From a virus: DNA of 64,000 nucleotides. Below are positions 1 through 64,000 of this stretch, one piece after another; within the stretch, counting starts at the first letter, position 1, and each line of letters opens with the position of its first letter. The DNA lies in IMG/VR virus record IMGVR_UViG_3300029267_003532, positions 15,956-79,955 of that record; one strand, given 5' to 3'. A program made the translations under genes and the position numbers. The notes below the pieces were generated by a model. It was given only the letters and a program-made list of their open reading frames with translations. It was not told the DNA's origin and searched no databases.

Positions 1-276
1 CGCTATCACGGCGCGGACACGTGGATATCTTTCGAGCCGGTGATCTGGCCCTGGGCAACCCTCGAGCTGCTCTCCCTGGCCCAAGGCCTGATCACCCACT
101 GCAAGGTTGGACCGCTGAACTATGCCAACCGCCTGCCGGCGCACCTGCGCGCCCAGGTCCCCGAGGTAGACTGGGTGCAGTTCGCCGATAGCTTCCAGGC
201 GCTATGTGATCGGTACAGGGTCGTGTGCCAGTTCAAGGAAGAACTTTATACCCGGATCGAGGCTGCTATCAAGTAA
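1..276 (+). CDS. Radical SAM (SPL-like) phage protein, C-terminal part; truncated by the window edge
   Basis: Frame is open from position 1 (RYHGADTWISFEPVIWP...KVGPLNY). TWxSxEPVI and KVGxLNY resemble the C-terminus of SPL-like phage radical SAM proteins. Confidence 0.5.
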   Translation, partial: RYHGADTWISFEPVIWPWATLELLSLAQGLITHCKVGPLNYANRLPAHLRAQVPEVDWVQFADSFQALCDRYRVVCQFKEELYTRIEAAIK

Positions 277-293
277 ACGGAGTGATTCCCATT

Positions 294-578
294 ATGAACA
301 CAATCACAATCGTTCCCACTCGCACCTACAACCAAGCCTACACCGGCTATCACCTCTGCTTGCTCTCTATCTTCAAACGCGCCCGCCTGGACTGCGAAAA
401 AGCCTCGCGCAAACACGCCGTCGATGCGCTCTGCTTTCTCTGCAGCGACCGCGCCGAGACTCTCAGCCAATACCTCAACATCACCACCGACGACCTCACC
501 GGCCTGACCCGCCGCTGCTGGCAGCAGGTACGCGAACGCTTCGGCCTCACCCTGGACGATCTGGACAGACCGGACTAG
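294..578 (+). CDS. Hypothetical protein
   Basis: ORF 225..578; likely ATG at 294 after GGAG. Confidence 0.6.
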   Translation: MNTITIVPTRTYNQAYTGYHLCLLSIFKRARLDCEKASRKHAVDALCFLCSDRAETLSQYLNITTDDLTGLTRRCWQQVRERFGLTLDDLDRPD

Positions 579-585
579 TGGCAGG

Positions 586-765
586 TCACTCTTCCTGAGA
601 TCGAATAACGCGAAAGCGGCGTGTAACTGTCTCCAGTGCACGCCGCAATATCAGAGCGACCGCGCCGATGATGATGAATAGTCGACGGCGCTTTTTGTTT
701 TTGGGCTTGGACTCTGAGGAATCTTCGGATACTGGGATGCTGTTGGGTTCCGGCTGGTCTGTCAT
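586..765 (-). CDS. Small (59 aa) membrane-anchored protein, possibly a truncated remnant
   Basis: Read by hand, below the ORF-track cutoff. AGGAGG RBS, then MTDQPEPNS...KNKKRRRLFIIIGAVALILRR...QEE*. Confidence 0.55.
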   Translation of the reverse strand: MTDQPEPNSIPVSEDSSESKPKNKKRRRLFIIIGAVALILRRALETVTRRFRVIRSQEE

Positions 766-801
766 GATGGATGCTCCTCCTGTTATGAATCAAGTCGCTT
801 A

Positions 802-1602
802 TCAGTAACAATACCGCGAGACCTCAGCCCCGCCGGCATCGTACAAATACCCACAGTCGCCCTTGTTATTCCACAGGGCTTGCTCGTTCCCAAAACTCAA
901 CCCGCAAGACTCCGGGTGGCCCTCGTTCGTATACACCCGACACACCTGTCCCGGCTGCAGCTCGATCCCCGGAAACACAAAGTCCTGCCCCGGCGCGCCG
1001 GCGTTCAGACGCCAACCGCCCAGGTTCACCGACGAGCCGCCCTGGTTGGCGATCTCGGCATATTCGTCGCTCTCGACCCGCTTGACCACTCCATCGTAAA
1101 AGATGAACGAGATCACGACCTTGCCGGGGGCTGCTTGTGGCTCCGGGGTGTTTGTCGGCACGGGCGTCGCAGTCGGTATCGCCGTCGCCGTTGCCGCAAT
1201 CGTCGGTACAGGTGTGGCCGTGGGCGGCGGCGTGTTGGTCGGGACCAGCGTCGCGGTGGGCACACTCGTGGGCGTCGACGTCGCAGTTGGCGCCGGCGTG
1301 TTCGTGGGGACGGGCGTCGAGGTGGTTGTCGCTGTAGCAGTCGCAGTGCTGGTTGCCGTCTGGGTGTCCGGGGGCGAGGGCGTAACGGTTGACGTGGCTG
1401 TGCTGACCGGCGTTGGACTGGGCGACGCTGTCGCGGTCTCGGTCGGGATCGGCGTCGACGTCGGCGCGCTCGTGGGCGTCGCTGGCAGCGCGTCCGCATC
1501 CACAGGTAGTGGGGGCAGGGTGGCGATCCGGTTCGCTGTCGGCGACGCGCAGCTGGCCAGCAGGACCAGGGAGAGGGCGAGTAGGGCGAGTGTGCGCTTC
1601 AT
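802..1602 (-). CDS. Lipoprotein with Pro/Thr-rich linker and C-terminal lamin-tail (LTD) domain
   Basis: Lipobox LLASC; long PT(A/N)T repeats; EYAEIAN...LGGWRL...WNNKGD LTD motifs. Confidence 0.85.
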
Positions 1603-1789
1603 GGTTAGAGCAGCCTTTGCACTAGATATCGAACGCCACTATTTTCATTCTACCCTAACTCGTGAAAAAGCACAAAGTCAGCGATCTATTGAGATTATGA
1701 TCATAATGGAAAAGGTCACCGCGACAACGGTGGCCTTCAGATCAAGGACACTCTCGCTGGCGGGGGAGGCCGGCAGCCTGGGGCAGGGT

Positions 1790-2056
1790 CTACTCTCGCT
1801 CGCTCTCAGGCATCTCGTCGGGGTGATCGACCCAGAGCAGGTCGTTCGGGGTGCAGCCGAGGGCATTGCAGATACGGGTGAGGACAGCCAAAGAGATCAT
1901 CTGTTGCTCGTTGGTAGCCATCCGAGAGAGAGTACTGGTTGACACATTGGCTTCTTCGCTGAGCATTCGATAGGTCATTCTGACCCCGCGCCGATCGCCG
2001 GCTAGGGCCATCCTAGAACGTAGTTGAAACCGTGCTTGCCCCATTGTTCCCTCCAT
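1790..2056 (-). CDS. XRE/Cro-C1 HTH repressor (probable immunity repressor)
   Basis: LSEEANVSTSTLSRM...LTRICNALGCTPNDLL; divergent from the early operon. Confidence 0.85.
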   Translation of the reverse strand: MEGTMGQARFQLRSRMALAGDRRGVRMTYRMLSEEANVSTSTLSRMATNEQQMISLAVLTRICNALGCTPNDLLWVDHPDEMPESERE

Positions 2057-2079
2057 AAATCATTTACTATGCTGCGTAT

Positions 2080-2109
2080 AGTATACCACGGAAGACGTTA
2101 CGATGTCAA
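2080..2109 (-). promoter_or_regulatory. Leftward sigma70 promoter for the repressor gene
   Basis: Minus strand TTGACA-N18-TATACT with extended -10 TG. Confidence 0.7.
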
Positions 2110-2160
2110 TACGCTACGCCGTCTAATTGTACGGATTTTCCACATTTAGCAAACTGACCC

Positions 2161-2189
2161 TTGACAGAAAGACCAAGATCGAGTATACT
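2161..2189 (+). promoter_or_regulatory. Rightward sigma70 promoter for the early operon
   Basis: TTGACA-N17-TATACT. Confidence 0.8.
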
Positions 2190-2345
2190 TATATTGAGTA
2201 ATTGATACAACGAAGGAAAACGAAGAGGCGAGGTGCTACGAACACCTCGCCCCGAATGCCAAAACCTACACTCGCGAAAGTCAGGACTCTGGCAGCCTCA
2301 TGATACCACGAGAGGCGGTCAGGGTCAAACAACAGGAGGACCCGA

Positions 2346-2888
2346 ATGCTGACCACAGGCCAGCCGCTGACCGCCAATCAGCAAGCAACGCTAGTTGCCC
2401 TGCAACCCTATCTGACCCGCATTGCGCACAACATCGTGCGCACCCACTACCCCGAGCAAGACGCCGACGAACTGCTCCAAACAATGAACGAAGCCATCTG
2501 CGAGCGAGCCGCCCAGGACCCGACCTTCCTCGACCAGACCCCGGGCTACATCACCCGCGCAGCCGCCTGGGCAGCCCGCAACTACTGCCAGCGCGAGCGC
2601 TTTGGCCACAACCTGGTCCCCCAGTCCCTGGACGCCGAAACCGGCGACGATCACACCCTGGCCGAGACGATCCCCGCGCCCCTCGCCGACCTCGATCTGC
2701 CCCTCGACGTCGCTCGCGCCCTGGCCAGGCTCAGTCGCAAGCGCCAACAGATCGTCGCAATGCTGGCCCAGGGTTTCCAGCGCAAAGAGATCGCCGAGCG
2801 CTTTGGCGTCAAATCGCCCAGCCTCACCTGGGACTTGAACAAGATCAAGACCGTGCTGCAGCCGGTCTACGCAGCGGTGAGGAGGTAA
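2346..2888 (+). CDS. Phage-encoded sigma-70 family (ECF-like) sigma factor
   Basis: Region 2-like DADELLQ...YITRAAAWAARNY; region 4 HTH LSRKRQQIVAM...RKEIAERFGV; AGGAGG RBS. Confidence 0.8.
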   Translation: MLTTGQPLTANQQATLVALQPYLTRIAHNIVRTHYPEQDADELLQTMNEAICERAAQDPTFLDQTPGYITRAAAWAARNYCQRERFGHNLVPQSLDAETGDDHTLAETIPAPLADLDLPLDVARALARLSRKRQQIVAMLAQGFQRKEIAERFGVKSPSLTWDLNKIKTVLQPVYAAVRR

Positions 2889-2892
2889 CACG

Positions 2893-3666
2893 ATGGATCA
2901 AGTCTACACGTTCACCTTTACATTCAAGGCCAACGGCCAGATTCGCAAGCAGACCCGCCGCGTGCCCATCGCCGAACTTTGGCAGAAATTTAACCTCGCC
3001 GCAGACTGGCGCCGCGAGGGCGTGCCCGAGGAGAACCGCAGGTCAGAGGTGTATGGCCCCGGTCTCTCCAAGGTCATCTGCGACGAATACGCGCGCCGGC
3101 GGCTGCGCGAAATCCTCGAACCGCTGGGCCTCGTGCCGATCGAGCCAGAGATCATCGGTCTGCTCTGGGCGCGCCTGGCCGGTGAGGATCGCTATCAGCT
3201 TTACAAAATTCGCAAAGAAACCGTCGAGCTCGAGGGCTACGAGCGCCCGCACCTGATCCACCACGGACTGATTCCCGTCTCCGACGACAAGGTCGACGCG
3301 GCATTCTGGTGGTCCACCGAGAAATGCTGGCGCGACCTGGGGATCTGGATCAACGATAGCCCTGGACTGATCATCATGTCGTACGTGAACACAGTCAAGG
3401 TCGCGCTTCAGGACATCCCTCACATTGTGCCCCAGTTGGCCGACGGACAGGTAATCCGCGCATCCGTCCGCTTTGACTACAAGGGCCGGGCCAATCGCTA
3501 CCCATATATGGTTCCTACCCGGATCAAAACGCGGATCAACGATTTACGCGGCCGCTACCCCAACGCGACTGAGGATCTCGCCGTCGTGCCGACATCGATC
3601 CTGCATGCGTCGTATGGCTATGGATTGCCCTCGGCATTGAGTCCCACACCGGCATTCGCAGGATGA
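2893..3666 (+). CDS. Hypothetical protein
   Basis: 257-aa ORF with GGAGG RBS, coupled to the sigma gene. Confidence 0.7.
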   Translation: MDQVYTFTFTFKANGQIRKQTRRVPIAELWQKFNLAADWRREGVPEENRRSEVYGPGLSKVICDEYARRRLREILEPLGLVPIEPEIIGLLWARLAGEDRYQLYKIRKETVELEGYERPHLIHHGLIPVSDDKVDAAFWWSTEKCWRDLGIWINDSPGLIIMSYVNTVKVALQDIPHIVPQLADGQVIRASVRFDYKGRANRYPYMVPTRIKTRINDLRGRYPNATEDLAVVPTSILHASYGYGLPSALSPTPAFAG

Positions 3667-3755
3667 TATATGGATTCGGATCATAATCCAAATGCCCTTG
3701 CTCTATCTTGCCGTTTTTGGTAAGATAGAGTCACAAACAGAACGGATGTGCTACT

Positions 3756-4469
3756 ATGACAAAACTACTGATCACCAAACTGCAAAAGCGGCCCGATGGC
3801 AACGTCGATCTCTTTGGCCGCGGTCATCGCTACAAAGACACGACCCTATTTGACGTGTCCGATCTCTTTGAGGTGGGCATTGACCCCGCCGATCTCCAGG
3901 TCGGTGTCGAGACGCCATGCCGGTTTTATGCGCACTGTGTCGCGTCTTCAAAACTGAACAAGAGCGGAAATCCTTACCTAAACGTCGAATACCTGGAGGC
4001 TGTTTCCAACGGCAACGGCAACGGCAACGGCCACCAGGCCGCGCCCGCCGGCGAACTGAACAGCGCCATTTTGGATGAGCTGCGCGCTGTTCACGGCGAA
4101 CTGACTCAAATGCGCCGGCTGCTCAACCGTGCGTTTGTGGGGCAGGTCATCGACCCGCCGCTCGTAACGGATGACGACCCAACCGAACCGCCCACGGGTG
4201 AGGGAGATAACGACCTCGACGATCCTGACGACGTCCCACGCCCACCTGCTACCAGTGCCCAGCCACTCAGCGACGATCAGGCGCGACGCAACTTTTCCAG
4301 CCTGGCCGGGCCGGCGATCCGCGAGGGCCAAGTCACGTCGGAGGAGGTCAATGAACTGGTCAAAGGTGCTATCGCCACAGGTTGGCGCGACGCGCTCGTC
4401 GAACTGCAGGCGCTGATTGCGCAGGCTGAGAGTGAGCAGGAACGCGAACTCGTTGCAGTTTATCCCTAA
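3756..4469 (+). CDS. Hypothetical protein (acidic linker, NG repeats)
   Basis: 237-aa ORF; possible own promoter TTGCTC-N17-TAAGAT at 3698-3726. Confidence 0.7.
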   Translation: MTKLLITKLQKRPDGNVDLFGRGHRYKDTTLFDVSDLFEVGIDPADLQVGVETPCRFYAHCVASSKLNKSGNPYLNVEYLEAVSNGNGNGNGHQAAPAGELNSAILDELRAVHGELTQMRRLLNRAFVGQVIDPPLVTDDDPTEPPTGEGDNDLDDPDDVPRPPATSAQPLSDDQARRNFSSLAGPAIREGQVTSEEVNELVKGAIATGWRDALVELQALIAQAESEQERELVAVYP

Positions 4470-4496
4470 TTTTCATCGCCCTCATTTGTTATATAG
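4464..4496 (+). promoter_or_regulatory. Putative phage-sigma promoter, copy 1
   Basis: CCCTAATTTT-N10-ATTTGTTATATAG. Confidence 0.7.
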
Positions 4497-4504
4497 ACAC
4501 AACA

Positions 4505-4647
4505 CCTACCCGGTCCGAGACGCGGACTGACCACCGAATCCCCCAGGGTGGGACCGAGGTACAAGCCAGCAAACGCTGGACAACCTGACTGGCCACGAGC
4601 GCGGATTGGACGGCGAGATGACGGAGACCAACGACGGACCGGGTAGG
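4505..4647 (+). ncRNA. Putative structured leader or ncRNA
   Basis: Perfect 13-bp terminal stem (4505-4517 with 4635-4647) enclosing internal hairpins; non-coding and directly downstream of promoter copy 1. Confidence 0.5.
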
Positions 4648-4661
4648 GGAAAGGGGCTTCA

Positions 4662-4952
4662 ATGCTCATCATCCAATCTGCATGTGCCGAACTGATTGTT
4701 AACGTCAAAGACGATGGCTTGACCGACATCGACATGGGTCAGGCTATCACGGCCGCAACCGACTACGTCGCCCAACAATTTCCCGGCGAGGATTGGAAAC
4801 CAGTCGACGTCCAACTCGTCAACTATGATCGCGTTCGGGTCTACTATCGTCGTCCGTTTACCGGAGAGTCCGACCTGGATGAAATCAACGCCCACTATGC
4901 CCGACTGGCTCGTGTGGGCGACTGCTGCCCGCCCGCTCTGGAGCCTGCATAG
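4662..4952 (+). CDS. Hypothetical protein
   Basis: 96-aa ORF with AAGGGG RBS. Confidence 0.65.
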   Translation: MLIIQSACAELIVNVKDDGLTDIDMGQAITAATDYVAQQFPGEDWKPVDVQLVNYDRVRVYYRRPFTGESDLDEINAHYARLARVGDCCPPALEPA

Positions 4953-4961
4953 GAGATTCCA

Positions 4962-5597
4962 ATGAAACTTCAAGTTGCACACATCAATCCATCCTCCTAC
5001 GTCGACGGCCCCGGCCAGCGTGCCGTCCTCTACCTGGCCGGCTGCCCGATCCGCTGCCCTGGCTGCCAGTCCCCGTATCTCTGGGACGAGAATGCCGGCG
5101 CCGCAACGGACGTCGACCAAGTGGCCGCCTGCCTGCTCGACACCGGTCTGCCGATCACCATCTCCGGCGGCGAGCCCTTCGCCCAGGCACCCGCCGTGGC
5201 CGAGTTACTCGTCGATCTGCGCATCCAGCAGCCCGACCTGCACATCATCGTCTACACCGGCTTTGTGGTCGAAGACATTCTCGACGCCATAGCTCCCGCG
5301 ATGCCCGAAGCGTGGGTTATCCTCCACGCCGCCAACGTCCTCGTCGACGGTCCGTTCCAACCCGAGGACGACCACGACCAGGTGCAGTGGCGCGGCTCCA
5401 GTAACCAGCGTCCCATCGACCTGCGCGCGACGTGGGAGCGAGCCTGGCGTTCCCTGGCCCTACTGGACTGGGATGCGCAGACCCTGACGATCACCGCAGA
5501 CGGCGACCTGCTCGGCGCCGCCGGCACGATGGACGACCTATTCGGATCACCAGCCCTGGTCCCCACGCGTATGTGCGGCCAGGTCAGAACAATCTAG
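4962..5597 (+). CDS. NrdG-like radical SAM 4Fe-4S protein
   Basis: CPIRCPGC (CxxxCxxC), ISGGEPF, LVDGPF, WRGSSNQR. Confidence 0.85.
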   Translation: MKLQVAHINPSSYVDGPGQRAVLYLAGCPIRCPGCQSPYLWDENAGAATDVDQVAACLLDTGLPITISGGEPFAQAPAVAELLVDLRIQQPDLHIIVYTGFVVEDILDAIAPAMPEAWVILHAANVLVDGPFQPEDDHDQVQWRGSSNQRPIDLRATWERAWRSLALLDWDAQTLTITADGDLLGAAGTMDDLFGSPALVPTRMCGQVRTI

Positions 5598-5614
5598 CTG
5601 TTTCTCCTCCTGTT

Positions 5615-5662
5615 GGGGGTGCCGGGGGTGGTGTGGCAGCCATTCCCGGCCCCTCGTATTTT
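5615..5662 (+). terminator. GC-rich hairpin, possible terminator after the radical SAM gene
   Basis: GCCGGGGGTGG...CCATTCCCGGC stem followed by TATTTT. Confidence 0.4.
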
Positions 5663-5665
5663 GGC

Positions 5666-5698
5666 CCCTAATTTTGGGGCCGCTCATTTGTTATAGAT
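5666..5698 (+). promoter_or_regulatory. Putative phage-sigma promoter, copy 2
   Basis: CCCTAATTTT-N10-ATTTGTTATAGAT. Confidence 0.7.
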
Positions 5699-5754
5699 AT
5701 AGATTGTGAACCTAATCTGAATGAGCAACCGAACAGGCCAAACAGGAGAACAAC

Positions 5755-7053
5755 GTGAGCGTCAAAATCGAGGACAACCCGATGGACACAGCCCAAGTTA
5801 TTGCCGAAGCCAAGAGCATTATCAACCAGCGCCGCCGCGAGGCCGCCGAGCGGATGGGGGTGGACGAAAGCAAGGTCCAAACGCACCGCATCGAGCTACG
5901 TCGGCTCCGCGAGGCCGGTCTCCTGATTGACCTCGACATCCACGGCGTCTCGATGTTCAGCGTTCGCACGACCTACGCAGAGCTGGGCATCGGCGCAGAG
6001 GACGTCCGTGCCAAGCGGATGCGGGCAGGTACCAAGGACCTCTTTCCAGAATACAGCAAAAAGCTGCGCTCCCTCGAGGGCCGCGCGCGCCAGAACCTCG
6101 CCAAGCATTCACACTCGATCCCGGCCTTCGGCCAGTACCGGTGGCTTCCGTGGACAGCTTACCAGGCTTACTCGGACAAACACACCCAGATACTCGCCGA
6201 GCTCGATGCGACCAAGGCGGAATTGCTCGCCAAGTACGACGAGTTGCGCGAGGAAAACCGCGCCTACTTTGAGCAGGTCGCCCTGCGCGCCTGGCAGGAC
6301 CTGCGCGCCGGATTCTCATATCCGGACAGCGGCATGATCGTTACCACCGATCATACCGAGTTTGGCCCCGGCGAAGAGGGCAAGTTCGTCGAATACGTGG
6401 TTCAAAAAGTCCTTGGCCGGATGCCTCTCCCGGACGAAATCCGCGACGGCGTGCGCATCGACTACAAGACCTCGATTCTCTACTCCGAGGCCGAGATCGC
6501 CGCCGACCAGTCCGCGCTCGAACAGGCTGAGGCCGAGTACGCGCAGGCCCGGTTTCAGCACGCGCAAGCCGAACAGGCTGCCTTCGACGTCCACCTCCAA
6601 GAGCGCGAGGCCGAGGGCCAAGTCCAAGCTCGCATCGCTGCCTATCGCCGGGCCGAGCTCGAGCACGCGCGCCAACAGCTCGCCGAGATGGGCAGCCCCA
6701 TCCAGGACGCCCTCGACGGCCTGCGTGCCAACTTGTACGACGCTGTACGCACGCTGCTGGCCGGCCTGCGCAAGAACACCACGTTTCGCGGCAAAGCCGG
6801 CTCCAAGGCCGCCGACCTGTATGCGTACTGGCACAAGTTGAACGGGGGACTGCTCCACGATGCCGACTTGGAGCAAGCCCTGGCCGCCTTGGACGGCGAG
6901 ATGAAGTCCTACCAGGTCGCCGACAAAGACGCCCGGCAGACGCAGATCGGCGACATCGAGACCCAACTCGCCGAGATCGCCGCCCTGACCGCCGAATCCG
7001 CGCGCAAGATTCGCAGCGAGTCGGGCAGCAGAGCTTCGGTCCTGGAATTGTAG
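5755..7053 (+). CDS. Helical coiled-coil protein (DUF3150-like), ends in SRASVLEL
   Basis: 432-aa ORF, AGGAG RBS, alpha-helical. The DUF3150 resemblance is tentative. Confidence 0.7.
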   Translation: MSVKIEDNPMDTAQVIAEAKSIINQRRREAAERMGVDESKVQTHRIELRRLREAGLLIDLDIHGVSMFSVRTTYAELGIGAEDVRAKRMRAGTKDLFPEYSKKLRSLEGRARQNLAKHSHSIPAFGQYRWLPWTAYQAYSDKHTQILAELDATKAELLAKYDELREENRAYFEQVALRAWQDLRAGFSYPDSGMIVTTDHTEFGPGEEGKFVEYVVQKVLGRMPLPDEIRDGVRIDYKTSILYSEAEIAADQSALEQAEAEYAQARFQHAQAEQAAFDVHLQEREAEGQVQARIAAYRRAELEHARQQLAEMGSPIQDALDGLRANLYDAVRTLLAGLRKNTTFRGKAGSKAADLYAYWHKLNGGLLHDADLEQALAALDGEMKSYQVADKDARQTQIGDIETQLAEIAALTAESARKIRSESGSRASVLEL

Positions 7054-7055
7054 CG

Positions 7056-7376
7056 ATGATGATCGTATTACGCAACACGACCAGCCGCAAGGACGCGGTG
7101 TACATCATTGAGGTGGACGAGGACAACCAAAAGGTGGCCGGTTGGTGGGGGCGCTGGGACACGTACCAAGCCCACGGCCTGGCTGGCCTGCGCAGTCAGA
7201 TGAAATGGGACGGGCCATCCTATCAGAACGCGGCGGACAAGCTGCTGCGCCAAAAGCTAGAAAAAGGATATGTCCCCGTCGATCAACTGCCGGCATCTGT
7301 GTCGACGCCCGCGGCGCCCGATCCTAACCCGCCATCGCCCCGCCCGCGTTCACGGGCGGCAATGCTGGAGCTATAG
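7056..7376 (+). CDS. WGR-domain protein, ends in SRAAMLEL
   Basis: WWGRW motif and KLLRQKLEKGY, typical of WGR domains. Confidence 0.75.
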   Translation: MMIVLRNTTSRKDAVYIIEVDEDNQKVAGWWGRWDTYQAHGLAGLRSQMKWDGPSYQNAADKLLRQKLEKGYVPVDQLPASVSTPAAPDPNPPSPRPRSRAAMLEL

Positions 7377-7922
7377 ATGTCAAACCTGGTACAGCTTGAT
7401 TTCCTGACAATGATCCACTTGCCTCCTGTATGGACAGCGCCAATTCCCAGTGGATACGGACATTGGTGCTGTCCTCATTGTCACGATGCCGCCAGGGGAT
7501 TTGAAGCCCCTTTATCGTTCCCTGCCACAAACAATCGCCAAATAGGTCAGTGCCGAACCTGTAACTATGAACATCACTTCAGCCTGCTTTATGGTCAAAC
7601 TCCAAACGGGTATCCTGAGACGCGCATGGATTTAGAGCAGGCCCATATCGCAGCTCACATTCGAACCGGGTTCCCCAAGATTTGCCCGGCTGGTCACGCG
7701 AATCCCGTTTGTATGGCAAATTGTGAGTCGTGTCCGCACCATCAAGCTGACGCGCGCTTGCACTGGCGCTGTAACCATCCGGCTTATCAAAAAGCGATTG
7801 GTGTACATTGGTGTCTAGGTTGTGGTATGGAACTTGGCCCTTGGGCAGAGGCTCATAATTGGCATTACTGCGGTGGGCCAACCAACCAATGCATGAGAGA
7901 TTGGGAGATAACAAATGGATGA
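7377..7922 (+). CDS. Cys-rich (zinc-finger) hypothetical protein
   Basis: Several CxxC pairs. Confidence 0.6.
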   Translation: MSNLVQLDFLTMIHLPPVWTAPIPSGYGHWCCPHCHDAARGFEAPLSFPATNNRQIGQCRTCNYEHHFSLLYGQTPNGYPETRMDLEQAHIAAHIRTGFPKICPAGHANPVCMANCESCPHHQADARLHWRCNHPAYQKAIGVHWCLGCGMELGPWAEAHNWHYCGGPTNQCMRDWEITNG

Positions 7923-8115
7923 ACGCACTCGCAACCGATTTGCCGCCAAGTTTGGTCTGCCTGCTGGACAGGTCCGAACGTTCGACGCGTTGACCGCGCA
8001 CGAAAAAGAGGACGTGCGCCGCTACTACTCCCTCTACAATGCACGACACTATGTCTACGCCATCAAGCGCGCTGGCGGATTGGTCGTGAAACGGTTCCGG
8101 CTCAATACCGCTTAG
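7915..8115 (+). CDS. Hypothetical protein
   Basis: 66-aa ORF with GGAG RBS. Confidence 0.6.
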   Translation: MDERTRNRFAAKFGLPAGQVRTFDALTAHEKEDVRRYYSLYNARHYVYAIKRAGGLVVKRFRLNTA

Positions 8116-8134
8116 GATCATAATCCAAATCTAT

Positions 8135-8167
8135 CCCTAATTTCTAGCCTTCCCGTTTGTTATATAG
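8135..8167 (+). promoter_or_regulatory. Putative phage-sigma promoter, copy 3
   Basis: CCCTAATTTC-N10-GTTTGTTATATAG. Confidence 0.7.
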
Positions 8168-8191
8168 GTACAACTACAGGAGGGACAAACG

Positions 8192-9766
8192 ATGAACGTG
8201 AACAAACTGACCGCCATTCAACAAGCTGACGTCTTTATCCGCGCTCGCTACCCTGGGCTCTTTATCCGCTCGCAAGAGGAAGCGCGGGTCGAATCGGCCA
8301 TTCGCGGCCTACTCGCGACCGGCAAGCACGCCCACAAGGAGGTCTTGACCTGGACCATCAGCCGGGGTGTGCGCCTGGCCGACGCGCCGGCAGAGGAATA
8401 CGGGCCAACCGATCCGATCAGCGCCCTGCAGTGGTTCGCCGGTTATGGCGTCACCGAGGAAAAGCCCGCCGGCACACCGGCGGTCGCCATCTTCAAGGAC
8501 CTCGATCCCTATTTCCAAGACCCCCGCGTTGTTCGCGCTCTGCGCGACCTGATCGCCGACATCACCAGCACCCAGCGCACGCTGATCGTCATTTCCCCAA
8601 CACCCAACGTGCCCGAATCCTGCAAGCGCCAGGTTGCCATGATCGACTGGGCGCTTCCCACGGTCGACGAGCTGGCCGGCATGCTGGGCGACTTTATCGC
8701 CGACCTGCCTGACCGCGTACAATGCGACCTGAACGGCGACAAGGAGCAGGTTGCCAAGGCACTCTGCGGCCTCACCTGGTTTCAGGCCCAGTCGGTACTC
8801 GCCACCGCCGTGATTGCCACCGGCAAGCTGGACGGGGCTGCAATCGAGTTCATCATTTCGGAAAAAGCGCGCCTTGTCCGTGAATCCGGGCTCCTCGAGT
8901 TCTACCTGCCCGACAACCTGCCCGACATCGGCGGCCTGGATGAACTCAAAACCTACATCTCGCGTAGGCGCCGCTCTTTCACGGACAAGGCCCGCGACTA
9001 TGGCGTACCCACGCCCAAGGGCTTGCTCCTTGTCGGCGTGCCCGGCTGCGGCAAATCGCTGGCCTGCAAGTCACTCTCCAAGCTCTGGCGGCTGCCCCTG
9101 GTCCGCCTCGACGTCGGCGCGCTAATGGGCTCCCTGGTCGGCCAGTCAGAGGCCAACCTCCGCCAGGCGCTGCAAGTCGCCGAGTCATCCAGCCCCTGTA
9201 TCCTCTGGCTGGACGAGATTGAAAAGGGCCTCGCCGGCGTCAAGTCGAGTGGGCAAACCGATGGCGGGACCACCGCCCGCGTTTTTGGCGCGCTGCTCAC
9301 CTGGCTCCAGGAAAAGACCGCGCCGGTTTACATGGTCGCAACCAGCAACGACATCAGCGCGCTGCCGGCAGAGCTGCTGCGCGCCGGACGTTTCGACGAG
9401 ACCTTTTTCGTAGACCTGCCCAACACGCAGGAACGCCGAGAGATTTGGACCATCCACGTCGCCAAAGCCGGCCGCAATCCGGCCAACTTTGACCTCGAGG
9501 CCTTGGTCCAGGCCAGCGACGGCTATACAGGTGCAGAGATCGAAGCCGCAGTCGGCGACGCTTTGATCGCCGGTTTTGACCAGGATCGCGAGATCACTAC
9601 CGGCGACCTGGTCACAGCCATTGCGGGCCGCGTGCCCCTGACCGAGACGATGGACACGCAGATCAACGCCCTGCGCAAATGGGCTGCCCGGCGCGCCAAG
9701 CCGGCCAGCAGCGCCCAAGCCGGCCAGGCCGAGTCCAAGAGCCGCGCCGCGACACTCGACTTATAG
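8192..9766 (+). CDS. Ycf46-like AAA+ ATPase, ends in SRAATLDL
   Basis: Walker A GVPGCGKS, Walker B ILWLDEIEK, SRH ELLRAGRFD; degenerate N-terminal AAA domain (ARYP..EE.R, FKDLD). Confidence 0.9.
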   Translation: MNVNKLTAIQQADVFIRARYPGLFIRSQEEARVESAIRGLLATGKHAHKEVLTWTISRGVRLADAPAEEYGPTDPISALQWFAGYGVTEEKPAGTPAVAIFKDLDPYFQDPRVVRALRDLIADITSTQRTLIVISPTPNVPESCKRQVAMIDWALPTVDELAGMLGDFIADLPDRVQCDLNGDKEQVAKALCGLTWFQAQSVLATAVIATGKLDGAAIEFIISEKARLVRESGLLEFYLPDNLPDIGGLDELKTYISRRRRSFTDKARDYGVPTPKGLLLVGVPGCGKSLACKSLSKLWRLPLVRLDVGALMGSLVGQSEANLRQALQVAESSSPCILWLDEIEKGLAGVKSSGQTDGGTTARVFGALLTWLQEKTAPVYMVATSNDISALPAELLRAGRFDETFFVDLPNTQERREIWTIHVAKAGRNPANFDLEALVQASDGYTGAEIEAAVGDALIAGFDQDREITTGDLVTAIAGRVPLTETMDTQINALRKWAARRAKPASSAQAGQAESKSRAATLDL

Positions 9767-9770
9767 AAAT

Positions 9771-9803
9771 CCCTAATTTTTGGTCTGCCCATTTGTTATA
9801 TGG
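9771..9803 (+). promoter_or_regulatory. Putative phage-sigma promoter, copy 4, within a 14-bp inverted repeat
   Basis: CCCTAATTTT-N10-ATTTGTTATATGG. Confidence 0.7.
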
Positions 9804-9827
9804 GCAGACCAAACCAAGGAGGATAAC

Positions 9828-10235
9828 GTGAGCAAATATCGGAAACTCAAGACCAAATTCACCAGCCGCGTGCACCTGCGCGAGGCGCTCCAAGCCACCG
9901 GCTTGCCTTTCGAAGAGGCCCGGCCTGGTCAGGCCCTGACCCTCAACGGATACGGCGGGCAGCGGCGCGAAGCGACCTTTGTAGTCCGCAAGCGGGCGCT
10001 GGGCGCACGATACGGCGACTTTGGCTGGCAGTGGGATCCCGCGACCAAGGGTTTTACTCAGATTGAGGATGATCTCGACGCCGGCCATCTGCCCGTTCAG
10101 CAGAACCTGCAGGCCATCAAGCGCGAGTATGCCTACGCTGCGACCGTGACACAGGCGAGGGTAAAGGGCTACCAGATTCGTCGCATCGACCTGCCGTCAG
10201 GCGAGATTCAAATCCAGGTTACAGGGAGGATCTAA
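9828..10235 (+). CDS. DUF1257-like protein
   Basis: GTG start after AGGAGG; SKYRKLKTKF...LREAL, YGDFG, and YA...ARVKGY pattern; adjacent to the Ycf46-like ATPase. Confidence 0.75.
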   Translation: MSKYRKLKTKFTSRVHLREALQATGLPFEEARPGQALTLNGYGGQRREATFVVRKRALGARYGDFGWQWDPATKGFTQIEDDLDAGHLPVQQNLQAIKREYAYAATVTQARVKGYQIRRIDLPSGEIQIQVTGRI

Positions 10236-10456
10236 TGCAGGCATTCACATTGACGATCACCATCAGCGTTGACGGCGAGACCGTTGTGGGCGAGGTCTCT
10301 GGGATCAAAGGCAAGCGTTGCTCTGACATCGCGGCACTGCTCGACAAAGTCGGCGACGAGACCGAACATCGGCACACTGCGGACTATGACGCAGTCGAGC
10401 CGGTTCAGATCAATGCCGGCATCGGCAGCACCTTGTCCTTGGATCGTAACGGATAG
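10235..10456 (+). CDS. DUF2997-like protein
   Basis: ITISVDGETVVGEVSGIKGKRC...TADY pattern. Confidence 0.75.
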   Translation: MQAFTLTITISVDGETVVGEVSGIKGKRCSDIAALLDKVGDETEHRHTADYDAVEPVQINAGIGSTLSLDRNG

Positions 10457-10463
10457 GCGGGTG

Positions 10464-10493
10464 AGCCGGGATATGGTAGCGTATATCCCGGCT
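10464..10493 (+). terminator. Hairpin closing the AAA module
   Basis: AGCCGGGATAT/ATATCCCGGCT inverted repeat; weak U-tract. Confidence 0.5.
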
Positions 10494-10510
10494 TAGTTGG
10501 AGCACACGCA

Positions 10511-10750
10511 ATGGCTACACCTACGGTTCGAGAAATCCGAGAGATAACCCTCACTGTCGACAAGTACACCGACGAGGTTGTCTCGCGCGCCTACGAGGTC
10601 GTTCATCACTACATGTACGACAGCTATCGTGGCTTCGACAAAGACTATCTGACCAGCATCGTGATGCAGGTTGAAGTGGCTGCCGTCGCCCGCGCCCTGG
10701 ACGAGTGGACCGAGTATCTCAAGCAGCTCCATCAAGCGAGGTTGTTCTGA
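10511..10750 (+). CDS. Hypothetical protein (ends QARLF)
   Basis: 79-aa ORF with GGAG RBS. Confidence 0.65.
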   Translation: MATPTVREIREITLTVDKYTDEVVSRAYEVVHHYMYDSYRGFDKDYLTSIVMQVEVAAVARALDEWTEYLKQLHQARLF

Positions 10751-11160
10751 TGCAGACACAAACCATCGTCCTACCGCACTGGCTCACGCCAGCCTTCGCC
10801 CGCACCTGGCTCAAAACGTTGGACGCTGCCTCCCCGGGCCGGCAGCGCGACCAGATCGAACGCTACCGCGCCATCGCTCGAGGCGAGGACTGGAACGAAC
10901 GCCGCGACTACCGTCTCTCCTGGCGCGAGCCCTACACCGATCACCACCTCGCTGACCAGGTCGCCACCGCGAAACACGCTACTGGCGACGAGGAGGCCAG
11001 TACCAACTATGAGATGCGCCTCGCGTTCTGGCAGATCGCCAAGCGGACGATCGACGATGGTGTGCTGAGTCCCGAAACCATCAACGCCCTCGCCGAGCGG
11101 GGCCGGCGGAACGGGTGGGAGAGTGCGCTGCACGACCTCAACGAAGCGAGGACACAATGA
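10750..11160 (+). CDS. Hypothetical protein
   Basis: TGATG coupling with the upstream gene. Confidence 0.65.
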   Translation: MQTQTIVLPHWLTPAFARTWLKTLDAASPGRQRDQIERYRAIARGEDWNERRDYRLSWREPYTDHHLADQVATAKHATGDEEASTNYEMRLAFWQIAKRTIDDGVLSPETINALAERGRRNGWESALHDLNEARTQ

Positions 11161-11450
11161 GTGACGTATCTGCGACCATCAATCGACCGCTGCGCGCGAT
11201 CCCCATGTCCGACTTTGGCGAAGAGAAACCCGATCGCGCTGTTCACGCCTGGCTCAAGCGGCACAGCGAGGGCCGGATCTGTCCGGTCTGCCTGGAGCCT
11301 ATCAGCAATCAAGCCACAACCTGCGGACCATGCTCGCATCAATGGCGGCAAATCAAGCGCGCCCCGCACTTGCTCGCCGAGTGGATCGTCGACGTCGCGC
11401 AGCACGAGCGCGAGGGCATCGCGCACCTACACCTCTGGGAGAGATCATGA
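11157..11450 (+). CDS. Zn-ribbon hypothetical protein
   Basis: CPVC...CGPC; ATGA overlap. Confidence 0.6.
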   Translation: MSDVSATINRPLRAIPMSDFGEEKPDRAVHAWLKRHSEGRICPVCLEPISNQATTCGPCSHQWRQIKRAPHLLAEWIVDVAQHEREGIAHLHLWERS

Positions 11451-11821
11451 ACCCGATTCGATTGCACCTGACCGGCCAGCCGCCGCGCAAGTCCAACAGC
11501 CGGCGCATCGTTCGCACTCGCGAAGGACGTCCGCGCGTCATCAAGAGCGAAAACGCGCTGGCCTGGACAAAAGCCGCCCTGGCACAGATCCCCGCCGAGG
11601 CGCGCGCAGGCGTGGGCAGCCCCGATCAGCCGCTCGCGATCACGTTCTGGATTCGCTATGGCACACGCCGGCCCGATCTCTCGGTCGAGCTGATCCTCGA
11701 CACATTACAAAAGGCCGGGGTCATTGCTGACGATCGCTATGTATTCGAGACGCACGCATTCAAAGAGATCGACGCCGAAGCCCCAGGCGTCGAAATCTTG
11801 ATCGAGGAGGCAGACCTGTGA
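11447..11821 (+). CDS. rusA: RusA-family Holliday junction resolvase
   Basis: PPRKSN, RPDL..LILDTLQKAGVIADDRYV. Confidence 0.8.
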   Translation: MNPIRLHLTGQPPRKSNSRRIVRTREGRPRVIKSENALAWTKAALAQIPAEARAGVGSPDQPLAITFWIRYGTRRPDLSVELILDTLQKAGVIADDRYVFETHAFKEIDAEAPGVEILIEEADL

Positions 11822-11936
11822 TCGAAACTTTGGCCCGTTGGATTGACTGGCTCTACCAGTGGCAAGAACGCCGGCGACTGCGCCGGTTTGAGCGGGATCT
11901 GGATGGGTGGATCGCGGAGATGGGGATCGAGGACTG

Positions 11937-13475
11937 ATGAGTACCTACATCACCGTAACCGATATGTTCTGCGGCGCGGGAGGCAGCTCTCAAGGCGCCT
12001 TCTCTGCCGGCGCTGAAGTCAAGATGGCCGCCAATCACTGGCAGCTTGCCATCGAGACGCACAACACAAACTACCCGACCGTCGATCATGACTGCGCCGA
12101 TGTCAACCAGGTCATGCCCAGTCGCTGGCCCACCACGACAATGCTGTGGGCCTCGCCGGAATGTCCGCATCACTCCATCGCCTCTGGGCGCAAGCGAGCC
12201 AGCAAGCAGCGTTCCTTTTTCGACAAGTCGAACGATCCCGCCGCCGTGCGATCCCGTGCCACAATGTGGGATGTGCCACGATTCGCCGAATACCACGACT
12301 ATCAGGCCATCATCGTCGAGAATGTCGTCGAGGTCCGCAAGTGGAGGCTCTTTGACGCCTGGCTCCATGCAATGCGCCTCCTGGACTATGACTACAAACT
12401 ATGCTATTTCAACAGCCAATTCTTTGGCGTGCCGCAGAGCCGCGACCGCTTCTACGGTGTGTTCTGGAAAACAGGCGGCAAGGCACCGGATCTCGACTAT
12501 CGCCCCAAGGCCTGGTGCGCACAGTGCGAGCGTGAAGTCGAGGCCGTGCAAGCCTGGAAGAAAATCGACTATCATTGGGGCCGCTATGGTCCACGCCGGC
12601 AGTACCTTTACCGCTGTCCGATCTGCGCCGAGGTCATCCAACCGTTCTACGCCCCGGCCTTTGTTGCCATCGACTGGCAGGACCAAGGCACACGTATCGG
12701 TGATCGCAAGCGACCGCTCAAGCCACGCACGATGGAGCGGATCCAACGAGGCATCGAGGAATACGGCCACCAGTACCTGATGATCGAGACGGCCTACACT
12801 AACTCCCAATCCCGGCGTGCGCATCCGGCCTCTGAGCCCCTGGTCACACAAACCGCGCGTCAAACCCTCGGCGTTACGATGCCGCTTGTGACCTCAGTCA
12901 ACTACTACGATGACCGGGCCAGGCCGGCCAGCGACCCGTTGCCCACGCAGACCACTGCCGAAAAGCAAGCCATCACTATCCCGCCCTCGGCCATCGTCGT
13001 CCTGCGCCAACACACCGATCACAGGTCTCCAGCAGAGCCACTGACTACCATCACGGCCGGCGGGAACAATCACGCCTTGCTACGCATGCCCTTCTTGGCT
13101 GTCAACTATAGCCCTGGCCACTGTCGATCGATCACCCAGGAACTGAGCTGTATCACTACTATAGATCATCACGCTCTGGTTGTCCCAGAGCCGTTCATTG
13201 TCAATTACTACGGCCGGAGTTTTACCATACCGGTAGGCCAGGCGCTGTCTACCATCCCGACCATAGCGCACCACGGCTTGGTGCAATACGAGACGCCGCG
13301 CGTGGAAGACTGCTGCTTTCGAATGCTTCGCCCGGACGAAATCGGCAGGGGCATGGCATTTGATCACGACTACATTGTTCTGGGCAACAAACGGCAGCAG
13401 GTGCGCCAATACGGTAACGCTGTCACGCCGCCGGTTGCGCAGTTTCTATTCAAGAAGGTAATGGAGGTCCTGTAG
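11937..13475 (+). CDS. DNA (cytosine-5) methyltransferase
   Basis: DMFCGAGG, SPEC, ENV, QSRDR, GNAV motifs; long repeated variable region. Confidence 0.92.
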   Translation: MSTYITVTDMFCGAGGSSQGAFSAGAEVKMAANHWQLAIETHNTNYPTVDHDCADVNQVMPSRWPTTTMLWASPECPHHSIASGRKRASKQRSFFDKSNDPAAVRSRATMWDVPRFAEYHDYQAIIVENVVEVRKWRLFDAWLHAMRLLDYDYKLCYFNSQFFGVPQSRDRFYGVFWKTGGKAPDLDYRPKAWCAQCEREVEAVQAWKKIDYHWGRYGPRRQYLYRCPICAEVIQPFYAPAFVAIDWQDQGTRIGDRKRPLKPRTMERIQRGIEEYGHQYLMIETAYTNSQSRRAHPASEPLVTQTARQTLGVTMPLVTSVNYYDDRARPASDPLPTQTTAEKQAITIPPSAIVVLRQHTDHRSPAEPLTTITAGGNNHALLRMPFLAVNYSPGHCRSITQELSCITTIDHHALVVPEPFIVNYYGRSFTIPVGQALSTIPTIAHHGLVQYETPRVEDCCFRMLRPDEIGRGMAFDHDYIVLGNKRQQVRQYGNAVTPPVAQFLFKKVMEVL

Positions 13476-13512
13476 GGGCTCCTATAATGTGGATACGCGG
13501 AAAAGGTAAACT

Positions 13513-13977
13513 GTGGACGAACAGATTGGAATCGATATGAGAGAGGCCCTGGCCGCCTATGCCCACGAAGCGTGGTCCAAGTGGATGAAGCACATTTTCC
13601 TGAAAGGCTACACGGTCTATGGAGGGGCACACGCTATCCCGGCACAACTCAAGAGCCGATGGTGGAGACAGTCCAGAACGCCCTATCAGGATTTGCCAGA
13701 AGAGGAAAAAGAGAGCGATCGAAAAGAAGCCGATACGATATTGGCAATCATTCGCACGGCGCGAATCATCAAGCCGGGTTGGTCGTTACCCCAGCGCAAG
13801 TGCTCGGATTGCGGAGCCGAGATGATTGCGGTTGCGGCTATCGTTGATGAGGGCATCGGGCTTTGGTTTGAATGCCCTGAGTGCCTAAACGACGGAGAAT
13901 CGATCGACGAGTGGCCGTTTATCATCGATGTGGTTTCGCTGGATGAATTAGAACGCGCTGGCTTTGAGCGCCGCTAA
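13513..13977 (+). CDS. RyR-domain-like protein with C-terminal Zn ribbon
   Basis: LAAYAHEAW...PYQDLPEEEKESDR; CSDC...CPEC. Confidence 0.65.
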   Translation: MDEQIGIDMREALAAYAHEAWSKWMKHIFLKGYTVYGGAHAIPAQLKSRWWRQSRTPYQDLPEEEKESDRKEADTILAIIRTARIIKPGWSLPQRKCSDCGAEMIAVAAIVDEGIGLWFECPECLNDGESIDEWPFIIDVVSLDELERAGFERR

Positions 13978-14003
13978 GAAAGATACTCAGAAGGGAGATT
14001 GAA

Positions 14004-14198
14004 ATGTATGTGTTTAAGCGCTACTTTGACGAAGATGACACGCATATGATCAGCGGGACCCAGGCGCAGGCTGAATTGGCACACTACTATGAGGATGTCG
14101 ATGCCATAAGGGACGAACTGATGGACGGCGGAACCGTACGCACGCCGTATGCGCTGTACTCTGAATCTGAAGCTGAATTGCTCGATTCCGATAAGTAG
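14004..14198 (+). CDS. Hypothetical protein
   Basis: 64-aa acidic ORF with GGAG RBS. Confidence 0.55.
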   Translation: MYVFKRYFDEDDTHMISGTQAQAELAHYYEDVDAIRDELMDGGTVRTPYALYSESEAELLDSDK

Positions 14199-14233
14199 AA
14201 TACTCGGCGCTGCTGAGCATTCGGGAGGATACT

Positions 14234-14581
14234 ATGGCTACAAAATGGCTGTGCAACACGTGTGGAGAGGTCACGTCTCATGGTGGAGCGTGTCCGGTCT
14301 GTGCATCGACTGATGTTGAGCCGCTCGACTCTGAGCGAGATGTTGTGCTCCGTCGCAAGCGCGATCTTGATGCAGGGCTATATCGCAAATATATCGTCTT
14401 TGATACGGACACAGAGGTCGAAACAGACGGCTTTTGCTTTGTGCTCAAGCCGGAGACAGATTCGGCCGCGTGGGATGCGTTGCAGGCATACGCGCTGTCG
14501 ACCACGAATCCCCAGTTGGGTGCTGATCTGATGCGTTGGTTGAATCAGAATCTTCGTTCGGTTGAAGTGATCGAATTTTAG
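14234..14581 (+). CDS. Zn-ribbon hypothetical protein
   Basis: CNTC...CPVC; FVLKPETDSAA..AL.AYA pattern; GGAGG RBS. Confidence 0.65.
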   Translation: MATKWLCNTCGEVTSHGGACPVCASTDVEPLDSERDVVLRRKRDLDAGLYRKYIVFDTDTEVETDGFCFVLKPETDSAAWDALQAYALSTTNPQLGADLMRWLNQNLRSVEVIEF

Positions 14582-14591
14582 GGAGGACAGT

Positions 14592-14975
14592 ATGCCAGCG
14601 TTGAGTTTCAAGGCGCAGTTTGCGCCGTTGGTCGAGAGTGGACAGAAAAGGCAGACGATCCGGGCCTGGCGCAAGAGGCCGATCAAGGTTGGCCAGCGGC
14701 TGTATTTGTATGCGGGTATGAGGACGAAAGCCTGCAGGAAGCTCGGCGAGAGCGAGTGCACAGAAGCGATCCCGATTGAGATTCAAGGGTATAGCTGGGA
14801 TGCTCGGCTCGGTCAGGTTGTGCTGTGGCACGAGTTTCTGCTTTGGCAGTATGAGGTGAGACAGATTGCCGTAGCGGATGGGTTCGAGACGGTTGAGGAG
14901 TTTTTCAAGTTTTTCTCACCGGATGGAGAGAAGTTTGAAGGCCAGCTCATCAAGTGGGGAGATCCGATAAGTTGA
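14592..14975 (+). CDS. ASCH-domain protein
   Basis: LSF...VESGQKRQTIR...LYAGMRTK...ADGF. Confidence 0.8.
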   Translation: MPALSFKAQFAPLVESGQKRQTIRAWRKRPIKVGQRLYLYAGMRTKACRKLGESECTEAIPIEIQGYSWDARLGQVVLWHEFLLWQYEVRQIAVADGFETVEEFFKFFSPDGEKFEGQLIKWGDPIS

Positions 14976-15000
14976 CTACTCGGAATACGGAAAGAGACCG

Positions 15001-15432
15001 ATGACTGAGCATCCAGAAAACGTACTTTCAATCCCACCTACATCAGACGGCTTTTACTTTTGCTTATGGGAAGCCATCCGCGTTGACATGGGCGTTGTCT
15101 ATGAAGACGCGGTAGGGCTCGGAAAGGTTACAGAGCGGTACCGCTTGGCACGTGCAGGCCGGCAGCCCTGTCCACTGGCCGAGACCTGCAAGACCCGCGC
15201 GCGCCATCTCGCACGCATCTCCAATCGCCAAACATCCACAATCTGGGCAACATTGACCAAGTCGGAACGCAAGCGACTCTCCAATAAAACCCAGGATCTT
15301 GTATTCGAGGCCGAGTCTCGTATCGGCGCATACATCCTAGGCCCGATGATCAAAACCTGGTTGGAGCAAAACACGGGCACCTTGCTGGGGGTCCGAATAC
15401 GTCATTTGTTGGACAGCCACACGGTACACTAA
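15001..15432 (+). CDS. Hypothetical protein
   Basis: 143-aa ORF in operon. Confidence 0.55.
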   Translation: MTEHPENVLSIPPTSDGFYFCLWEAIRVDMGVVYEDAVGLGKVTERYRLARAGRQPCPLAETCKTRARHLARISNRQTSTIWATLTKSERKRLSNKTQDLVFEAESRIGAYILGPMIKTWLEQNTGTLLGVRIRHLLDSHTVH

Positions 15433-15447
15433 TCTGGGAGAACGCCA

Positions 15448-15822
15448 ATGCCCTGGTGGAACGACACACAAACCTACTATCAATGGCCGGCGCTGCACTT
15501 CCCGATCCACACGCGCCAAATGGAAATCGAGTACCTTGCGATCAAGTGCGCCGGTTGCGGCAAACCCATCCGCTACCTGCACGGCCAAGGCACAGAGCAT
15601 TCACAATGCACAACCGTGCGCTGCGCCGGCCTCTGTCCGTCCTGCAAACTGATCACCTACGCCCAATTTCGTGTGTACGCAGACCACATTCTCTGGGAAA
15701 GCAGCCGTGGCTGGCGCTGGCTTGCAATGCGAAAAGAACCACCGGTCCGGGCATGGTGGGCGCTAGGGCTGCTAATACTGGCCCTGCTGCTAGGAATGCT
15801 GTGCACCCGCCTGGGTGTCTAG
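15448..15822 (+). CDS. Zn-binding protein with C-terminal transmembrane helix
   Basis: CAGC, CPSC; hydrophobic C-terminus. Confidence 0.55.
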   Translation: MPWWNDTQTYYQWPALHFPIHTRQMEIEYLAIKCAGCGKPIRYLHGQGTEHSQCTTVRCAGLCPSCKLITYAQFRVYADHILWESSRGWRWLAMRKEPPVRAWWALGLLILALLLGMLCTRLGV

Positions 15823-15847
15823 CTACACATAATCAACGGAGGATTGT

Positions 15848-16132
15848 ATGTCCGAGTACCTGGAGACCCACCCAGACGTACCCGTCTGGCCGGTCGTCAT
15901 TCGTGACGGCAAAGTCTACGTCAACACCGATGGCCTACTGCGTCACATGGTAGACCTGGACAAAGCCACACCGCAAACGTGGCAGCGCATCTACACGATC
16001 TCTATCGCGCCACGCGCCGTGCACCTGATGACCGCGCGCCTCAAAAGCGGCGACTCGATGCAGATACGCCGAGAAATGTACAAACTGATCGACCGTGCTG
16101 CTCAAACAGAATATCATCCAGAGACAGAGTAG
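15848..16132 (+). CDS. Hypothetical protein
   Basis: GGAGG RBS, 94 aa. Confidence 0.6.
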   Translation: MSEYLETHPDVPVWPVVIRDGKVYVNTDGLLRHMVDLDKATPQTWQRIYTISIAPRAVHLMTARLKSGDSMQIRREMYKLIDRAAQTEYHPETE

Positions 16133-16271
16133 GGGAGTACACTACGACACACAAGCCCGCTCTTTATATCTCTATGTCTTATAAGCGACCTTATGCGACA
16201 TAGACAAAATGCTCCCAAACTGGGACCGGTGACTACTCCCCTGCCCCAAAATCACACAAACAGGTAGGCCA

Positions 16272-17729
16272 ATGAACCCGTTCTGGCAAACCGACAACAT
16301 CACACTCTACTGCGGCCACGTCCTCGACGTCCTCCAGGCCCTGCAGGCAGAATCTGTACACAGCATCATAACCAGTCCGCCGTACTGGGCATTGCGTGAC
16401 TATGCGCTGCCGCCTGTGGAATGGACTGCCGTTTCCTACGTACCCATCGTCGGCCTGCCTGAAATTAACGTACCGGCTTGGCGCGGCTCCTTCGGCCTCG
16501 AACCCATACCCGAAATGTTCATCGGTCACCTGGTCCTCATCTGGCGTGAGCTGCACCGCGTCCTGCGCGCTGACGGCACCTGCTGGCTCAACCTGGGAGA
16601 CACCTACTCCCAAGACACAAAGTGGGGCGGCAAATCCAGCCACAAGAACGCCCACTCGTGCGCCGGCGGTTATGCGACCGCGCGAAACCTACGAACGCAA
16701 ACCAGACTCAAATCAAAAAACCTCTGTGCCATCCCCTGGCGCGTCGCCCTGGCGCTCCAGGCAGACGGCTGGTATCTCCGCAGCGCCCCGCCGTGGATCA
16801 AACCCAACTGCCAGCCAGAGAGCGTCACCGACCGCGCCACCACCGCGCACGAATACTGGTTCCAGTTCTCCAAATCCAAGCGTTACTACTGGGACCCCAC
16901 CGCCGTGCGCGTCCAATCCGGCAATGGCTGGCATGGCGGGACATTCACAAACGAGCGCAAGCAGCAAACCCAGCCCGGCCTCGGCCACGGTCCCCGTAAC
17001 GAGCGCCCAGGCCGCAATCGTCGCACCTCCGATACCTGGAATGAAAGTCTCGATGCCCGGATCGCCGACTACCGCGCCTACCTTGCGCACCTCGAACACA
17101 TTCGCGACCATGGCGGCCTGCTCCTCGACGAGGTCGGCGATCCCCTGGGGTTGATGTTTTCCACGCGTGGCTACAAAGGCACCCACTTTGCCACATTCAA
17201 CGGCGCACTGATCGAGCCAATGATCAAGGCCAGTACTTCGGGCCGTGGCTGCTGCCCCCAATGCGGCGCGCCCTGGGAGAGGGTAACAGACCGCGAGTTT
17301 ATCCCGCAGCCTGACGTCAGTGTCGCAAAGGGCATAAAAGGCAACAGTTCGCAAAAACCAATGGATCAATCCAGCAATTGGGACGGCTTTCCTCGAGGCA
17401 CGGTGGCAATCACCACCATCGGCTTCCGCCCTACCTGCGCCTGCTACGACCACCTCTACCGTGCTCTACCCCAGGCCCACTCCCCGCGCAAGCGTCACCA
17501 GCGCCAAATCTCTGGCAACTGGTGGAAGCGCGCTCGTCGCCACCCTGGACTGAGCGACTGGCCCGTTGAACCCTGCATCGTCCTCGATCCCTTTGCTGGC
17601 GCGGGTACAACCGGACTAGAATGCATCCGCCTTGGTCGGCGTGTCGTCCTGATCGACCTCAGCGAGGAATATTGCCGTGATCACATTGTACCCCGCCTTT
17701 CCGCCCCCATTCAGCCCATCCTCTTCTAA
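16272..17729 (+). CDS. DNA amino-methyltransferase (N4C/N6A, beta class)
   Basis: TSPPY, WLNLGD, HFATF, DPFAGAGTT; Zn-ribbon insertion. Confidence 0.9.
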   Translation: MNPFWQTDNITLYCGHVLDVLQALQAESVHSIITSPPYWALRDYALPPVEWTAVSYVPIVGLPEINVPAWRGSFGLEPIPEMFIGHLVLIWRELHRVLRADGTCWLNLGDTYSQDTKWGGKSSHKNAHSCAGGYATARNLRTQTRLKSKNLCAIPWRVALALQADGWYLRSAPPWIKPNCQPESVTDRATTAHEYWFQFSKSKRYYWDPTAVRVQSGNGWHGGTFTNERKQQTQPGLGHGPRNERPGRNRRTSDTWNESLDARIADYRAYLAHLEHIRDHGGLLLDEVGDPLGLMFSTRGYKGTHFATFNGALIEPMIKASTSGRGCCPQCGAPWERVTDREFIPQPDVSVAKGIKGNSSQKPMDQSSNWDGFPRGTVAITTIGFRPTCACYDHLYRALPQAHSPRKRHQRQISGNWWKRARRHPGLSDWPVEPCIVLDPFAGAGTTGLECIRLGRRVVLIDLSEEYCRDHIVPRLSAPIQPILF

Positions 17730-17730
17730 C

Positions 17731-17780
17731 ACAAAAACGCCCCTTCATTGCCATTAGGATCATAATCACAATGGAGGGGC
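17731..17780 (-). terminator. Terminator between the convergent early and late regions
   Basis: GCCCCTTCATTG/CAATGGAGGGGC stem with a T-tract on the minus strand. Confidence 0.6.
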
Positions 17781-17804
17781 GCACCATGTATCACGCAACA
17801 CGCA

Positions 17805-19559
17805 TCAGTACCTGTGTCGCCAGAATACCTGGCGGATCAACCACCGCAGCCACGCCGGTACCTCGTCCCACGGCGGTAGCATGTCAAACGGCCAGTCATC
17901 CACGATCTCTAGCTGCGTCTCAGACGCATAGCTAGTGGCACTCGCCACCGGAAAAAACGAGATACCCTGTATCTCTACGGCGAACGGCGCATCGACCACC
18001 TGCTGGCCGTTCAGCAGCACGGTGACCGTATGGTCGCCGCTGGGTACTGGTGTCGGGGTCGGTGTAGGCGAGGGCGTATCCTCGATCACCTCCAGATCAG
18101 CCTCGCCAAAGAACACATCATTCCAGCCCACCGCCCATTCCCAGGTCGTGCGCGTAAAGATCGTTACCTGGTTGGCCAGTGCAACCGCCTCGACCTCGAT
18201 CAATGTCCACTCGTCATACACCCGATCCATCACCTCTGACCAGACGACGCTCGCCGAGGTGAGATCCGTCCCACCGAACGGATCGATTCCGATCCACGTC
18301 CGCCCGTTCCCTTTGCGATCTGGGTTATCTTTGGTACCACTGCCCATCTTGACCTGAAACCATACTCGCAGCCGCTGCCCCGGCTGAGCCTCGGCCACCT
18401 GGTAAATCCCGCCTTCCCAGGTCGTGAACACATGAAAGACTTTTTGGCACTGTCCGTGCCCTGACAGCGCGTGTTCCACATTCGACGTGAACTCTGGCCG
18501 CGTTTCTTCCTTGTTCCACCATGGTACCCAAGGCCGGATCACCTTTAGCGCACTGATCCCATCCACCTCACGCACCGCGCCTGTAAACGTACCATCAAAA
18601 CCGGTCACGTTATCCTCCTCTGGCCTGGCCTCGGGCCGCTCGTATCCCTCTGCCAGCGCCACCTTAAAATCGGCCACCACGCCGGCCTTGTCCAGCCAAT
18701 GCCACGTGTCACAATGCGCCGATCGAAACAACGCCAAGCACCAGATCGTCTGGCGCTCTGGGTCAGCGTTCCACTCGTCGATCTCCCGATAAGCTGCCTG
18801 TACCCAGCCGCTGTTCACGTCCGCCCATTCGACGTCCGGATCTGTCTCGGTGATATAGACCGGTACATCCTGTAGATGATCGGGAATCGCGTGCATAAAG
18901 TCCTGGTAGGCGCGAAAGTGGAATCTGCGGTCCGTGTACGGTGCATCCATCGTCGCCTCGGACGTGACCAGCGCGGGGTCTGTGCCGTGCGTATAGGTGT
19001 GGAGAGTGATACCATCCACAGTACCACCTCGTTCCTCAATGAGCCTCAGCACATCCTGGAAATAGACCAGCCAGTCACCGGACTCATTTCCCGGATAGCC
19101 CGTGTCGACATTCCACGGCGCAACCGCGCCGACAATCACCTGATGCTCTGCGCCAGCCCGCGCCTTGATCTCGCGTTGGCACGCCACAAAGCATGCCGCG
19201 TAATCTGCCGGCGTGATAGGTTGCCCGTGAGGCCACTCCTGCTGGTGATTGGTCTCGTTAGCGATGATCCAATGAGAACAGCCCACACTCGCGGCCGCAA
19301 ATCGGCCAGCTTTGACCGAGAATGCCGGCACGTACTCGTGCTCGGGGATTGTGCCGTCCGGGTTCCAGCCGTTGTTCAGCCGTACCATAGCCACCAGACC
19401 CTGCTCTGCCAAGTGCAGGTACTGCCCTCCGGTCACGATGTCTGGGTCATTGTGGCCGATAGCTTCTGCAATCACAACCCAGCCTTCACGCCCAGCCTCG
19501 ACGATCAGGTAGGCGCCGTCTCTGTCATGGACGCCATAGATAGAATCTGTAGGAAACAT
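17805..19559 (-). CDS. Glycoside-hydrolase-like (TIM barrel) plus CBM-like protein; candidate lysin
   Basis: WIIANETN and VYITETD (clan GH-A-type Glu pair), LHTYTHG; beta-sandwich C-terminal domain; last gene of the late operon. Confidence 0.6.
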   Translation of the reverse strand: MFPTDSIYGVHDRDGAYLIVEAGREGWVVIAEAIGHNDPDIVTGGQYLHLAEQGLVAMVRLNNGWNPDGTIPEHEYVPAFSVKAGRFAAASVGCSHWIIANETNHQQEWPHGQPITPADYAACFVACQREIKARAGAEHQVIVGAVAPWNVDTGYPGNESGDWLVYFQDVLRLIEERGGTVDGITLHTYTHGTDPALVTSEATMDAPYTDRRFHFRAYQDFMHAIPDHLQDVPVYITETDPDVEWADVNSGWVQAAYREIDEWNADPERQTIWCLALFRSAHCDTWHWLDKAGVVADFKVALAEGYERPEARPEEDNVTGFDGTFTGAVREVDGISALKVIRPWVPWWNKEETRPEFTSNVEHALSGHGQCQKVFHVFTTWEGGIYQVAEAQPGQRLRVWFQVKMGSGTKDNPDRKGNGRTWIGIDPFGGTDLTSASVVWSEVMDRVYDEWTLIEVEAVALANQVTIFTRTTWEWAVGWNDVFFGEADLEVIEDTPSPTPTPTPVPSGDHTVTVLLNGQQVVDAPFAVEIQGISFFPVASATSYASETQLEIVDDWPFDMLPPWDEVPAWLRWLIRQVFWRHRY

Positions 19560-19572
19560 TCAGCCAGCCTTT

Positions 19573-19896
19573 CTACGTCTCGGCTATGATAATGAAATAG
19601 TCCTCAAACGTGTTCCCTCCAACCGTGTATTGAATCTCAACTCGATATCGATGACTGGCGGTCAACGATCCAATACGCGGCAGCGTGATCACATCGCCAA
19701 CAACCGATGCAGCACCATCCTCTAGGACTTCATCCGTAACATCCACCCAATCATCCACAGATGTTTTAAGCATGTCGTACACGACAACGGTTATATTCGT
19801 CGGAGATGACCCGTTTGCTGTTGTTGTGTCAGAGTATGCGAGTGATTCATCTATGCCCTGACGAACCTTGTCTAAAAGTCGAATTCCACCACTCAT
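19573..19896 (-). CDS. Small virion/tail adaptor-like protein
   Basis: Beta-rich 107 aa; ATGA overlap with the upstream tail gene. Confidence 0.55.
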   Translation of the reverse strand: MSGGIRLLDKVRQGIDESLAYSDTTTANGSSPTNITVVVYDMLKTSVDDWVDVTDEVLEDGAASVVGDVITLPRIGSLTASHRYRVEIQYTVGGNTFEDYFIIIAET

Positions 19897-21716
19897 GCTT
19901 CCTCCGAAACAAATGTCAGCACGCGCGCTTTGGACGTCCATCCCAATGTTCGCGCAGTTGATACAAAACTCAACGTCCGCGCCTTGGATACAAACGCCTT
20001 CGCCACAGGAATCGTACCAATGTAGACAAGTGCGGTCCCAAATCCAGAATCTGACGCGATTCCGCTCGGTAGAATCGCGACGATACCGACAAGCAGGGAG
20101 ATCACGCCAAAGTCACCCGCACTCACGATACCGACCGGAGAAATTTGCAGGTCTAGCGACGATAACCCAAATACTTCGGAGCTTTCCAATCCGCTTGGCG
20201 TCAATATTCGTGTGCCCGGCAGAACCTGACTTGTCCCAAAGCCCCCGCTCGTTTCTATTCCACTTGGCTGGAGCAGCGTTATCCCTATACCTACTGTCAC
20301 GGACCCAAACGTAGCCCCACTGAGGATGCCAGAAGGAAGTAGCGATACTACACCGGGTGACAATACAGTCGACCCAAACTCAGCGCCCGCCGCAATCCCG
20401 CTTGGTTGGAGCAGCGCTGCACCTGTACTTATTATTGCAGACCCAAATGCAGCTCCACTGAGGATGCCAGAAGGAAGTAGCGATACTACACCGGGTGACA
20501 ATACAGTCGACCCAAACTCCGCGCCCGCCGCAATCCCGCTTGGTTGGAGCAGCGCTGCACCTGTACTTATTATTGCAGACCCAAATGCAGCTCCACTGAG
20601 GATGCCAGAAGGAAGCAATGATACAGCGCCGGGCGATAAGACTGTTGATCCAACGTTTTCCGCACTGGGCAGACCAGCTACAGCCAGCCATAGCCCCAGC
20701 GTCGCCGAACCAAACGTCTCCGCACTTACTATCCCTGACGGCGACAACGATACTGCCCCAGGGGCCAGCGTCGCCGCCCCGATGCCCTCTTCGCTCGTTA
20801 CGCTTGACGCCATCAGGCTTACAGATCCAGGAGACGCAGTATGCGATCCTACGATCTCGCTACTGACAATACCATTACTCAGAAGGGCTACCGCACCGGG
20901 TGACACGATCCCCGCCCCGAACGTCTCGCCTGTGGCCACCCCGCTCGCCACCAGCGTTTGTCCCCCTGTCCCTGCTGCGTACCACACCCGCCTCCGTGGC
21001 CACGCGTACAATTCCCACCGCGTCTCCGGTGCATACATCGACCGAATCACAGTCGCAGGCAATGCGCGGTTGTATAAGCGAGGCTCTGCCATATAAGCCG
21101 TGTTCAGCGCATTTCCACCACCGTACATTGCCCCGAGTGTAATACCCGTATTTCCGTTATCAAATGAACTGCTGTATGTAGCTGAATTGATCTCTTCTCC
21201 ATTCACGTACAACCGGCTTGTTACCCCGTCATATGTTGCTGACAGCAACGTCCATGCGCTGGAAGGCACTGCATTCGCAGCATCCAAGTTCTGTACTCCA
21301 CCGGATGTGTCAACTTTCCATCTCACTCCGTATGGAGCTACCGCATCCGTCGCCCACTGTAGGCATGTGCTCCAATTCCCATTGGACATCATCACGTCAA
21401 AATTCGCCCTGGTACCTGGCTGATACAGCCACACTGACATGGTGATTTCGAGCAGCCCAGACAACGATATGTCCGCCTCAAAGTACCGTGAATTGTTAAA
21501 TGCAGGTACCTGCCCGAGCGAGGTAGACGTCCATGCCGGCGAGTTATACCCCGCCAAGTGCCGGCCACGACCGGACACATCACGGAGCCTGCTGGCCCCG
21601 GCACTCAGCAGCGTTGGCCACCACCCCGCCAACCCAGCCGCCTGTGGCGACTCCCAATTGACTCCCATCCACACATTCGGTGGATGCCGGAACGGCCACC
21701 CGCCCCGAATCGACAC
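19893..21716 (-). CDS. LamG/ConA-like domain tail fibre with SGI.S...FG repeats
   Basis: WTLLSATYDG...LYVNG...RLYNRAL LamG signature; ~23-aa repeats; GTG start overlaps the upstream stop. Confidence 0.8.
   Translation of the reverse strand: MSIRGGWPFRHPPNVWMGVNWESPQAAGLAGWWPTLLSAGASRLRDVSGRGRHLAGYNSPAWTSTSLGQVPAFNNSRYFEADISLSGLLEITMSVWLYQPGTRANFDVMMSNGNWSTCLQWATDAVAPYGVRWKVDTSGGVQNLDAANAVPSSAWTLLSATYDGVTSRLYVNGEEINSATYSSSFDNGNTGITLGAMYGGGNALNTAYMAEPRLYNRALPATVIRSMYAPETRWELYAWPRRRVWYAAGTGGQTLVASGVATGETFGAGIVSPGAVALLSNGIVSSEIVGSHTASPGSVSLMASSVTSEEGIGAATLAPGAVSLSPSGIVSAETFGSATLGLWLAVAGLPSAENVGSTVLSPGAVSLLPSGILSGAAFGSAIISTGAALLQPSGIAAGAEFGSTVLSPGVVSLLPSGILSGAAFGSAIISTGAALLQPSGIAAGAEFGSTVLSPGVVSLLPSGILSGATFGSVTVGIGITLLQPSGIETSGGFGTSQVLPGTRILTPSGLESSEVFGLSSLDLQISPVGIVSAGDFGVISLLVGIVAILPSGIASDSGFGTALVYIGTIPVAKAFVSKARTLSFVSTARTLGWTSKARVLTFVSEEA
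20317..20615. repeat. 138-bp tandem repeat (~2.2 copies)
   Basis: CCACTGAGGATGCCAGAAGGAAG at 20317, 20455 and 20593; near-identical units. Confidence 0.9.
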
Positions 21717-22198
21717 TACTGCACCTCGTCGATCAACGGCGTCACGGTCAAAACCTGATCTGTGCCTGTCGCCGTTAACGCCTGACCACTCTGGTTTATC
21801 ACTACCGGAAGGCCATAGCGCGCCGGTAGCGGAAATATCCAACTTGCCCGCTGAGGGTCGGTGTCATTTGATGCCACCAGTGACCCAACATAGTGGAGTC
21901 GCTTGGCGTCATCCTCGCTGTTATAGGCTGCGTCACTCCCGGAGCATTCACCGTCATAGTCGGTGCCGTCGTGCGAGCTGGACCAGTAGACGTCCACAAC
22001 CTCGCCTGCAGCGGGAGCTGCGTCAAAATCGACCTCTAGGCTGATCCGCGCGCGGGCAGCGTGTGTGGATTCGAAATCGTGCTCGTCTCCAGCGCGTCCA
22101 TTGCCGTCCGCCAGGCTCGTTAGCGTCAATGTCTCGTCGCCGCCCGCGCTCGTCCACACGATATCGGTGCCTTGTTTCTGCAGGACCTCATTAGTCAT
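21716..22198 (-). CDS. Virion structural hypothetical protein
   Basis: 160-aa beta-rich protein in the tail region; AGGTAGG RBS. Confidence 0.65.
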   Translation of the reverse strand: MTNEVLQKQGTDIVWTSAGGDETLTLTSLADGNGRAGDEHDFESTHAARARISLEVDFDAAPAAGEVVDVYWSSSHDGTDYDGECSGSDAAYNSEDDAKRLHYVGSLVASNDTDPQRASWIFPLPARYGLPVVINQSGQALTATGTDQVLTVTPLIDEVQ

Positions 22199-22211
22199 AG
22201 ATTACCTACCT

Positions 22212-22421
22212 CTATGCGGACGTATCCACGCCCGCAGCGAAATTAACCAGGTCGTTGACCACGAATTGGATCTCGTTGTCTGTACTGGACTCTCCACTAT
22301 TCTGGATTGTCGCGTTTTGCAAGAACATCCACATCAACCGGCGCGCCACGGCCTCATTACGTATCGCCTCGGTTGCTGCAGCCACCGCCATCCGATTACG
22401 CAGACTACTACTGCTGCGCAC
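22212..22421 (-). CDS. Small virion-associated hypothetical protein (start uncertain)
   Basis: TDNEIQFVVNDLVNFAAG C-terminus. Confidence 0.45.
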   Translation of the reverse strand: MRSSSSLRNRMAVAAATEAIRNEAVARRLMWMFLQNATIQNSGESSTDNEIQFVVNDLVNFAAGVDTSA

Positions 22422-22448
22422 TGCACCTGCAGACTACAACCGCCATTA

Positions 22449-22682
22449 TCACAACACCTCATTCAACCGCCGCAGCTCAATCTCATCCAACCGCACCACC
22501 CCCTCCTGCAGCGCCCATACAGCTAGCTGCACTCGGTTCTCCAACCGGACCTTGCGCAGAATGTTCGTCATGTGATTCTTGACCGTGTGATACCGGATAC
22601 CTAGCCGTGCAGCCAACTGGCGATTATCCAGACCCCTCACAACTAACCGCACGATCTCGGACTCGCGCAGCGTCAGGGTCAT
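22449..22682 (-). CDS. Stand-alone LuxR-type HTH protein
   Basis: LTLRESEIVRLVVRGLDNRQLAARLGIRYHTVKNHMTNILRK...NRVQLA. Confidence 0.85.
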   Translation of the reverse strand: MTLTLRESEIVRLVVRGLDNRQLAARLGIRYHTVKNHMTNILRKVRLENRVQLAVWALQEGVVRLDEIELRRLNEVL

Positions 22683-23146
22683 TGCATCGGCGCCCGCCAC
22701 GCTGTCGGCTGAGGAGGATATGCTGGCTGCTGCGGATACGCCGTCGCAGTAGGATATGGCGACTCTGTTGGATACGCTGTGGGCAGCGCAGGGCATTCCA
22801 CTGGCCTACACGTAGGAAGCGGTCGAGGTGTCAGCGTTGGTCGAGGTGTCAGCGTTGGTTGAGACGTCAGCGTTGGAGCTGGCGTCCATGTTGCCGAGCA
22901 GTCGATCTGCCCTGGACAATCGTGAAACCATGGAGTAGCCAGACTTGTTGTCGCAGTCGGTTCCGCAGAAGGCACGGTCGACGTAGGCATTGCCGCCGAC
23001 GTGCAAGTCGGCGTCCCGATAGGCGAGATGGGAGAATCGCTCTGCGCAAGCAGCGACCCCGCATTTCGCTCACACACAGTAACCAGTGTTAGCACAACCG
23101 TTAACGCCAATAGTGTTGCGCCTAAGGCCCAAGATTTGATAGACAT
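22679..23146 (-). CDS. Secreted or membrane-anchored Pro/Thr-rich protein
   Basis: N-terminal hydrophobic segment; PTLT repeats; AAGGAG RBS. Confidence 0.65.
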   Translation of the reverse strand: MSIKSWALGATLLALTVVLTLVTVCERNAGSLLAQSDSPISPIGTPTCTSAAMPTSTVPSAEPTATTSLATPWFHDCPGQIDCSATWTPAPTLTSQPTLTPRPTLTPRPLPTCRPVECPALPTAYPTESPYPTATAYPQQPAYPPQPTAWRAPMQ

Positions 23147-23206
23147 TCTTTCTCCTTTACTGAGACCAGGACTATCCCAGTTTGTCGATCATTGAATCAA
23201 CACACT

Positions 23207-23449
23207 TTACCCGATTTCCCCGAAATCTTCCTGGCTCGCCACGCTCTGTGCGGTCAGAACCTGAGCCAGATCTGACCGCTCTTGTAAAGACAAGCTATCT
23301 ACCAAAGCATGGATCTTTTGCTTGCCCTCTCGTCTCTCGATTTCGGCAGTGATTTCACGCTGCTCTGCACGAATTTGTTTCACGTGTTGAGTCCGGTCAC
23401 ACAGCATAGAATACAGTTCGTCCAACGAAGACTTGCTCAAATCATCCAT
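23207..23449 (-). CDS. Hypothetical coiled-coil protein
   Basis: 80 aa, AGGAG RBS. Confidence 0.6.
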   Translation of the reverse strand: MDDLSKSSLDELYSMLCDRTQHVKQIRAEQREITAEIERREGKQKIHALVDSLSLQERSDLAQVLTAQSVASQEDFGEIG

Positions 23450-23450
23450 G

Positions 23451-23828
23451 TTAGTCTCCTGTCTTGTGTCGTATCACGCGTGGCGTGCCAAACACTGCTT
23501 GGCTTGCGATGCCAAGTGCTTTGCTTAGCGGAATATACCGCCGCAGCTTGCTATTCCAAGCAGCCTCGTTGCATGCCTCTTTAAGTAAATCAGGCCGGTT
23601 CGTTAGGCCGATCGGCACACCAAGGCGCGTCAAAATTGCCTGATCGACAATGATCCGCGTCGCCTCGGCTTCTTCCTCTGCCTGCTTGCTCTGAACATAG
23701 AGAGCCTTGGCGAGCGCCTGCGCTGCATCGTGTTCTAGATCCAATAGCTTTCGGCCATTGTGCAGCACGAGCACTCGCGTGCCCTCACGCCGCACAGTAA
23801 CAGTACTAAGCTTCGGAATGAATAGCAC
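23451..23828 (-). CDS. Hypothetical protein
   Basis: 125 aa, AGGAGG RBS. Confidence 0.65.
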   Translation of the reverse strand: MLFIPKLSTVTVRREGTRVLVLHNGRKLLDLEHDAAQALAKALYVQSKQAEEEAEATRIIVDQAILTRLGVPIGLTNRPDLLKEACNEAAWNSKLRRYIPLSKALGIASQAVFGTPRVIRHKTGD

Positions 23829-23837
23829 TTTTCCTCC

Positions 23838-24245
23838 TTACAACTTAAAGATTCTGTTGTCGCCGCTATCCCACTGCACAGTGATATCCCCACCATTGGG
23901 GGTAACAGGCAATCCTGTCGCCGTATCAATGTTGGCAATCAATCGACTCGACGCCTCTACGCCAGTATCCTGGTAGACATCGACCGACTCGCTAACATCT
24001 CCCGTGACGGACGTTAGTGTCACGTCTTCAGCGTCTGCCACACCGGCAGTTTCAGTCTTGCTGCTCAAGTTTTCAGACGTGGACACACGACTTGCAGCAT
24101 CTCGATCTGCCAAGTCTTCATCTGTGCTAAGATTTGGTGTATCATCTGCTTCATCGATCAGAACAATCTTGATGTTGTCGCCGCCCCAATCGATCTCTCC
24201 CGCAAGAAAACCCTCACGCCCCTTATCGTACAATGCATTCGCCAT
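23838..24245 (-). CDS. Tail-associated structural protein
   Basis: MANALYDKGREGFLAGEIDW...GLPVTPNGGDITVQWD...IFKL, a common phage tail-module family. Confidence 0.75.
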   Translation of the reverse strand: MANALYDKGREGFLAGEIDWGGDNIKIVLIDEADDTPNLSTDEDLADRDAASRVSTSENLSSKTETAGVADAEDVTLTSVTGDVSESVDVYQDTGVEASSRLIANIDTATGLPVTPNGGDITVQWDSGDNRIFKL

Positions 24246-24270
24246 GTCAGTCTCCTGTTGTTGAGAGGAA

Positions 24271-25851
24271 CTAGACTCCCTCTTGTTGATCCTGTAGTAG
24301 CCGTGCCAATTTGCGCTCAAATGTATTTCCTGCCCCAGCAGGAATCAAGCGCGCTGTTCGCCCATTCAGGTCTATCTCGGCGCCAACTAGCTGATGCGTC
24401 GTCCATTGATCGCGCAGATCAGAATCTCCGGATAGTAACGTTTCTCCGGCACGAAAATCTGTTACGACGATGATCCCGCGCGCCATGATCTCGTCGACCG
24501 CCTTTGCCTTTCCTGTCGCCGAATATACATGGTCGCGCACAGAGATGTTGCTCGATGCACTGGGCTTCCTTTGCTCAACCACGCGCAAAGCCGCGATAGC
24601 GGTTGCAGTCTCTGCGTCAATCGTGCCAGATACCTTGTACGCAATCTGGCGATAGAGCCCACCAAGTTGTCCAATCGTGTCGTCGTCCGAGGCCACAGCC
24701 GTGCGCTGAACTTGGCCTTGCGCATCAGTGTAGACGACATAGACCTTTTGCGCACTGTCCGTGATCGAACCTCGGACAGAGACCTCGCGCCCGGGCTGTC
24801 GACGCACATAGTATTGTACTGTCTCTTGGTCTTGCTCTTCGATGTATAGTCGACCATCCTCATCAATTCCCCAGGCGAGAATTGTGTTTGCGTTAATTCC
24901 CGCAGTCTTGACGCACCAAGTCATAATGTCTTTAGGCGTCTGGTCGTTCTCAAAGGCGACTGTTCCGGGTAGCTCCAGATCTTCAGCCGTAAGTTGTGTG
25001 AAATCCTGCACGATCCCCCAGGGCTCCATCGCCTCAATCAAGTCACGCGCTACGCGGCCAATGGTGACTGTCTGCTCATCTGTACCAACGACACGCACGT
25101 CCGCAAACCGCCCGTACACCGAACCATCACTGGCTGTGTTTTCGCCCCACTCAGTCAACTCAAATTGCAGATCGATATAGGTCGTGTTGGGATTGGTCTT
25201 AATTGTCTGCACACCACTATAGGACGCAGTCTTGGACCACAGCAATCCTGTATCGTCGTATATCGCAACCTTACCCGGCCAATCAAATGGCAACTCAACG
25301 ACTGTTGAAAATGCTATACGCTCAACACCGCCGCCAAAAGGCATCTCGTACCGCGCATAGACATACTCGCCTGATCGATACTGCGTCCCGCGCCGAGGCT
25401 GCAGGACCAACGCGTCTTCATCGTTGTTCACAGAAAACTTGTTGGGCACAAACGAACCTGACACTTCAGACGGAGTGACCCATTTGCCTACGCGCTGGTC
25501 CTGATATACCCGGTTGTATGGTACGAAATCTAAAAGCGCCCCCTTCCCAACGGCTGTGACCGTGATGGCTTGGCTTGTTGAGCCGGAGCTTTCGCTGATG
25601 TCGACAATCACGCCAACAAAGAGCTTGTTGCACAGTCCTTTGCGCAGGATTACCTCATGCAAGAAGCCCAAGTCTGAATAGTCCGGCCCAATCATTCGAT
25701 CTTCCTGCCATGAGAGCGTGCCATAGCCTCCACCATCCTCACTGTAGAATGAGGACCACCGGATGCCATATGCGTTTAGGTGCCTGTGCTGGACGTCATC
25801 GTGGTCATAGGTCTCCAGCACGGGCGACGTTGTCACAATGCGCGATCTCAT
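24271..25851 (-). CDS. Minor tail / hub-like protein
   Basis: 526 aa in the tail module; ITVTAVGKGALLD and WGIDEDGRLY hub-like pattern. Confidence 0.6.
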   Translation of the reverse strand: MRSRIVTTSPVLETYDHDDVQHRHLNAYGIRWSSFYSEDGGGYGTLSWQEDRMIGPDYSDLGFLHEVILRKGLCNKLFVGVIVDISESSGSTSQAITVTAVGKGALLDFVPYNRVYQDQRVGKWVTPSEVSGSFVPNKFSVNNDEDALVLQPRRGTQYRSGEYVYARYEMPFGGGVERIAFSTVVELPFDWPGKVAIYDDTGLLWSKTASYSGVQTIKTNPNTTYIDLQFELTEWGENTASDGSVYGRFADVRVVGTDEQTVTIGRVARDLIEAMEPWGIVQDFTQLTAEDLELPGTVAFENDQTPKDIMTWCVKTAGINANTILAWGIDEDGRLYIEEQDQETVQYYVRRQPGREVSVRGSITDSAQKVYVVYTDAQGQVQRTAVASDDDTIGQLGGLYRQIAYKVSGTIDAETATAIAALRVVEQRKPSASSNISVRDHVYSATGKAKAVDEIMARGIIVVTDFRAGETLLSGDSDLRDQWTTHQLVGAEIDLNGRTARLIPAGAGNTFERKLARLLQDQQEGV

Positions 25852-26075
25852 TCTGATTCCTTGCTATCAGACCTCAAGCTCAGGTATACGTGTTCTCCGC
25901 GCTGTTCTATACTGTACGGCCCATCAGGCAAACCTTCAGCCTTCGCATATGCAGCCATGACTGCATTCAAGCCCTGGCGCAATGCGCGCAGTTCGTTTTG
26001 CAATGTCTGTTGTTTTTCCTGCAGTACCATGATTGGCACAAGTTGTGCTTCTGTTAGTTGAACTTGACCTGTCAA
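25848..26075 (-). CDS. Hypothetical protein (possible fibre chaperone)
   Basis: 75 aa, coupled to neighbours. Confidence 0.55.
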   Translation of the reverse strand: MTGQVQLTEAQLVPIMVLQEKQQTLQNELRALRQGLNAVMAAYAKAEGLPDGPYSIEQRGEHVYLSLRSDSKESE

Positions 26076-27313
26076 GATGCCTCCAGCACAGCTACGCGCT
26101 CAGCCAACATTCGCACTTGCTCAAATTGGTCATTCATACTCGCAAGCAACTTCTTTTGACGCGCGCCAATCTGGCGAAACGCGCCCAGCATCAGTGCCTG
26201 CAAGCCTTTTCGACGCAAATACACGTCATCCCCAGGCGTGACGATCTTCATCGTAGCCAGTCTACTGTGATCGTACTTCACGATCCGGTCTTGCTGGCCA
26301 GCCATTAGATGGTACAGATCGTCGAGCGCCTGTACATCATCTTCCTCGTCGAATGTCTCTAGAGCCCCTCTATATTTCAGGTCTCCGTCTTCGTCAATGA
26401 TCAGGCAATTCTGCCACGACCCACTGACGCGCGCGAAAAAACCAAAGCAATTTCCGTCTACACGGACGTTAGCCCAGTCCGTACCAGACAACTGCCCGGC
26501 GTAGAATTCCATGATACTACGCGCCGTCGTGTTGGATCCCACCTCGACGTTAGCAGCCAGGCCTGCGCGTAGCACCAAGGCCGCGCCCTCCTCACCGCTG
26601 GCCACGCTGCTATCTTTGAGGCCTGTGATCTGCAACCCGCCGGCTCCACTTTCATTCAGCCCCATCTCACCATACACACTAGAGAGATCAATAACATCCG
26701 TTGCGCCGTGTGCAACACTGTCATCCATAAACCACTGGTTGCCATCTATCGTAAAGCGAATCATCTCGATTGCGTCAAGAAACGTTTTGCCTCCACGAAA
26801 GATAGAGAGATAAGGGTTAGTGCCCAGATCTTCAACCTCATTGTTTGCGTCAATGAAGAATCCGATACTGTGATCCGCGGCAATGCCGCCGCGGTCGTTG
26901 CAGTACAGATCCGGTGAAATATGGTAGGATCCGCCAGATCGGGTGAGCCAGCGCTTGGCCACGCCAGCCTGGTCATAGATGGCTACAGATTCAAGGTCAA
27001 TGGTCATCGCTACAACACCGCCAACCTTGATCACAACGCGATCATCATCGCTTGCGTAGATCGTGGTATCGCCGTTTTCATCCAGAATGATTCCATCAGT
27101 CGCGCCGGCCAAATTGAGCTTGATATAGCCTTTGGAGACTAAAAGGTAGGCCTGACCTGTATCATCCAGGTCTGCGCCGGCAGCAAGCCCCCACTCATCA
27201 GATGTCAAACCCAACAATCCGTTGAGATTTCCAATTCGCACGTGCGGTGTCAGATCGTCCCCTTCCCACGGCTCGTCACCGATTGTACAAATCTCGAAAG
27301 CTCGATCAGTCAT
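26072..27313 (-). CDS. Tail fibre/spike-like protein with C-terminal coiled coil
   Basis: Beta-rich; ends ...LAERVAVLEAS. Confidence 0.6.
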   Translation of the reverse strand: MTDRAFEICTIGDEPWEGDDLTPHVRIGNLNGLLGLTSDEWGLAAGADLDDTGQAYLLVSKGYIKLNLAGATDGIILDENGDTTIYASDDDRVVIKVGGVVAMTIDLESVAIYDQAGVAKRWLTRSGGSYHISPDLYCNDRGGIAADHSIGFFIDANNEVEDLGTNPYLSIFRGGKTFLDAIEMIRFTIDGNQWFMDDSVAHGATDVIDLSSVYGEMGLNESGAGGLQITGLKDSSVASGEEGAALVLRAGLAANVEVGSNTTARSIMEFYAGQLSGTDWANVRVDGNCFGFFARVSGSWQNCLIIDEDGDLKYRGALETFDEEDDVQALDDLYHLMAGQQDRIVKYDHSRLATMKIVTPGDDVYLRRKGLQALMLGAFRQIGARQKKLLASMNDQFEQVRMLAERVAVLEAS

Positions 27314-28385
27314 CGTCGCCTACCAATCGCACCAGCCCAGCCCCAGAGGGGCCAAACACAGTCGCCGTGACGCCCTCGGGAAGCGTAGCGGAATCTCCAG
27401 ACTTGCGCTCTACGCTGTACTCATAGTAAGCGTACTCGGACCCCGGATTCGTGACACTCAGGATCTCTACCCAAATCTCGGTGACATCCGCACCATTGTG
27501 ACATGTCAACAGCAGCCGATCGCCGACACTGGCACAAGGCGCGTGACCAGCAGGGCCGTCGTACAGCTTGATAGTCGTAGGAGGCAGCGTCGTGGTCGTA
27601 TCTGTTGTCGTTGTTGTGTCCGTAGTCGTGGTCGTGGTCGACGTCGACGTCGACGACACAGTGATCGTCGATGTCGACCCAGAGCCGGTCTGTGTCGTCG
27701 TCGACGCACCGGTTGTGGTCGTGCCACCGGTCGTAGTCGTCGAAGTAGTTGTTGAGTTTGGCCCGATTTGCGTGCTATCATCCCGGATGACCAATTCATC
27801 CAGGTAGAGATCACCATACGTGGTTGTTTCAGAATACAGGCATCCGATTCGACACAATGTCGTGTTGTCGAACCGGGTGTCATTGTCCAACGAGCTGTGG
27901 GTCGCCTGCAAGGAGCCATCTATCCAGAGCTTGTTCTCGCCGGTTCCCGCACCACGCGATATGTGGATCTCAATATAGTGCTCCGCGTCCGTGACAGCAA
28001 CGTATGTGCCAACCGAGCCGCCGTCGTCTTCGTACGAAAGCAAACGGACACGAAAGGTTGACCCGTTCCAATTCAAGTTGACTTGAGCCGCGATCTGCGT
28101 TGAATTGGTAAAGACCAGAAACGCGAACTCGTCCCCCGATGACATTGTGAGCGAGTTCGGGTCGATGTAGACACGCGCTCGAACATCGCTTGCACCAGGC
28201 GTAAAAGCCACTTGCCCATAAAGAGAAACCACTGAGCCCGACTGCGGCTGAACCCTCATGCCATATGAAGATTGACCACACGCTGCATTGGCATATGCCT
28301 GGACATAGGATGTCTCGGAAGGTAAGACGGAATCTAATTCCGAGAGATTGCCAGCATCAAAGTCAATGTCTGTGATGATAGACAT
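27306..28385 (-). CDS. Tail protein with lectin-like beta-sandwich and Thr-rich tract
   Basis: HYIEIH...KLWIDG...LYLDELVI ConA-like pattern; ~55-aa poly-Thr linker; start overlaps the upstream stop. Confidence 0.7.
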   Translation of the reverse strand: MSIITDIDFDAGNLSELDSVLPSETSYVQAYANAACGQSSYGMRVQPQSGSVVSLYGQVAFTPGASDVRARVYIDPNSLTMSSGDEFAFLVFTNSTQIAAQVNLNWNGSTFRVRLLSYEDDGGSVGTYVAVTDAEHYIEIHISRGAGTGENKLWIDGSLQATHSSLDNDTRFDNTTLCRIGCLYSETTTYGDLYLDELVIRDDSTQIGPNSTTTSTTTTGGTTTTGASTTTQTGSGSTSTITVSSTSTSTTTTTTDTTTTTDTTTTLPPTTIKLYDGPAGHAPCASVGDRLLLTCHNGADVTEIWVEILSVTNPGSEYAYYEYSVERKSGDSATLPEGVTATVFGPSGAGLVRLVGDDD

Positions 28386-29965
28386 CAGTCTTTCTCCGCA
28401 TAGACCCAGGATATGTTTTCTGTGCCCGGCATCACAGTGAATGAAAAACTGTTCGAGCTTGCAGTTGGCGTCTCGGTCGCTTGAACTGAGTTCGTGTCCC
28501 AGGCGATAACCTTCACAGTCCAAGCGCCATCAGTTACATTACTCACTGTGACCGTCTTCTGTACAGTACTTGTCCACCTAATAGTCATTACCAAGTGATC
28601 GCCGTCGCCGGTGCACAAGAGCTTGTCCATCCCGGTGCTGCTCACATAGTCTGACCAGTCCACTGCACCCAACCAATCTTTCCAGTTGACGAGTGCGGTT
28701 CCGGTCGATGTCGAGCCGCCAATAGAGTAGAAATCTGGGTCGCCTGGATTCCCATTTGTCCACACATTGTGCGAAGATTCAACCAAGCCTGGCCAGCGAC
28801 CTGCCCCTATTCCCCACTTGAGTGTGATGCCCAACCACTCGATCTGTTTTGAGTTTGTATATGGAGCGTATTCAACCCTCAGTGGGGACCCGGTCCCGAG
28901 TATCCAGGGCTCTGGCCAGTATTGATGTATGATCAGCTTTTTGGGCTCGATCTTTTCCCTGCACGCATTCAGATGATCGACAAATTTGCCGAACACTCCG
29001 TGGTAAAGGTTAGTCGCAACCGCGTCAATCGGGTACTCTAAAAACGGCTCCATGATCACATTGGCATAGTGATCTGCAGAGTCCGGCCATGTAAAGTCCG
29101 GGCGCGTTCTCATAACAGACGCGACGATAGGACGGTTGTACATATCCTCGCTGCGAATATGTTGTCCAATTTCAGAGACCCATGGCACGACATAGTCTCG
29201 GATATTGGAGACCATAGTCGCGTTCCATTCAGTCTCTCCCCAGTAATCCTGGTTGAACGTCCAATTCTGTTCGTCCCAGAGCCCCCACATACAGACTGCC
29301 GGGCTACTACCCACCACGCCGATGATGAATGAAATACGATCCTTCATTGCCTGGATCGCATCGCTGCTTGTGTAGATCTCGTATGGCTCAGCCAGAAATC
29401 CTCGATCCTGGGACTCGCAGCGATCGCCGGTTATCAGGTAGTAGTTGTTATAGTTCCACGCATGGTAGCGCCATGCGTTGGCCTTAAAGCTATGAAAGCC
29501 CTCCAGCGCCCACCACACCTTGAGCCCGGATGCCTCGCAGGCATCCAGAAACTGCTTAATGTTGCTATTGTCCCACTTGTCTTGGGAAAAGTTCGCCCCA
29601 CCGAGAGTGCCCGAGACCTGCGCAGCCCGGAACGTTGCCAGATTGGTGTCGTCAAGCGCTGTATCCCACACGTTATAGGTTCCGTGTGGTGGTGGTTCCA
29701 AGCCGTATGTCGGTTCGCCTTGCGGATAGTTGCATCCCGTAGCACGTACGCGCACCAACTTGATACCGGCCGCGACCACCGCGCTGCACCAATCACTGTA
29801 CGTCACGAATGTCCCGCTGTTGAACGGATTCTCTAGTGTATCCGCAGGGAACGGCCCGCCACGAACGTGGTTTGTGCTTTTCTGCAGGATGTCATTCGCA
29901 TTGATGTATCCGCTGTAGCCCGGATAGAGCCCGTAACCCGGGTACTGTTCGACGACGTATACCAC
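28385..29965 (-). CDS. Glycoside hydrolase-like (GH5/clan A fold) virion protein
   Basis: GIKLVRV, WGLWDEQ acid/base-like motif; C-terminal beta domain. Confidence 0.6.
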   Translation of the reverse strand: MVYVVEQYPGYGLYPGYSGYINANDILQKSTNHVRGGPFPADTLENPFNSGTFVTYSDWCSAVVAAGIKLVRVRATGCNYPQGEPTYGLEPPPHGTYNVWDTALDDTNLATFRAAQVSGTLGGANFSQDKWDNSNIKQFLDACEASGLKVWWALEGFHSFKANAWRYHAWNYNNYYLITGDRCESQDRGFLAEPYEIYTSSDAIQAMKDRISFIIGVVGSSPAVCMWGLWDEQNWTFNQDYWGETEWNATMVSNIRDYVVPWVSEIGQHIRSEDMYNRPIVASVMRTRPDFTWPDSADHYANVIMEPFLEYPIDAVATNLYHGVFGKFVDHLNACREKIEPKKLIIHQYWPEPWILGTGSPLRVEYAPYTNSKQIEWLGITLKWGIGAGRWPGLVESSHNVWTNGNPGDPDFYSIGGSTSTGTALVNWKDWLGAVDWSDYVSSTGMDKLLCTGDGDHLVMTIRWTSTVQKTVTVSNVTDGAWTVKVIAWDTNSVQATETPTASSNSFSFTVMPGTENISWVYAEKD

Positions 29966-31878
29966 TAGCTCACCTCAATCTGCTCGTGTAATCGGGGCGG
30001 CTTACGTCGCAATTTCAATCGACGAGGATGCAGCTTGTTGTATCTGTCCAGAAGCCGCTGCGTCTCATTCACATTATGAACACAACCGAAATAGAACGCG
30101 CCTGGGCGCAGATCGCTTTGCCAGTCATCTCTACGCGAGACGCGAAAGTCCCCGGTCCACGTCGTCTCATTCTCTGGGCTGCACCGGACAACCTTTCCGT
30201 CCACCGTGATCGCGGTTCCGTAATGTCGGCACAAACGCCTGGCCTCGGCCCAACGCACCGTCTCGTCGGACGTGCCATCTGGCATCCATAGTAAGATAGA
30301 ATAGGGGTTTGGATAGCCCTTGAGCGGTTTATCCAGCTTGCGCGCGTAGAGCGACTTGTGTGCCAGCTTGATCATCGCCGAGGTCTCTTCAACCTCGCCG
30401 GCACGCACTACGACCGTGAGCCACGGTTCGCCGCGCTGATCGCCAAGGTCGAACTGGGGATAGTCCTGCTGATTCATGATGCAGCGCATCTCGTACACGC
30501 TGCCATACTCCCAGGGAGAGAGCCCCGTCTGTCTCCGGATCCTCGCCCACGAGCCTGCCTTGCGCCTGTACGGATGCACCCCACCGCCGACGTGTTTGCC
30601 CTTATAGAACGGTAGCTTACACCCGCACGTCACGACGTGGATAACCTTGCCTGCCTCCAACCACTTGTACATCATGCGGTTATCGTCCGCGCCCCAACCA
30701 GGTAAGCCGAACGGCCCCTCCTCACAGAAGCGGAATCCGTCGAAAGCATCTTTATAGAATAGCCCGTACCCGGTATGGGACAAGCACCGATTCTGATAGG
30801 CCCGCTCGATCCAGTCCGGCCAGCGCACCCAAGCCTCGTCTTCGTCGATACGCATATCGGGGATCTCAACCCCAATCCCGATCAGGCCTGGGCGGGGGCT
30901 GAGATAGTCGAGCATCTTTTCCACGCCGCCGTGGAGTGGCACCACACCGCCGTCGAGCATCAGTACGTGGCTATACCCGCCGTCACATTCTGCCGCATTC
31001 AATCCGGCATTGCGCCCTGGGCCAGCGCCCGTGTTCTCTCGATGAATCACCGTCAAGCCGCTCTGTTCATTCAGCCAGGCCATTGTGCCGTCGTGGCTGC
31101 CATTGTTGACGATTATGATCTCGTCAACCGGCTCCTTGTCCAGTACGTCGAGCTGACGCTTCAGAACGTCGCAGTTGTCCAACGTCGTGATGACCGCCTT
31201 GACCACATAGCTTTTGGTCAGCAGCGGGGCCTCTGGCCACTGGTAGCCATAGTCAGAGGCAATGTCCTGCAACATCGTGCGCACGCCATCGTCATGAAGC
31301 ATATTCGGATGAAAGACGGTTTGATATTGCGCGTGCTTGTTGTGTTTTCGGTTGAGGTACAGCGCATCACGCGGCTTGACTGTATCCAGCAGGCCCTGCT
31401 TGTGGAGAATCTCAACCAACTCGACCGGATCACGCGCAATATCAAACCGCACGTGCGCCCGGTCCTCGCATGCATACTCAATCATGTGATTCCACACTAC
31501 ATAGCGGTAGGCGTACCGATCGAGAGGGTACTCGTACTCGGCAACCTCGGGGAAACGCTTTTCAAAAAAGTGCCAGTAGATGGGTGAGAGATGTGTCGGC
31601 TCACGTATCCAGCTTTCCATCACCTGCTTGGGGTGACGAATCAGATGGATAACAAATGCCTCAGCCAAGGGCGCCGTGTACAGCCACGGCGCGGCCAGCC
31701 AACTCGATTCGCCTCGCACGCGCAGGCGCACCTTGAGTCGCTCTAGAGAGGCAAGATAGCCCCAGTAGGAGAACACATCCTCGTGCCCTGTCTCAATGCC
31801 GGCAGTGGTCAAGAGCCGGGCGACCATGCCTGTTCCACAGCGGCCTGTTCCTGTCGCTATCACGTCGATCTTACGCAT
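29965..31878 (-). CDS. Sulfotransferase-like plus GT2 glycosyltransferase fusion
   Basis: TGTGRCGT (PAPS loop), HLIRHP; then IIIVNNGSHDGT, GRNAGL, LMLDGG, WGADD. Confidence 0.75.
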   Translation of the reverse strand: MRKIDVIATGTGRCGTGMVARLLTTAGIETGHEDVFSYWGYLASLERLKVRLRVRGESSWLAAPWLYTAPLAEAFVIHLIRHPKQVMESWIREPTHLSPIYWHFFEKRFPEVAEYEYPLDRYAYRYVVWNHMIEYACEDRAHVRFDIARDPVELVEILHKQGLLDTVKPRDALYLNRKHNKHAQYQTVFHPNMLHDDGVRTMLQDIASDYGYQWPEAPLLTKSYVVKAVITTLDNCDVLKRQLDVLDKEPVDEIIIVNNGSHDGTMAWLNEQSGLTVIHRENTGAGPGRNAGLNAAECDGGYSHVLMLDGGVVPLHGGVEKMLDYLSPRPGLIGIGVEIPDMRIDEDEAWVRWPDWIERAYQNRCLSHTGYGLFYKDAFDGFRFCEEGPFGLPGWGADDNRMMYKWLEAGKVIHVVTCGCKLPFYKGKHVGGGVHPYRRKAGSWARIRRQTGLSPWEYGSVYEMRCIMNQQDYPQFDLGDQRGEPWLTVVVRAGEVEETSAMIKLAHKSLYARKLDKPLKGYPNPYSILLWMPDGTSDETVRWAEARRLCRHYGTAITVDGKVVRCSPENETTWTGDFRVSRRDDWQSDLRPGAFYFGCVHNVNETQRLLDRYNKLHPRRLKLRRKPPRLHEQIEVS

Positions 31879-33280
31879 TTGGCGGAGGCTCCTTGGTTGT
31901 CTCATTCGGCCACCATGGACCGGGATGTCCCTCCAATGGATCAAGGTAGAGCAATGGTTCAAACTTGCACCACCCCTGACGCAGGCTCCATTCTTTACGC
32001 ATCTGCGTTCTGGCCCACAGCGCCCGGTTGTGGAGGGTCAACTCGGTGATCAGCCGCTTGCCCTCGATCTTCCACTGCGCGATCTCGCGCTGCCGGTGTT
32101 TCGGCTTCCATTTGCGCTGAATCTCCATTGAGCCAAAATCGAAATAGATCGCATAGTCCTTGAATTTCTCCAAGTGCACGCGCAGGTCAAAGTTCAGGGC
32201 AAGCAAATTTCCGCCCAGCACTGCGGCCTCGATCACTGTAAGCCCACACGTCTCCGAGATGGATGGATGTGCATAGACGTTGGTCAGGTAGAATAGCTCG
32301 CCGACCACGCGTGGGTCGACGCCGGCGACAAAGCGGTCGTCGATCTCGGACGCAAAGTGCAGCCACGAGCGGATATTCAACTTCTCGGCCAAGTCACAGC
32401 AATATCGCTTGTACTCCATAAACTCTTCGCCGAGGCTCTGCCAATCGACGCCGATCAAGCAGCCCGTATAACCAGAATCCTTGACGCCAGCCAGCAACAT
32501 AATGATCTTGTGGATCTGCTTGGAACGCCCCATCCGTGCCGGGTAGATCATCCCGACGTCGGCCTCCAACAGGCCGGTCGCACGCGCGATCTTGAGCGTC
32601 TCTGGTCGAAACTGCCACTTGTGCAGCAGATCCACGGCGTGGGCGGAATCACAGCACACCGAGCGCCAGGGCTCGCCGGCCAGGCGATAGGACCGGTCTA
32701 CGTATGCCTTCTCTGAGTAGTTTGGATAGACAAAGTATCCCGGCGCAGCCAGCCCCCGGCACATCTCTGGGTAGGTCATTGGTGTGACCTGGGTCGGCGT
32801 GGAATGCACCCAGTGCAGCCATACCAGACCCGGCAGCCGCTGGGCCACGCGTCGCATAGCGACGTTGTGTTCGTGGTACACGTCGAGCAGTACAATGTCG
32901 TGCGTGATGCACACGTTCACATCCTGGAGATTCTCATAGAGAACCTCTTCAATCTGGGCGACGCGCTTCTCAAAATCATCAGCTATGCCCTGCACGAGGT
33001 GCAGGGGAGGGATCACCGGACGGAGATCGATTTTGGCCCGGTCCCACACACCCGGGGGGGACGCAGTCTGGAATGGGACCAATGTGTCTGGCCCAGACGT
33101 CTGGCGAACCGGCATACCCTCTTGCACCAGCACACGCACCGGGTTGTAGCCATGCTCCATCAGCATGCGGATTTGGTTGGTCGCAACTGTGACAATGCTG
33201 TAGCCGGTATCCGTCGTATAAAATGTGGTCAGGAGAGCAACTTGTGGCCTTGACTTTCGACGTCTAACTTGTATCTGCAT
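31871..33280 (-). CDS. GT-B (GT4-like) glycosyltransferase
   Basis: YPARMGRSKQ, HPSISETCGLTVIEAA. Confidence 0.8.
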   Translation of the reverse strand: MQIQVRRRKSRPQVALLTTFYTTDTGYSIVTVATNQIRMLMEHGYNPVRVLVQEGMPVRQTSGPDTLVPFQTASPPGVWDRAKIDLRPVIPPLHLVQGIADDFEKRVAQIEEVLYENLQDVNVCITHDIVLLDVYHEHNVAMRRVAQRLPGLVWLHWVHSTPTQVTPMTYPEMCRGLAAPGYFVYPNYSEKAYVDRSYRLAGEPWRSVCCDSAHAVDLLHKWQFRPETLKIARATGLLEADVGMIYPARMGRSKQIHKIIMLLAGVKDSGYTGCLIGVDWQSLGEEFMEYKRYCCDLAEKLNIRSWLHFASEIDDRFVAGVDPRVVGELFYLTNVYAHPSISETCGLTVIEAAVLGGNLLALNFDLRVHLEKFKDYAIYFDFGSMEIQRKWKPKHRQREIAQWKIEGKRLITELTLHNRALWARTQMRKEWSLRQGWCKFEPLLYLDPLEGHPGPWWPNETTKEPPPNA

Positions 33281-33289
33281 ACAATCTTC

Positions 33290-34042
33290 CTAGTTGATCG
33301 TGACCTCTTCGGCCACGCGCGCCGCCGGCGCGATGTAGAGTGTTCCAGCCACAGCATGTGCCAGGCCCGGGGCAAAGTGAACAGAGCGCAGCTCTCCACG
33401 AACAATCGCGTTTTCTAGCTGTGCATGTCCATCGTCGTCCAAGCGCCAGCCCTGCCGCGCATCCACGTGCTCCGAACTACGAATATGACTGCTCCACGCC
33501 ACCAAGCCAACCTCGCCCGTATCCGGCACGCTACTGAATGCAAATCGCCCGCCAGCCTCACTTCGCCCCACCCACGCGCCGTCACTGGCCTGCAGGCCCT
33601 CCGCAAAGCCAATGGTCTTGGTTAGTGTCTTGCCCCATGCGGGCGCATATGGATTGGCTCCGGCAACCTGTATTTCGCCTTCCTCATCCGGACCGGGCGA
33701 CAATTTCCAATCAGAACCATCAGGAGAGGCAATCGTATCATTCTCTCCACTGGGTGAGAGTAGCTCATCCAGATTGACCACTGCAAGGTCTCGCTCGACC
33801 CCGTTCTCGTCGAGTGCGTACAGGTGTCCGTTCTCCAGCGCATAGACTCTGACGCTGCCCACGCGTGGCGTGCTGGGTCGCTCAATCACCGCAAACTGCA
33901 ACAAGTCGCCCAAATCGATCTGCCCATCCACGGCCCCGCCGGCTGTGGACAGCACATACGCAAACATCTGCCTGAGACGCTCAAGCTCAGCTCTCAGATC
34001 AGCGATATTCTGTTCGGCCTGCGAGAGTTGCTGTTTTTGCAT
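33290..34042 (-). CDS. Tail-region hypothetical protein
   Basis: 250 aa; GWRLDDDGHAQLENAIVRG fibre-like segment. Confidence 0.6.
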   Translation of the reverse strand: MQKQQLSQAEQNIADLRAELERLRQMFAYVLSTAGGAVDGQIDLGDLLQFAVIERPSTPRVGSVRVYALENGHLYALDENGVERDLAVVNLDELLSPSGENDTIASPDGSDWKLSPGPDEEGEIQVAGANPYAPAWGKTLTKTIGFAEGLQASDGAWVGRSEAGGRFAFSSVPDTGEVGLVAWSSHIRSSEHVDARQGWRLDDDGHAQLENAIVRGELRSVHFAPGLAHAVAGTLYIAPAARVAEEVTIN

Positions 34043-34045
34043 GAT

Positions 34046-36562
34046 CTACTCATAGAACGGATAGATAGTCCGGAAGAGCGCGTGTGCCTGAATAGACGTC
34101 GAGTCGCCGGGCACATGCTGGTCTTTGATCTCATGTACTTCAAAATGTGAAATGCGCGTACCTTCGTTTGAGACCGAAAGGCCGCATTTACTACCCGTAT
34201 GTGTTGAATCTGTGGTCTCACAAACCAATGTCTCAGGGCGGAACAGGTCCTCCTTGGTCCGGCTGACAAACAGGTACAGATTGCCTCCGTGAGCAATCGC
34301 ACCAATCCAGAACCATTGACGAGAGGGAACCTGATACACAACAGTATCCAAATCTGTAGCAAAACTCGCCGTGTGCTCTTGGATCGTCACAACAGGCTGG
34401 GAAAAGGAAAACAAGTACCCGTCTTCGCTGCCATAGGTCAGATCGCTGGCTCTCAACCAGATGCCAGCATGCATAAATGAGGCATTGTCCACCCATACTT
34501 TGGCCCATGCCATCATATCGGTGAACCCCAACGCCGACGCCCACTCTAGCGGCACAGGAATGACGTCCGCTTGCATTTCGCCAAACTCTTCGACTGAGTA
34601 ATAGTAGGTCTCGCCGCTCTGTGTAGCAATATGCCCTCGCGTGACGGCATCGCCATTCCAAGCTATACCTGTCTCATTGAACTCACCTGCATCATCTGGA
34701 TCCGCCTTACAGGCCCGTAGGTCGTCCAAATAGAGCACATGCTGTGATCCGCTTGTATACGTGCCAATGATTCGCACACTCTGGATGTTGGACCAACTCG
34801 GTGTCTCATGTTCGCTGAAACTAGACAACGTTGCCTTTAGAATCTGCCAGGGACCTGCTTTGATGGTGGGCGAAAACGTGTAGCTGAAATAGGAATCGTC
34901 AGAGCTATACAATCTCAGCTCTACAGACAGCGCTGAGGGTAGAGAATAGTACGCAAGATTGCACGCCAGGGCGATGTAATCTCCTGACTCGAACGCTCCC
35001 AGATTGATCGGCGTGGGTAGCGTACCAACCATATCGCCCGCGCCGCCAGAAAACGTCATTGATTGCGACGCAGCTCCATCCTGACAAATATACTCGTACG
35101 CGTCTGTGTTTGCCGTCGAGCCGATCCACGATTCGTCGCCCTCGAATATGGCAATTTGTTCCCAGAAATGGTCATAGTCTTCAAACGTCTCTTTGATGGT
35201 TGTAGCCTTGTAGCGATGCCACATTACATCAAGCCGATTGTTTTGACCCGGCAAAAACGCCGGCACATTGCCATACGCGGACACGAGATGAGTCATTTTA
35301 TTGCTGCCATCGATGACGTGCAGCACCTCGCTGTCCGAGAGATGTTCGAGCAGCAGCGTTTCGCTGTCTGACACTCCCTCTCCTAAAGGTAGAAACGCCT
35401 CGATCGCGGCTTCATCTGTGTAGAGCAATTTGACGCCATCGATGTCTAGCTTGGACGTACCGCGCTTGCGCTTGACGTACACATCGACGTAGAGATTGAT
35501 GTCCTCCACATCGCTCATCTCGGTGTCAGGCAGATCAAATTCGCCAAGCAGACGCGCCTCCCATTGATGCGTCTGCGACACACGCTTGATAGAGCCATAG
35601 CTAACCTGGGCGCCGTAGGGCCAGCCGTAGCGAATGTCCCAGTCCAACTCACTATGCGCATTGCTGCGCGTGATAACGGCGACTGCCGCGCGCCCCCGGT
35701 GATCGCTCCAATTGGAGAGGGTAAAACGTCGCCCGTACTCGGTCTCATTGTGCTCCGGCACACAGCGCATGTAGCTGCCGCCGCAGCGATCGGCGTCGAC
35801 GACCGTTGACCAGGCACTGGATGTATTGATGTACGCACTGTCAGATGAAGGGTAGGTCGTCGCCAAGTTGTCGAGGCCTTCTGTTCGTCGAGCCAGCCAG
35901 AACCGCTCAATAGAGGCCGCACCTCCAGCGCTTGGCGTGACTTGGTAGCGCATCAGCGCAGGCAGGCTGCCTTTAATGTCGTCGCCGTCGACGGTGACAT
36001 AATCCTGACTACCGTCCCCCACATTGTGCAGCGTGGTCGCGGACAGCACCTCGACCAGGCTGTCCGGGTCACTGGTCGCTATAGGCCACGTGCGCAGCGT
36101 GACGTCCACCTCTAGCCGAAACAATCCGCTGCTGTTCGCGCCACGATCCGGGCGATTCTTGGCGCGCTGCCTCAGCGCCGGCACCGGACTTTGCACGTAA
36201 TGGTAAAACGTCGAGCGCGTCCCCGCCGCCGCCCCTTCCGGTTTGTATTCAAGCGTTCCACCTGCCACATTGCGCACGGCAAGCTGGAACGCTTCCAGCT
36301 TACCCATCATCCCCGCCCACGTCGCGCTGCTGATAATTGCCGTGAACGTCACATCTGCCAGGTTCGATGTCTCGTCGACAGCGACAGGAAACTCGCCCCC
36401 CTCTCCGCCGTAAACGACCTCGATTCGCTTCTCTTCGCTAAAACGCAGCGTTCCAACGTTGACGGTATAGCCCTCGCTCGCGCCGGTCTGCAAGGACAGA
36501 TCAAACGTGATGTCGTCGCGCCCGTCTGGGTGGAGGATCAGGGTTGTATTGCTTCCACTCAC
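34046..36562 (-). CDS. Distal-tail-like protein with carbohydrate-binding insertions
   Basis: 838 aa near the tape measure gene; multiple beta-sandwich segments. Confidence 0.6.
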   Translation of the reverse strand: MSGSNTTLILHPDGRDDITFDLSLQTGASEGYTVNVGTLRFSEEKRIEVVYGGEGGEFPVAVDETSNLADVTFTAIISSATWAGMMGKLEAFQLAVRNVAGGTLEYKPEGAAAGTRSTFYHYVQSPVPALRQRAKNRPDRGANSSGLFRLEVDVTLRTWPIATSDPDSLVEVLSATTLHNVGDGSQDYVTVDGDDIKGSLPALMRYQVTPSAGGAASIERFWLARRTEGLDNLATTYPSSDSAYINTSSAWSTVVDADRCGGSYMRCVPEHNETEYGRRFTLSNWSDHRGRAAVAVITRSNAHSELDWDIRYGWPYGAQVSYGSIKRVSQTHQWEARLLGEFDLPDTEMSDVEDINLYVDVYVKRKRGTSKLDIDGVKLLYTDEAAIEAFLPLGEGVSDSETLLLEHLSDSEVLHVIDGSNKMTHLVSAYGNVPAFLPGQNNRLDVMWHRYKATTIKETFEDYDHFWEQIAIFEGDESWIGSTANTDAYEYICQDGAASQSMTFSGGAGDMVGTLPTPINLGAFESGDYIALACNLAYYSLPSALSVELRLYSSDDSYFSYTFSPTIKAGPWQILKATLSSFSEHETPSWSNIQSVRIIGTYTSGSQHVLYLDDLRACKADPDDAGEFNETGIAWNGDAVTRGHIATQSGETYYYSVEEFGEMQADVIPVPLEWASALGFTDMMAWAKVWVDNASFMHAGIWLRASDLTYGSEDGYLFSFSQPVVTIQEHTASFATDLDTVVYQVPSRQWFWIGAIAHGGNLYLFVSRTKEDLFRPETLVCETTDSTHTGSKCGLSVSNEGTRISHFEVHEIKDQHVPGDSTSIQAHALFRTIYPFYE

Positions 36563-36999
36563 GATTTCACCTTTGGATCATAATCCAAATGCATCAAGCG
36601 GCCCTCGATGCGTGCTACGGTCTCGCTGATCGCCTCTTCTCGCAGCGCCAACCGTTCCAGCACGCGCGCGGTCTGCTCATTGCTCTCTGCCATCTTTTCG
36701 ATAGCCCGTGTCATGCTCGACCGCACGTACCACACAGGCGCACCGTCCTCATCCACACGGCTGTGCCACTCGTGCAAATCGCCGATCTGCGCTTCTATCT
36801 TGCGCAAATCGACATCACTCGGCACACAGCGCCGCGGCGCCTTGCTTTCGGCCTCCTCTGGAGCAGACTGTCCCACGGTTGTGTCGTGAGAGCCCTTGTC
36901 TATCAGAGGAGAGACCATTTTCCATACTCGTTCCAGCAACAAGATCACCGCGATCAATCCGCCTACAAACCCGCCAATTTGAAGCAGTTCAGGGTCCAT
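36559..36999 (-). CDS. Single-pass membrane protein with coiled-coil C-terminus
   Basis: MDPELLQIGGFVGGLIAVILLL; GAGG RBS. Confidence 0.65.
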   Translation of the reverse strand: MDPELLQIGGFVGGLIAVILLLERVWKMVSPLIDKGSHDTTVGQSAPEEAESKAPRRCVPSDVDLRKIEAQIGDLHEWHSRVDEDGAPVWYVRSSMTRAIEKMAESNEQTARVLERLALREEAISETVARIEGRLMHLDYDPKVKS

Positions 37000-37021
37000 T
37001 GAATCCTCGATGTAATTGCTA

Positions 37022-40000
37022 CTATACCCCACCCGGGACAATGCTGTGCAACCCGGCGCTTTGCGTGACCTCGTCGAGCAGTTCGCGCAAGAACCCGCCG
37101 GCGTCGCGTCCATCGCGCACGTTCGGGAACGATTGCTCGCCAATCTGAATCACAACGACCGGGCTGTTCTCGAGCTGCCCGCCTGTAGTCGCCGACGCTG
37201 GTACAAGATCCGATATACCCAACTGAAAATTCAGCGCGCGCTGCATTGCCGGCAGCAATCCGGTCAGCCGCTTTACGTTCTCCGCTGCACCCGCAAACGT
37301 CATTTCAATCGGAGAGGGGGAATTGTGCTGTGCCCACTTTGGAAGCGTCCAGCCTTCAAACTTTTCTTTTAACCTGACGATGTAATCCAGCCAGTTTTTA
37401 GCCGACTGGGTCAGATTGTCGAATACAAGCAGCACTGGATCTAGGATATTCAATTTGGCGTTGCTCAACGCGTCTATCAATGTATTCCAGCTCTCGAGGA
37501 GCGTTGTGCCTAGCCATGAATCCAGTGCCTCGATTGCCTTGACAAAGTTGTCATTGATAAAAGTGACAATCTCGTCAAAGATGGGCTTGATGTCTTCCTC
37601 GACAAAATCCCACACATCTTGCAGTGCAGGAAGAAGCGTTTCGCTCCATGCTCCGGCCAGCAGTTCGGCGGCCTTGAGAACCGTGACTTCGAGCAGCTCG
37701 CGCAGGGCGTCGAAGAGGGGATGAAGATCCTCCTCAAGGAATCGCCTTCCTCGTTCCCACATCGGAATCAGCGTCTCATCCCACACGGTTTGCAGTGTGG
37801 CGATTCCTTCGGGTATCTTTGTCTCCAGGAACTCGAGCAACGTGCCCAGGATCGGAACTTCTTTGAGGTCTTCCCACCATTCGCCGAACTTTTGGGCGAC
37901 CAAGCGTTTGCCCTCGTCGAACCAAGTCGCGATCTTTGTCTTGGCCGTGTTCAGGTATCCCTGTGCCTTTTGAGGCAGCGTAGAGAAAAAGCCCTCGACC
38001 TCTCCACGAATTCCCTGAAACTCTTCAGAGAACCCGCCGAACTCGAGATCTAGTCCAACCTTGGCCCCCTCGCCGCCAACCTGGAGGTTACTCAACGCGG
38101 ACAGCGCATCGCTGACGCCGCTGACCTTGTCGGCCAGCTCAGACATCGCGTCAACCATCTCGCGTTGGATGTCTGCCCCATCCTGGAGCGCCGCCAGGTA
38201 TTCCTGCTGCCACGAAACTGCATCCTCAGCGGCCTGGGCCTCTCCCTCGGCAGATTCCAACTTTTGGCGCAGTGCGTCAGGAATAAACCCCGCCGCTTCA
38301 GCATCGGCGACCTCGGACTGCACTGCCTGGAGGTTCTTCATCGCCTTCTGATGTTCGAGCGTCAAGCGAATATACTTGGTGTATTCTTCGCCGCCCTCGC
38401 CCAGGCGTTCGGCAATTCCAGAGAGCACTTCCTCGTTGACCTGGCCTGTCTCTCGGAATCCGGCGATTACCTGGGCCACCTCTGCGCGCACCTCGCGGAA
38501 CGTGCCGAGCATTTCGTCCTGGTCCATATCGCCCAATGAGACCGCCGTCTCCAGCGCCGACCGGATCGGGGCCAGCGTGTCGCGCAAGATGCCAAAATCC
38601 GCAAGCGCGAACGACTGGAGGTACGTGTCCATCAGGTTCTTGCCCCACTTGACGATGGAGGCAAGCGGACCTTCTTTCGGCGGTGAGAACGAGGCGAGGA
38701 AACGAGAGATCATCGTGCCGATGAACGTCACGGCTTGCTTGAGCACTGTCCGGCCGGCATTGACGATGCCCTGTCCGAACGATACGATCAAGTTCCAGCC
38801 CCACTGAAGCGCACCTTTGACATGCTTGCGCCACACGAGCACGATCATGGTCACGACGTTGAGCGCGGCGTCGCGCAGAGGGACCATCGCCTGATCGGCG
38901 CGACCCTCGAGGAGCAGTCGTAGAGATTCGAGTAGAGACTGAAACGTGCTCAGCACGACCGCGGCGGCATCGTTGATCGTGAGCAGAAACTCGCGGATAC
39001 CGACCCCGCCCTGGAACAGACCGCGCAGTCGGGCAAAGAAGGGCTCAATCGTGTTGCGCACGAGACCCTGGAAGGTCTCTTTCAGCGCCGCAAAAGACTG
39101 CTTGATCTGGTTGGCCCAGAACCGGATCGTCTGCATGATCTGATCGAGCGTGGGCTTGACGTAGGCAATCACGCCCTCGACCGTGGTGCGCAGTCCGCCC
39201 CAGTCTTCTTTCCACCCGCGCGCAAGCATCTTGCCCACGGCAGCCAGGGCGACAATCGCCGCCACGACCCCCGCAATGATCGGAAGGATCGGCCCCAGGC
39301 TAGCCGCGCCCGAGATACCCAGCATCTTGAGCCCGGCGCTCACCGACCCAAGCATCGCCTTCAACTTGGGCAGCATGCCGATGACCGTGATCACCGGCCC
39401 AGCCACCGCGCCCAGCCCAGCGCCTGCCACGGCGATGCTCGCCACGGCTCGCTTGATCGGTTCAGGGATACGATCCCACAGCCCGATCAGCGACGTCAGC
39501 AGGTCAGCCATCCTGCCAGCAGCCGGGGCAAACAGCTTTTTGATGTCGTTGCCCATGTTGCGAATACTGGCCCGCGCGCGTGCGATCTTGGTCGCATTCG
39601 TCTCAGTAACTTCGCCAAAGAATTCGCTCTGACGTGCAGCCGCTTCTCTGGTGGCCGTCAGGATCGCAAGCTGTTGTTGCTCGCGTGAAAGTTGGTTTGC
39701 CTCCACGCCAATGCTCTTAGCATAACGTTCCTTAGCCTCGGCCTCAGAGACGATCAGGCCCAGATCGTCCAAGCGCGCGGCGGACCCACGCGCCAGGCCC
39801 AGCGCCAACTGCTCATAGAGTTCAGAAAAGCCCTTGCCAGTTGCCTCTGCAGCCGTCGCCACAGAGTTGAGCATCCAGCCCATTTCTTTCATCGGGTCGA
39901 TGCCGGCCAGGGCCAAGGCGTTGGCTTTGCTCATCAACTCGGCTTCGTCTACGACACCCCGGCTGGCTTCCTGCCAATCTCCGAGCATCTCACCAGCATT

Positions 40001-40225
40001 CTTGCCGAATGCCTTGGTCATGCGCGCGAACTTGCGCTCGATGCCCTCGAGGGCGGCGCCGCCCTCGCCCAACTTGAACATCGCAGCAAGGCCTGATGCC
40101 GAGGTCGCCGTCAATGCAGCGCCGAATGTGGCCAGTCGCTTTTGCATTTTACTCAGCGTAGCCTCGCCGCTCGCGGACTTGCCTATAATTTCAAAGACGA
40201 TTTTTTCAATGTTGCCAAAAGACAT
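37022..40225 (-). CDS. Tape measure protein
   Basis: 1067 aa helical, W/F periodic repeats, central hydrophobic segment, SPPKEGPL motif; follows the tail chaperones. Confidence 0.9.
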   Translation of the reverse strand: MSFGNIEKIVFEIIGKSASGEATLSKMQKRLATFGAALTATSASGLAAMFKLGEGGAALEGIERKFARMTKAFGKNAGEMLGDWQEASRGVVDEAELMSKANALALAGIDPMKEMGWMLNSVATAAEATGKGFSELYEQLALGLARGSAARLDDLGLIVSEAEAKERYAKSIGVEANQLSREQQQLAILTATREAAARQSEFFGEVTETNATKIARARASIRNMGNDIKKLFAPAAGRMADLLTSLIGLWDRIPEPIKRAVASIAVAGAGLGAVAGPVITVIGMLPKLKAMLGSVSAGLKMLGISGAASLGPILPIIAGVVAAIVALAAVGKMLARGWKEDWGGLRTTVEGVIAYVKPTLDQIMQTIRFWANQIKQSFAALKETFQGLVRNTIEPFFARLRGLFQGGVGIREFLLTINDAAAVVLSTFQSLLESLRLLLEGRADQAMVPLRDAALNVVTMIVLVWRKHVKGALQWGWNLIVSFGQGIVNAGRTVLKQAVTFIGTMISRFLASFSPPKEGPLASIVKWGKNLMDTYLQSFALADFGILRDTLAPIRSALETAVSLGDMDQDEMLGTFREVRAEVAQVIAGFRETGQVNEEVLSGIAERLGEGGEEYTKYIRLTLEHQKAMKNLQAVQSEVADAEAAGFIPDALRQKLESAEGEAQAAEDAVSWQQEYLAALQDGADIQREMVDAMSELADKVSGVSDALSALSNLQVGGEGAKVGLDLEFGGFSEEFQGIRGEVEGFFSTLPQKAQGYLNTAKTKIATWFDEGKRLVAQKFGEWWEDLKEVPILGTLLEFLETKIPEGIATLQTVWDETLIPMWERGRRFLEEDLHPLFDALRELLEVTVLKAAELLAGAWSETLLPALQDVWDFVEEDIKPIFDEIVTFINDNFVKAIEALDSWLGTTLLESWNTLIDALSNAKLNILDPVLLVFDNLTQSAKNWLDYIVRLKEKFEGWTLPKWAQHNSPSPIEMTFAGAAENVKRLTGLLPAMQRALNFQLGISDLVPASATTGGQLENSPVVVIQIGEQSFPNVRDGRDAGGFLRELLDEVTQSAGLHSIVPGGV

Positions 40226-41170
40226 CTTTGATGTCCTGCTCCTCTATTGCGTTAGGATCATAATTCGTATATCTACCGAGTCTGTTTGCGTACTCAAACC
40301 GTTCTCGAAATTCCGATGAGCCACTCAACTGCGCCGGCTCAGATTCATCTGTCACATCGTCAAACGAAGGCAGGTCAGGCAGCCGCTTTGCCTTCTTGGA
40401 CAACATCGGCGCCAGCGCGCGCGACATGCCTACTTCTATCGACGAGACCTGCGCCATTCGATCGTTCCACTTGGCCCGCGCTACATATTCGTATTGCGAA
40501 AGCAGCCAGCTACCGGACCGAGCATAGATGTATTCATCGGTGAGGCCACGGTAACTGGCTACGTCAAAGACCAGAGCGTCGATCAGTTTGAGGGCACGCT
40601 GAAACTGCCCCGCAAGCGTTACAGTGTCATGCCTCCCAGCAGCCCGTCCACGCTGCCCAAACCGGCGAAAAAATGGGAGATACTATCCCGCAGGTCCTGA
40701 GACTGGCTGAGGTTGAGAAAAAACGCTTTGACCAAGGGAGCCAGTTCCAATTCAATCGAGTTCAGCCACTTTCGTCCCGCTTTGATGTCGTCAAACTGGA
40801 GCACGGCAGCGCCCAACCAGACTAGGTCAGACTCGCTCAGTGCAGCGATCGTGCCAAAGAGCACCACACGGTTGGACAGCGACGGATTGCGGGTCACGGC
40901 TTGCAGCGAGCGCTGCGCAACCTTTTCGCCCCGCACGGCCAGCCCGCCGAGCACCTTTAGAATCTGAATGATCGTGCCGAGTTTGGGCTCCTCGATGACG
41001 AACGTTCGCCCGGCCAGCGTGATCTCGTTCGACTCGTAGCCAGCAGGGGCTTCCGTTTCGTCCAGAACGGCGGTTTCCTTTTCGAATTCCTCCTCCACGA
41101 TGGTTTCCAGCAAAACCGACTCTTCCCCTTCATTGAACTCCATCTCGTCGTCTACCTGGCTCATGCTCAT
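40206..41170 (-). CDS. Tail assembly chaperone G (40619..41170) and G-T product via -1 frameshift
   Basis: T TTT TTC slippery heptamer at 40667-40673; the -1 frame is open into ORF 40206..40457. Confidence 0.8.
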
Positions 41171-41787
41171 GAAGCCTCGTCCTCTTCAAAGATAAATCCA
41201 TACGGTCCATGGTGATCGGCCAGGGTCGTGTCGGCCCGCAGCTTGAACGACGTCGGCAGTCCGGTCGCCTCGGTGCGTTGGATATTGAGTTCGGCGTCCA
41301 CGTTGGGCACGGCCTTGCGGAACGCAAAAACCCGCATCAGGCCGGTCTTGGCATCCTCCTGGATCACATAGAGTTCGCGTTCCGTCCACGACGCCGGCGC
41401 GTTGAGAGGCAGCCGAGCCTGGTCGACCACAGACCCGGTTACACCCACCGGTGCGGGCGTGCCCCACACGATTTGCAGCACGTCGACCGTAGAATCGAGC
41501 AACGTCGTGCCCATCTCCATCGTGGTCGAACCTGGCTCACCTTCATCAAGGTTATAGTTTTTCTGATCGATCGATATGCCGTCCTCAGACTCGGTCGCGC
41601 GTCTGATGGTCACACCGTCCTCAGTCGTAGGCGCGAGCGCAGTCAAACCTGCCGCCAGGGCATAGGTCGTCGGATTGATCACCGATTCGAGCTCGCCCGG
41701 AAACGACGCCAAGTTCCCGTAGGCCAGATACGACGCGCCTTTCCAAACATCATCACGGTCGATTGTAATTTGAGATACCAGTCCCAT
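41167..41787 (-). CDS. Major tail (tube) protein
   Basis: 206 aa upstream of the chaperones and tape measure; TTEDGVTI, FRKA pattern. Confidence 0.75.
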   Translation of the reverse strand: MGLVSQITIDRDDVWKGASYLAYGNLASFPGELESVINPTTYALAAGLTALAPTTEDGVTIRRATESEDGISIDQKNYNLDEGEPGSTTMEMGTTLLDSTVDVLQIVWGTPAPVGVTGSVVDQARLPLNAPASWTERELYVIQEDAKTGLMRVFAFRKAVPNVDAELNIQRTEATGLPTSFKLRADTTLADHHGPYGFIFEEDEAS

Positions 41788-41793
41788 CTCTAT

Positions 41794-42162
41794 CTACCTC
41801 CCGCCGAACTGTCTCGCAAACACAGCCTCGGCGCGTGTTGCCCGGCTTCGCCTACGCCGGGCCTTGACGATTTGCTTGAGCGCTGCCAGATACTCGTTCA
41901 CGGTCAGGCCATCCGGCAGCAGCGGCACGACCCATTCCTGAAACGAAACGTCGTCAGGGGACTTGTCTATGCGCACGACGGTCACGTGTTGTTCGGACGA
42001 GAATGACGTGATCAGCGCCTTGATCCACACCGCTTTGTCGAAATAGACCCGGCACCCGTCCGGATCGCAAAAGAACTCTGTGTCGTCGACCTCGCTCTTG
42101 CGCCGGATATAGAGTGCTTGGCATGGTGACCGCGTTGTCTTTCGCTTGCGTTGGCGGGTCAT
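41794..42162 (-). CDS. Hypothetical protein
   Basis: 122 aa, coupled. Confidence 0.55.
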   Translation of the reverse strand: MTRQRKRKTTRSPCQALYIRRKSEVDDTEFFCDPDGCRVYFDKAVWIKALITSFSSEQHVTVVRIDKSPDDVSFQEWVVPLLPDGLTVNEYLAALKQIVKARRRRSRATRAEAVFARQFGGR

Positions 42163-42722
42163 CTGCGTCGGACTCCTGTCCCAGCACGAACGATCTCGAG
42201 GCCGAACTCACGGAATTGTCGCTGTGCATCCGGTCGCCAGCGATGCAAAGCACGATCCGGGAATGGATTAGCCGCAGTACCTGGATGTTGCACGCTCCAA
42301 AAATGATACAGGCCGGCTCCGTTTGGACCATTCTCCCAATAGAAAGAGAGCGGATACCCCTTGGCAAGCTGGGCAGCTGCGCCACCGGTCGGGATCTCGT
42401 GCGGCGACGTGCCCTTGGTTATCAGGTTCCACAAGGACAGTCCATCGCCCACGATGGCCGTCGAGTGAATCTCGAACTGATCCCAATGTCCACCCTTGTT
42501 GCGCACGGGCTGACGAACCTGGATGCCTTCTGAAAACTCGCCCGACTGCTTTGGCGCTTCTTCTACCAGCTTGTCGCGCAGGTCCTCGGCAAGCCGGCGC
42601 GCCAAAGCAAGTCGGCCGGCAGCCACCTGGCGCTGCTTCATATCCAAGCGACGAGCTACCGCGGACGCACTTTGCCCCCGGCGTTGGCGTATAGTTAGGC
42701 CGATAAAGTGTACTCTGGACAT
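42159..42722 (-). CDS. HK97 gp10-like neck / tail completion protein
   Basis: EAPKQSGEF, KGTSPHEI, VQHPGTAANPF. Confidence 0.75.
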   Translation of the reverse strand: MSRVHFIGLTIRQRRGQSASAVARRLDMKQRQVAAGRLALARRLAEDLRDKLVEEAPKQSGEFSEGIQVRQPVRNKGGHWDQFEIHSTAIVGDGLSLWNLITKGTSPHEIPTGGAAAQLAKGYPLSFYWENGPNGAGLYHFWSVQHPGTAANPFPDRALHRWRPDAQRQFREFGLEIVRAGTGVRRR

Positions 42723-43258
42723 CAGTCCTCCAGATATTGTGTAATCTGGATCATTCTCAGATAATCGACGTCGTCCTCGTTCTGCTGGTCGCCAGACACG
42801 CCGTCGTTCAGATGCACCACGTTCTCGGAAAAGATACGCACCGCCGGCTTTTGATCGCGCTGCTGTCGACCGGCGATTTCCGGGTTAGCCTGCAACACGT
42901 CAACGATGGCCTCGCCATAGCGGTGGCAGAGATCGACAACCTCGTCTTCCGTGTCCGCGACCACCCACGCGGTATAGATCAACTGGTACGTGGCGTTCTG
43001 CGCAGCCAGCCGACCCGCCTGGCCCTGCGGGTCCATCCGTTCCACGATGGTCAGGATATACGGATAGTACGCGCTGGGCAGCTCCAGCATAAACGCACGA
43101 TAACCCCGACTCCAGTTTTCAGGCTCAGGCAGCGTCAGCGCGTCGATCTCTTCCCAACGCACCTCGACCGTATCCAGTGCATCGCCGAGATTGTCTTGCA
43201 GCAGCGTCTCCGCCGCCCGCTCGACTGTCTCCCCTTCGTACCCATCGCGATAGCTCAC
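42722..43258 (-). CDS. Tail terminator-like protein
   Basis: GTGA overlap start; position in the head-tail cluster. Confidence 0.6.
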   Translation of the reverse strand: MSYRDGYEGETVERAAETLLQDNLGDALDTVEVRWEEIDALTLPEPENWSRGYRAFMLELPSAYYPYILTIVERMDPQGQAGRLAAQNATYQLIYTAWVVADTEDEVVDLCHRYGEAIVDVLQANPEIAGRQQRDQKPAVRIFSENVVHLNDGVSGDQQNEDDVDYLRMIQITQYLED

Positions 43259-43728
43259 GGCAGCCCCCTGGCCAGCGCCCTGGTCGTCGCATCCAGCATT
43301 GCGCCTTCGTGCGATACCACCGGCACGCCCACCGGCGACGCGCTTTTGCCGATCAACGCTTCCACCTCGGGCCACGCCTGCGCGCACTCGGCCTCGAGCT
43401 CTGCCTTGAGGCCATCCAGCATTTGCAGCAGGTCATAGTTGGACAGTGTGTCCCCTGCCCGGTTGTTTTTGGAACGATAGCGATTGATCGCGCACCATTC
43501 CCGTCCAATCGGAATCAGCCGCACGGTCGCCTTGTCCACGATCCACTCGGCAACGATGTCCGGAATATCGGCCTCTGCCGGCACCGTCGCCGTGCCATAG
43601 GCGTCACGCTTGGCCGCCGCAATTGCCGCCGCCTTGATCGTCACATAGTCGATCCCGGTGTCAGCTTCGAGTAGCGCCTCGGTACTGGGCCAGTTATTCG
43701 TGACGTACTGGCTGATGTCGATGGACAC
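43255..43728 (-). CDS. Head-tail connector-like protein
   Basis: 157 aa immediately after the major capsid gene. Confidence 0.6.
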   Translation of the reverse strand: MSIDISQYVTNNWPSTEALLEADTGIDYVTIKAAAIAAAKRDAYGTATVPAEADIPDIVAEWIVDKATVRLIPIGREWCAINRYRSKNNRAGDTLSNYDLLQMLDGLKAELEAECAQAWPEVEALIGKSASPVGVPVVSHEGAMLDATTRALARGLP

Positions 43729-43773
43729 ACTGCGCCTTTCCCGTTAGGAACCTAAACCGAATAGATGACTATC

Positions 43774-44850
43774 CTACGGCTCAATGTCCGCGTACACGAA
43801 CGCCGCAGGATAGTTCATTTGCGGCAAACGGCTGGTCTGTACGCGCACGTTCTCAGTTACAGCCTCGGCATTGATATAGGTCTCGGCCAGCGCGCCGGGA
43901 TTCTCGGCTACGACGATCTGTCCGTTGACCACACGGGCGACCGGACCGTCCTTCATTTCCATAATCGGCACACCTGCGACCGTATCCGGCCCGGTAAAGA
44001 GCACGTGCCCGGTATCCAGGAAGTAGTTGCGCGTGTCGACTTGGTCAGCCGAGGTGATATAGAACCCGTTCTCGATCCGGATCTCGCCGATGCCGAGAAT
44101 CTCGACCACTTCGGACATCTTGGGCGTGATGACGCGTGGGTCCGTACCCGAAAGTTCGTTCTTGATCCCCGTGTTCTTTTTCAGGTATCGCCAGACCCCG
44201 GTTCGGCAGTACATTGCAATCTCAGACTGGTCGACGCCCAGGTCATCGGCGATCAACTTGGACCAGTTGTACACGTCCTCGATGACGTCCGTGTCCGCCG
44301 CGCTCCAGGCTGCCGCGGCAGTCGGCTGGTGGGTCGACGTGAACCAACTGTTTTGCTCGTCGCCGTCCAGATCATAGTTCACCGCGATGGTCGTGCCGTT
44401 AAGATACGCAACCGACAGGTTGTCCTTGGCGGCTTCCCACGCCATCCACTTGGTCCGGTTTACGTTGCGCCGTCGCAGGCGCAGCGCCTTGCGTAGCAGG
44501 TCTTCAGCCGCAGACCGGGCGATCGCCTCGTCCGGACTGTGCAGGTTGATCATGTCGCTCGCCTTGAGGATGTCCTTTTCAGCGATCAGGAAGAGCTCCA
44601 TAAAGAGTTCGGTCTGATCGCCGGACCCCGACACGACCGGCGTATCGGCGTTGTCCGCCTTGAAACTGGCGAGGCCCGCGCCGTCGATGTGTCGCACGCG
44701 GAGTTTGATCCGGCGTGACATCGTCGTCGACAACGGGGCGAACGGAACGTCGTAAATCTCGCTCTCGTTGATCCGTCGCTCCACGACCCGCGTCAGGACG
44801 TGCGCGTCCTTGATGTCGACTGGCGACAGATAGTAGTCATTGGTTGCCAT
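43774..44850 (-). CDS. Major capsid protein (lambda gpE-like)
   Basis: 358 aa; RTKWMAWEA, VNYDL, WSAADTDVIEDV, SRLP pattern; GGAGG RBS. Confidence 0.85.
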   Translation of the reverse strand: MATNDYYLSPVDIKDAHVLTRVVERRINESEIYDVPFAPLSTTMSRRIKLRVRHIDGAGLASFKADNADTPVVSGSGDQTELFMELFLIAEKDILKASDMINLHSPDEAIARSAAEDLLRKALRLRRRNVNRTKWMAWEAAKDNLSVAYLNGTTIAVNYDLDGDEQNSWFTSTHQPTAAAAWSAADTDVIEDVYNWSKLIADDLGVDQSEIAMYCRTGVWRYLKKNTGIKNELSGTDPRVITPKMSEVVEILGIGEIRIENGFYITSADQVDTRNYFLDTGHVLFTGPDTVAGVPIMEMKDGPVARVVNGQIVVAENPGALAETYINAEAVTENVRVQTSRLPQMNYPAAFVYADIEP

Positions 44851-44890
44851 GATGCTTTTCCTCCGTATAGCTGTCTAGCCGCCTGGCGAC

Positions 44891-45310
44891 CTAGTCGTCG
44901 AAGACGCACGAAGGGAAGTACGTCTTGAGGTTGGTCAGAGACGTGCCGTGCAGCGAGTACCCGCCCATCGTCAATTCGCTCTTGTCGAACACGCATTGGG
45001 CATAGAGACCTGCCACCGCACGATCTCCCAACGTCACGTCGTGCGCTTCCCAGGTGAATACGACCTCGCCCTCGGCCGGTGTCTGTCGGCCATCGGTCGC
45101 GGTCTTGAGATAAGGACCGTATTTGCCCGCGCCCGTCCCCGTGTCGATCTTGACCAGAAACGTGCCGGGACTCAAGCGCCGGCGGCTCTTGGTGTCCGCG
45201 ACTACGGTGCTGGCATAGATGAGCACGGTCGTTTTGCGCTCGTTTCCGACCACGCTCTTGAGCGGGCTTTTGTTGGCCCAGGTGTTGGTTTCATAGTACG
45301 GCTGTGCCAT
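44891..45310 (-). CDS. Head decoration protein
   Basis: LSPGTFLVKI...GKYGPY...ATDGRQT; directly upstream of the capsid gene. Confidence 0.8.
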   Translation of the reverse strand: MAQPYYETNTWANKSPLKSVVGNERKTTVLIYASTVVADTKSRRRLSPGTFLVKIDTGTGAGKYGPYLKTATDGRQTPAEGEVVFTWEAHDVTLGDRAVAGLYAQCVFDKSELTMGGYSLHGTSLTNLKTYFPSCVFDD

Positions 45311-45345
45311 GGTGCTTTTCCTCCGTTCAGAATTCTCTGAGCCCG

Positions 45346-47043
45346 CTACCCGCCGAGGCTCTTGTCAAATGCGTCGATCGCCTCGTCCGGCAAAGCGCGC
45401 GCCGTTTCGGCGTCAATCGGCGCGGTTCGGTGACCTGGCTCTCGCCCTGGCCCGCTCACGTCCGCCATCGACCGATCTGGACGCACCGGCGCGTTCAGCG
45501 AAAAACGCGCTTCCTTGGGCAGCGCGTTGACGATTGCCAGCACGATACCGTCGACCGGCGACGTACCGTCATCCGCGATGTCAAAGCCCAACCCATCGGG
45601 CTGCAGCGCGGCCTGGACGGCCTGCACGACCACCGGATAGTGGCGCGTTCCCTCGATTACCGTGACGTCGTCGCGCTGCACGCGACCTTCCATCGCGGCC
45701 ACGATGCTGGAGACCTCAAGCCCTCGCGCTTTGGCTCGAAGCTGTACTTGGCGCTCCAGCGCCCCGTCCAGCGCAAACCCTTGTGCTCGCAGCACTCTGG
45801 CTTGTTCGAGCAATACGACGTCCTCCGGGCTCAGCGCGGGAGTCTGGTCTCGATTCTGCTCCTTAGTCATAAGTTCCTCCCTATACTGCGTGAATTGGAC
45901 CCCGGAGAACGAAGCCGCCACCGCGGTCGGCGCGACCCCGAACCCTTGCAGGTCCGGCAACTGTGGATAGTTGGTCAAAAGCAAGTGGACGAGCGCCCAC
46001 GGCCAAACCGTATCTGGATGGCTGCGGTCGTGAAAGTCAGCCCAGATGTACACGCTGCAATCGCGGATCAGCCCCTTATCGAGCTGTTCTCGCGTATCCT
46101 CGTCGCGTACATCCAAGCCGCCATACAGGTGCTGGCCCACCTTGACCAACCTGTCAACAAAACCGACCGTTTCACTGGCCGGCACAATCCCATCCGTCTC
46201 TACATGATGCGTGCTCGCCGTAATCGCGACGTGGTTGAGCGCGCGCCCCTCGAACGCTTCGTACATAGCGTCGATCATCGACTGGTCGACGGCTAAAGAT
46301 GTGCCTGTCTGTGGCCGGAACGTCGTCGAGACGCGAAAGATTTCCTTCCAGATCAGGCCGTTGTCGTCCGCGCCAATATCCGCGGGCAGCGAGACCGGGT
46401 CGCGCAGCGCCATGCTGAACACGCGGGGTGTGCCGCCCATGTCGGCAGCAAGAGAGGTATCCTCTGGCTGTGCCACTGGCTGCCAGACGCGCATCACCTC
46501 TTGTAGTTCTCCGAACGAGACCTCGTTCGCGTCGTCGATGATGTAGGGCAATTTGTGATAGCGCTCGCCGAGCTGGATGATGCAGTAATCCACGAACACG
46601 TCAGTCAGCCATGGATAGCGATAGGACCCGTCCGGCATCGTGACGTGTGCGTTTTCCAATGCTTCGCACAGCAACCCGCGAATGTCCTCAAACGACACAT
46701 CCTCGATGGCTGTGACAACCGATACGCCGCCGGCCAGCATAAACGTAGGTCGGTTCCGGGCTTGAGGTAGCCCAGCCTGCACTGACAGATTGACCCCCGT
46801 ATCTTTGACCTCGCGGACCCACTCCTGTGCTTTGTCCTCGGTGAACGTGCCACGGCTGAACACGAATGCGACGATGGTCTCGTCTTCGTCGCTGTAGAGC
46901 GCCTGCACACCCTGCTCTAGCTCACTGTCCAACAAGCGAAGGTCGCCGTAAGACTCCAGGCTGGTTACTCCACTCGCCTCAACGACGATACTGCGTTCTT
47001 TCAACTGACCAAGGTTCACGTCTGCCAATGGTCTGCTCCTCAA
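45346..47043 (-). CDS. Capsid maturation protease / scaffold
   Basis: H...VGFV...GLIRDCS...LLLTNYP..L Mu gpI-like protease pattern; true start probably TTG ~47028 after GAGGAG. Confidence 0.7.
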   Translation of the reverse strand: MRSRPLADVNLGQLKERSIVVEASGVTSLESYGDLRLLDSELEQGVQALYSDEDETIVAFVFSRGTFTEDKAQEWVREVKDTGVNLSVQAGLPQARNRPTFMLAGGVSVVTAIEDVSFEDIRGLLCEALENAHVTMPDGSYRYPWLTDVFVDYCIIQLGERYHKLPYIIDDANEVSFGELQEVMRVWQPVAQPEDTSLAADMGGTPRVFSMALRDPVSLPADIGADDNGLIWKEIFRVSTTFRPQTGTSLAVDQSMIDAMYEAFEGRALNHVAITASTHHVETDGIVPASETVGFVDRLVKVGQHLYGGLDVRDEDTREQLDKGLIRDCSVYIWADFHDRSHPDTVWPWALVHLLLTNYPQLPDLQGFGVAPTAVAASFSGVQFTQYREELMTKEQNRDQTPALSPEDVVLLEQARVLRAQGFALDGALERQVQLRAKARGLEVSSIVAAMEGRVQRDDVTVIEGTRHYPVVVQAVQAALQPDGLGFDIADDGTSPVDGIVLAIVNALPKEARFSLNAPVRPDRSMADVSGPGREPGHRTAPIDAETARALPDEAIDAFDKSLGG

Positions 47044-47100
47044 ACAAAAACAGGGGCCGGGACTGCGTCACAATTTCTGTGAACGCAATCCCGGCCCCTG
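47041..47100 (-). terminator. Long-stem intrinsic terminator in the leader of the capsid operon
   Basis: CAGGGGCCGGGA...TCCCGGCCCCTG stem followed by TTTTTGTTT, abutting the RBS. Confidence 0.75.
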
Positions 47101-47163
47101 TGGGACGGCTGGTGCGTCTATTCAATCTCGCCGTGTTTTCACGTCGTTTTAGACTATGGCTTC

Positions 47164-47193
47164 ATTATACCATACGGTATAGTTCACTGTCAA
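47164..47193 (-). promoter_or_regulatory. Late promoter 2 with palindromic operator
   Basis: TTGACA-N18-TATAAT, extended -10, TATACC-N4-GGTATA. Confidence 0.8.
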
Positions 47194-47429
47194 GCCGGTT
47201 TAGAACCTTTGTTCTGTTTGGCTGGCTTTGCACGTGGCGCGGGCGCTTTATCTTCCTCGTCAATCATAGATGCGATCTTTTCCGGCTGGGCCACCGTCGC
47301 CACGCGTGTCACTTCCCAGTTATGTATCCAGACAATATAACATCCAAATCGAACCGCGCGCAGTTTGTCCAGTAACGCCTGAAAGGTATTTGATTTGCGA
47401 ACGGTCACATTTGCGCCAAGCTGGCTCAT
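47190..47429 (-). CDS. Small YezD/DUF2292-like protein
   Basis: LDKLRAVRFGCYIVWIHNWEVTRV resembles the YezD pattern (tentative). Confidence 0.5.
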   Translation of the reverse strand: MSQLGANVTVRKSNTFQALLDKLRAVRFGCYIVWIHNWEVTRVATVAQPEKIASMIDEEDKAPAPRAKPAKQNKGSKPA

Positions 47430-48214
47430 AGGCATTCTCCTAATACTCGCCGGTCACCCCACGCCCCGGACTGACTGACATAGTAATTGTCCTGGATCTG
47501 GCTGACCATCCCCCGTCGTTGGTTGTAGAGCGGTCTCAGTCGAGCAATGTGTTTGTCTCTTGATTCGCCTCTGTGCCCCGAGCTATCGAGCGAGTTCTTG
47601 CGCTGGATATTGTGCAGATGGACCCGCAGATCCACCGCGCACTTGAACCCGCACACCGAGGCGCGATGCGCCATAAGCAGGTCCTCGAACCCATAAAGGT
47701 GGTCCTCAGCCAGCACATCAAAGTAGCCAGTCTCGTCCAAAAACCAGCCAGTGTGAATCACACAATGCCCGACCACCGGGAAATACTCGTGCCAGTACCC
47801 ATGCGCCTGGATCAACCGGCCTTGATTGGAGGTCTCCAATTCCTCATACCAGGGAGAGGCAATAGCTATCCCTGGGTTTGTTTCCAGCAAGTTGCACAGG
47901 AACGGAATCCACCCCTCGGTTTCCAGCTCGACGTCGTTATCGACCTTGATAAAGTGCTGCCCTGGCTTGCGCCTGGCTAACACCTGGTTTAGCGCGCGCG
48001 GACATCCAATGTTTTCAGAATTGCAGATCCAGTCAATTGGCCAGCCTTCCACTGCAATGGCTTGTGTGACGGCCTCGCGTGTCCCATCAGTAGAACCATT
48101 GTCTACCCAGACGCACTCCGCCATAGACATCGCCCTGGTGCACGCCAGCGAGCGCAACGTTGCGAGAGTCTCGTGCTTGCGGTTGTAGCTGATCACAGAA
48201 AGCAGCGGTTTCAT
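47426..48214 (-). CDS. GT2 glycosyltransferase
   Basis: VDNGSTDGT, KVDND, YGFED. Confidence 0.85.
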   Translation of the reverse strand: MKPLLSVISYNRKHETLATLRSLACTRAMSMAECVWVDNGSTDGTREAVTQAIAVEGWPIDWICNSENIGCPRALNQVLARRKPGQHFIKVDNDVELETEGWIPFLCNLLETNPGIAIASPWYEELETSNQGRLIQAHGYWHEYFPVVGHCVIHTGWFLDETGYFDVLAEDHLYGFEDLLMAHRASVCGFKCAVDLRVHLHNIQRKNSLDSSGHRGESRDKHIARLRPLYNQRRGMVSQIQDNYYVSQSGAWGDRRVLGECL

Positions 48215-49053
48215 TTGGCCCCTCCTGAGATGTATCGATGCACCTGCTCGTGGTTGTTCTCTGTGCACCATTCATCTCCCTCACGGTAGTGCAAGCCAGC
48301 CAGGTTTTCGTCGACGAGCCACCTCCCGAAATATTTCCCAAAGTACTGCCGGCCACCTCGCTTGCGCCGAGCGCCGGCTCGGTCCAGACCCTGGGCGAGA
48401 CTACGAAAGCAATAGTGCTTGCAGATCGGCATCAGCGGTCCGGCAACCTGCCACTGCCGCCAGTTCAGCCCCGGCAACTCTGGCGTCCGTTTGGGCACGT
48501 CAACCGGGTAGTAGTGGGCGTCGTTCCATTTCCAAATGAACGTCCCCATCTAGCCCCAGCTATACCATTGCCGGCGCTGCTGTACGCTGATCGTCTCGTC
48601 TTCGTTCAGCGCTCCCTCGCGCAAGTCCTGGAACGTCAACCAGAACTGAGGCACCCAACACCGGACCACGTTCGCGCCGGCTTCCTCTGCGGCATAGATC
48701 GCCGTGAGCGGATCGACGTCTATTCCATTCGGATCACAATACGAATCATAGATTTCGTCGGCATCAATCGACACGACCCAGTCCGGGCGGTGGGGCGCGG
48801 TCAGTTCGAGCAGCCGCCCGCGTAGCGTATAATCGTGAAACTCGTTGCCGGGGTCCCGTTCGCTCACAACCTGGAGCGTCTTGCCGGCTTGCCCGTGATA
48901 CGTTTTCTGCAACATCCAGAGCAGTTGTAGTGTACTGTCTGTACTGCTCCCATCTAGAACGATCAGCGTGTCAACCCAACGAAAGGCTTCAGTAACCGTT
49001 TCCTCGATCACATCTTCCTCATTCCGAACGGGCATATGCGCGACGATTTTCAT
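48211..49053 (-). pseudogene. GT2-like glycosyltransferase interrupted by one in-frame TAG (48550-48552)
   Basis: PVRNEED, LDGSSTD, IDADE upstream of the stop; the same frame continues TAG-ATG into ...CKHYCFRS. Confidence 0.7.
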
Positions 49054-49054
49054 T

Positions 49055-49714
49055 TCAGCCTCCAACATGCATGAACGAGACGCTTTTCTCGATCAAATCG
49101 CGTGGCACGCCGTTCAAGTGATCGAGAAACGAAGACGGACCCTCTTTGTCGAAATCAGTGATCATGGGCGCGTACTCGATGCACAGCAAATCGCAAATCA
49201 CCCGGCTATACTGATCCGGCATTCGCTTGACGTTGTTTCCCCCGGTCAAATCTTCGTACGACAACGTCAGGTCTGCCAGGCGACCACACCGGCGCATGTG
49301 CTCGGCGATCTCGCGCCGCTGCTCCGCATAGACGCGCGGCTCAAACTGAAACGTGGGAATCTCGCCTTTTGCCGCGCATTTCGGATGTTCCCCGCGCCAC
49401 GTGTGCAATTGGCCCGAAAAATAGATCGCGAGCATATTTCGCCGAATCAGTTGAATCACCTTTACCTGTGGCTCCGCCATCCATTCGGCGATGGGGGCCG
49501 TGATCTGATTGTACTTGATGTCCACACAGATCCACGGAAACCCGCCGCCAGACACGCGGCTCAGACGCGCGTGCATCTTGTCGGCCGTGTTCGGTTCGCG
49601 CCGGCAAAAAATCTCGCCAGTATATTTGATCGCCGGATGGCTCTGCAGCCACGAGCCCAGCAGGTGCGATCCACTGCGTTGGTGCGCCATAAGAACGACG
49701 TAGGCCACTACCAT
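49055..49714 (-). CDS. Sulfotransferase (Stf0-like)
   Basis: HQRSGSHLL PAPS loop, SHPAI..GEIF, LIRRN, SYEDL. Confidence 0.8.
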   Translation of the reverse strand: MVVAYVVLMAHQRSGSHLLGSWLQSHPAIKYTGEIFCRREPNTADKMHARLSRVSGGGFPWICVDIKYNQITAPIAEWMAEPQVKVIQLIRRNMLAIYFSGQLHTWRGEHPKCAAKGEIPTFQFEPRVYAEQRREIAEHMRRCGRLADLTLSYEDLTGGNNVKRMPDQYSRVICDLLCIEYAPMITDFDKEGPSSFLDHLNGVPRDLIEKSVSFMHVGG

Positions 49715-50832
49715 CCCTCCTGAATGCACCGGATCACATACGCGACGTCGTTCTCGTCCAGGTGATTGTGCAGCGGGATCGAGATGTTGGTTTCCTCATA
49801 TCGATCCGTGTTGGGCAGATCAGACCGGCGAGGGCCAAAGATCGAGTGCAGGTCGTTCCGAATGTGCACTACACTGACCTCGACGCCCTTATCGGCCATC
49901 ATCCGGCAAAAATCGTCACGCCGCTCCACGTGCATCGTAAAGAGCCAGTTGGCGCTGACGCGATCCTCTCGGCTCTCAAACAACGTCACACCTGGCACGT
50001 CGGCTAGCTCCTCGCGGTACAACCGTGCGATCATTGCTCGCTCAGCCAACAGCCCCTGAATCTGATCCAAGTTTCCCAGTCCGATCGAGGCAGACACGTC
50101 GTTCATGTGCATCTTGTATCCGACCTCGGACTGATCCCAGAACGAATATCCGTCCAGCCGTGGCACACGGTTGACGCGGTCGATCCCAAACCAGCGCCGC
50201 CGGCGAGCCTCGTCATAATCCTGTTGGGTCCGCACGGCCAGAAGACCGCCGTCCCCACACGTGAGTTGCTTGATCGCCTGAAACGAGGTCATAAAGAAAT
50301 CGCTAGTCAGCGCAACCGGCAACCCCTTGTACCGGGCGCCAAAGGCGTGCGCGCCGTCCTGGATTACCGGCAGACCGTGTCGATCCGCGACGGCTCGTAT
50401 CTCGTCCAGAGAGCACGGATAGCCGGCCCAATGCACGCACATAACCGCCTTCGTGCGCTCCGTGATCCGATGCTCGACGTCGCTCGGATCGAGGTTTCCC
50501 GTCTCGTACTGGATGTCGGCAAAGACCGGCGTCGCAAACTGCTCCAAGATCGGCGTGTTTGTCGCCGTGCATGTCTGCGCGACCGTAATCACCTCGTCAC
50601 CCGGCCCCACGTCACAGATTGCCAGCGCCAGACGCAGCGCTGCCGTGCCAGAGTTCAGCGCCACGCAATACGGAACCTCCAGCGCATCTTTGAGCTGCTC
50701 CTCAAACTCTTTGACCTTTGGCCCCTCGCCGATCCACAACCGTCCATCCTCGTGGACAGTCGTCAACGTCTGGTATGCGTTCAACGCCGCCTGCGGCGAG
50801 ACGTACGGCGCGAACATTTGGATTTTCTTCAC
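49708..50832 (-). CDS. DegT/DnrJ/EryC1/StrS PLP-dependent sugar aminotransferase
   Basis: NSGTAAL, DGAHAFG, SFQAIKQLTCGDGG. Confidence 0.92.
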   Translation of the reverse strand: MKKIQMFAPYVSPQAALNAYQTLTTVHEDGRLWIGEGPKVKEFEEQLKDALEVPYCVALNSGTAALRLALAICDVGPGDEVITVAQTCTATNTPILEQFATPVFADIQYETGNLDPSDVEHRITERTKAVMCVHWAGYPCSLDEIRAVADRHGLPVIQDGAHAFGARYKGLPVALTSDFFMTSFQAIKQLTCGDGGLLAVRTQQDYDEARRRRWFGIDRVNRVPRLDGYSFWDQSEVGYKMHMNDVSASIGLGNLDQIQGLLAERAMIARLYREELADVPGVTLFESREDRVSANWLFTMHVERRDDFCRMMADKGVEVSVVHIRNDLHSIFGPRRSDLPNTDRYEETNISIPLHNHLDENDVAYVIRCIQEGW

Positions 50833-51740
50833 TCGACCTCCCTACTGGGCACCGCTTTTCGTTCCCCGGCCTCCGCCACCAGCTTGGTATTCATTCGCTG
50901 CATATGGAGCATTTCCTCCTCAACTGTCGTTCGATCCGGGGTGAGAAATGGCTCCCATATCCGCGCAAATCGCGCCACATTTTTCGTGCGTAACGCGTCC
51001 CACTCAGTCCGCCCGCCGCCTTGCCATTGATAGTCGGTAGACTTCATCGCTGACGATGCATAGTGGAGCACGCCGGCGTCGATCTGCCACACGCGATAGC
51101 CCCACGACCGAACGCGAAACGACAGGTCTTGATCGTGCCCGTCGTAAATCTCAAACCCCTCGTCAAAGCGGAGCCCCCGGGCCAGCAGCTCAGGGCGGAG
51201 ATACGCGCATGCAAAATCAATGCTCTCTCCCTCCATAAATCCGCTAGGATGCTTGTGCTGCTTGTCGTGCACGTACCAGCGCCCATTCGGATTATGGTAC
51301 ACCGGACAAGGCGGCCCCTCCGGGCTTTTAGCCCCGCCGACGATTCCCACCTCTGGCCTGGTCTGTGCAAAATCGATCAAATTGGTCAACCAGCCCTGTT
51401 GGACTACCGTGTCTGCGTCGAGCAAGACGACCTGATACGGACCGTTCTCCAGTTGATCGATTTGATCCAGGGCCTGGTTCTGTGCTACCGGTAACCCACG
51501 GTTCGTGGAATTCTCAATGAACGCTGCGATCTCGACCTGTCCTAGAGCGCGGCATACTTCCATTTGGTCCAGGTAACCCTCGATGCACGCCCGCTCTTCC
51601 GATCCGTTGTCCACGATGACCCACCGCGCCGGGTGGATCGTATATCGAGCCAGAGAATCAGCGCACCGCACAAAATCCAGCGCATTGTTCCACGTCAGTG
51701 TAATGATGTAGGTTGGGAGCTGGCCTAAGAGTTGTGCCAT
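50829..51740 (-). CDS. GT2 glycosyltransferase
   Basis: IVDNGS, LLDADT, FDEGF..GHDQDLSFR. Confidence 0.85.
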   Translation of the reverse strand: MAQLLGQLPTYIITLTWNNALDFVRCADSLARYTIHPARWVIVDNGSEERACIEGYLDQMEVCRALGQVEIAAFIENSTNRGLPVAQNQALDQIDQLENGPYQVVLLDADTVVQQGWLTNLIDFAQTRPEVGIVGGAKSPEGPPCPVYHNPNGRWYVHDKQHKHPSGFMEGESIDFACAYLRPELLARGLRFDEGFEIYDGHDQDLSFRVRSWGYRVWQIDAGVLHYASSAMKSTDYQWQGGGRTEWDALRTKNVARFARIWEPFLTPDRTTVEEEMLHMQRMNTKLVAEAGERKAVPSREVE

Positions 51741-52414
51741 GACAAACCTCTCTCTTTTCCCACAGTCCACGCCGCCGCGATATGCGGCCCGCCCTCCGGA
51801 TCCCACAACTCGGCATAGATGTCGTACATTCCAAAGAAATTGACTAGCTTCTCGCGCGTCCACACCATGACATGATGCGGGTTGTGCGCGCAGTAGGACC
51901 AACCAAATGCCGGATGATCACCGTGTGGCGTCGTTACAATCAACCGACCCCCTGGTCTGAGCACGTGCGCCACATTTCGGCGAAACCCGTTCAGGTCGAG
52001 CGGATGCTCGATCACCTCGAGGGCCGTAACGACATCGAACCCGCACAGGTCATTGGCTACCAATTCGTCCGCCGTCAGCGCCCCAAAGTCGGCCACAAAG
52101 AACTGCCCAAGTTGCTCCGCTTCCCGGCACGTGCGACACGTCTTGACAAAGTCGGCGATCAGGTCCACGCCCCACACCTCGCAGCCTAGCTGCGCCGTCA
52201 AGTTTTTCGCCAACTGCCCACAGTTGCATCCCACGTCGAGCACCTTGGCCCCCGGCTCGACCTGCCCGCGCACAAACGCATACCGCGTCCAATACTCGCG
52301 CCCGCCGGGCTGCAGGCGATGGTTACTTGGATGTTGGTGAAACGGCGATCCAACCCGTTGCCACTCGTCACCCAACTCATCAGGAGAGGGCGGGGTCATT
52401 ATCGTTGTGATCAT
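51725..52414 (-). CDS. Class I SAM-dependent methyltransferase
   Basis: VLDVGCNCG, FDVVTALEVIEH, LRPGG. Confidence 0.9.
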   Translation of the reverse strand: MITTIMTPPSPDELGDEWQRVGSPFHQHPSNHRLQPGGREYWTRYAFVRGQVEPGAKVLDVGCNCGQLAKNLTAQLGCEVWGVDLIADFVKTCRTCREAEQLGQFFVADFGALTADELVANDLCGFDVVTALEVIEHPLDLNGFRRNVAHVLRPGGRLIVTTPHGDHPAFGWSYCAHNPHHVMVWTREKLVNFFGMYDIYAELWDPEGGPHIAAAWTVGKERGLSWHNS

Positions 52415-52977
52415 CGCTTTTTACAGAGGACTTTGAACGAAAACCGGAACCCGCCAAAATGCTCACAGCAGACAATGGACAGGTCTGCTAACTGATTCAG
52501 GACCTCGGCTCGAAAGTGATCCGGCCCAAACCAGTTGTAATGCTGAAATTGCCACGGATGGTGCTTGCTATGGCGCATTGGCGCGTATCGATTATCCGGC
52601 ACGACATGGGCCATCACGCCGCCCGGCTTGAGCACGCGCGCCATCTCGCGCATTGCCTGGACCGGATCCTGGAGTGACGGCAACACGTGACACGAGATCG
52701 CCGAATCGAATGTGCTATCCTCAAACGGCAAGTCGTGTACGTCATAACGGTAATCCACCTTGGACCGATCTGGATTCGGATCAATATTGACCATTCCTGG
52801 CAGATATTTCTCGCCACATCCGACGTGCAGGCATCTCGCTCGCGCCTGCGCTTTCAGCCAGTCCATTTGCACAAGATCAACGGCTCTTTGCCAAGCATCT
52901 CCAGAGAGACGTTTGCACTCGTTGTCCGTCATCGTATGCTCTTCGTTGCACAAATCACACCAAGAGGTATTGGTCAT
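52411..52977 (-). CDS. Class I SAM-dependent methyltransferase (type 11)
   Basis: LHVGCG, LPFEDSTFD, RVLKPGG. Confidence 0.88.
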   Translation of the reverse strand: MTNTSWCDLCNEEHTMTDNECKRLSGDAWQRAVDLVQMDWLKAQARARCLHVGCGEKYLPGMVNIDPNPDRSKVDYRYDVHDLPFEDSTFDSAISCHVLPSLQDPVQAMREMARVLKPGGVMAHVVPDNRYAPMRHSKHHPWQFQHYNWFGPDHFRAEVLNQLADLSIVCCEHFGGFRFSFKVLCKKR

Positions 52978-54008
52978 TGACTCACACTTTCTATCAGTTC
53001 CAGCCATACCTTCCATTGCGTCTCATAGGTATGCTCGAACCAAACTCGCTCACGCCACGCGGCAGCTCGTGCACGCGCCGGCTCAGGATGGACGAGACAG
53101 TTCATCAGCCCATGATACAACGTATTCGGCGCGTCGGCGATCAGTCCAAACTGACCTGGATACTCATCGCCCAGCACCTCACTGTAAGGCATAGGCGATG
53201 CCACGATGGGCACACCGGCTGCACCATATTGCATCGCCTTCAACGGACTCTTGCATCGGTTGAACTCCGTATCCTCGATCCAAGCAAGGCCAACGTCAAA
53301 CGAAGCAATCAACTTCCGCATCGATGCGAACCGTCTCCACGCGCACGCAGGCTCGACATACGTGCGTTTTCTCAGTGCAGGACTGAACGCTTGCACGATG
53401 TCAGGATACCCCAAGATCGACAAATAAGCGTCTTGCTCGCAAATTGCTTGCTCGACCGCGTCGGCGATCAGTCGCCACGTGTCCCAATAGTAGGGCATTC
53501 CGAACCATCCTACGACAGGTCCATCAATTGACTTTTCTTGTGGAATCACCGTGTCCCAGTCCGCCCACATCACGCAGTTGGGCACGATCCGCACATCGCC
53601 GTTGTGTTCAATCAACTTTTCCGCCAGGGCTGTGCCTGTACACGTCACCACGTCGGCCGTACACAACAACTCTTCGTGCCTCACCAGGCGCGCTTTGGGC
53701 GTTCCCGTACCCAGTTCAAAGTAGTCGTGATATGCCGGCCAAGTGGGCGGTAACTCAAAGAGCCAGTCATCGACGTCATAGATCACCGGCTTGCCGGCCG
53801 CCTGGAACGCCTGCATCAGCGTCACCGCAGCCTCTTCGCAATGCCGCTGCAGTACGAGTACATCAAACTCAGATACGTCGTCAAAGGACCCTCTGCGCGC
53901 CTCGGCCTGGATGCCCTGGTAGCGCAGAATCGTCGCCGGCGCGATTGCCCGAACGTATGCGTCAGCGCCATCGTTGCGAATCGCAAAAAGGACCTTGATA
54001 TCACTCAC
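52974..54008 (-). CDS. GT-B glycosyltransferase
   Basis: YDVDD, VGWFG, FNRCKSPLK..YGAAGVPIVAS. Confidence 0.85.
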   Translation of the reverse strand: MSDIKVLFAIRNDGADAYVRAIAPATILRYQGIQAEARRGSFDDVSEFDVLVLQRHCEEAAVTLMQAFQAAGKPVIYDVDDWLFELPPTWPAYHDYFELGTGTPKARLVRHEELLCTADVVTCTGTALAEKLIEHNGDVRIVPNCVMWADWDTVIPQEKSIDGPVVGWFGMPYYWDTWRLIADAVEQAICEQDAYLSILGYPDIVQAFSPALRKRTYVEPACAWRRFASMRKLIASFDVGLAWIEDTEFNRCKSPLKAMQYGAAGVPIVASPMPYSEVLGDEYPGQFGLIADAPNTLYHGLMNCLVHPEPARARAAAWRERVWFEHTYETQWKVWLELIESVSQ

Positions 54009-55062
54009 TCGTCACGCTCCTACTTGAACTCTGATCCGGCATCGAAACCACTGCGTCCATTGCCTGGATATGCGGAATGGGGAGAATAGGCCCAAACCGC
54101 CTATCGAGCGCGTCGGCGGCGAAATGCGTGCCGTCACGCGCGTCCAGATACTGGGCGACCAGTGACTGCCACACTTCTGAGGACACGCGCACGTCATAGT
54201 CGGCGAACGCACGCTCGTACATGTACCACAACCCGTGGAAGCGTATCAGCTTGCCCTTGCTATCCTCCAACCGACGCAGGATACCCTCCGCGCCCTGCAC
54301 AGGCTCTACTCCCAACAGCCACGCCGTTGCCTCCCGGTTGTCGCTCTTGTACGGGCTACGTTGGGGCACCAGCGCAAAGTCGTGTGCCTGGATCACTGCA
54401 TTCGCTCCTTCACGCGTCCACTCTACAAACGCGACCTGCCGGCCCTGGCCCCACGCACGCTCTTGCCACTCGTCTGGCAACTCGTTGGACAGAATCGTCA
54501 ACGGCATATCGTATTGATCTAGCACTGGCCACAGATCCGGCCAGATGTGATCGAGCTCGCCAAGGTTGTGCGCATACCCAAACCAGATACACCGGTCTTG
54601 AGCGGACGTCTCACGCCGCCTGCGTAACAGCGCATTAAAGCCGGCATTGTCCAACCGCTCAAACTCATCCAGGTCCAGTCTATCGACAATGACATACGCC
54701 GGCAGCCAGCGGGCCAACTGCTCTTCCAGGGCCACAGTCGGGCATACGGCAAAATCGCACAGCTCTAGCGCGTCGAGCAGACGATGCTCGTGCGTGTCTG
54801 ACTGCAGCCAGTCCGCATCACACAAATCGAACACCAACAGCTTGCCTTTGACGCGCAGCGCTCGCAGCCAACGACGCGCCTGCTTGGTCAAATACGCCTT
54901 CTGAAAGATATAAGCGTCGTACTCACCGAATGGTACCGAGCAGTTGGGGTATACGTCGGCGTTGTCCCAGTACTTGGCTGGCCACTGCGCCCGGAAGCGT
55001 ATGCTGGCCGAGTGATAGGGTAGCCCATCGACGTAAGCCGGGACAAAAAGCACTTTCATCAT
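54001..55062 (-). CDS. GT-B-like glycosyltransferase
   Basis: IFQK, FDLCD, WFGYAHN, KSDNR. Confidence 0.75.
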   Translation of the reverse strand: MMKVLFVPAYVDGLPYHSASIRFRAQWPAKYWDNADVYPNCSVPFGEYDAYIFQKAYLTKQARRWLRALRVKGKLLVFDLCDADWLQSDTHEHRLLDALELCDFAVCPTVALEEQLARWLPAYVIVDRLDLDEFERLDNAGFNALLRRRRETSAQDRCIWFGYAHNLGELDHIWPDLWPVLDQYDMPLTILSNELPDEWQERAWGQGRQVAFVEWTREGANAVIQAHDFALVPQRSPYKSDNREATAWLLGVEPVQGAEGILRRLEDSKGKLIRFHGLWYMYERAFADYDVRVSSEVWQSLVAQYLDARDGTHFAADALDRRFGPILPIPHIQAMDAVVSMPDQSSSRSVTSE

Positions 55063-56018
55063 ATTCTGACCCCCAGGTCGACCAGGAGGTCGAGCCAGTC
55101 TTGAACAAATCGATCCTTGTAAAACCGAGACCGCGCCAGCTCACGCCCGCGCTGGCCAACTTGATACGCTTTCTTTGGGTCCGCTCGCAGCATCTGAAGC
55201 GTCTCCACCATCTCGACCACCGTGTCACACAAAAAGCCCGTTTCACCGTGAGTAATGAACGTATCCGCGTCGTGGTTCGATGTCGTCACCACGCAGCATC
55301 CGCTGAGCATTGCCTCGGTTCGCGCCCCCGGCATCGGCGACCGCTGACCACAGTGGACATAGATCAGAGAACTCGCCAGAAACTCGCGGTATTTCTGGTA
55401 CGAGCTAAAATACGGCAAATCACCGCGATACCCCACCCACACCACCGGCATGTGCCGGCGTACCGCCTTAAGCATCGGAACACCGTGATACGACCGTGAA
55501 ATCGTGCCAGCCGAGCACACCGTGAACGCCATAGCAAGCCGCGTCCGGTCACTCGAAAACTCGTCCACGTCATACCCGTGAATGATCGCCCGGCTGCGCT
55601 CTGGCCCCAGGCCCCACTCTTCATAGGCCTGGTGGGAATTGACGACCAAGAAAGGCGGCCCGCCTGGCGACAGGTCCAGCATTCGCGCGATCCGGTCACG
55701 GTTCACGTCGTTGTCCGGCGTGCCGTGCATGATACCCACCCGCTCCGCTCCCCGCGCCTGCATTCCGATTAGGTTCATAATCCGAAAGGGCGTACCGCGC
55801 AGTTCGGACCGATCACACCAGTTATCCAGATGCGACAAGATCACGTCATAGCCGGCGGGATCGGGATCCTCGACGAATCCGCCAAAGTTGGGCGGGGTGG
55901 GGCGAATGTCTGTATCCCAGAATCGTGTCCCGACAGGAAAATAGTCGAATCGCGCCGGCAGGGCATGCAATCGGTAACTGTGTGCCTGGTGCCAAGCGTG
56001 GTCAAGAATCGAAAGCAC
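55059..56018 (-). CDS. GT4-like glycosyltransferase
   Basis: SPMPGARTEAMLSGCCVV, HGETGFL; GTG start after GAGGAG. Confidence 0.85.
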   Translation of the reverse strand: MLSILDHAWHQAHSYRLHALPARFDYFPVGTRFWDTDIRPTPPNFGGFVEDPDPAGYDVILSHLDNWCDRSELRGTPFRIMNLIGMQARGAERVGIMHGTPDNDVNRDRIARMLDLSPGGPPFLVVNSHQAYEEWGLGPERSRAIIHGYDVDEFSSDRTRLAMAFTVCSAGTISRSYHGVPMLKAVRRHMPVVWVGYRGDLPYFSSYQKYREFLASSLIYVHCGQRSPMPGARTEAMLSGCCVVTTSNHDADTFITHGETGFLCDTVVEMVETLQMLRADPKKAYQVGQRGRELARSRFYKDRFVQDWLDLLVDLGVRI

Positions 56019-56241
56019 TAGATATCTCCTCTTTATTGACTGCATCCAGTTCTTCCACAGCTCGGTGGAGCAGGTACAGAGCCCCAAGTACACCTACCGT
56101 GATCACCGTTACCCAACCTAGACCATTGAGCACGTATGTATCAAGGAACAACGCGATCAAGGCCAAGACCACGCCGGCCATAAAGCCCAGCAACATACCG
56201 CTCATAGAATAGAGCTTTTCGCGAAGTGAATATGTGTTCAT
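56002..56241 (-). CDS. Small two-TM membrane protein
   Basis: Two hydrophobic segments; ATGA overlap. Confidence 0.55.
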   Translation of the reverse strand: MNTYSLREKLYSMSGMLLGFMAGVVLALIALFLDTYVLNGLGWVTVITVGVLGALYLLHRAVEELDAVNKEEISSAFDS

Positions 56242-56978
56242 ATCACCTTCCCATGTCGATGCGCTACCGCGTACAGCGCGCCAGCAAACCACTCTGCGTC
56301 CGCGCGAACCGTGCGGACCACCGTATCCCGCAAATTGAGCCCCATCCCCTGCGCCTGGTCGAGCATCTCGTAAGGCAAAACCACTGTGTACGGATTCCAC
56401 TCTGCTGCCAGGCGAATGCAATCCTCGCAGTTCTCCAATGCCGGGTCCATCACCCACGTGACCAGCAGAATGTCCGGCGCGTCACCAGCCTCGATCTCTA
56501 GCCTGCACCCGCAGTTTGTCTTGCACCGCGTCTTTCCGTCACCGGGAACCTGGGGCAAGAGGCCATATGTAACCCCGCGCCAGAACGAGGCCAGCGCATT
56601 GCCTCCATATAGGCCCGACCGCGTCGCAATATACCCCTGGCTCTGCAAGTTCGCCAGGCCCAACGTCGCCATCTCGGCCCGCTCTTGCAATTGGTGCGCG
56701 AAATTGTCCAGATATCCATACTGATCGCGCAGGTAACGCCCCACACGCCCCCACTCGGCTTGTGTCACATTGCCTGGCTCACCGCCCCGACTGATGACCA
56801 GCGCCATGACGTGCAAGTCCTTGACCGCCTGGCGCATCTCTGTGCGCCACTCCAGGACAGATAGCTCGCCCGCGTGTAAGCGCTTTGCCAACTCGGCGGC
56901 ATCCTTTTGGAACGCCTCTTTGCGCAGCTCGACCAGGCCACGCGCGAATTCGAGATTGCGGACGCGAGGTGCAGGCAT
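56238..56978 (-). CDS. Minor head (Mu gpF-like) protein
   Basis: After the portal; CKTNCGC and NCEDC motifs. Confidence 0.7.
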   Translation of the reverse strand: MPAPRVRNLEFARGLVELRKEAFQKDAAELAKRLHAGELSVLEWRTEMRQAVKDLHVMALVISRGGEPGNVTQAEWGRVGRYLRDQYGYLDNFAHQLQERAEMATLGLANLQSQGYIATRSGLYGGNALASFWRGVTYGLLPQVPGDGKTRCKTNCGCRLEIEAGDAPDILLVTWVMDPALENCEDCIRLAAEWNPYTVVLPYEMLDQAQGMGLNLRDTVVRTVRADAEWFAGALYAVAHRHGKVI

Positions 56979-58630
56979 CAGCCGGCTTCCTCCTGGGCGC
57001 CGACCTCGACCGTCTCTAGCTCGTCGAGCTCGGGCATCTCATCCAGCATTCGCATCACCCGCGCGATGTCCGCGTCAGTAATGACCGCCGCGTCGTCGGC
57101 ATCGTTCGGCAGCGGATCGCGCAACATACGCTCCAACACCTCGCGCGAGGGATTTCTATCTGAGTCATAGTTGGGCGTCGCGGGCGGGGCTACCTGCTGC
57201 GCGGCCACGGCTGCCCTCACCGGCGTACCATCGCCGGCCGGCAGTTGCTCTTGCGTTTCCTCTGACATAGGATCACTCTCCGATCTGGCCGGCGCGCTCT
57301 CATAGACCGGCACGCCGAGGTGATGGGCCAGCCGGCCCGGATCGATCATCGTCGCCGCTTCGCTGTCCATCCGCTGCGCCAGAACCTGAAGCAGCGCGAA
57401 CAGCTCGCCGCGGTCGTACTCATTGAGGCCCGTCGTCACCTTTTCAACCCGCGCCGCGTCTGGCCCCCAGTTTACGTCGACCAGATAAGGAAACACGTAC
57501 TCGTTGAGGTGCATGTCGATGTCAGTCGCGTCCTCGATGATCAGGTCGACGGCCAACTTGCCCAGCACGTCACTCGTCGTCGGCCCGCCGAGGCTCGACT
57601 GCTGCACCTGCTGATAGAGCTGGAGGGGAATAAACATCCCCATGGCCTTGCGACTGTCACAATGATCCGTGAGACCGAGGAAAGCCGCGACATTCTCGCC
57701 ACTCTCCAGTAGCCTGACCGCCCACTTGCGAATCGCAGTCAGCTTGTCCAGCCCAGAAGCGTCGTCGTAGGCGCTATACACCGTGCTGGGCATCGCAATC
57801 GTCGCCCCGGCTCGAATGTCGTTGCCAATCGAAATCGCCGTATCGCTCAGATCGTTTCCGTCGCCATCCTTGCCCTCTGGATGCAACACCTCGACAGCGC
57901 GATCGACGAATTTCTGCACGTGGACCACAAGCTGATCGTAGCTGAACTCACCCATCCACCAGGCCTTATACGCATTACTCAACCGACCCACGCCGCTGTA
58001 TTTCCCGAACGCTTTTGCGCGGCCAATTGTCAGCCAGAGCGCATACACGCGATCCACTTTACCTTTGCTGTGGTGAAAGCCGATAAACTCGCCGGCCTCG
58101 CTGAATTCTGGATACGCCTCGACCGGGCTGACCTGATCGAAACCGGCGCAGATGAGAGGAATGGTCGCACGCCGCCACACAGGCGAAGCATCGGGGGCGA
58201 GGGGACGAGGCACGTCGAACCGCAGCTTTTTGATCAATCCGACACACCCTAGCGCCACGCCCATCGCAGCCTGGAGCATAAACTCGCGGTGAAACGCGCC
58301 ATACATCGCCTGGAAACACGCGCGAATCTCGGGGTCCGCACACTGTATCTCGTACTCGGCCTTGACCAACTTGCTGGCAATGTATGCCACGGAAAGCGCG
58401 ATCACGGGGTCGTCGAGCATCTTGAGCTTGGTCGCCATGCTCACCCGGCTGCCCTGGGTCAACTGACCATAGCGAGTGGTTGGATCACCGAGCAACTCGT
58501 ACATTGCACCCCACGTCGTGGTATAGCTGGGTCGCGATGTCTGAGGCGTCTCTGCGGCCACCTGGCCCGCCGGCGTCTTGCCGATCTTGGCGATAGGCGA
58601 CATTCCACTCGCGCTTTTTTCCTGGCTCAT
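56978..58630 (-). CDS. Portal protein (DUF935/Mu-like)
   Basis: 550 aa directly after the terminase; MLDDPVI, GRLSNAYKAW, LVDVNWG. Confidence 0.8.
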   Translation of the reverse strand: MSQEKSASGMSPIAKIGKTPAGQVAAETPQTSRPSYTTTWGAMYELLGDPTTRYGQLTQGSRVSMATKLKMLDDPVIALSVAYIASKLVKAEYEIQCADPEIRACFQAMYGAFHREFMLQAAMGVALGCVGLIKKLRFDVPRPLAPDASPVWRRATIPLICAGFDQVSPVEAYPEFSEAGEFIGFHHSKGKVDRVYALWLTIGRAKAFGKYSGVGRLSNAYKAWWMGEFSYDQLVVHVQKFVDRAVEVLHPEGKDGDGNDLSDTAISIGNDIRAGATIAMPSTVYSAYDDASGLDKLTAIRKWAVRLLESGENVAAFLGLTDHCDSRKAMGMFIPLQLYQQVQQSSLGGPTTSDVLGKLAVDLIIEDATDIDMHLNEYVFPYLVDVNWGPDAARVEKVTTGLNEYDRGELFALLQVLAQRMDSEAATMIDPGRLAHHLGVPVYESAPARSESDPMSEETQEQLPAGDGTPVRAAVAAQQVAPPATPNYDSDRNPSREVLERMLRDPLPNDADDAAVITDADIARVMRMLDEMPELDELETVEVGAQEEAG

Positions 58631-60361
58631 AATCGACCTCTATATCTGTGTTTCGCACTCGACTTGGGCACCGAGATACCCGTTTCTGCCTCATCCGGCC
58701 TGCGTAGCGTTTTCAACCGCTCCAGCGCCGCTTCTACATAGACATCGCTGTGATCATAGTGATCCGGCTTGCCTGTCCGAGGAAAGTGATAGAACACCGT
58801 CCCATCCGACTTGACCCCGCGCGCCTTCAGATTGACCGTCATCTGCTCGACCAGGCTGTCGACCGCCTCGAAATCCCTCGGCAAAATGTCGAGCTGGCCT
58901 TCGATGTTGCCGTGCGCCCGATCCAATCCGCTCGTACGCTCGACCCTGACTCGCTGCCGGCGAACGTCGAACTGGCACCACTCCGCGCCGGCGATCTCTT
59001 CGACATAGGTCGCCAGAAACACGCGCCCTCGATGCCTGCGCGCGAACGCCACGTCGGCCACCAGCTCTGGCCCATCGTCGACCACGCATACACCCACATT
59101 ATACCGGGCCATCAGTCGGTCGAGATCTTCCCACTGCACCATCTCGCCGATGAACACAGAGCGCCGTCGTCCGTCTGGCAACAACTCCTTGATCCACACG
59201 TGTAGCGTCCGACCAACGTCCACGCCCATCGCCGACCAGGGCGATGTCTGCGTGTCCGAGAGCAAATGCTCGCCGGCGCACGCGAGCATCAGCTCGAGGT
59301 TCAGCCGCGAACCCTTGGGCTCGTAGGGCTGCCCCATATCGTTGTTCCAAAAGGCCAGAATGTCAGCCTCTTGTGTCGACTGGGAGCGCAGCCACATCGC
59401 GACCAGGTCCGCGCGCGGGCTGATCAGTCTAGGCACCCAATACCCCACGGTCGTGCTCTCTGGGTTCTGCGCCACGAACCGAAGTCGGCCCTCTTGCCAC
59501 GCCGAGCTGCGATCGATAGCGACTCCGCATCCTGCATGTGGACACCATACTGCGACCGCGCCGTCTCGCTCGGCCACCAGGCCCCACGTCAGCAGACTCT
59601 CGTTGCCGCATGCCTGGCACCGGATCACCGGCTCGCGCTGATCGCTCTCCTGGTACACGGCATCGATGCCCACCCCCGGGTACGTCGGCGTGCTCAGTCC
59701 CAGCTTGATCTTGAATCGGCTGTCTCCGAGCCGGTCGTAGATTAGCGGGATCGCCGCCGGGGGAATGCGATCCCACTCGTCAATGATCGCAATGCGCAGC
59801 TTTGTCCGGGCGACCTTGCGGGATGTGTGTCCCGCGCAGGTAGAGAGCGCCGCGTTGGAACGTCTTGAGACCAACGTTGTCCGTGTCGCCGGCAGTCTTG
59901 CGCAACCGGGGGCTATGCGCGATCGCTGGGTCTACGCGCGTGTGCGCAAAGTCGCCGGCGATCCCCGATCCGGGAGGAAGCGCATAGAACACATTCAAGC
60001 CAAACTCGTCGATGCCATAGAACCCGACGTTCAGCGCGAACTCTGTCGCGCCTACCTGTGACGATTTGCGCAAGACGAACAATGGTGCGACGCACGTGCC
60101 GGCGTAGGCATCCAGTAGGACTGTTCCTATGTCATTGTAAAGGGGCATCAGCCAGGGATACTCGGCCAGGCTGAACGGGCTGTATTCCCGTGTTCGTCTA
60201 TTCTGTATGACTCGGTGCTGCTCCACCCACTGAAGAAACGTTTTCGTCGGCGGTCGAGTCGTCTGCTCTGGGGACAGGATCAGCGCCGAGATCTCGTCTT
60301 TCTCTTGCTCGGTCAAGTACTGCCACAAGTTGCGCAAGTCGCTGCTCGTCGGTAAGGCCAT
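58627..60361 (-). pseudogene. Terminase large subunit (lambda gpA-like), frameshifted near 59780-59800
   Basis: Walker A KSSQVGATE in 59780..60361; Walker B IIDEWD, STPT, CQAC, GVDVG and DHYDH in 58627..59874, a different frame. Confidence 0.85.
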
Positions 60362-60779
60362 CTGCTATCACGATCTCTCCATCTTTACCCGTACCCTCGA
60401 CCGTATGTCGCATCGGCTTTTCGGTGCCCAGCAGCTTGGCCTCCAGCGCCATGTTGAGCCGGACTTCGGTCCAATCCTTCTCTCCCCAAGCCGCTCGCCG
60501 TGCCTCCCGCAATTCGGCCACTTGCCGGCCGCACAACGCATTTGTGTCATCAATAGCCATCTGCTGCCACTGCTTACGCAACGCCGTCAAGTCACGACTC
60601 AACGTCGACTTGTCGTACGGCTTGCCGTTGGCTGGATTGACCAGCCCTGCTCCGTGAGGTGATGGCAGAGGCAACCGCTCCTCGATCTCGTGCAGCGTGA
60701 GCCCACGCAGATACAACCGCGCGACCCACAGCCGACGGTATTCAATTCTGGCTTTGTCGCTTGTCGTCCAGCGGGCCAC
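60198..60779 (-). CDS. Terminase small subunit
   Basis: HTH (LYLRGLTLHEI...STLSRDL), AKLLG, GKDG; upstream of terL. Confidence 0.75.
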   Translation of the reverse strand: MARWTTSDKARIEYRRLWVARLYLRGLTLHEIEERLPLPSPHGAGLVNPANGKPYDKSTLSRDLTALRKQWQQMAIDDTNALCGRQVAELREARRAAWGEKDWTEVRLNMALEAKLLGTEKPMRHTVEGTGKDGEIVIADGLTDEQRLAQLVAVLDRARERRDLGADPVPRADDSTADENVSSVGGAAPSHTE

Positions 60780-60911
60780 TATTGCACTCCATGCGATGCA
60801 ATCTTAAATCTGTGCCAGATTTCAAACTGAGCCTTGACTTCCGGCCAACACAGAGCTATGATGCAGTCAGAAACAAACAATAACACGAATGACACAATCG
60901 GAGACAGTACA

Positions 60912-61160
60912 ATGCACATCGAACCATTTAGCCCCGACTGGAATGCTCGCGAACAAGCCTGGGCCAACGAATGCAACGCCAACTTTGAAGCCGCCGCTGA
61001 CGAACTAGTCGCCCAAGGCTACACGCGCCAAGATCACGACCGCCGACACTACCCCTCGACCTTTCACAAAGACGGCGAGACCCAAGTTTTGGTCAGAGAC
61101 TTGGGCTCCAGCAAATGGCGCGCGCGTACATACAGCACCAGCACGATGCACCACCTATAG
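60912..61160 (+). CDS. Counter-oriented small hypothetical protein with its own promoter
   Basis: TTGACT-N17-TATGAT at 60834-60862; GGAG RBS. Confidence 0.55.
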   Translation: MHIEPFSPDWNAREQAWANECNANFEAAADELVAQGYTRQDHDRRHYPSTFHKDGETQVLVRDLGSSKWRARTYSTSTMHHL

Positions 61161-62519
61161 AGCCGCATTGCCATCGACCAAGACAGGCTCCAAACCGAGT
61201 CCAACGAGACGCTCCAAGATCACTGCCACATAAGTCGGCGAGATCTCCATACCGTACACAATCCGGCCTGTTTGCTCTCCAGCCACGTGCTGGCTACCAC
61301 TCCCCGAAAAGGGCTCGTAACACAGATCACCCAGCTTGCAGTGCTGCTCCATAGGAGTAGCGAACACCTCCACCGGCTTTGACGTTGGGTGTAACGTAGT
61401 TGTACCAGGCGAGATGGTCGGAATTTCCCACACACTGCGCGGATAATCGTCGGACACCCGAGGCGGCTTCTTCCCCTTGACCCAGCCAAAGAAGCACGGC
61501 TCGTGCTGCCACAAGTACCAGGACCTGGTCAAGACGGGACGGTCCTTGACCCAGACAATTTGCTGATGTACAAACGCGCCGAACTCAGTCCAGACGCCCT
61601 CCAGCATCGCCTGGTTCCTGGATGCGTGCCAGCAGTACCAGGCTGCGTTGGGCTCGATTGCGTGCTCGATTGCGCAGCGGATAAAGCCGCGATATAGCTC
61701 ACCGTCCGGCGCACCTTCGTCCCAATGCACACCGTAGGACTCAGACCAGTCCTTATTCTTGTCCGGCTGGTTCCACTTGTGCGGATGGTTGCTGCCGTCG
61801 TATCCAACCAGGTAGGGCGGATCTGTAGCAAAGAGGATCGCGCGCTCGCCGCCCATCAGCCTAGCGACGTCGTCGGGGCTCGTACTGTCGCCGCACATCA
61901 GGCGGTGGCATTTCCCTGGCACGCGCTTGCTCGGGATATCCCAAATCTGCCCCTGCGCCGTCCCCCACTTTTCTTGGAGTTCGGCTGCTTGATCGATCTG
62001 CGGCCCAGGATCGGGGAGCGGCGACTCACCGCCTGCAACCAACGCGCCCCACTCGTCGCCCAGGCTAATCGGTATCTCGCCGGCCTCGGCCAGGCCCTGC
62101 AGCACATCATCGATGCCTTCGTTCCAGAGGCTCATCATCTCTGTGAGCCCGAGGGGGCTGCCGCCAAGCGTCAGGTTGTTGTGGTCAATGCCGTAGGCTT
62201 GGGCTGCGGCTTCGGAAGAGGCATCCACGCCGAATAGGACAGGCACGGCCCACCGGCCGTCTTCAAGAGCCTCGACGCCGCGCGGCGGAGGGATGTCATT
62301 CTCGCGCATCAACGCCAGGGCCTGAAATCGCCCATTCCCCTCGACGATGCCGCCCTGGCCGCCGTTTAGCGCCGGCTCGAATTTCGGCGGGTCTTTGAAC
62401 CCGTGCCGCGTGATAGACTCACTCAGCGCGTCGAGATCGTGCCGTTTCGGGTTCTCTTCCCACAGCAGCGCAGTGTCGAGAGGTACGTATTCCAGTCGCA
62501 GGCGTTCGGTGTCAGTCAA
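61155..62519 (-). CDS. ParB-like N-terminal domain plus DNA amino-methyltransferase
   Basis: NPKRHD...GIVEGNGR; CGDST, TDPPY, HPTSKP, EPFSGSGS. Confidence 0.9.
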   Translation of the reverse strand: MTDTERLRLEYVPLDTALLWEENPKRHDLDALSESITRHGFKDPPKFEPALNGGQGGIVEGNGRFQALALMRENDIPPPRGVEALEDGRWAVPVLFGVDASSEAAAQAYGIDHNNLTLGGSPLGLTEMMSLWNEGIDDVLQGLAEAGEIPISLGDEWGALVAGGESPLPDPGPQIDQAAELQEKWGTAQGQIWDIPSKRVPGKCHRLMCGDSTSPDDVARLMGGERAILFATDPPYLVGYDGSNHPHKWNQPDKNKDWSESYGVHWDEGAPDGELYRGFIRCAIEHAIEPNAAWYCWHASRNQAMLEGVWTEFGAFVHQQIVWVKDRPVLTRSWYLWQHEPCFFGWVKGKKPPRVSDDYPRSVWEIPTISPGTTTLHPTSKPVEVFATPMEQHCKLGDLCYEPFSGSGSQHVAGEQTGRIVYGMEISPTYVAVILERLVGLGLEPVLVDGNAAL

Positions 62520-62619
62520 TGTGGACTTGGCTCCCTATTACGGTTAGGATCATAATCTGAATGGTTCAGAACGCATCTAGCCCGGCTCTATCTGACCGGG
62601 CTAGACCTTGGATCACCAA

Positions 62620-63135
62620 CTAGACGCTTTTGCGCGTTCGCGTCACGCTCATCTTGACCTGGATCTGCACGCCGGCCATCTGTCGCCAGCGCTCGACCAC
62701 GAATCGGACGAACACGTCCTCGGGGACAAGGGCCAACGGCGAGCCTTCGATGAACTCTCCATAGACTTGCCGAGCTGCGTCCTCGACCTCGGATTGCGGA
62801 ATCTCGCGCAGCCTCTTGCCGGTCTCGTCCTTTAGCGCGCCGAGCACCCAGTCGACAAAGCCCAGCACCTGATCGAATAACTCGTCGTCTGTATCCCCTC
62901 GGCGCTTCAGCCACATACGGAACGCCCAGGTCACAATAGCCAGGACAATCACAGCGAGCAAGAGAATCCAGAACCACGACGCGGATGGGTCGAGACCCTG
63001 GGCGCTCACACCAGTGCGGGTTTGGCCCAACGCCAGGATACCGCCTGCGCCGCTGAGGATGGTGAGAATGAAAGAGAGGATTTCGATCAGAACGGTCAAC
63101 CACGGTGGACGGGAACCAGAATCCAAAGCGTACAT
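62620..63135 (-). CDS. Holin-like two-TM membrane protein, first gene of the late operon
   Basis: Two TM helices and a charged C-terminus; AGGAGG RBS. Confidence 0.55.
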   Translation of the reverse strand: MYALDSGSRPPWLTVLIEILSFILTILSGAGGILALGQTRTGVSAQGLDPSASWFWILLLAVIVLAIVTWAFRMWLKRRGDTDDELFDQVLGFVDWVLGALKDETGKRLREIPQSEVEDAARQVYGEFIEGSPLALVPEDVFVRFVVERWRQMAGVQIQVKMSVTRTRKSV

Positions 63136-63189
63136 GCCTACCTCCTAGTGCCCCCCCAACCATTAAAGCTGACAGAAAATGTCAGCTTT

Positions 63190-63219
63190 ATTATACCAAA
63201 TGGTATAGATTCAAGTCAA
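63190..63219 (-). promoter_or_regulatory. Late promoter 1 with palindromic operator
   Basis: TTGACT-N18-TATAAT, extended -10, TATACC-N4-GGTATA. Confidence 0.8.
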
Positions 63220-63227
63220 GGGAAATT

Positions 63228-63394
63228 AGAACAGATTTTCTAATTTGGAAGAGAAATGAGAGGAAAACACACCACCCACGACTGGGGGGGGAGGCCGTGG
63301 GTGGTGTCGCCCTTGCCGGTCCGGCCGGCTCAGACTGTGATCAGTATAGCACAAACGTTCTGTGGAAGTCAAGCTCGAACAGAACAGATTTTCT
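63228..63394. promoter_or_regulatory. Three LexA/SOS-box-like sites
   Basis: AGAAC-AGAT-TTTCT (63228 and 63381), AGCAC-AAAC-GTTCT (63348). Confidence 0.6.
63262..63336 (-). ncRNA. Putative ~75-nt sRNA with C-rich loop
   Basis: Promoter TTGACT-N18-TATACT (63372-63343); 12-bp stem 63269-63280/63296-63307 followed by GTTTT. Confidence 0.5.
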
Positions 63395-63451
63395 ATTCCG
63401 AGTAGCGGGGTTAGGGGAAGGCCGCTCTCTCCGGGCGGCCTTCTTCGTGAT

Positions 63452-63480
63452 TTGACAGGGGATCGCTATCGTGGTATTAT
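63452..63480 (+). promoter_or_regulatory. sigma70 promoter for the excisionase-like gene
   Basis: TTGACA-N17-TATTAT, extended -10. Confidence 0.65.
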
Positions 63481-63517
63481 ATCTCTGTAATCTCCGTTTT
63501 TACAGAAAGGGGGCCTC

Positions 63518-63733
63518 GTGAGCGATGAACGTCTCTGGTCGGTGGGGGATCTGGCCGAGCACTTTAACGTCCACTCCACTACCGTGCAGGGCTGGATTCG
63601 CGCAGGGCATTTTCCTGGCGCATACAAAAAAGGCCCAGGCCGAACAAGCGCCTTCGTCGTTCCAGACTCCGCTGTGCAAGAATTTGAGCGCAAGCTCAAG
63701 GAGAGTCAGGCCGCGCCATCCACAAAGAGCTAG
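63518..63733 (+). CDS. Excisionase-like HTH (HTH_17/MerR-like) protein
   Basis: SVGDLAEHFNVHSTTVQGWIRAGHFPGA; adjacent to the att site. Confidence 0.75.
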   Translation: MSDERLWSVGDLAEHFNVHSTTVQGWIRAGHFPGAYKKGPGRTSAFVVPDSAVQEFERKLKESQAAPSTKS

Positions 63734-63740
63734 AATCGCC

Positions 63741-63780
63741 AAAAAGAAGAGGGCCGTCAGTGCTGCAACACTGACGGCCC
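63741..63780 (-). terminator. Terminator downstream of the tRNA fragment
   Basis: GGGCCGTCAGTG/CACTGACGGCCC 12-bp stem with a T-rich tail on the minus strand. Confidence 0.7.
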
Positions 63781-63854
63781 CAATCAAGACGCCCAAGGTT
63801 CCCTCGGAGAGAACTTGTACCTTAACAATTAAATTGTAAAGGCTCTTTTGCGTC

Positions 63855-63899
63855 TAGTGAGCCACATAGGACTCGAACCTATAACCCGCTGATTAAGAG
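63855..63899 (-). mobile_element. att core: 3' half of tRNA-Lys(CTT)
   Basis: CTCTTAA anticodon loop, TCAGC, T-arm ATAGG-TTCGAGT-CCTAT, acceptor 3' strand GTGGCTC-A; the 5' half is absent in the remaining 100 nt. Confidence 0.8.
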
Positions 63900-64000
63900 C
63901 AACCAGGTGACGTGGTGATACGTATCAACGGGTCATAGCATCCGACAACTGTCGTACCGGACTCAACTCGAAATGCCGATCCCAAACCTCATCATTCCGA

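Follow-up and report, generated by a model that had tools for sequence, protein, structure and literature searches.

Motif copies and gene units of the rightward block

The DNA analysed here is a window of 64,000 nt, covering bases 15956-79955 of a 79,955-bp IMG/VR viral contig (G000); the phage originates from sediment and seawater metagenomes. The window contains a switch region with two divergently transcribed genes, one for a Cro/C1-type HTH protein (1790..2056, - strand) and one for a predicted ECF-type sigma factor (2346..2888, + strand), and a rightward block of gene units preceded by a repeated two-box motif. The initial annotation had described four copies of this motif, CCCTAATTTY-N10-RTTTGTTATA, as promoters defining a regulon. 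All four were recovered as exact matches on the + strand (4464-4493, 5666-5695, 8135-8164 and 9771-9800), with a chance expectation of 0 and no match in 100 shuffles, and the statement that the window holds no other copy was borne out, even with three mismatches allowed. The sites are real, but their number is five, a further exact copy being located at contig 10430-10459, 5.5 kb upstream of the window. In a weight-matrix scan of both strands, the five sites scored 44-48 bits and the next best sequence ≤3 bits, and the whole leftward late-gene block, including the late structural genes, gave no copy. The window gave no second repeated motif of promoter-like character that might serve the phage sigma.

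All five copies are on the coding strand, ahead of a GGAGG-type ribosome-binding site and a start codon. Between the end of the motif and the start codon lie 168 (across a structured leader), 59, 27 and 27 nt for the window copies, in order, and 35 nt for the fifth copy. At 4464 and at contig 10430, the TAA of box 1 doubles as the stop codon of the upstream gene. The spacer had been described as fixed in length and varying in sequence; the length is fixed, but the 3' part is not free, positions 18-20 reading C/Y/C, and positions 12-13 are mostly G (15 sites).

The first site of the window, P2 (4464..4493, + strand; counterparts at 32945 in the relative G001 and 3181 in L033), provides the stop codon of the gene at 3756-4469 and precedes a predicted structured 5' leader (4494..4660, + strand), with a 13-bp closing stem and an RNA fold of -59.4 kcal/mol (z -1.95). 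The majority of the aligned leader columns are conserved with L033, and an Rfam search with the leader gave no match. The unit behind it (4662..5597, + strand) comprises a 96-aa ORF and a radical SAM activase-like gene (4962-5597; Pfam Fer4_12, E 3.9e-28; PHROG 626). At P3 (5666..5695, + strand; G001 33730, L033 6074), a GGCCCC/GGGGCC hairpin, also terminator-like by score, holds box 1 in its loop. The P3 unit (5755..8115, + strand) encodes proteins of 432, 106, 181 (Cys-rich) and 66 aa, with no Pfam match or sub-threshold ones only; the 432-aa protein shares 71-80% identity with the versions of the relatives. P4 (8135..8164, + strand; G001 36481, L033 8221) precedes a gene for a 524-aa AAA+ ATPase (8192..9766, + strand; Pfam AAA, E 5.6e-28, and AAA_lid_3). 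Directly upstream of P4 lies one copy (8105..8132) of a dispersed imperfect palindrome, TTAGGATCATAATCCAAAT (families D4/D5), with at least 10 copies in the window; palindrome-like elements also precede the counterparts of P4 in G001, L033 and L087, and the palindrome is probably a site for a second DNA-binding protein. At P5 (9771..9800, + strand; G001 38118, L033 9928), an 11-bp inverted repeat brackets box 2 and is kept in G001 with a compensatory innermost pair. The first genes of the P5 unit (9828..10456, + strand) encode DUF1257 (9828-10235; Pfam E 2.2e-09) and DUF2997 (10235-10456; E 1.1e-05) proteins. Among the gene labels first given to these units, radical SAM, AAA+, DUF1257 and DUF2997 are supported by Pfam, whereas WGR corresponds to a weak, sub-threshold match of the 106-aa protein (E 0.12) and the Pfam search gave no support to "DUF3150-like".

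The predicted sigma gene and the switch region

The Cro/C1-type HTH gene encodes an 88-aa protein (Pfam HTH_26, E 2.3e-11; HTH_3, E 7.4e-08) that is probably the repressor of the switch region. A consensus scan detected a sigma70-type promoter for this gene, TTGACA-18-TATACT with TG (2080..2109, - strand; 11/12), in an arrangement also found in G001. Another, TTGACA-17-TATACT (2161..2189, + strand; 11/12), precedes the sigma start by about 155 nt and has TTGACA-18-TACAAT as its counterpart in G001; it is probably the early, host-read promoter of the sigma operon. There is no motif copy in front of the sigma gene, this sigma70-type promoter being present instead.

The AlphaFold2 model of the 180-aa protein (mean pLDDT 80.5) consists of a sigma2-like three-helix domain (residues 10-88), a disordered linker (88-112) and a sigma4-like HTH domain of four helices (117-179). 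Among the top 50 ranks listed by Foldseek against the PDB, all are sigma factors, the best matches being the full-length ECF sigmas SigL, SigE, SigH, AlgU and RpoE (probability 1.00). The protein also matches PHROG 1740, a sigma factor family (E 3.9e-5). A collinear match to TIGR02937 (sigma70-ECF) was obtained in 13 of 14 homologues, below the cut-off (23.5 vs. 42.9 for the 180-aa protein); Sigma70_r4_2 scored 24.0 for a cut-off of 25.7, and Pfam gave no match to a sigma region 2 profile. The protein falls below every curated family cut-off (TIGR02937, PF04542, PF08281, PF07638). By its predicted fold, it is a two-domain ECF-type sigma (sigma2, short linker and sigma4, without region 1.1 or region 3), and at best a divergent member of the ECF (group 4) family.

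This is the only sigma- or RNAP-like gene common to the relatives, and it is intact in G000, G001 and L032. No signal of an anti-sigma was detected in the neighbouring genes, and no T7-like RNAP was found in the phage. A second HTH gene, of GerE type (22449-22796), is without counterpart in G001. With its Cro/CI-type gene and its ParM- and FtsK-like genes, the phage looks temperate or plasmid-like.

Concerted divergence of the boxes in related phages

We compared G000 with three other lineages, G001, L033 and L032. The two-box layout was found at matching gene junctions, with five sites in G001, four in L033 and two in L032/L034, each genome having its own box variant (e.g. CTCTAATTTY-N10-nnnCGTTATA). 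Different promoters within one genome share 95% (box 1) and 89% (box 2) identity, vs. 88% and 82% for orthologous promoters between genomes, while spacer and flanks are only 28-45% identical (flanks ~30%). Every one of the five G000 sites has T at position 24, where the 11 sites from the remaining three lineages have C; the base at position 2 (C or T) depends on the genome. That the boxes of one genome resemble each other more than they resemble orthologous sites points to a phage-specific reader. Moreover, TTGACn...TGnTAnAAT promoters are used elsewhere in both G000 and G001; the host machinery therefore looks alike, and the variable reader should be phage-encoded. Since both boxes vary, a sigma accounts for the pattern better than an activator, which would explain one box only.

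Only four sigma residues are specific to G000, with the other three lineages agreeing. Of these, N79 and Q82 (D and R elsewhere) map to helix 3 of the sigma2 domain; box 2 is where the bases particular to G000 are found. The sigma ORF of L033, like that of L030, which comes from the same study, contains a single additional nucleotide immediately ahead of the sigma4 HTH, and the resulting frameshift coexists in L033 with four perfectly conserved promoters. As all the relatives are syntenic, the co-occurrence of sigma and motif counts as one observation and not four.

Probable promoter class and candidate reader of the sites

The geometry of the motif (TAAY at positions 4-7, a T tract, 16 nt, then YGTT) resembles that of ECF promoters, which have AAC at -35, CGT at -10, 14-17 bp spacers, a T tract by the -35 and close consensus adherence (PMC5758882). 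Of the 16 distinct sites, 15 have a TAAY-to-YGTT spacer of 16 nt and one has a spacer of 17 nt, and this short rigid spacer is accompanied by a close adherence to consensus (boxes 89-95% identical within a genome). TAAC is found in both L032 sites and one G001 site and TAAT in the other 12 or 13 sites, while CGTT is found in 11 out of 11 sites of G001, L033 and L032 and TGTT in all five of G000. The TATA-containing, AT-rich box lies 18-61 nt upstream of the start codons; at the G001 site P1, the start codon follows 18 nt after box 2, so a transcription start would have to lie within about 7 nt. The sites do not resemble housekeeping sigma70/sigmaA promoters: box 1 bears no likeness to TTGACA, a spacing of 19 nt would separate hexamers placed at positions 2-7 and 27-32, and none of the 10 sites of G000 and G001 has a T at -7 of the -10 hexamer. 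A sigma70 scanner called none of the motif sites in these two genomes, while it did call the promoter before the sigma gene.

Several phages (phiEco32, 7-11, SPO1) are well known to encode sigma factors that serve promoter classes of their own, and the present phage shares with them a phage sigma together with an over-represented motif confined upstream of one gene block. In phiEco32 (gp36, likened here by description and not by sequence) and phage 7-11, a similarly small and divergent ECF-like sigma is transcribed by the host polymerase from sigma70-type promoters, and a short near-invariant motif marks the later-class genes. The experimentally determined promoter of the phiEco32 sigma is TAATGTATA (PMC4331800), and its core TGTATA is close to the TGTTATA/CGTTATA of box 2 (PMC4331800; PMC5333181). 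Unlike phiEco32-type promoters, reportedly without a recognisable -35 element (PMC5333181), the sites have a second, equally conserved box at a fixed distance; in addition, no anti-sigma or host-RNAP inhibitor was identified in the present phage, whose temperate or plasmid-like appearance also sets it apart. The promoters of bacterial ECF sigmas such as B. subtilis sigmaW/sigmaV (tGAAACnTTTt ... CGTA) have in common with the motif a T tract adjoining the -35 triplet, a ~16-nt spacer and a very tight consensus (PMC5758882), and their AAC and (C)GT elements may correspond to the AAC-like triplet of box 1 and the GT of box 2. However, TAAT is found here in three of the four lineages and TGT in the G000 -10, and a conserved ATA after GTT makes box 2 longer; the phage sigma, for its part, appears not autoregulated, has no neighbouring anti-sigma and lies below the ECF profile cut-offs. 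In the gp28, gp33/34 cascade of Bacillus phage SPO1, phage sigmas take the place of the host sigma and recognise two-box promoters of their own (PMC9429907). Such timing of middle/late genes would be similar here, but with one sigma, five putative sites in a rightward early/middle block and a late structural block without the motif. The middle promoters of T4 (MotA box plus sigma70 -10, sigma appropriation) also present a phage-specific box in place of the -35, upstream of an AT-rich -10-like element; in contrast, the phage studied here has no detected MotA/AsiA homologues, its -10-like hexamer is without T at -7 in G000 and G001, and its box 2 co-varies with the phage genome.

We consider it rather probable that the motif represents five phage middle promoters, used by the host core RNA polymerase with the ECF-type sigma of the phage (2346-2888). 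The host polymerase with its housekeeping sigma would first transcribe the sigma operon from TTGACA-17-TATACT, in the divergent switch region that it shares with the probable Cro/CI-type repressor gene. The phage sigma would then bring the polymerase to the five sites, the sigma4 domain reading box 1 (CYCTAAYTT plus T tract) and the sigma2 domain reading box 2 (YGTTATA), 16 nt further, with a transcription start a few nucleotides past box 2. The units switched on would be those of two small proteins, of the leader with the 96-aa ORF and the radical SAM gene, of the 432-aa/WGR-like block, of the AAA+ protein, and of DUF1257/DUF2997 with the genes after them. Reading by this sigma, as originally proposed, is the best-supported explanation in view of its fold, of its being the sole sigma- or RNAP-like gene common to the relatives, of the ECF-like geometry and of the concerted change of the boxes in each genome; the frameshift in L033 and L030 speaks against it, as do TAAT rather than AAC in three of the four lineages, TGT rather than CGT in G000, and a sigma gene without the motif before it, unlike most autoregulated ECF sigmas.

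The sites might also be middle promoters on which the host housekeeping sigma binds box 2 and a phage activator binds box 1 in place of a -35, on the pattern of the T4 MotA/AsiA, Mu Mor/C or lambda CII promoters; in that case, the 180-aa protein would either be this activator or serve other promoters. The frameshifted sigma of L033 beside intact promoters would be harmless under such a model, the G000 box 2 reads as an extended -10 (TGnTATAnn) like TTTGGTATAAT of the sigma70-type promoters of the phage, and positions 27-32 form a good housekeeping -10 in L033, L032 and L087 (TATATT, TATAAT, TATACT). We nevertheless judge it unlikely: the G001 sites, without TG, T at -7 or -35 element, would be very poor housekeeping promoters, the hexamer spacing would be 19 nt, and box 2 changes in concert per genome while the sigma70-type promoters are unchanged in both phages. 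As regards the activator itself, MotA and AsiA (PF09114, PF09010) had no match in the contig, nor in the control genomes, and the conserved neighbours, of 257 and 237 aa, showed no sign of DNA binding apart from a weak OB-fold hint.

The ECF-like geometry (cf. PMC5758882) would equally suit a host ECF-type sigma induced by infection stress, with other targets for the phage sigma. This is improbable, given that the box variants are genome-specific, yet the sigma70-type promoters are identical in type, and that the window offers no other repeated promoter-like motif to the phage sigma; pairing the sole phage sigma with the sole non-housekeeping motif is more economical. There is similarly little chance that the sites are not promoters but sites for a repressor, partition or recombination protein, or RNA processing or termination signals at gene junctions. 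Two copies overlap stop codons, P3 has a terminator-like hairpin and P5 an inverted repeat, and the dispersed palindrome suggests that junction-located protein sites exist in this phage; however, these hairpins are absent from some copies and from some relatives, and strict orientation, a fixed two-box geometry with variable spacer, the position of the TATA-containing box before start codons and the site-free leftward late-gene block all argue against such roles.

The sigma and its motif set are most likely a fresh example of a known phage strategy of gene timing, leaving the general picture of phage transcription control unchanged. If the sigma reads the sites, the temporal programme is readable from sequence, the host polymerase making the sigma and the sigma opening five units. 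These units would contain the bulk of the group's conserved genes without known function as a co-regulated module (AAA+, DUF1257/DUF2997, the 432-aa protein and the radical SAM enzyme behind its structured leader), and this two-box case would join the few phage ECF-like sigmas with known promoters, as a compact sigma/promoter pair whose natural variants differ in specificity, a type of part employed for orthogonal switches. A doubtful proposal is that the phage group forms a natural series of diverging orthogonal sigma/promoter pairs, giving a residue-to-base specificity code. The C-to-T change at the box 2 edge in all five G000 promoters may then go along with D79N and R82Q in sigma2, whose helix may be expected to read the upstream edge of box 2, and position 2 of box 1 (C/T) would track Q142/T161 vs. 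A and A/S in sigma4. Such a series would represent a phage branch of ECF-like sigmas that had not been classified so far and whose promoter would be a hybrid (bacterial-ECF-like -35 and T tract, phiEco32-like TGTATA-like -10), and would define the regulon of the conserved AAA+/DUF1257/DUF2997/radical-SAM module of unknown function. A scaffold assigned by binning to a Planctomycetota MAG carries this module as well.

Five motif sites at gene boundaries

An exact pattern scan of the window for the bipartite motif CCCTAATTTY-N10-RTTTGTTATA (box 1, spacer and box 2, with positions numbered 1-30) confirmed all four copies listed in the initial annotation, at 4464, 5666, 8135 and 9771, on the + strand throughout. 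No further match appeared in the window when up to three mismatches were allowed, and none was found in 100 shuffled sequences. However, on the whole IMG/VR viral contig (79,955 bp, the window being its bases 15956-79955; ~92% complete according to CheckV) the set comprises five sites, as a further exact copy (P1) lies upstream of the window at contig positions 10430-10459; those in the window are P2 to P5. With a weight matrix made from 15 sites of this phage (G000) and its relatives, the five sites scored 44-48 bits, no other position on the two strands exceeded 3 bits, and the maximum on shuffled genomes was 10.9. Given this gap in scores, the motif set of G000 is sharply bounded: the matrix detected no weak copies, and the leftward structural block is devoid of any. 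The spacer has the fixed length that had been described, but its sequence is not wholly free, with C/Y/C at positions 18-20 and mostly G at positions 12-13.

Shortly 3' of every site, a GGAGG-type ribosome-binding site and a start codon were found, the start codon lying 35 nt (P1), 168 nt (P2), 59 nt (P3) and 27 nt (P4 and P5) after the motif end. At P1 and P2, the stop codon of the preceding gene is a TAA within box 1. P1 is followed by a 101-aa ORF and then by a small membrane ORF. For the other units, Pfam supported the earlier labels for the Fer4_12/radical SAM activase-like gene after P2, the AAA+ ATPase after P4 and DUF1257 plus DUF2997 after P5, but WGR in the 106-aa protein is only a sub-threshold match (E 0.12), and the label 'DUF3150-like' is unsupported since the 432-aa protein concerned has no Pfam family. 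Elsewhere, the contig encodes ParM-like, FtsK-like and DnaA-N-domain proteins, methylases, RusA and a tape-measure protein; G000 is a tailed phage that may be temperate or plasmid-like. A 138-nt unit is also present in three tandem copies (20235-20648; 74-81% identical).

Motif variants in related phages

The only relative in IMG/VR is G001, a 61-kb contig syntenic with G000 from the switch region through RusA, whose sigma factor is 73% identical to the 180-aa candidate encoded at 2346-2888 (+). A metagenome scan with the sigma alignment provided four more informative contigs: L033 (sigma at the end of a 50.8-kb contig, from residue 61 on, 70% identity), L032 and L034 (~3 kb each, mutually identical across the promoter regions, sigma ~50% identical) and L030 (sigma ~65% identical). 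G001 has five sites at the five corresponding gene junctions, with the motif CTCTAA(T/C)TTY-N10-nnnCGTT(A/T)TA. L033 has four, before the leader/radical SAM, 432-aa, AAA+ and DUF1257 genes (CTCTAATTTT-N10-ATTCGTTATATTA), and L032/L034 have two, one directly after the sigma gene and one before radical SAM (CCCTAACTT-N14/15-CGTTATA(A/C)T). The observation of repeated sites is thereby confirmed and extended to five sites and four further lineages. As the relatives are all syntenic, finding sigma and motif together in them does not count as independent evidence.

When the 432-aa protein was searched in 185,579 species genomes, a single match was obtained, on scaffold L087 (QNBU01000052.1) of a Planctomycetota MAG. 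This scaffold, which does not include the sigma region, carries more distant homologues of the 432-aa, AAA+, DUF1257 and DUF2997 proteins (40-58% identity), and a repeated promoter-like motif, TTTACA-N19-TATAAT (CTTTACATTT...TTTATAAT), of different sequence and the same overall geometry. Its copies, CTTTACATTT-N..-GCGATTTTGATTTATAAT, occupy the P4 and P5 positions (1255-1287 and 3727-3759). L087 may point to the host, or it may be a phage contig that was binned wrongly. Exact scans of IMG/VR with three motif variants returned single scattered matches only, and a sigma homologue nowhere except in G001; since these matches are single copies on contigs without a sigma homologue (G001 aside), we judged them to be due to chance. 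Loci with distant AAA+ homologues (32-41% identity) contained neither motif nor sigma.

We then compared ungapped identity among G000, G001 and L033. Orthologous promoters of different genomes share 88% identity in box 1, 44% in the spacer, 82% in box 2 and 35-37% in the 25-nt flanks, versus 95%, 45%, 89% and 28-32%, respectively, for different promoters of the same genome. Both boxes stand out as islands of conservation, and in them the sites of one genome resemble each other more closely than orthologous sites do. Position 24 is a T in all five G000 sites and a C in 11 out of 11 sites of the other three lineages, while position 2 is a C in G000 and L032 and a T in G001 and L033.

Two structured elements lie beside the sites. 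A leader of ~165 nt (4494-4660), with a 13-bp closing stem, separates P2 from the 96-aa ORF/radical SAM genes. In an alignment with its L033 counterpart (3211-3400), the majority of columns are conserved, with one compensatory and one broken pair, whereas the intergenic DNA on either side is only ~35% alike. The leader is absent in G001, where another gene stands instead, and an Rfam search of the window and of the leader gave no match; it is a candidate cis-regulatory RNA. At P5, an 11-bp inverted repeat (9781-9811; TGGTCTGCCCA ... TGGGCAGACCA) flanks box 2. It is kept in G001 (38128-38157) with its innermost pair changed compensatorily, is missing from L033, and might serve as an operator or, in AAA+ read-through mRNA, form a hairpin.

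The candidate sigma factor and its expression

The product of 2346-2888 matches PHROG 1740 'sigma factor' and scores 24.0 against Pfam Sigma70_r4_2, just under the cut-off of 25.7. Its 14 homologues (40-77% identical) are all metagenomic, and 13 of them have a collinear match to TIGR02937 (sigma70-ECF), under its cut-off; a sigma-profile search of the 185,579 species genomes returned nothing. An AlphaFold2 model built on the homologue alignment (mean pLDDT 80.5) predicts an N-terminal domain of three helices and a C-terminal domain of four, with a disordered linker at residues 88-112. All matches listed by Foldseek among the top 50 ranks against the PDB are sigma factors, the best ones, with full-length alignments, being the ECF sigmas SigL, SigE, SigH, AlgU and RpoE; because the two domains are free to orient relative to each other, TM-scores stay low (about 0.33). 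From the predicted fold, we conclude that the protein is probably a divergent ECF-type sigma. Phage sigmas are usually too divergent for ECF classification (Casas-Pastor et al., PMC7826278). No anti-sigma was recognised, and atlas look-ups of two conserved neighbours gave only a weak OB-fold hint.

A near-consensus housekeeping promoter, TTGACA-17-TATACT (2161-2189), is located ~155 nt before the sigma start, and a second one on the minus strand, TTGACA-18-TATACT (2109-2080), faces the Cro/C1-type HTH gene 1790-2056. The same divergent pair is found in G001, and both genomes have further near-consensus TTGACT...TTTGGTA(T/C)AAT promoters. The phage thus carries ordinary host-type promoters, including one before the sigma gene, which is not autoregulated. 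None of the motif sites was called by the sigma70-type promoter scanner in G000 or G001.

Other promoters of this type were also observed. A sigma70-like promoter, TTGCTC-17-TAAGAT, lies within an inverted repeat at 3698-3726 (+), before gene 3756-4469, whose product has an OB-fold-like N-terminus; its G001 counterpart, in the same place, is TTGACT-18-TATGAT. In addition, a near-identical pair of strong sigma70-type promoters (TTGACTTGA...TTTGGTATAATAAAGCTGAC; window 63160-63221 (-) and contig 3920-3970 (-)) is found near the contig ends, each in front of a 171-aa paralogue; G001 has a single unit of this kind.

Candidate readers of the sites

SPO1, phiEco32 and 7-11 are known examples of phages whose own sigmas have promoter classes to themselves. 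Here, the architecture is two-box and ECF-like, and there are clear natural specificity variants. The motif layout, with TAA(T/C) at positions 4-7, a T tract, 16 nt and (C/T)GTT at positions 24-27, resembles that of ECF promoters, which have an AAC motif at -35, CGT at -10 and spacers of 14-17 bp (Gaballa et al., PMC5758882), as well as a homopolymeric T tract beside -35 (tGAAACnTTTt) in a closely followed consensus (PMC5758882). Box 2 (TGTTATA/CGTTATA) is also close to the phiEco32 phage sigma promoter TAATGTATA, which was found experimentally for phiEco32 and recovered computationally for phage 7-11 (PMC4331800). However, unlike the sites described here, promoters of the phiEco32/7-11 type are reportedly devoid of a -35 element (PMC5333181).

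On the basis of the sequences, we consider it fairly probable that the sites are middle promoters read by the phage ECF-type sigma, whose own gene would be transcribed from a host-type promoter in the Cro/CI-like switch region. Reading by the host housekeeping sigma together with a phage activator seems unlikely. Box 2 of G000 can be read as a -10 element, TGnTATAnn, and the hexamer at positions 27-32 is TATATT, TATAAT or TATACT in L033, L032 and L087, but the T at -7 is missing from all 10 sites of G000 and G001, the TG is absent from G001 as well, and the hexamers would be 19 nt apart. Moreover, both boxes vary, so that a sigma, which reads both, is more economical than an activator, which would account for box 1 only. 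Boxes are genome-specific, whereas G000 and G001 do not differ in their housekeeping-type promoters, and the factor that sets the variant is therefore most simply phage-encoded; a host alternative sigma as the reader appears quite improbable. Just as improbable is that the conserved boxes are not promoters.

One observation could favour another reader protein than the phage sigma. In L033, one extra nucleotide immediately precedes the sigma4 HTH, which runs on in the +1 frame (region 1-360), and the four promoters are nevertheless intact. The nucleotide may stem from misassembly or from a recent lesion, or it may point to such a protein. The extra base is shared by L030 (1639-2100), from the same study, where complete divergence 20 nt later suggests an insertion, a rearrangement or a chimeric assembly.

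Co-variation of motif and sigma across related phages had been put forward as a check of reading by the phage sigma. Residue and base changes do coincide, but there is one event per character, which makes this co-variation a lead and not a test, and the evidence anecdotal. Among 115 shared columns, four residues are specific to G000 with G001, L033 and L032 agreeing: N79 (D in the others), Q82 (R), R128 (T) and V170 (A). N79 and Q82 would fall on the third sigma2 helix, the one that in sigma70-family proteins reads the upstream edge of the -10 element, and the G000-specific base changes are in box 2. A further sigma homologue, from a 29.9-kb contig, combines N79 with R82. Position 2 of box 1 tracks sigma4 residues, Q142/T161 in G000 and L032 versus A and A/S in G001 and L033.

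Several other candidates were rejected. The contig has no gene for a T7-like RNA polymerase, and no homologue of the MotA/AsiA system was found in it, in a search whose controls were silent too, so that its sensitivity is unproven. The only other sigma4-like ORF, a 115-aa GerE/LuxR-type HTH among small leftward genes (22449-22796 (-); Pfam E 4.3e-16), has no counterpart in G001 and is possibly a late-gene regulator. MerR-type spacer distortion was discarded as the spacer sequence is not conserved, and a direct repeat of box 1 and the 3' spacer as it occurs in G000 only.

Finally, an imperfect palindrome of ~28 nt (core TTAGGATCATAATCCAAAT) is present in at least 10 copies in the window, mostly at gene junctions of both early and late blocks (285, 1688, 3668, 8105, 17747, 30067, 36565, 40252, 43737, 55762 and 62537). 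The Cro/CI-type protein, or some other regulator, may use it as an operator or 'stoperator'-like site. One copy adjoins P4 and a weaker one lies in the 5' UTR of P3 (5696-5725); the corresponding promoters of G001, L033 and L087 are preceded by similar palindromic elements.

Follow-up and report, generated by a model that had tools for sequence, protein, structure and literature searches.

The window analyzed here is a stretch of 64,000 nucleotides from IMG/VR record IMGVR_UViG_3300029267_003532, an uncultured 80-kb phage (92% complete) that possesses its own AAA+/DUF1257/DUF2997 gene set. Open reading frame and family profile searches confirmed all nine genes of the block. These genes and the features around them are listed in Table 1.

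Table 1. Genes and sequence features in and around the block (coordinates are those of the window)
Feature	Coordinates	Strand	Remark
ECF-like sigma factor gene, 180 aa	2346..2888	+	outside the block; candidate reader of the repeated promoter
Promoter-like copy P1, CCCTAATTTT-N7-CTCATTTGTTATA	4464..4493	+	same junction bears the motif in L019 and L018
Structured 5' leader	4497..4661	+	13-bp closing stem; fold z -2.5
96-aa ORF	4662..4952	+	no family match; no homolog in related loci
NrdG-like glycyl-radical-enzyme activase, 211 aa	4962..5597	+	55-aa C-terminal extension
Promoter-like copy P2	5666..5695	+	motif search
Divergent DUF3150-family protein, 432 aa	5755..7053	+	tail SRASVLEL
WGR-like protein, 106 aa	7056..7376	+	Pro-rich linker; tail SRAAMLEL
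Cys/His-rich protein, 181 aa, untagged	7377..7922	+	14 Cys, 16 His
66-aa ORF, untagged	7915..8115	+	homolog in L006/L018 only
Promoter-like copy P3	8135..8164	+	motif search
Ycf46-type AAA+ ATPase, 524 aa	8192..9766	+	degenerate D1-like domain; active D2-like AAA domain; tail SRAATLDL
Promoter-like copy P4	9771..9800	+	-10 part in loop of 10-bp inverted repeat
DUF1257 (Ycf35-type) protein, 135 aa, untagged	9828..10235	+	PF06868 37.7 bits (cut-off 22.2)
DUF2997 protein, 73 aa, untagged	10235..10456	+	PF11211 25.7 bits (cut-off 24.1)
Closing hairpin	10458..10499	+	14-bp core stem; no T run

The ATPase matched PF00004 (98.4 bits, E 5.6e-28) and AAA_lid_3 (27.6 bits), both above their cut-offs, as well as phrog_8638 (E 2.3e-138, residues 10-518) and NCBIfam CdvC (E 2.6e-17), and it was 40-44% identical to Ycf46 of Nostoc, Microcystis and Leptolyngbya across residues 10-510. 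Its sequence contained only one P-loop (residues 282-289), and the first AAA domain lacked Walker A. The Walker A sequence GVPGCGKS and the Walker B residues D341-E342 were invariant in 95 sequences. When the monomer model (pLDDT 89.6) was searched with Foldseek, full-length matches to p97, NVL, Rix7 and SPATA5 were obtained (E ~1e-21, TMq up to 0.65), with alignments of 530-580 columns to their D1-D2; no extra N domain of the p97 type was present in the model. By its model, the ATPase is a p97/Cdc48-like tandem AAA+ protein, in which the first domain is predicted to be dead and the second to be active. The C-terminus, SRAATLDL, was a free flexible tail, disordered in the monomer model (pLDDT ~50).

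The true start of the DUF1257 gene is a GVG-type GTG codon at 9828, downstream of P4, and its product aligned with cyanobacterial, myxobacterial and archaeal members. The DUF2997 protein had a G..G..G..C core whose residues G14, G23, G26 and C29 were invariant in 12 sequences.

The 432-aa protein was modeled (pLDDT 79) as an alpha/beta domain, a long helix and a C-terminal four-helix bundle followed by a disordered tail. None of 20 members of its family matched the Pfam DUF3150 profile (PF11348) at E up to 1, and PDB searches with the fold returned only generic four-helix bundles. Foldseek against BFVD found DUF3150-like phage proteins (E 1e-6 to 5e-4), one of them named DUF3150. Alignment of the family by hhalign with the Pfam-positive DUF3150 proteins of L007, L009, L011, L013 and L017 gave a probability of 96.7% (E 4.1e-10) over 303 columns. 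The protein is here identified for the first time as a divergent member of the DUF3150 family.

The WGR-like protein reached 13 bits with Pfam WGR (PF05406; cut-off 22, E 0.12) with 69 of the 79 profile positions covered, and a profile search of the PDB gave no match. Residues 1-77 of its Atlas model (pLDDT 0.61) resembled clusters that were 64-100% WGR (TM 0.71-0.78, feature score 0.88). The gene was missing from the close relative L006/L018 and present, with its tail, in L019, L022 and L023.

The remaining genes were less closely bound to the others. The NrdG-like protein is a radical SAM protein (Fer4_12, E 3.9e-28) with the CxxxCxxC cluster motif (C28-C32-C35), scoring 103.8 bits with the TIGR02491 equivalog, under the cut-off of 126.1. 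Because the phage record contained no NrdD, the activase is an orphan. It had been counted as a module member; the gene is there, but its tie to the module is loose, and it may be an occasional accessory. Homologs of the Cys-rich protein, which had also been included, were confined to L006/L018 and, at a weak level, L019; its gene had a GC3 of 0.47 compared with 0.7-0.8 in the adjoining genes. It is a lineage-specific, untagged passenger, as are the 66-aa and 96-aa proteins. In the PADLOC search for defense and anti-defense systems, the block proteins matched only generic AAA-domain models (IetA, TRIP13).

Each of the four transcription units of the block was headed by a copy of a 30-bp promoter-like motif, CCCTAATTTT-N7-CnCnTTTGTTATA, the 13-mer core of which had 5 matches against 0.37 expected. 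The inverted repeat at P4 showed a compensatory variant in L018. The motif gave no sigma-70 match; its layout, AA[C/T]-N16-[C/T]GTTATA, is typical of ECF promoters. An ECF-like sigma factor gene, also kept in the relative L018, was found 1.6 kb upstream, in agreement with the predicted sigma control. Its product matched Sigma70_r4_2 just above the cut-off (25.8 against 25.7 bits) and TIGR02937 under the cut-off (E 3.5e-5, 23.5 against 42.9 bits), and gave no match to Sigma70_r2 (region 2). Judging from the sequence, the four units are probably transcribed from the four ECF-type copies with the help of the ECF-like sigma factor that the phage encodes, so that the nine genes would be expressed as four transcription units, all ending at one hairpin. 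The promoter had been described as private to the block. It is shared across the block, but one more full copy, the fifth, heads another operon 5.5 kb ahead of the window; shared regulation therefore does not delimit the module.

The structured leader and the closing hairpin were both found as predicted. The leader was 84% identical to that of L019 with two compensatory pairs, and a search of Rfam returned no family for it. The hairpin was strong (-26.7 kcal/mol, z -4.8).

Three unrelated proteins, the DUF3150-like protein, the WGR-like protein and the ATPase, ended with SRAxxL[E/D]L. The codons of the three tails differed, indicating that the motif was selected at the protein level, and the chance expectation of such C-termini in this genome was ~0.0002. 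The tail was kept in 25 of 26 homologs of the 432-aa protein with identity down to 47%, and in 48 of 116 ATPase homologs (only sequences of at least 480 aa were counted). Its general form was R-x(0-3)-hydrophobic-[D/E]-hydrophobic, at or close to the C-terminus; in some phages one or two acidic residues followed the DUF3150 tail, which is thus not strictly C-terminal there. The tag that had been noticed on three members is real and general. It was never found on DUF1257 or DUF2997 proteins, either here or in the aligned homologs.

The order DUF3150-like/(WGR)/AAA+/DUF1257/DUF2997 was kept in metagenome relatives with identity down to 47%. Near relatives (L019, L022, L023 and L025) kept the gene order and carried the tail on further proteins; L022, for example, had three tagged proteins and a tagged ATPase. 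The same AAA+/DUF1257/DUF2997 set was found in distant phages of 150-210 kb, where DUF3150, SLOG/YpsA and uncharacterized neighbors bore each phage's own variant of the tail. The variant was GR[A/R/V]I[D/E]x in L007, L011 and L017, and in L016 KRIVE[L/V] on three proteins and TRVVES on the ATPase. In RcTiptonus and L009 the partners were present and the ATPase had no clear tail.

The AAA+/DUF1257/DUF2997 core was also kept in many bacterial and archaeal genomes. Among 78 cellular loci, the ATPase tail and DUF1257/DUF2997 were both present in 42 and both absent in 29; the tail alone was found in two and the partner alone in five (7 discordant, Fisher p 5e-14). The link was seen in cyanobacteria, Planctomycetota, Verrucomicrobiota, Myxococcota and Asgard-type archaea. 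Phylogenetically independent contrasts were few: in 6-7 pairs, the partner followed the change of the tail in 2-4 and went against it in none, with a sign-test p of at least 0.125. In whole genomes, DUF2997 was found in 4/5 with a tailed ATPase and 0/5 with a tail-less one, and 1/5 of the latter had a weak DUF1257 match. There were exceptions: L089 had a tailed ATPase and no partner in the genome, and in L035, L075 and L082 the partner was present and the tail not clear. One part of the condition under which the original prediction was to fall was that its genes did not co-occur elsewhere; they do recur together in phages, bacteria and archaea, so that it stands on this point. The system is, however, not private to the phage, but rather a phage version of the Ycf46/Ycf35/DUF2997 set. 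We found no paper describing the module.

The ATPase itself is tagged, and for this reason a shared docking address fits better than the tagged clients of the original prediction. We consider it somewhat probable that the block is the phage version of a widespread p97-like machine addressed through tails, with DUF1257/DUF2997 likely the tail receptor. The tail peptide would be a docking address through which the motor and the accessory proteins attach to a common receptor, for which the untagged DUF1257/DUF2997 pair is the most likely candidate. The ring would then pull on proteins or nucleoprotein complexes picked by the accessories, WGR here and SLOG/YpsA in other phages. Since the tail is merely disordered in the monomer model, it is co-occurrence that points to this pair as the receptor.

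Tags of the ssrA type mark proteins for ClpX, and the tail could likewise serve as a degron or handle that is threaded through the ATPase pore. On this view the motor would act on the tagged DUF3150-like, WGR and SLOG proteins as its substrates, unfolding or extracting them, and the part of DUF1257/DUF2997 would be that of adaptors or regulators instead of a receptor. The fold and families of the ATPase are those of a classic-clade p97-like unfoldase, flexible linkers carry the tails, and the tagged protein set differs from phage to phage, as for clients. The ATPase itself, however, was tailed in nearly all lineages with DUF1257/DUF2997, an odd arrangement if the tail is a degron, and where DUF1257/DUF2997 was lost the tail went with it and the pore-bearing domain was retained. 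We regard this explanation as unlikely.

Docking of the tail on the ATPase ring, whether on the D1-like domain or in a pocket between subunits, is decidedly unlikely. The partners would compete there with the motor's own tail, and auto-inhibition and recruitment would result, with docking like that of p97 cofactors or HbYX tails. The p97-like architecture agrees with this, tail-based docking is known in type II AAA+ proteins, and the tail is common to the motor and its partners. The D1-like domain was, however, kept in tail-less as well as tailed clades (the tail-less at ~45% identity), the tail was undocked in the monomer model, and the joint loss with DUF1257/DUF2997 is left without explanation.

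Phage proteins often have hub-binding peptides in common at their C-termini, such as the clamp-binding tails of T4 and the acidic tails of T7. Given this precedent and the variation of the tail among phages of presumably different hosts, the tail might target a host hub (sliding clamp, protease, RNA polymerase or a membrane site), with the AAA+/DUF1257/DUF2997 genes mere neighbors. This is highly improbable: the same kind of tail was found on chromosomal Ycf46 of five phyla, where it followed DUF1257/DUF2997 and not host taxonomy, and it has no Gln of the kind found in bacterial clamp-binding motifs. Least credible is a co-regulated early or middle gene run with no common function (NrdG for nucleotide metabolism, WGR for DNA repair and the ATPase for something else), which the second operon under the same promoter class and the lack of conservation of the NrdG, 96-aa, Cys-rich and 66-aa genes alongside the core would suit; it may still apply to NrdG and to the lineage-specific Cys-rich, 66-aa and 96-aa genes, but is contradicted for DUF3150-like, WGR, AAA+, DUF1257 and DUF2997, as the core and tagged genes keep their order and tail across very distant phages and cells.

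The docking-address reading could be widened, in a form that we hold to be doubtful, to a single tail-addressed protein-handling machine of cyanobacteria and plastids, several other bacterial phyla, Asgard-type archaea, plasmids and phages. DUF1257-DUF2997 would receive the peptide, and any protein gaining a terminal R-hydrophobic-[D/E]-hydrophobic peptide would join the motor. Phages would add nucleic-acid-binding cargo (WGR, SLOG, DUF3150), and the recurrent radical-SAM neighbor, NrdG-like here, would chemically modify a component or a client presented by the motor.

The closest known system is Ycf46/Ycf35 (DUF1257)/DUF2997 of cyanobacteria and red-lineage plastids, which consists of the same three families. 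In cyanobacterial chromosomes DUF1257 directly follows the ATPase, and the C-terminus of Ycf46, YQR[M/L]EF, is the same kind of tail; the phage version adds the tagged DUF3150-like and WGR proteins and its own promoters. Stress-induced expression, KaiC interaction and a CO2-use phenotype were reported for the cellular set (PMC13683863), and a DUF2997-ycf35-fed7 gene cluster was described (PMC4284462). Among papers on Ycf46/Ycf35/DUF2997, we found none that mentions the tail. For decades Ycf46 and Ycf35 have been known from cyanobacteria and algal plastids as conserved ORFs, and a tail shared by the motor and its interchangeable neighbors and lost jointly with DUF1257/DUF2997 makes the function of the gene set open to simple experiments.

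Among type II AAA+ segregases, p97/Cdc48/VAT, NVL/Rix7, Drg1/Afg2 and SPATA5 resembled the phage ATPase model over the full length. p97 recruits partners via short peptide motifs and has a functional C-terminal tail. Unlike these segregases, the phage ATPase has a first AAA domain without Walker A and no double-psi-barrel N domain, its identity to them is only 16-20%, and its partners DUF1257, DUF2997 and DUF3150 are unrelated to the UBX, PUB and VIM cofactors of p97. Vps4/CdvC with the MIM tails of ESCRT-III likewise combines a classic-clade AAA+ protein with helical proteins bearing an extreme C-terminal motif; the phage ATPase, however, has no MIT domain and is itself tailed, and the DUF3150 fold differs from that of ESCRT-III.

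The module is a recurrent phage accessory, found in phages of 60 kb to 210 kb and in Corndog, that places a p97-like motor alongside nucleic-acid-binding proteins. It also hints at a modular address tag that phages could use to bring new proteins to the machine. The same ATPase is present in two cultured phages, mycobacteriophage Corndog (cluster O, gp96) and Rhodobacter phage RcTiptonus (gp60-63 region), aligning at 33% identity across 95% or 81% of the query. The annotation of their genes goes no further than AAA-ATPase and hypothetical proteins, with no function assigned, and our profiles detected no DUF3150-like or WGR neighbors in either phage. The DUF1257 gene of RcTiptonus lies two genes downstream of the ATPase, and Corndog gp96 ends with VRVLDL.

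The phage record of 80 kb in IMG/VR, of which the window covers bases 15956-79955, had an estimated completeness of 92%, and the G+C content of the window was about 59%. The block (4464-10499) was located on the plus strand in the non-structural region, between an ECF-like sigma gene on its 5' side and two DNA methyltransferase genes on its 3' side, and tail-like genes and other large ORFs were found within the right two thirds of the window. No similar phage DNA was found in GenBank at the sensitivity of blastn, and PADLOC gave only generic AAA matches in the block. All genes that the original prediction had named were present at their places.

Features of the block and its surroundings (window positions)
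Feature	Position	Strand	Remarks
ECF-like sigma gene	2346-2888		upstream of block
5' leader, 165 nt	4497-4661	+	after P1; 13-bp closing stem
NrdG-like protein	4962-5597	+	Fer4_12, E 3.9e-28; match to viral protein family phrog_626
432-aa protein	5755-7053	+	
WGR-like protein, 106 aa	7056-7376	+	
Cys/His-rich protein, 181 aa	7377-7922	+	
66-aa ORF	7915-8115	+	
AAA+ ATPase	8192-9766	+	viral protein family phrog_8638 over whole length, E 2e-138
DNA methyltransferase genes, C5-cytosine; N6/N4	11907-13475 and 16272-17729		downstream of block

The DUF1257 and DUF2997 proteins both scored above the Pfam cut-offs, and profile searches of the PDB gave no relatives for DUF1257 or for the WGR-like domain. 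The WGR call was weak in Pfam (E 0.12, with a match spanning nearly the whole domain), but the Atlas structure of exactly this 106-aa protein matched WGR clusters with TM 0.71-0.78. The 181-aa protein contained 14 Cys and 16 His, and outside the closest relatives no homologues of it were found. The third-position G+C of its gene was 0.47, compared with 0.7-0.8 in the neighbours, which suggests a recent foreign origin.

In the model of the 432-aa protein (pLDDT 79), an alpha/beta domain was followed by a 65-residue helix, a four-helix bundle and a disordered tail. Pfam gave nothing consistent for 20 of 20 members of its family, a profile search of the PDB was empty, and structure searches of the PDB with Foldseek and VIA-align found only generic four-helix bundles over residues 313-425, the N-terminal alpha/beta part being barely covered. 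Among predicted viral structures, DUF3150-type phage proteins were matched at E 1e-6, and profile-profile comparison of the family with Pfam-positive DUF3150 proteins of distant modules gave a probability of 96.7% (E 4e-10, 303 columns). The 432-aa protein is thus, as judged by profile and predicted structure, a divergent DUF3150 protein. Only one close relative of it was found in viral contigs.

The C-terminal tag predicted for three members was confirmed: the 432-aa protein ends with SRASVLEL, the WGR-like protein with SRAAMLEL, and the ATPase with SRAATLDL. The chance expectation of such C-termini from the genome composition was about 0.0002. A repeat at the DNA level was rejected as the source of the tag, because the codons of the three tails were different at most positions. 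Among 26 homologues that covered nearly the full length of the 432-aa protein, with identities as low as 47%, 25 ended with the tail in the form [S/T]RA-x-x-x-[E/D]-[L/F/I].

When gene neighbourhoods were compared, the module genes were found to co-occur in near-relative metagenome contigs and in distant phages, in agreement with the predicted gene system. The near-relative contigs repeated the order of DUF3150-like gene, variable genes, AAA+, DUF1257 and DUF2997. The variable slot held the tailed WGR protein in L019, L022 and L023, with an additional tagged protein of 176 aa in L022, and it was empty in L025; the closest relative, L006/L018, was without the WGR gene. ATPases of the near relatives ended with ...SRASTLDL, ...RRTAALDA or ...FLALEM. 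ATPase homologues of 32-84% identity were present on twelve viral contigs, most of them phages of 150-210 kb, and DUF1257 (8 of 12) and DUF2997 (7 of 12) adjoined the ATPase in the same order; the contigs without them were mostly small fragments. In distant phages, the end of the ATPase was common to neighbour proteins, each phage having its own version. In L016, SLOG/YpsA, 224-aa and 661-aa proteins end with KRIVE[L/V] and the ATPase with TRVVES, while in L007, L011 and L017 the DUF3150 proteins end with [G/S]RV[I/M][D/E]xx and the ATPases with GR[A/R]I[D/E][A/V]. The SLOG protein of L011 ends with GRIIDIED, and gp96 of mycobacteriophage Corndog with VRVLDL.

With a threshold of E 1e-20, the ATPase family comprised at least 7979 proteins, and the motif was present in 48 of the 116 best family members of at least 480 aa. 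Association of the tail with the two small proteins was analyzed in 78 cellular loci from species genomes, an ATPase tail being defined as [R/K]-x(0-3)-hydrophobic-[D/E]-hydrophobic. Tail and DUF1257 or DUF2997 were both present in 42 loci and both absent in 29, with the tail only in 2 and a partner only in 5 (Fisher p 5e-14). The tree offered 6-7 independent contrasts, in which the partner shifted the same way in 2-4 and never the opposite way; the phylogenetically corrected test, underpowered with so few contrasts, gave p >= 0.125. The tail differed by lineage: YQR[M/L]EF in cyanobacterial Ycf46, RRKIE[F/L] in Planctomycetota, RRME[F/L] in Verrucomicrobiota, ER[K/E]LEL in Myxococcota, and IDIEI in a Hodarchaeota MAG. 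Clades with neither tail nor partners were Armatimonadota, Sumerlaeota, some Myxococcota and some Chloroflexota. Whole-genome searches of five genomes with tail-less ATPases found DUF2997 in none and one weak match to DUF1257, and with tailed ATPases DUF2997 was found in 4 of 5 genomes, sometimes on other contigs. DUF1257 and DUF2997 themselves were never tailed.

In two Verrucomicrobiota loci (L054:6301-6957 and L069:4017-4673), a 218-aa protein 5' of the tailed ATPase ends with ...RIRRLEL or ...RISRLEL, so tagged partners occur in cellular loci too. In two Planctomycetota loci (L030:10361-12155 and L088:10288-12108), the genes for AAA+, a DUF1257-like protein with a hydrophobic N-terminus and DUF2997 precede two more, which encode a conserved zinc-ribbon protein (about 335 aa) and a protein of about 261 aa.

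The model of the ATPase (pLDDT 89.6) aligned over its full length to the D1-D2 part of p97, NVL, Rix7, Drg1 and SPATA5 (E ~1e-21, TMq up to 0.65). The first domain of the phage ATPase has no P-loop. Its last 14 residues were unstructured in the monomer model, where docking of its own tail was not seen. We infer that the tail is a docking address. Its receptor would be neither the ring nor the pore but the DUF1257/DUF2997 pair, because tail-less clades keep the D1-like domain and the pore but not the two small proteins. The accessories WGR, SLOG and DUF3150 would then select the targets of the motor; for WGR and SLOG domains, the expected ligands are nucleic acids or nucleotides.

For the cellular Ycf46/Ycf35 proteins, stress-linked expression and a KaiC interaction have been described (PMC13683863), and a DUF2997-ycf35-fed7 gene cluster has been reported (PMC4284462). 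In the portions of the literature available to us, Ycf46 and Ycf35 were handled as conserved ORFs, and neither a mechanism nor the tail was mentioned for Ycf46, Ycf35, DUF1257/DUF2997 or DUF3150.

The NrdG-like protein scored 103.8 bits, below the NrdG equivalog cut-off of 126.1, and no NrdD partner was found anywhere in the 80-kb record. In L014/L015 a similar gene separates the ATPase from DUF1257, and the cellular loci L082 and L036 also have one close to the module. Since it adjoins the module only in these among about 100 loci, NrdG was rejected as a regular member; the activase may be an accessory that joins the module occasionally, and we do not count it in the core. Its C-terminal extension of 55 aa ends with ...RMCGQ..., a sequence conserved in L006 and L019. 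The Cys-Gly of this end resembles NrdD's glycyl-radical motif (RxCGY), without the aromatic residue. A fused DUF2997 hairpin was rejected for this extension (hhalign probability 14.6% over 11 columns).

A 30-bp motif, CCCTAATTTT-N7-CnCnTTTGTTATA, was found at 4464, 5666, 8135 and 9771 (P1 to P4), each copy just 5' of a ribosome-binding site and start codon except the first, which precedes the leader. The motif copies delimit four units in the block: 96-aa ORF and NrdG; DUF3150-like, WGR, Cys-rich and 66-aa ORF; AAA+; and DUF1257 with DUF2997. From the position of P4, the start of DUF1257 is GTG at 9828, not TTG at 9780. A co-varying version was present at the same four junctions in L019, and L018, L022 and L024/L025 have their own versions at whichever junctions they hold. 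A simple scan found no sigma-70 consensus at the four copies. The layout is AA[C/T]-N16-[C/T]GTTATA; ECF sigma promoters share such a layout, for example Bacillus sigma-W TGAAAC-N16-CGTATA. The copies head the units of the block as predicted, but the promoter is not private to it: a fifth full copy 5.5 kb before the window heads a different operon, so this promoter class belongs to the phage. A perfect inverted repeat of 10 bp at 9779-9810, GGTCTGCCCA ... TGGGCAGACC, has the -10 part of P4 in its loop; L018:13330-13370 retains the repeat with a compensatory change (GGTCTGCCCC ... GGGGCAGACC), and the fifth copy has it in a 5-bp version. This repeat may serve as an operator or form a hairpin promoter.

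The best ECF models for the sigma-like gene were those named for Bacteroidetes and for Rhodopirellula/Verrucomicrobium, and one homologue of the 432-aa protein (P0025) was deposited under a Planctomycetota MAG. These names hint weakly that the host may belong to the Planctomycetota/Verrucomicrobiota group.

The structured leader and the closing hairpin were both supported by folding, the leader with z -2.5 and the 14-bp hairpin at the block end with z -4.8. The leader had 84% DNA identity with two compensatory pairs to L019:3230-3396, being better conserved than the adjoining proteins, and it was missing in the close relative L018, whose promoter lies directly next to nrdG. Rfam had no family for the leader or the rest of the block, and an exact 22-mer search found no further copies in viral contigs. 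The leader, which precedes the NrdG-like gene, is a candidate for a new cis-regulatory RNA. In L019, an HNH/NUMOD4 homing-endonuclease-like gene (5192-6040) was inserted just 5' of the promoter that heads the DUF3150-like gene.

Follow-up and report, generated by a model that had tools for sequence, protein, structure and literature searches.

We suggest that the eight-residue ending SRAxxL[ED]L, present on three mutually unrelated proteins of an uncultured, ~80-kb phage, is a C-terminal motif of Ycf46-type AAA+ ATPases that is carried by their partner proteins as well, and that it acts as a docking or address peptide for a single site, the likeliest place for which is the ATPase ring; we give this reading a probability of roughly 55%. 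In the mechanism that we propose, the tail peptide of the ATPase has been placed on partners, here a DUF3150-like and a WGR-like protein, and the tag carriers would compete for, or gather at, one site encoded by the same genome. Binding of the tag would select the proteins that the p97-like ATPase encounters and remodels; the tail of the ATPase could itself be a resident or weak ligand that clients displace.

The window (the whole 64,000-nucleotide stretch analysed here) is part of a phage contig of 79,955 bp that is 92% complete. The preliminary description had reported three ORFs with SRAxxL[ED]L ends, and all three were found exactly there (Table 1). Their tags are written in different codons, as it had also said (AGC AGA GCT, TCA CGG GCG and AGC CGC GCC). 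The 24-nt tag stretches have 11–14 of 24 bases in common and 5–6 of 8 residues, so the copies are not a DNA repeat and it is the peptide that is conserved. The claim that no other gene ends in this way holds for the entire contig: among 1549 stop-to-stop ORFs of at least 30 aa, six end in L[ED]L, and SRA precedes this ending in these three alone. Given the phage's own amino-acid composition, the chance of such an ending is 4e-7 per C-terminus, with ~5e-5 expected among the 119 called genes. Outside the tail, no mutual BLASTP similarity was found between the three proteins (E > 1). Before each tag lies a region of no regular structure or low complexity: the 106-aa protein has a Pro-rich linker of ~30 aa, the ATPase a stretch of ~17 aa (PASSAQAGQAESK), and the 432-aa protein a short RSESG between helix and tag. 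A methyltransferase (11907–13475) ends in KKVMEVL, which matches a loose regular expression for the tag; no linker intervenes between this ending and the conserved GNAVTPP block close to the enzyme's C-terminus, and the ending was not counted since it is probably part of the methyltransferase fold.

Table 1. Genes of the module and copies of the tag, in window positions
Feature	Position	Strand	Basis or remarks
NrdG-like glycyl-radical-enzyme activase (radical SAM)	4962..5597	+	PF13353/PF04055
Probably DUF3150-like, largely helical tagged protein, 432 aa	5755..7053	+	Profile and fold comparison
Tag copy 1, SRASVLEL	7027..7050	+	Then TAG; on the 432-aa protein (...GSRASVLEL-stop)
WGR-like protein, Pro-rich linker and tag, 106 aa	7056..7376	+	PF05406, E 0.12, residues 6-76
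Tag copy 2, SRAAMLEL	7350..7373	+	Then TAG; on the 106-aa protein (...RSRAAMLEL-stop)
Cys/His-rich protein, 181 aa, no tag	7377..7922	+	14 Cys, 16 His, four CxxC pairs
Small protein, 66 aa, no tag	7915..8115	+	Conserved in L001/L183
Ycf46-type AAA+ ATPase, 524 aa: degenerate D1-like (1-240), active D2, linker, tag	8192..9766	+	PF00004, phrog_8638
Tag copy 3, SRAATLDL	9740..9763	+	Then TAG; on the ATPase (...KSRAATLDL-stop)
DUF1257 (Ycf35-like) protein	9828..10235	+	PF06868, 2.6e-9
DUF2997 protein, 73 aa	10235..10456	+	PF11211, 1.1e-5

The first carrier had been labelled a coiled-coil protein; the tag on it is real, but the label is to be replaced, as the protein is probably DUF3150-like. No Pfam family matched it at E 0.01, hhalign to a Pfam-positive DUF3150 protein from locus L006 gave E 2.3e-4 (probability 45%, 101 columns), and comparison with DUF3150 clusters gave an Atlas feature score of 0.93 and TM values of 0.58/0.73. 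Conservation of the tag in orthologues, on which the preliminary description had made its proposal depend, was found: 26 of 27 full-length relatives (47–91% identity) end in [ST]RAxxL[ED][LFI], while their linkers vary in length and sequence. Across 26 orthologues R426, A427, L430 and E431 are invariant or nearly so, A427 being invariant against a mean column identity of 58%. The second carrier, described as a WGR protein, has both the tag and WGR-like W-W-G-R and K-G-Y elements, but the family call itself rests on a sub-threshold Pfam match (PF05406, 13 bits against a cut-off of 22, profile positions 8–76 of 79). A relative of it at 32% identity (P0030) has a linker ~50 residues longer and ends SRAAMLEF; further WGR-like relatives are a 124-aa protein in phage L185 and, in L189, one of 402 aa that contains two or three WGR-like segments; both phages carry the tag on the same three kinds of protein as the window. 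L183, the closest relative, lacks this gene altogether, and there the stop of the DUF3150-like gene lies directly against the Cys/His-rich gene; the WGR-like gene is thus an insertion the size of a gene. From these alignments, purifying selection appears to act on the tail of the DUF3150-like and WGR-like proteins and not on the linker.

The third carrier has the Walker A (GxxGxGK[ST]) and Walker B (hhhhDE) motifs, the AAA lid and the full-length homology, including the ~240-aa N-terminal domain, of the Ycf46-type AAA+ family. Its D2 contains Walker A K288 and Walker B D341/E342, and G285, G287, K288, S289, D341 and E342 are invariant across 131 ATPase sequences. The protein matches PF00004 (5.6e-28), PF17862 (2.1e-6) and, over residues 10–518, phrog_8638 (2.3e-138), and in tblastn searches it is 41–47% identical over residues ~10–510 to cellular genomes, cyanobacterial Ycf46-type genes among them. 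An AF2 model (pLDDT 93) aligned in Foldseek over ~570 columns to the D1-D2 of p97, NVL, Rix7 and Afg2 (TM 0.65–0.73), with both halves aligning to D1-D2 of p97/NVL/Rix7; sequence and modelled fold together suggest a p97-like ATPase of the protein-remodelling type. Its tail is predicted to be a free-looking helix (512–523, pLDDT 65–70), and thus gives no sign of confident docking in cis.

The remaining genes of the module do not carry the tag. The NrdG-like protein scores 104 bits against TIGR02491 (NrdG), under the cut-off of 126, and no NrdD was found in the 92%-complete contig; nine other lineages have a homologue at a distance of 0.6–5.7 kb from their ATPase, almost always together with DUF1257, and the activase is a probable accessory part of the module. 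The Cys/His-rich protein, for which Pfam, PHROG and TIGR profile searches returned no family match, has a 67% identical orthologue in L183. The true start of the DUF1257 protein is most likely GTG 9828, behind AAGGAGG; in the alignment the family starts MSH[FY], and the fold is weakly KA1/AMPK-CTD-like (Z 5–6). The DUF2997 protein has the invariant Gly and Cys of its family (G14 and C29 in the alignment).

R-x-hydrophobic-[DE]-hydrophobic is the ending of most ATPase relatives in phages, cyanobacteria and archaea. The hydrophobic-[DE]-hydrophobic ending was counted in 46 of 85 viral (non-redundant) and 37 of 75 cellular relatives, the cyanobacterial tails reading QR[ML]EF and the archaeal ones ELDIEL or QIDIEI. 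As far as sequences can tell, the general form of the tail is R-x(1-3)-hydrophobic-[DE]-hydrophobic-COOH on a flexible linker, and SRAxxL[ED]L would be the spelling of the window's phage lineage. In many phages the neighbours of the ATPase copy that phage's own spelling, with up to nine copies at one jumbo phage locus: nine ORFs in L080 and five each in L060 and L063 have the ending [DSTN]R[FLMVA]x[IM]LDL, and other spellings are [KR]FAA[VI]E[IV] (L016/L023), ERNID[IL] (L029), GR[VI]IDIE (L006) and KRIVE[LV] (L011). Client tails are more similar within a locus than between loci (27.2 against 13.9, permutation p <= 0.0005). Matches to the tail regular expression make up 4.0% of ORFs at viral loci whose ATPase is tailed; the figure is 1.9% for the other viral loci and 0.9% for cellular loci with a non-matching ATPase. 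Gene calls in the fetched loci were heuristic (GC3-based), so a part of the clients listed may not be true genes. The ATPases of jumbo phages end in AKDLDL, a poorer and truncated copy of their client tails (DRFDILDL), and an EEDDL spelling lies beside DnaC/DnaB in jumbo phages; E[DE][DE][DE]L, found on ATPases of other phages, resembles an SSB-type acidic tail.

A tail that is kept, linkers that vary, and per-genome spellings on the ATPase and its neighbours are what a docking or addressing code with a co-evolving receptor predicts. The preliminary description had proposed a docking or targeting code, and this core of it gains from the peptide-level conservation, the retention in orthologues, the tail on most ATPase relatives and the genome-specific spellings, whereas its analogies with ssrA and HbYX fall away (see below). 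Its description of the code as new agrees with the literature searched, in which no paper found describes the tail; the papers found on Ycf46, Ycf35 and DUF2997 mention neither a biochemical mechanism nor the tail.

We place the tail-binding site most likely on the ATPase ring, in the degenerate D1 or an inter-subunit groove, and less likely on DUF1257/DUF2997. The ring is the best candidate because the tail persists where Pfam models detect no DUF1257 or DUF2997: in complete actinophage genomes, Corndog among them (69,777 bp, complete; gp96 ends RVLDL and gp95 ALDFEEVV), in three 98–100% complete IMG/VR phages and, in a search for DUF1257 only, in the Chloroflexi MAGs L112 and L169, where the ATPase ends GLRQME[LI] and the gene after it has the tail as well, as GLI[KQ]LE[LI]D. 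Among cellular loci, however, a DUF1257 neighbour accompanies 29 of 37 tailed ATPases and 0 of 14 tail-less ones, which points to DUF1257 over the ATPase as receptor, with the limit that these DUF1257 loci, being mostly cyanobacterial, are not independent. Further to that, three alignment columns alone separate tail-less from tailed ATPases and the former have no decayed surface, although decay would be expected there if a tail pocket on the ATPase had been lost.

It may be instead that the tail is a degron-like handle, an unstructured start site for the pore of the ATPase or for host ClpX, ClpA or Lon, the ATPase's own tail then serving self-limitation or turnover. The position of the tag at the extreme C-terminus behind a flexible linker, as in ssrA, would fit, and so would a motor that is a Cdc48/p97-type unfoldase by sequence and fold and retains the Walker A, Walker B and arginine-finger positions. 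We nevertheless regard this as unlikely: at pore loop 1 the ATPase has SLVG, lacking the aromatic residue found in AAA rings that thread strongly, and a motor bearing its own degron would be unusual. The genome-specific spellings, with their fixed Arg and acidic residue, resemble groove recognition more than pore engagement, and a conserved host protease would need no varied spellings among related phages.

Slightly less credible still is a receptor that is a host or universal component (sliding clamp, Hsp70 substrate-binding domain, SSB partners or membrane), with the ATPase merely using the same address. Replication proteins do share C-terminal clamp- or polymerase-binding tails, and several clients and neighbours have a DNA-related look (WGR-like here, HhH in L029, DprA/YpsA-SLOG in L006 and L011); DnaC/DnaB adjoin acidic-tailed ATPases, Mre11/Rad50-like genes occur in the archaeal L111, and Ku and ParB in Corndog. 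The tag, however, has neither the Gln nor the final Phe of QL[SD]LF, the clamp motif of bacteria, its spellings differ markedly from phage to phage while clamps and DnaK show strong conservation, and the tail is kept in cyanobacterial Ycf46-type relatives and in archaeal ones, which have a different clamp. General family scans found no clamp or polymerase family among those genes of the phage that they covered.

We consider it improbable that there is no separate receptor and that the tails bind each other as a homotypic mini-zipper, the hexamer's six tails gathering carriers of the same peptide. Such an arrangement would account for the tag on the ATPase and for the covariation of spellings within a genome with no identifiable receptor, and the tail is predicted to be helical, but a peptide of eight residues offers very little for a stable homotypic contact, and the jumbo phage ATPases bear just a truncated form of the tail of their clients. 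Least probable of all is that an enzyme of the module (here the NrdG-like radical SAM activase) modifies the tail as its substrate, the ATPase presenting or unfolding tagged proteins. In favour, an orphan activase lies in the module here and in nine other lineages, no NrdD was found in this phage, and the Asp or Glu of the tag is near-invariant, an Asp being what the methylthiotransferase RimO modifies; but most tailed loci have no radical SAM gene within 10 kb, the activase tracks DUF1257 and not the tail, and the tag, having no Gly, cannot be a glycyl-radical site.

Returning to the docking peptide, a wider version of this reading is possible, which we put forward tentatively. The tail may be a genome-specific C-terminal address code by which a p97-like unfoldase, present in phages, plasmids, cyanobacteria/plastids and archaea, is assigned its clients, with the motor's own tail as a built-in competitor and with phage clients that are mainly DNA-bound and are loaded or extracted. 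If so, prokaryotes would have in the tail code an equivalent of peptide addressing of the MIM or PTS1 type, and recruitment of a client would need merely eight acquired codons.

Compared with known systems, the two analogies first drawn do not hold. The ssrA degron is added by tmRNA, ends LAA-COOH and is read by ClpX/ClpA, whereas the tags here belong to the reading frames of the three genes themselves and end L[ED]L. HbYX is hydrophobic-Tyr-any residue at the extreme C-terminus, whereas the penultimate residue is Glu or Asp, not Tyr, in the three copies and in 27 orthologues. Proteasome docking tails (HbYX of PAN/Rpt/Cdc48/Blm10, and GQYL common to mycobacterial Mpa and Bpa) are similar in being extreme C-terminal peptides borne by an AAA+ ring and by unrelated proteins, and plug into pockets of one partner; the tag differs in its penultimate Asp/Glu, its genome-varied spelling and its large, changeable set of carriers (up to nine), and no 20S-like partner was recognised for it. 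SSB-tail likeness, also named earlier, is not borne out for the window tags, which have one acidic residue and no acidic run. Nonetheless, DDDIPF of E. coli SSB and the T7 gp2.5/gp4 tails (which bind gp5) likewise place the same acidic-hydrophobic tail on unrelated proteins of one genome, and the EEDDL spelling of jumbo phages resembles them; in the window the single acidic residue comes with a conserved Arg-Ala, the carrier is an AAA+ unfoldase and no polymerase or SSB partner is evident. The sliding-clamp motif QL[SD]LF/QLxLxL was rejected on aligned residues, its Gln position being V, M or T in the tags (A, S, G, N or T in orthologues) with nothing following L-[ED]-L.

In the MIT-MIM system, C-terminal MIM helices of ESCRT-III dock on the N-domain of Vps4/CdvC, and here too several clients would be directed to one AAA+ remodeller by a short C-terminal motif that contains Leu and Arg and follows a flexible linker. 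The window ATPase, by contrast, has no MIT domain and is itself tagged, its N-terminal half is a degenerate AAA, and the clients are mutually unrelated; MIM1, (D/E)xxLxxRLxxL(K/R), was rejected as an identity for the tag, which has 8 residues and is off consensus, the N-terminal half of the ATPase being AAA-like and not a three-helix MIT bundle. The XB tail of SspB and other ClpX adaptors, and the VIM, VBM and SHP motifs of p97 cofactors, are borne by unrelated adaptors that dock at one site of an unfoldase, and p97, NVL and Afg2 are, in both sequence and fold, the closest solved relatives of the window ATPase. Those motors do not carry the motif, and their receptors are dedicated N-domains, absent here. 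The Ycf46/Ycf35 (DUF1257)/DUF2997 set of cyanobacteria and plastids is homologous to the ATPase, DUF1257 and DUF2997 of the window, with the related tail QR[ML]EF on cyanobacterial Ycf46-type ATPases, whereas the window set is phage-borne and includes DUF3150-like, WGR-like and NrdG-like genes. Judged by these likenesses, the tag resembles a known class of AAA+ C-terminal docking peptides, to which we assign it as a putative member.

The shared C-terminal ending SRAxxL[ED]L is real, conserved and non-random. All three ORFs singled out in the preliminary description are present with the endings it gave, and outside the tail BLASTP detects no relationship between the three proteins, in agreement with their being called unrelated. 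The codons differ as described, with the 24-nt stretches identical at 11–14 of 24 bases and the peptides at 5–6 of 8 residues. Of 1549 ORFs of ≥30 aa, read from stop to stop across the entire 79,955-bp contig, L[ED]L closes six, with SRA upstream in only these three, in line with the claim made for the window; the amino-acid composition of the phage predicts 5e-5 such endings by chance per 119 called genes. The TAG stop shared by the three carries no meaning, because TAG terminates 43% of genes.

Two of the original protein names need qualification. The "coiled-coil protein" is probably DUF3150-like (hhalign E 2e-4, Atlas 0.93), and the "WGR protein" is WGR-like at a sub-threshold level only (E 0.12). 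The 524-aa protein, of Ycf46 type, is an AAA+ ATPase of the classical clade (PF00004, AAA lid; phrog_8638 at 2e-138), whose AAA domain is closest by sequence to D2 of p97/Cdc48/NVL/Afg2. When its AlphaFold2 model (131 relatives; pLDDT 93) is compared with p97, NVL, Rix7 and Afg2, ~570 columns align with their D1-D2 tandem (TM 0.65–0.73), from which we infer that the N-terminal 240 residues are a degenerate AAA domain (D1) without a P-loop.

An NrdG-like radical SAM activase is encoded upstream of the tagged genes, and DUF1257 (Ycf35-like) and DUF2997 genes come after the ATPase gene. The family alignment, together with a strong AAGGAGG ribosome-binding site, makes GTG 9828 the most likely true start of DUF1257. 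A hairpin with a perfect 14-bp stem (GGTCTGCCCATTTG / CAAATGGGCAGACC) and a 7-nt loop (-27.8 kcal/mol) lies between this site and the stop codon of the ATPase gene; it is not a canonical terminator, as no T-run is found 3' of the stem, and it may adjust the expression of the ATPase relative to DUF1257 or serve as a processing site. The rest of the contig encodes an integrase, a partition protein, an FtsK-like protein, a replication initiator and several DNA methyltransferases, and by this gene content the module belongs to the early/DNA region of what looks like a temperate tailed phage. The first ~4.7 kb and last ~4.4 kb of the contig, each carrying a ParB-domain/DNA-methyltransferase gene pair, are only 77–87% identical, which reflects either a duplication that has since diverged or the wrapping of the assembly around a circularly permuted genome from two strains.

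Coordinates and C-terminal endings of the module genes, related loci and neighbouring features
Locus	Feature	Position	Strand	Ending or remark
Contig (G000:C1)	First ~4.7 kb	1-4758
Window	NrdG-like activase	4962-5597
Window	432-aa DUF3150-like ORF	5755-7053	+	SRASVLEL, then TAG
Window	106-aa WGR-like ORF	7056-7376	+	SRAAMLEL, then TAG
Window	524-aa ATPase ORF	8192-9766	+	SRAATLDL, then TAG
Window	Hairpin	9781-9815
Window	DUF1257	9828-10235
Window	DUF2997	10235-10456
Window	Last ~4.4 kb	59606-64000
L185	Metagenome relative of the phage			DUF3150-like ...SRAAALEF; 124-aa WGR-like ...SRAAALEL; ATPase ...SRASTLDL
L189	Metagenome relative of the phage			...SRASALEL; ATPase ...RTAALDA; 402-aa protein, two or three WGR-like segments, ...SRASSLEL; 176-aa weakly WGR-like ...SRAAHLET
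L006/L008	Local spelling			ATPase GRRIDA; DUF3150 GRVIDIE; YpsA/DprA-like SLOG GRIIDIED; 184-aa protein GRVITL
L011	Local spelling			KRIVE[LV], three proteins
L012	Local spelling			GRAIEV, GRVIELD
L016/L023	Local spelling			[KR]FAA[VI]E[IV]
L029	Local spelling			ERNID[IL], one on HhH protein
L044	Local spelling			R[TA][IL]E[IL]
L080	Eight of nine tagged ORFs	15068-21038		[DSTN]R[FLMVA]x[IM]LDL
L080	Ninth tagged ORF	3442-3774		[DSTN]R[FLMVA]x[IM]LDL
L060	Run of tagged ORFs (five in the locus)	16078-18284		[DSTN]R[FLMVA]x[IM]LDL
L063	Run of tagged ORFs (five in the locus)	17123-20726		[DSTN]R[FLMVA]x[IM]LDL
L111	Mre11-like and Rad50/SbcC-like genes	11536-15621		Rad50-like ...RFEKLEI; ATPase ...ELDIEL
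L197 (Corndog, NC_004685.1)	gp96, gp95, gp93	56.8-60.1 kb		gp96 ATPase ...RVLDL; gp95 ...ALDFEEVV
L029	NrdG-like activase	9351-9941
L020	NrdG-like activase	8291-8935
L009	NrdG-like activase	7384-8016
L077	NrdG-like activase	12285-12875
L048	NrdG-like activase	7910-8437
L111	NrdG-like activase	15634-16206
L090	NrdG-like activase	8253-9110
L030	NrdG-like activase	10906-11478

The orthologues keep the tag, contrary to the lack of conservation that the preliminary description named as a refutation. A search across 5.8 billion proteins returned 28 relatives of the 432-aa protein, and 26 of the 27 full-length ones (47–91% identity) end in [ST]RAxxL[ED][LFI] after a variable linker; across their alignment, with its mean column identity of 58%, A427 never varies and R426, L430 and E431 hardly do. 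The sole distant relative found for the 106-aa protein (P0030, 32% identity) has a linker longer by ~50 residues and ends in SRAAMLEF. Two metagenome relatives of the phage carry the tag on several proteins each (L185 and L189 in the table). The closest relative, L183, with an ATPase 84% identical to ours, has no WGR gene, and its DUF3150-like stop codon abuts a Cys/His-rich gene; the WGR gene of the window is therefore a gene-sized insertion that came with the tag.

The tag is, by comparison of sequences, the local spelling of a tail found throughout the ATPase family. Across 172 loci fetched around ATPase relatives (92 from IMG/VR and 80 from GTDB genomes), most ATPases end in R-x(1-3)-hydrophobic-[DE]-hydrophobic: GRALDL, RTLDL or RAIDL in many phages, QR[ML]EF in cyanobacterial relatives, and ELDIEL or QIDIEI in archaea. 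In a jumbo-phage group adjoining DnaC/DnaB, the ATPase ends in E[DE][DE][DE]L, and those of Armatimonadota and some Chloroflexi are tail-less, stopping directly after a conserved RARPAS. In many phage loci the locus's own spelling also ends other ORFs, although genes were called there by a simple GC3-based rule and individual "clients" require checking. Client tails resemble each other far more within a locus (BLOSUM sum 27.2) than between loci (13.9; permutation p <= 0.0005), and a generic regular expression matches a larger share of ORFs in viral loci whose ATPase is tailed (4.0%) than in the remaining viral loci (1.9%) or in cellular loci with an ATPase that fails it (0.9%). Over its eight residues, SRAxxL[ED]L is laid out like the jumbo-phage form x-R-[FA]-x-[IM]-L-D-L.

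In the 350-kb IMG/VR phage L080, eight of the nine tagged ORFs fall within 6 kb, a few kb from an ATPase ending in AKDLDL. There, as in L060 and L063, the tagged ORFs are small, adjacent and of no known family, and DUF2997 is >100 kb distant. In an uncultured archaeon (L111), Mre11-like phosphoesterase and Rad50/SbcC-like genes stand directly after a DUF1257-DUF2997-ATPase trio, the ending of the Rad50-like protein being close to that of the ATPase.

We suggest, with a probability of roughly 0.55, that the tail serves as an address or docking peptide recognised by a single site encoded in the same genome. This site most likely lies on the ATPase ring, for which the ATPase's own tail would be the resident ligand, and docking would bring the DUF3150-like protein and the WGR-like protein together at a p97-like remodeller. 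The ring is chosen by inference, as no component other than the ATPase is shared by all tail-bearing systems. DUF1257 and DUF2997 are the other candidates: both adjoin the ATPase in the window, and among cellular loci DUF1257 lies within 10 kb of 29/37 tailed ATPases compared to 0/14 tail-less ones, a count dominated by cyanobacteria. Against them, neither is Pfam-detectable in the complete genome of Mycobacterium phage Corndog or in three tail-bearing, 98–100% complete IMG/VR phages; gp95-like and gp93-like proteins were considered as divergent DUF1257/DUF2997, and hhalign against both families was negative. In two Chloroflexi MAGs (L112 and L169; incomplete, searched for DUF1257 only), the ATPase and the next gene are both tailed and no DUF1257 was found, and DUF1257 occurs elsewhere in 3/5 genomes with a tail-less ATPase; the outcome is mixed, and MAGs are incomplete.

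The placement on the ring has weaknesses of its own. AlphaFold2 renders the ATPase tail as a helix at pLDDT 65–70, and only columns 284, 358 and 476 separate tail-less from tailed ATPases, a comparison that revealed no pocket and no decayed surface. Tail charge showed no significant correlation with the net charge of DUF1257, DUF2997 or D1, although anecdotally the two most basic tails pair with the most acidic D1 domains. In the "EEDDL" clade, K/R gains and D/E gains alike fall mostly in D1. A complex prediction, run without controls, paired the C-terminal 37 residues of the WGR-like protein with ATPase residues 1-505, DUF1257 and DUF2997; it gave ipSAE 0.25/0.31 (mark 0.32) and is not used as evidence for or against binding.

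Alternatively, the tail could be a degron-like threading handle, one borne by the motor itself as well as by its neighbours, which we regard as unlikely. Even less likely, for a tail spelled genome by genome, is a receptor that belongs to the host or is universal, for instance the clamp or Hsp70; in L112/L169, where Hsp70 was considered, the downstream protein is an Ig-like repeat protein. Homotypic, tail-to-tail association, with which the similarity of tails within a locus is also compatible, seems very doubtful. Highly improbable is that the tail is the substrate site of the module's radical SAM enzyme, even though this enzyme is a near neighbour of the tagged genes and no NrdD was found in the phage contig (CheckV 92% complete). 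An encapsulin-type cargo peptide was set aside, since cyanobacteria and archaea, too, encode ATPases of this type with the same tail.

In nine other lineages, too, an NrdG-like activase lies 0.6–5.7 kb from a Ycf46-type ATPase, and DUF1257 is nearly always there as well. A Gly and a single Cys are invariant in DUF2997, both within the block [KR]-G-[FYIV]-x-G-x-x-C, which is loosely like glycyl-radical sites, a speculative likeness whose interest comes from the neighbouring activase. Nearly all DUF1257 proteins start with M-S-H-[FY]; Foldseek returned no match to their fold at E <= 0.001, and VIA-align placed the KA1/AMPK alpha C-terminal domain at Z 5–6, under the safe level for a shared fold, giving no functional lead.

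The nature of the clients and neighbours hints, speculatively, at a machine acting on DNA-bound proteins, since these genes are recurrently DNA-related (WGR-like, HhH, DprA/SLOG, DnaC/DnaB, Mre11/Rad50-like, Ku, ParB). A conserved short tail with genome-specific spelling, common to a motor and changing sets of proteins, would make the client list readable from sequence and opens simple experimental access to the machine. Cluster O mycobacteriophages such as Corndog provide a cultured, genetically tractable carrier for testing it; in these the tailed ATPase (gp96) is followed by gp95 and a 113-aa protein ending in HSHDGGQTWH, a trio also present in many IMG/VR actinophage-like loci (L046, L057, L061, L066, L068). 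Should the code hold, proteins could also be delivered to an ATP-driven remodeller by means of a compact, orthogonal tag.

Ycf46 and Ycf35 are conserved genes of cyanobacteria and plastids, with homologues carried by many phages and plasmids, and none of the papers found gives their mechanism. The tail was presented as previously undescribed, and full-text searches on DUF1257, DUF2997, DUF3150, Ycf46, Ycf35 and phage AAA+ targeting peptides indeed turned up neither an account of it nor a mechanism for the module. The tag lacks the defining features of ssrA and of the sliding-clamp motif. It likewise lacks those of HbYX, MIM1 and the SSB tail, but its logic is like that of HbYX/GQYL tails, of MIT-MIM pairs and of the acidic tails of SSB and T7 gp2.5/gp4, and is similar to that of the SspB XB and p97 VIM/VBM motifs.
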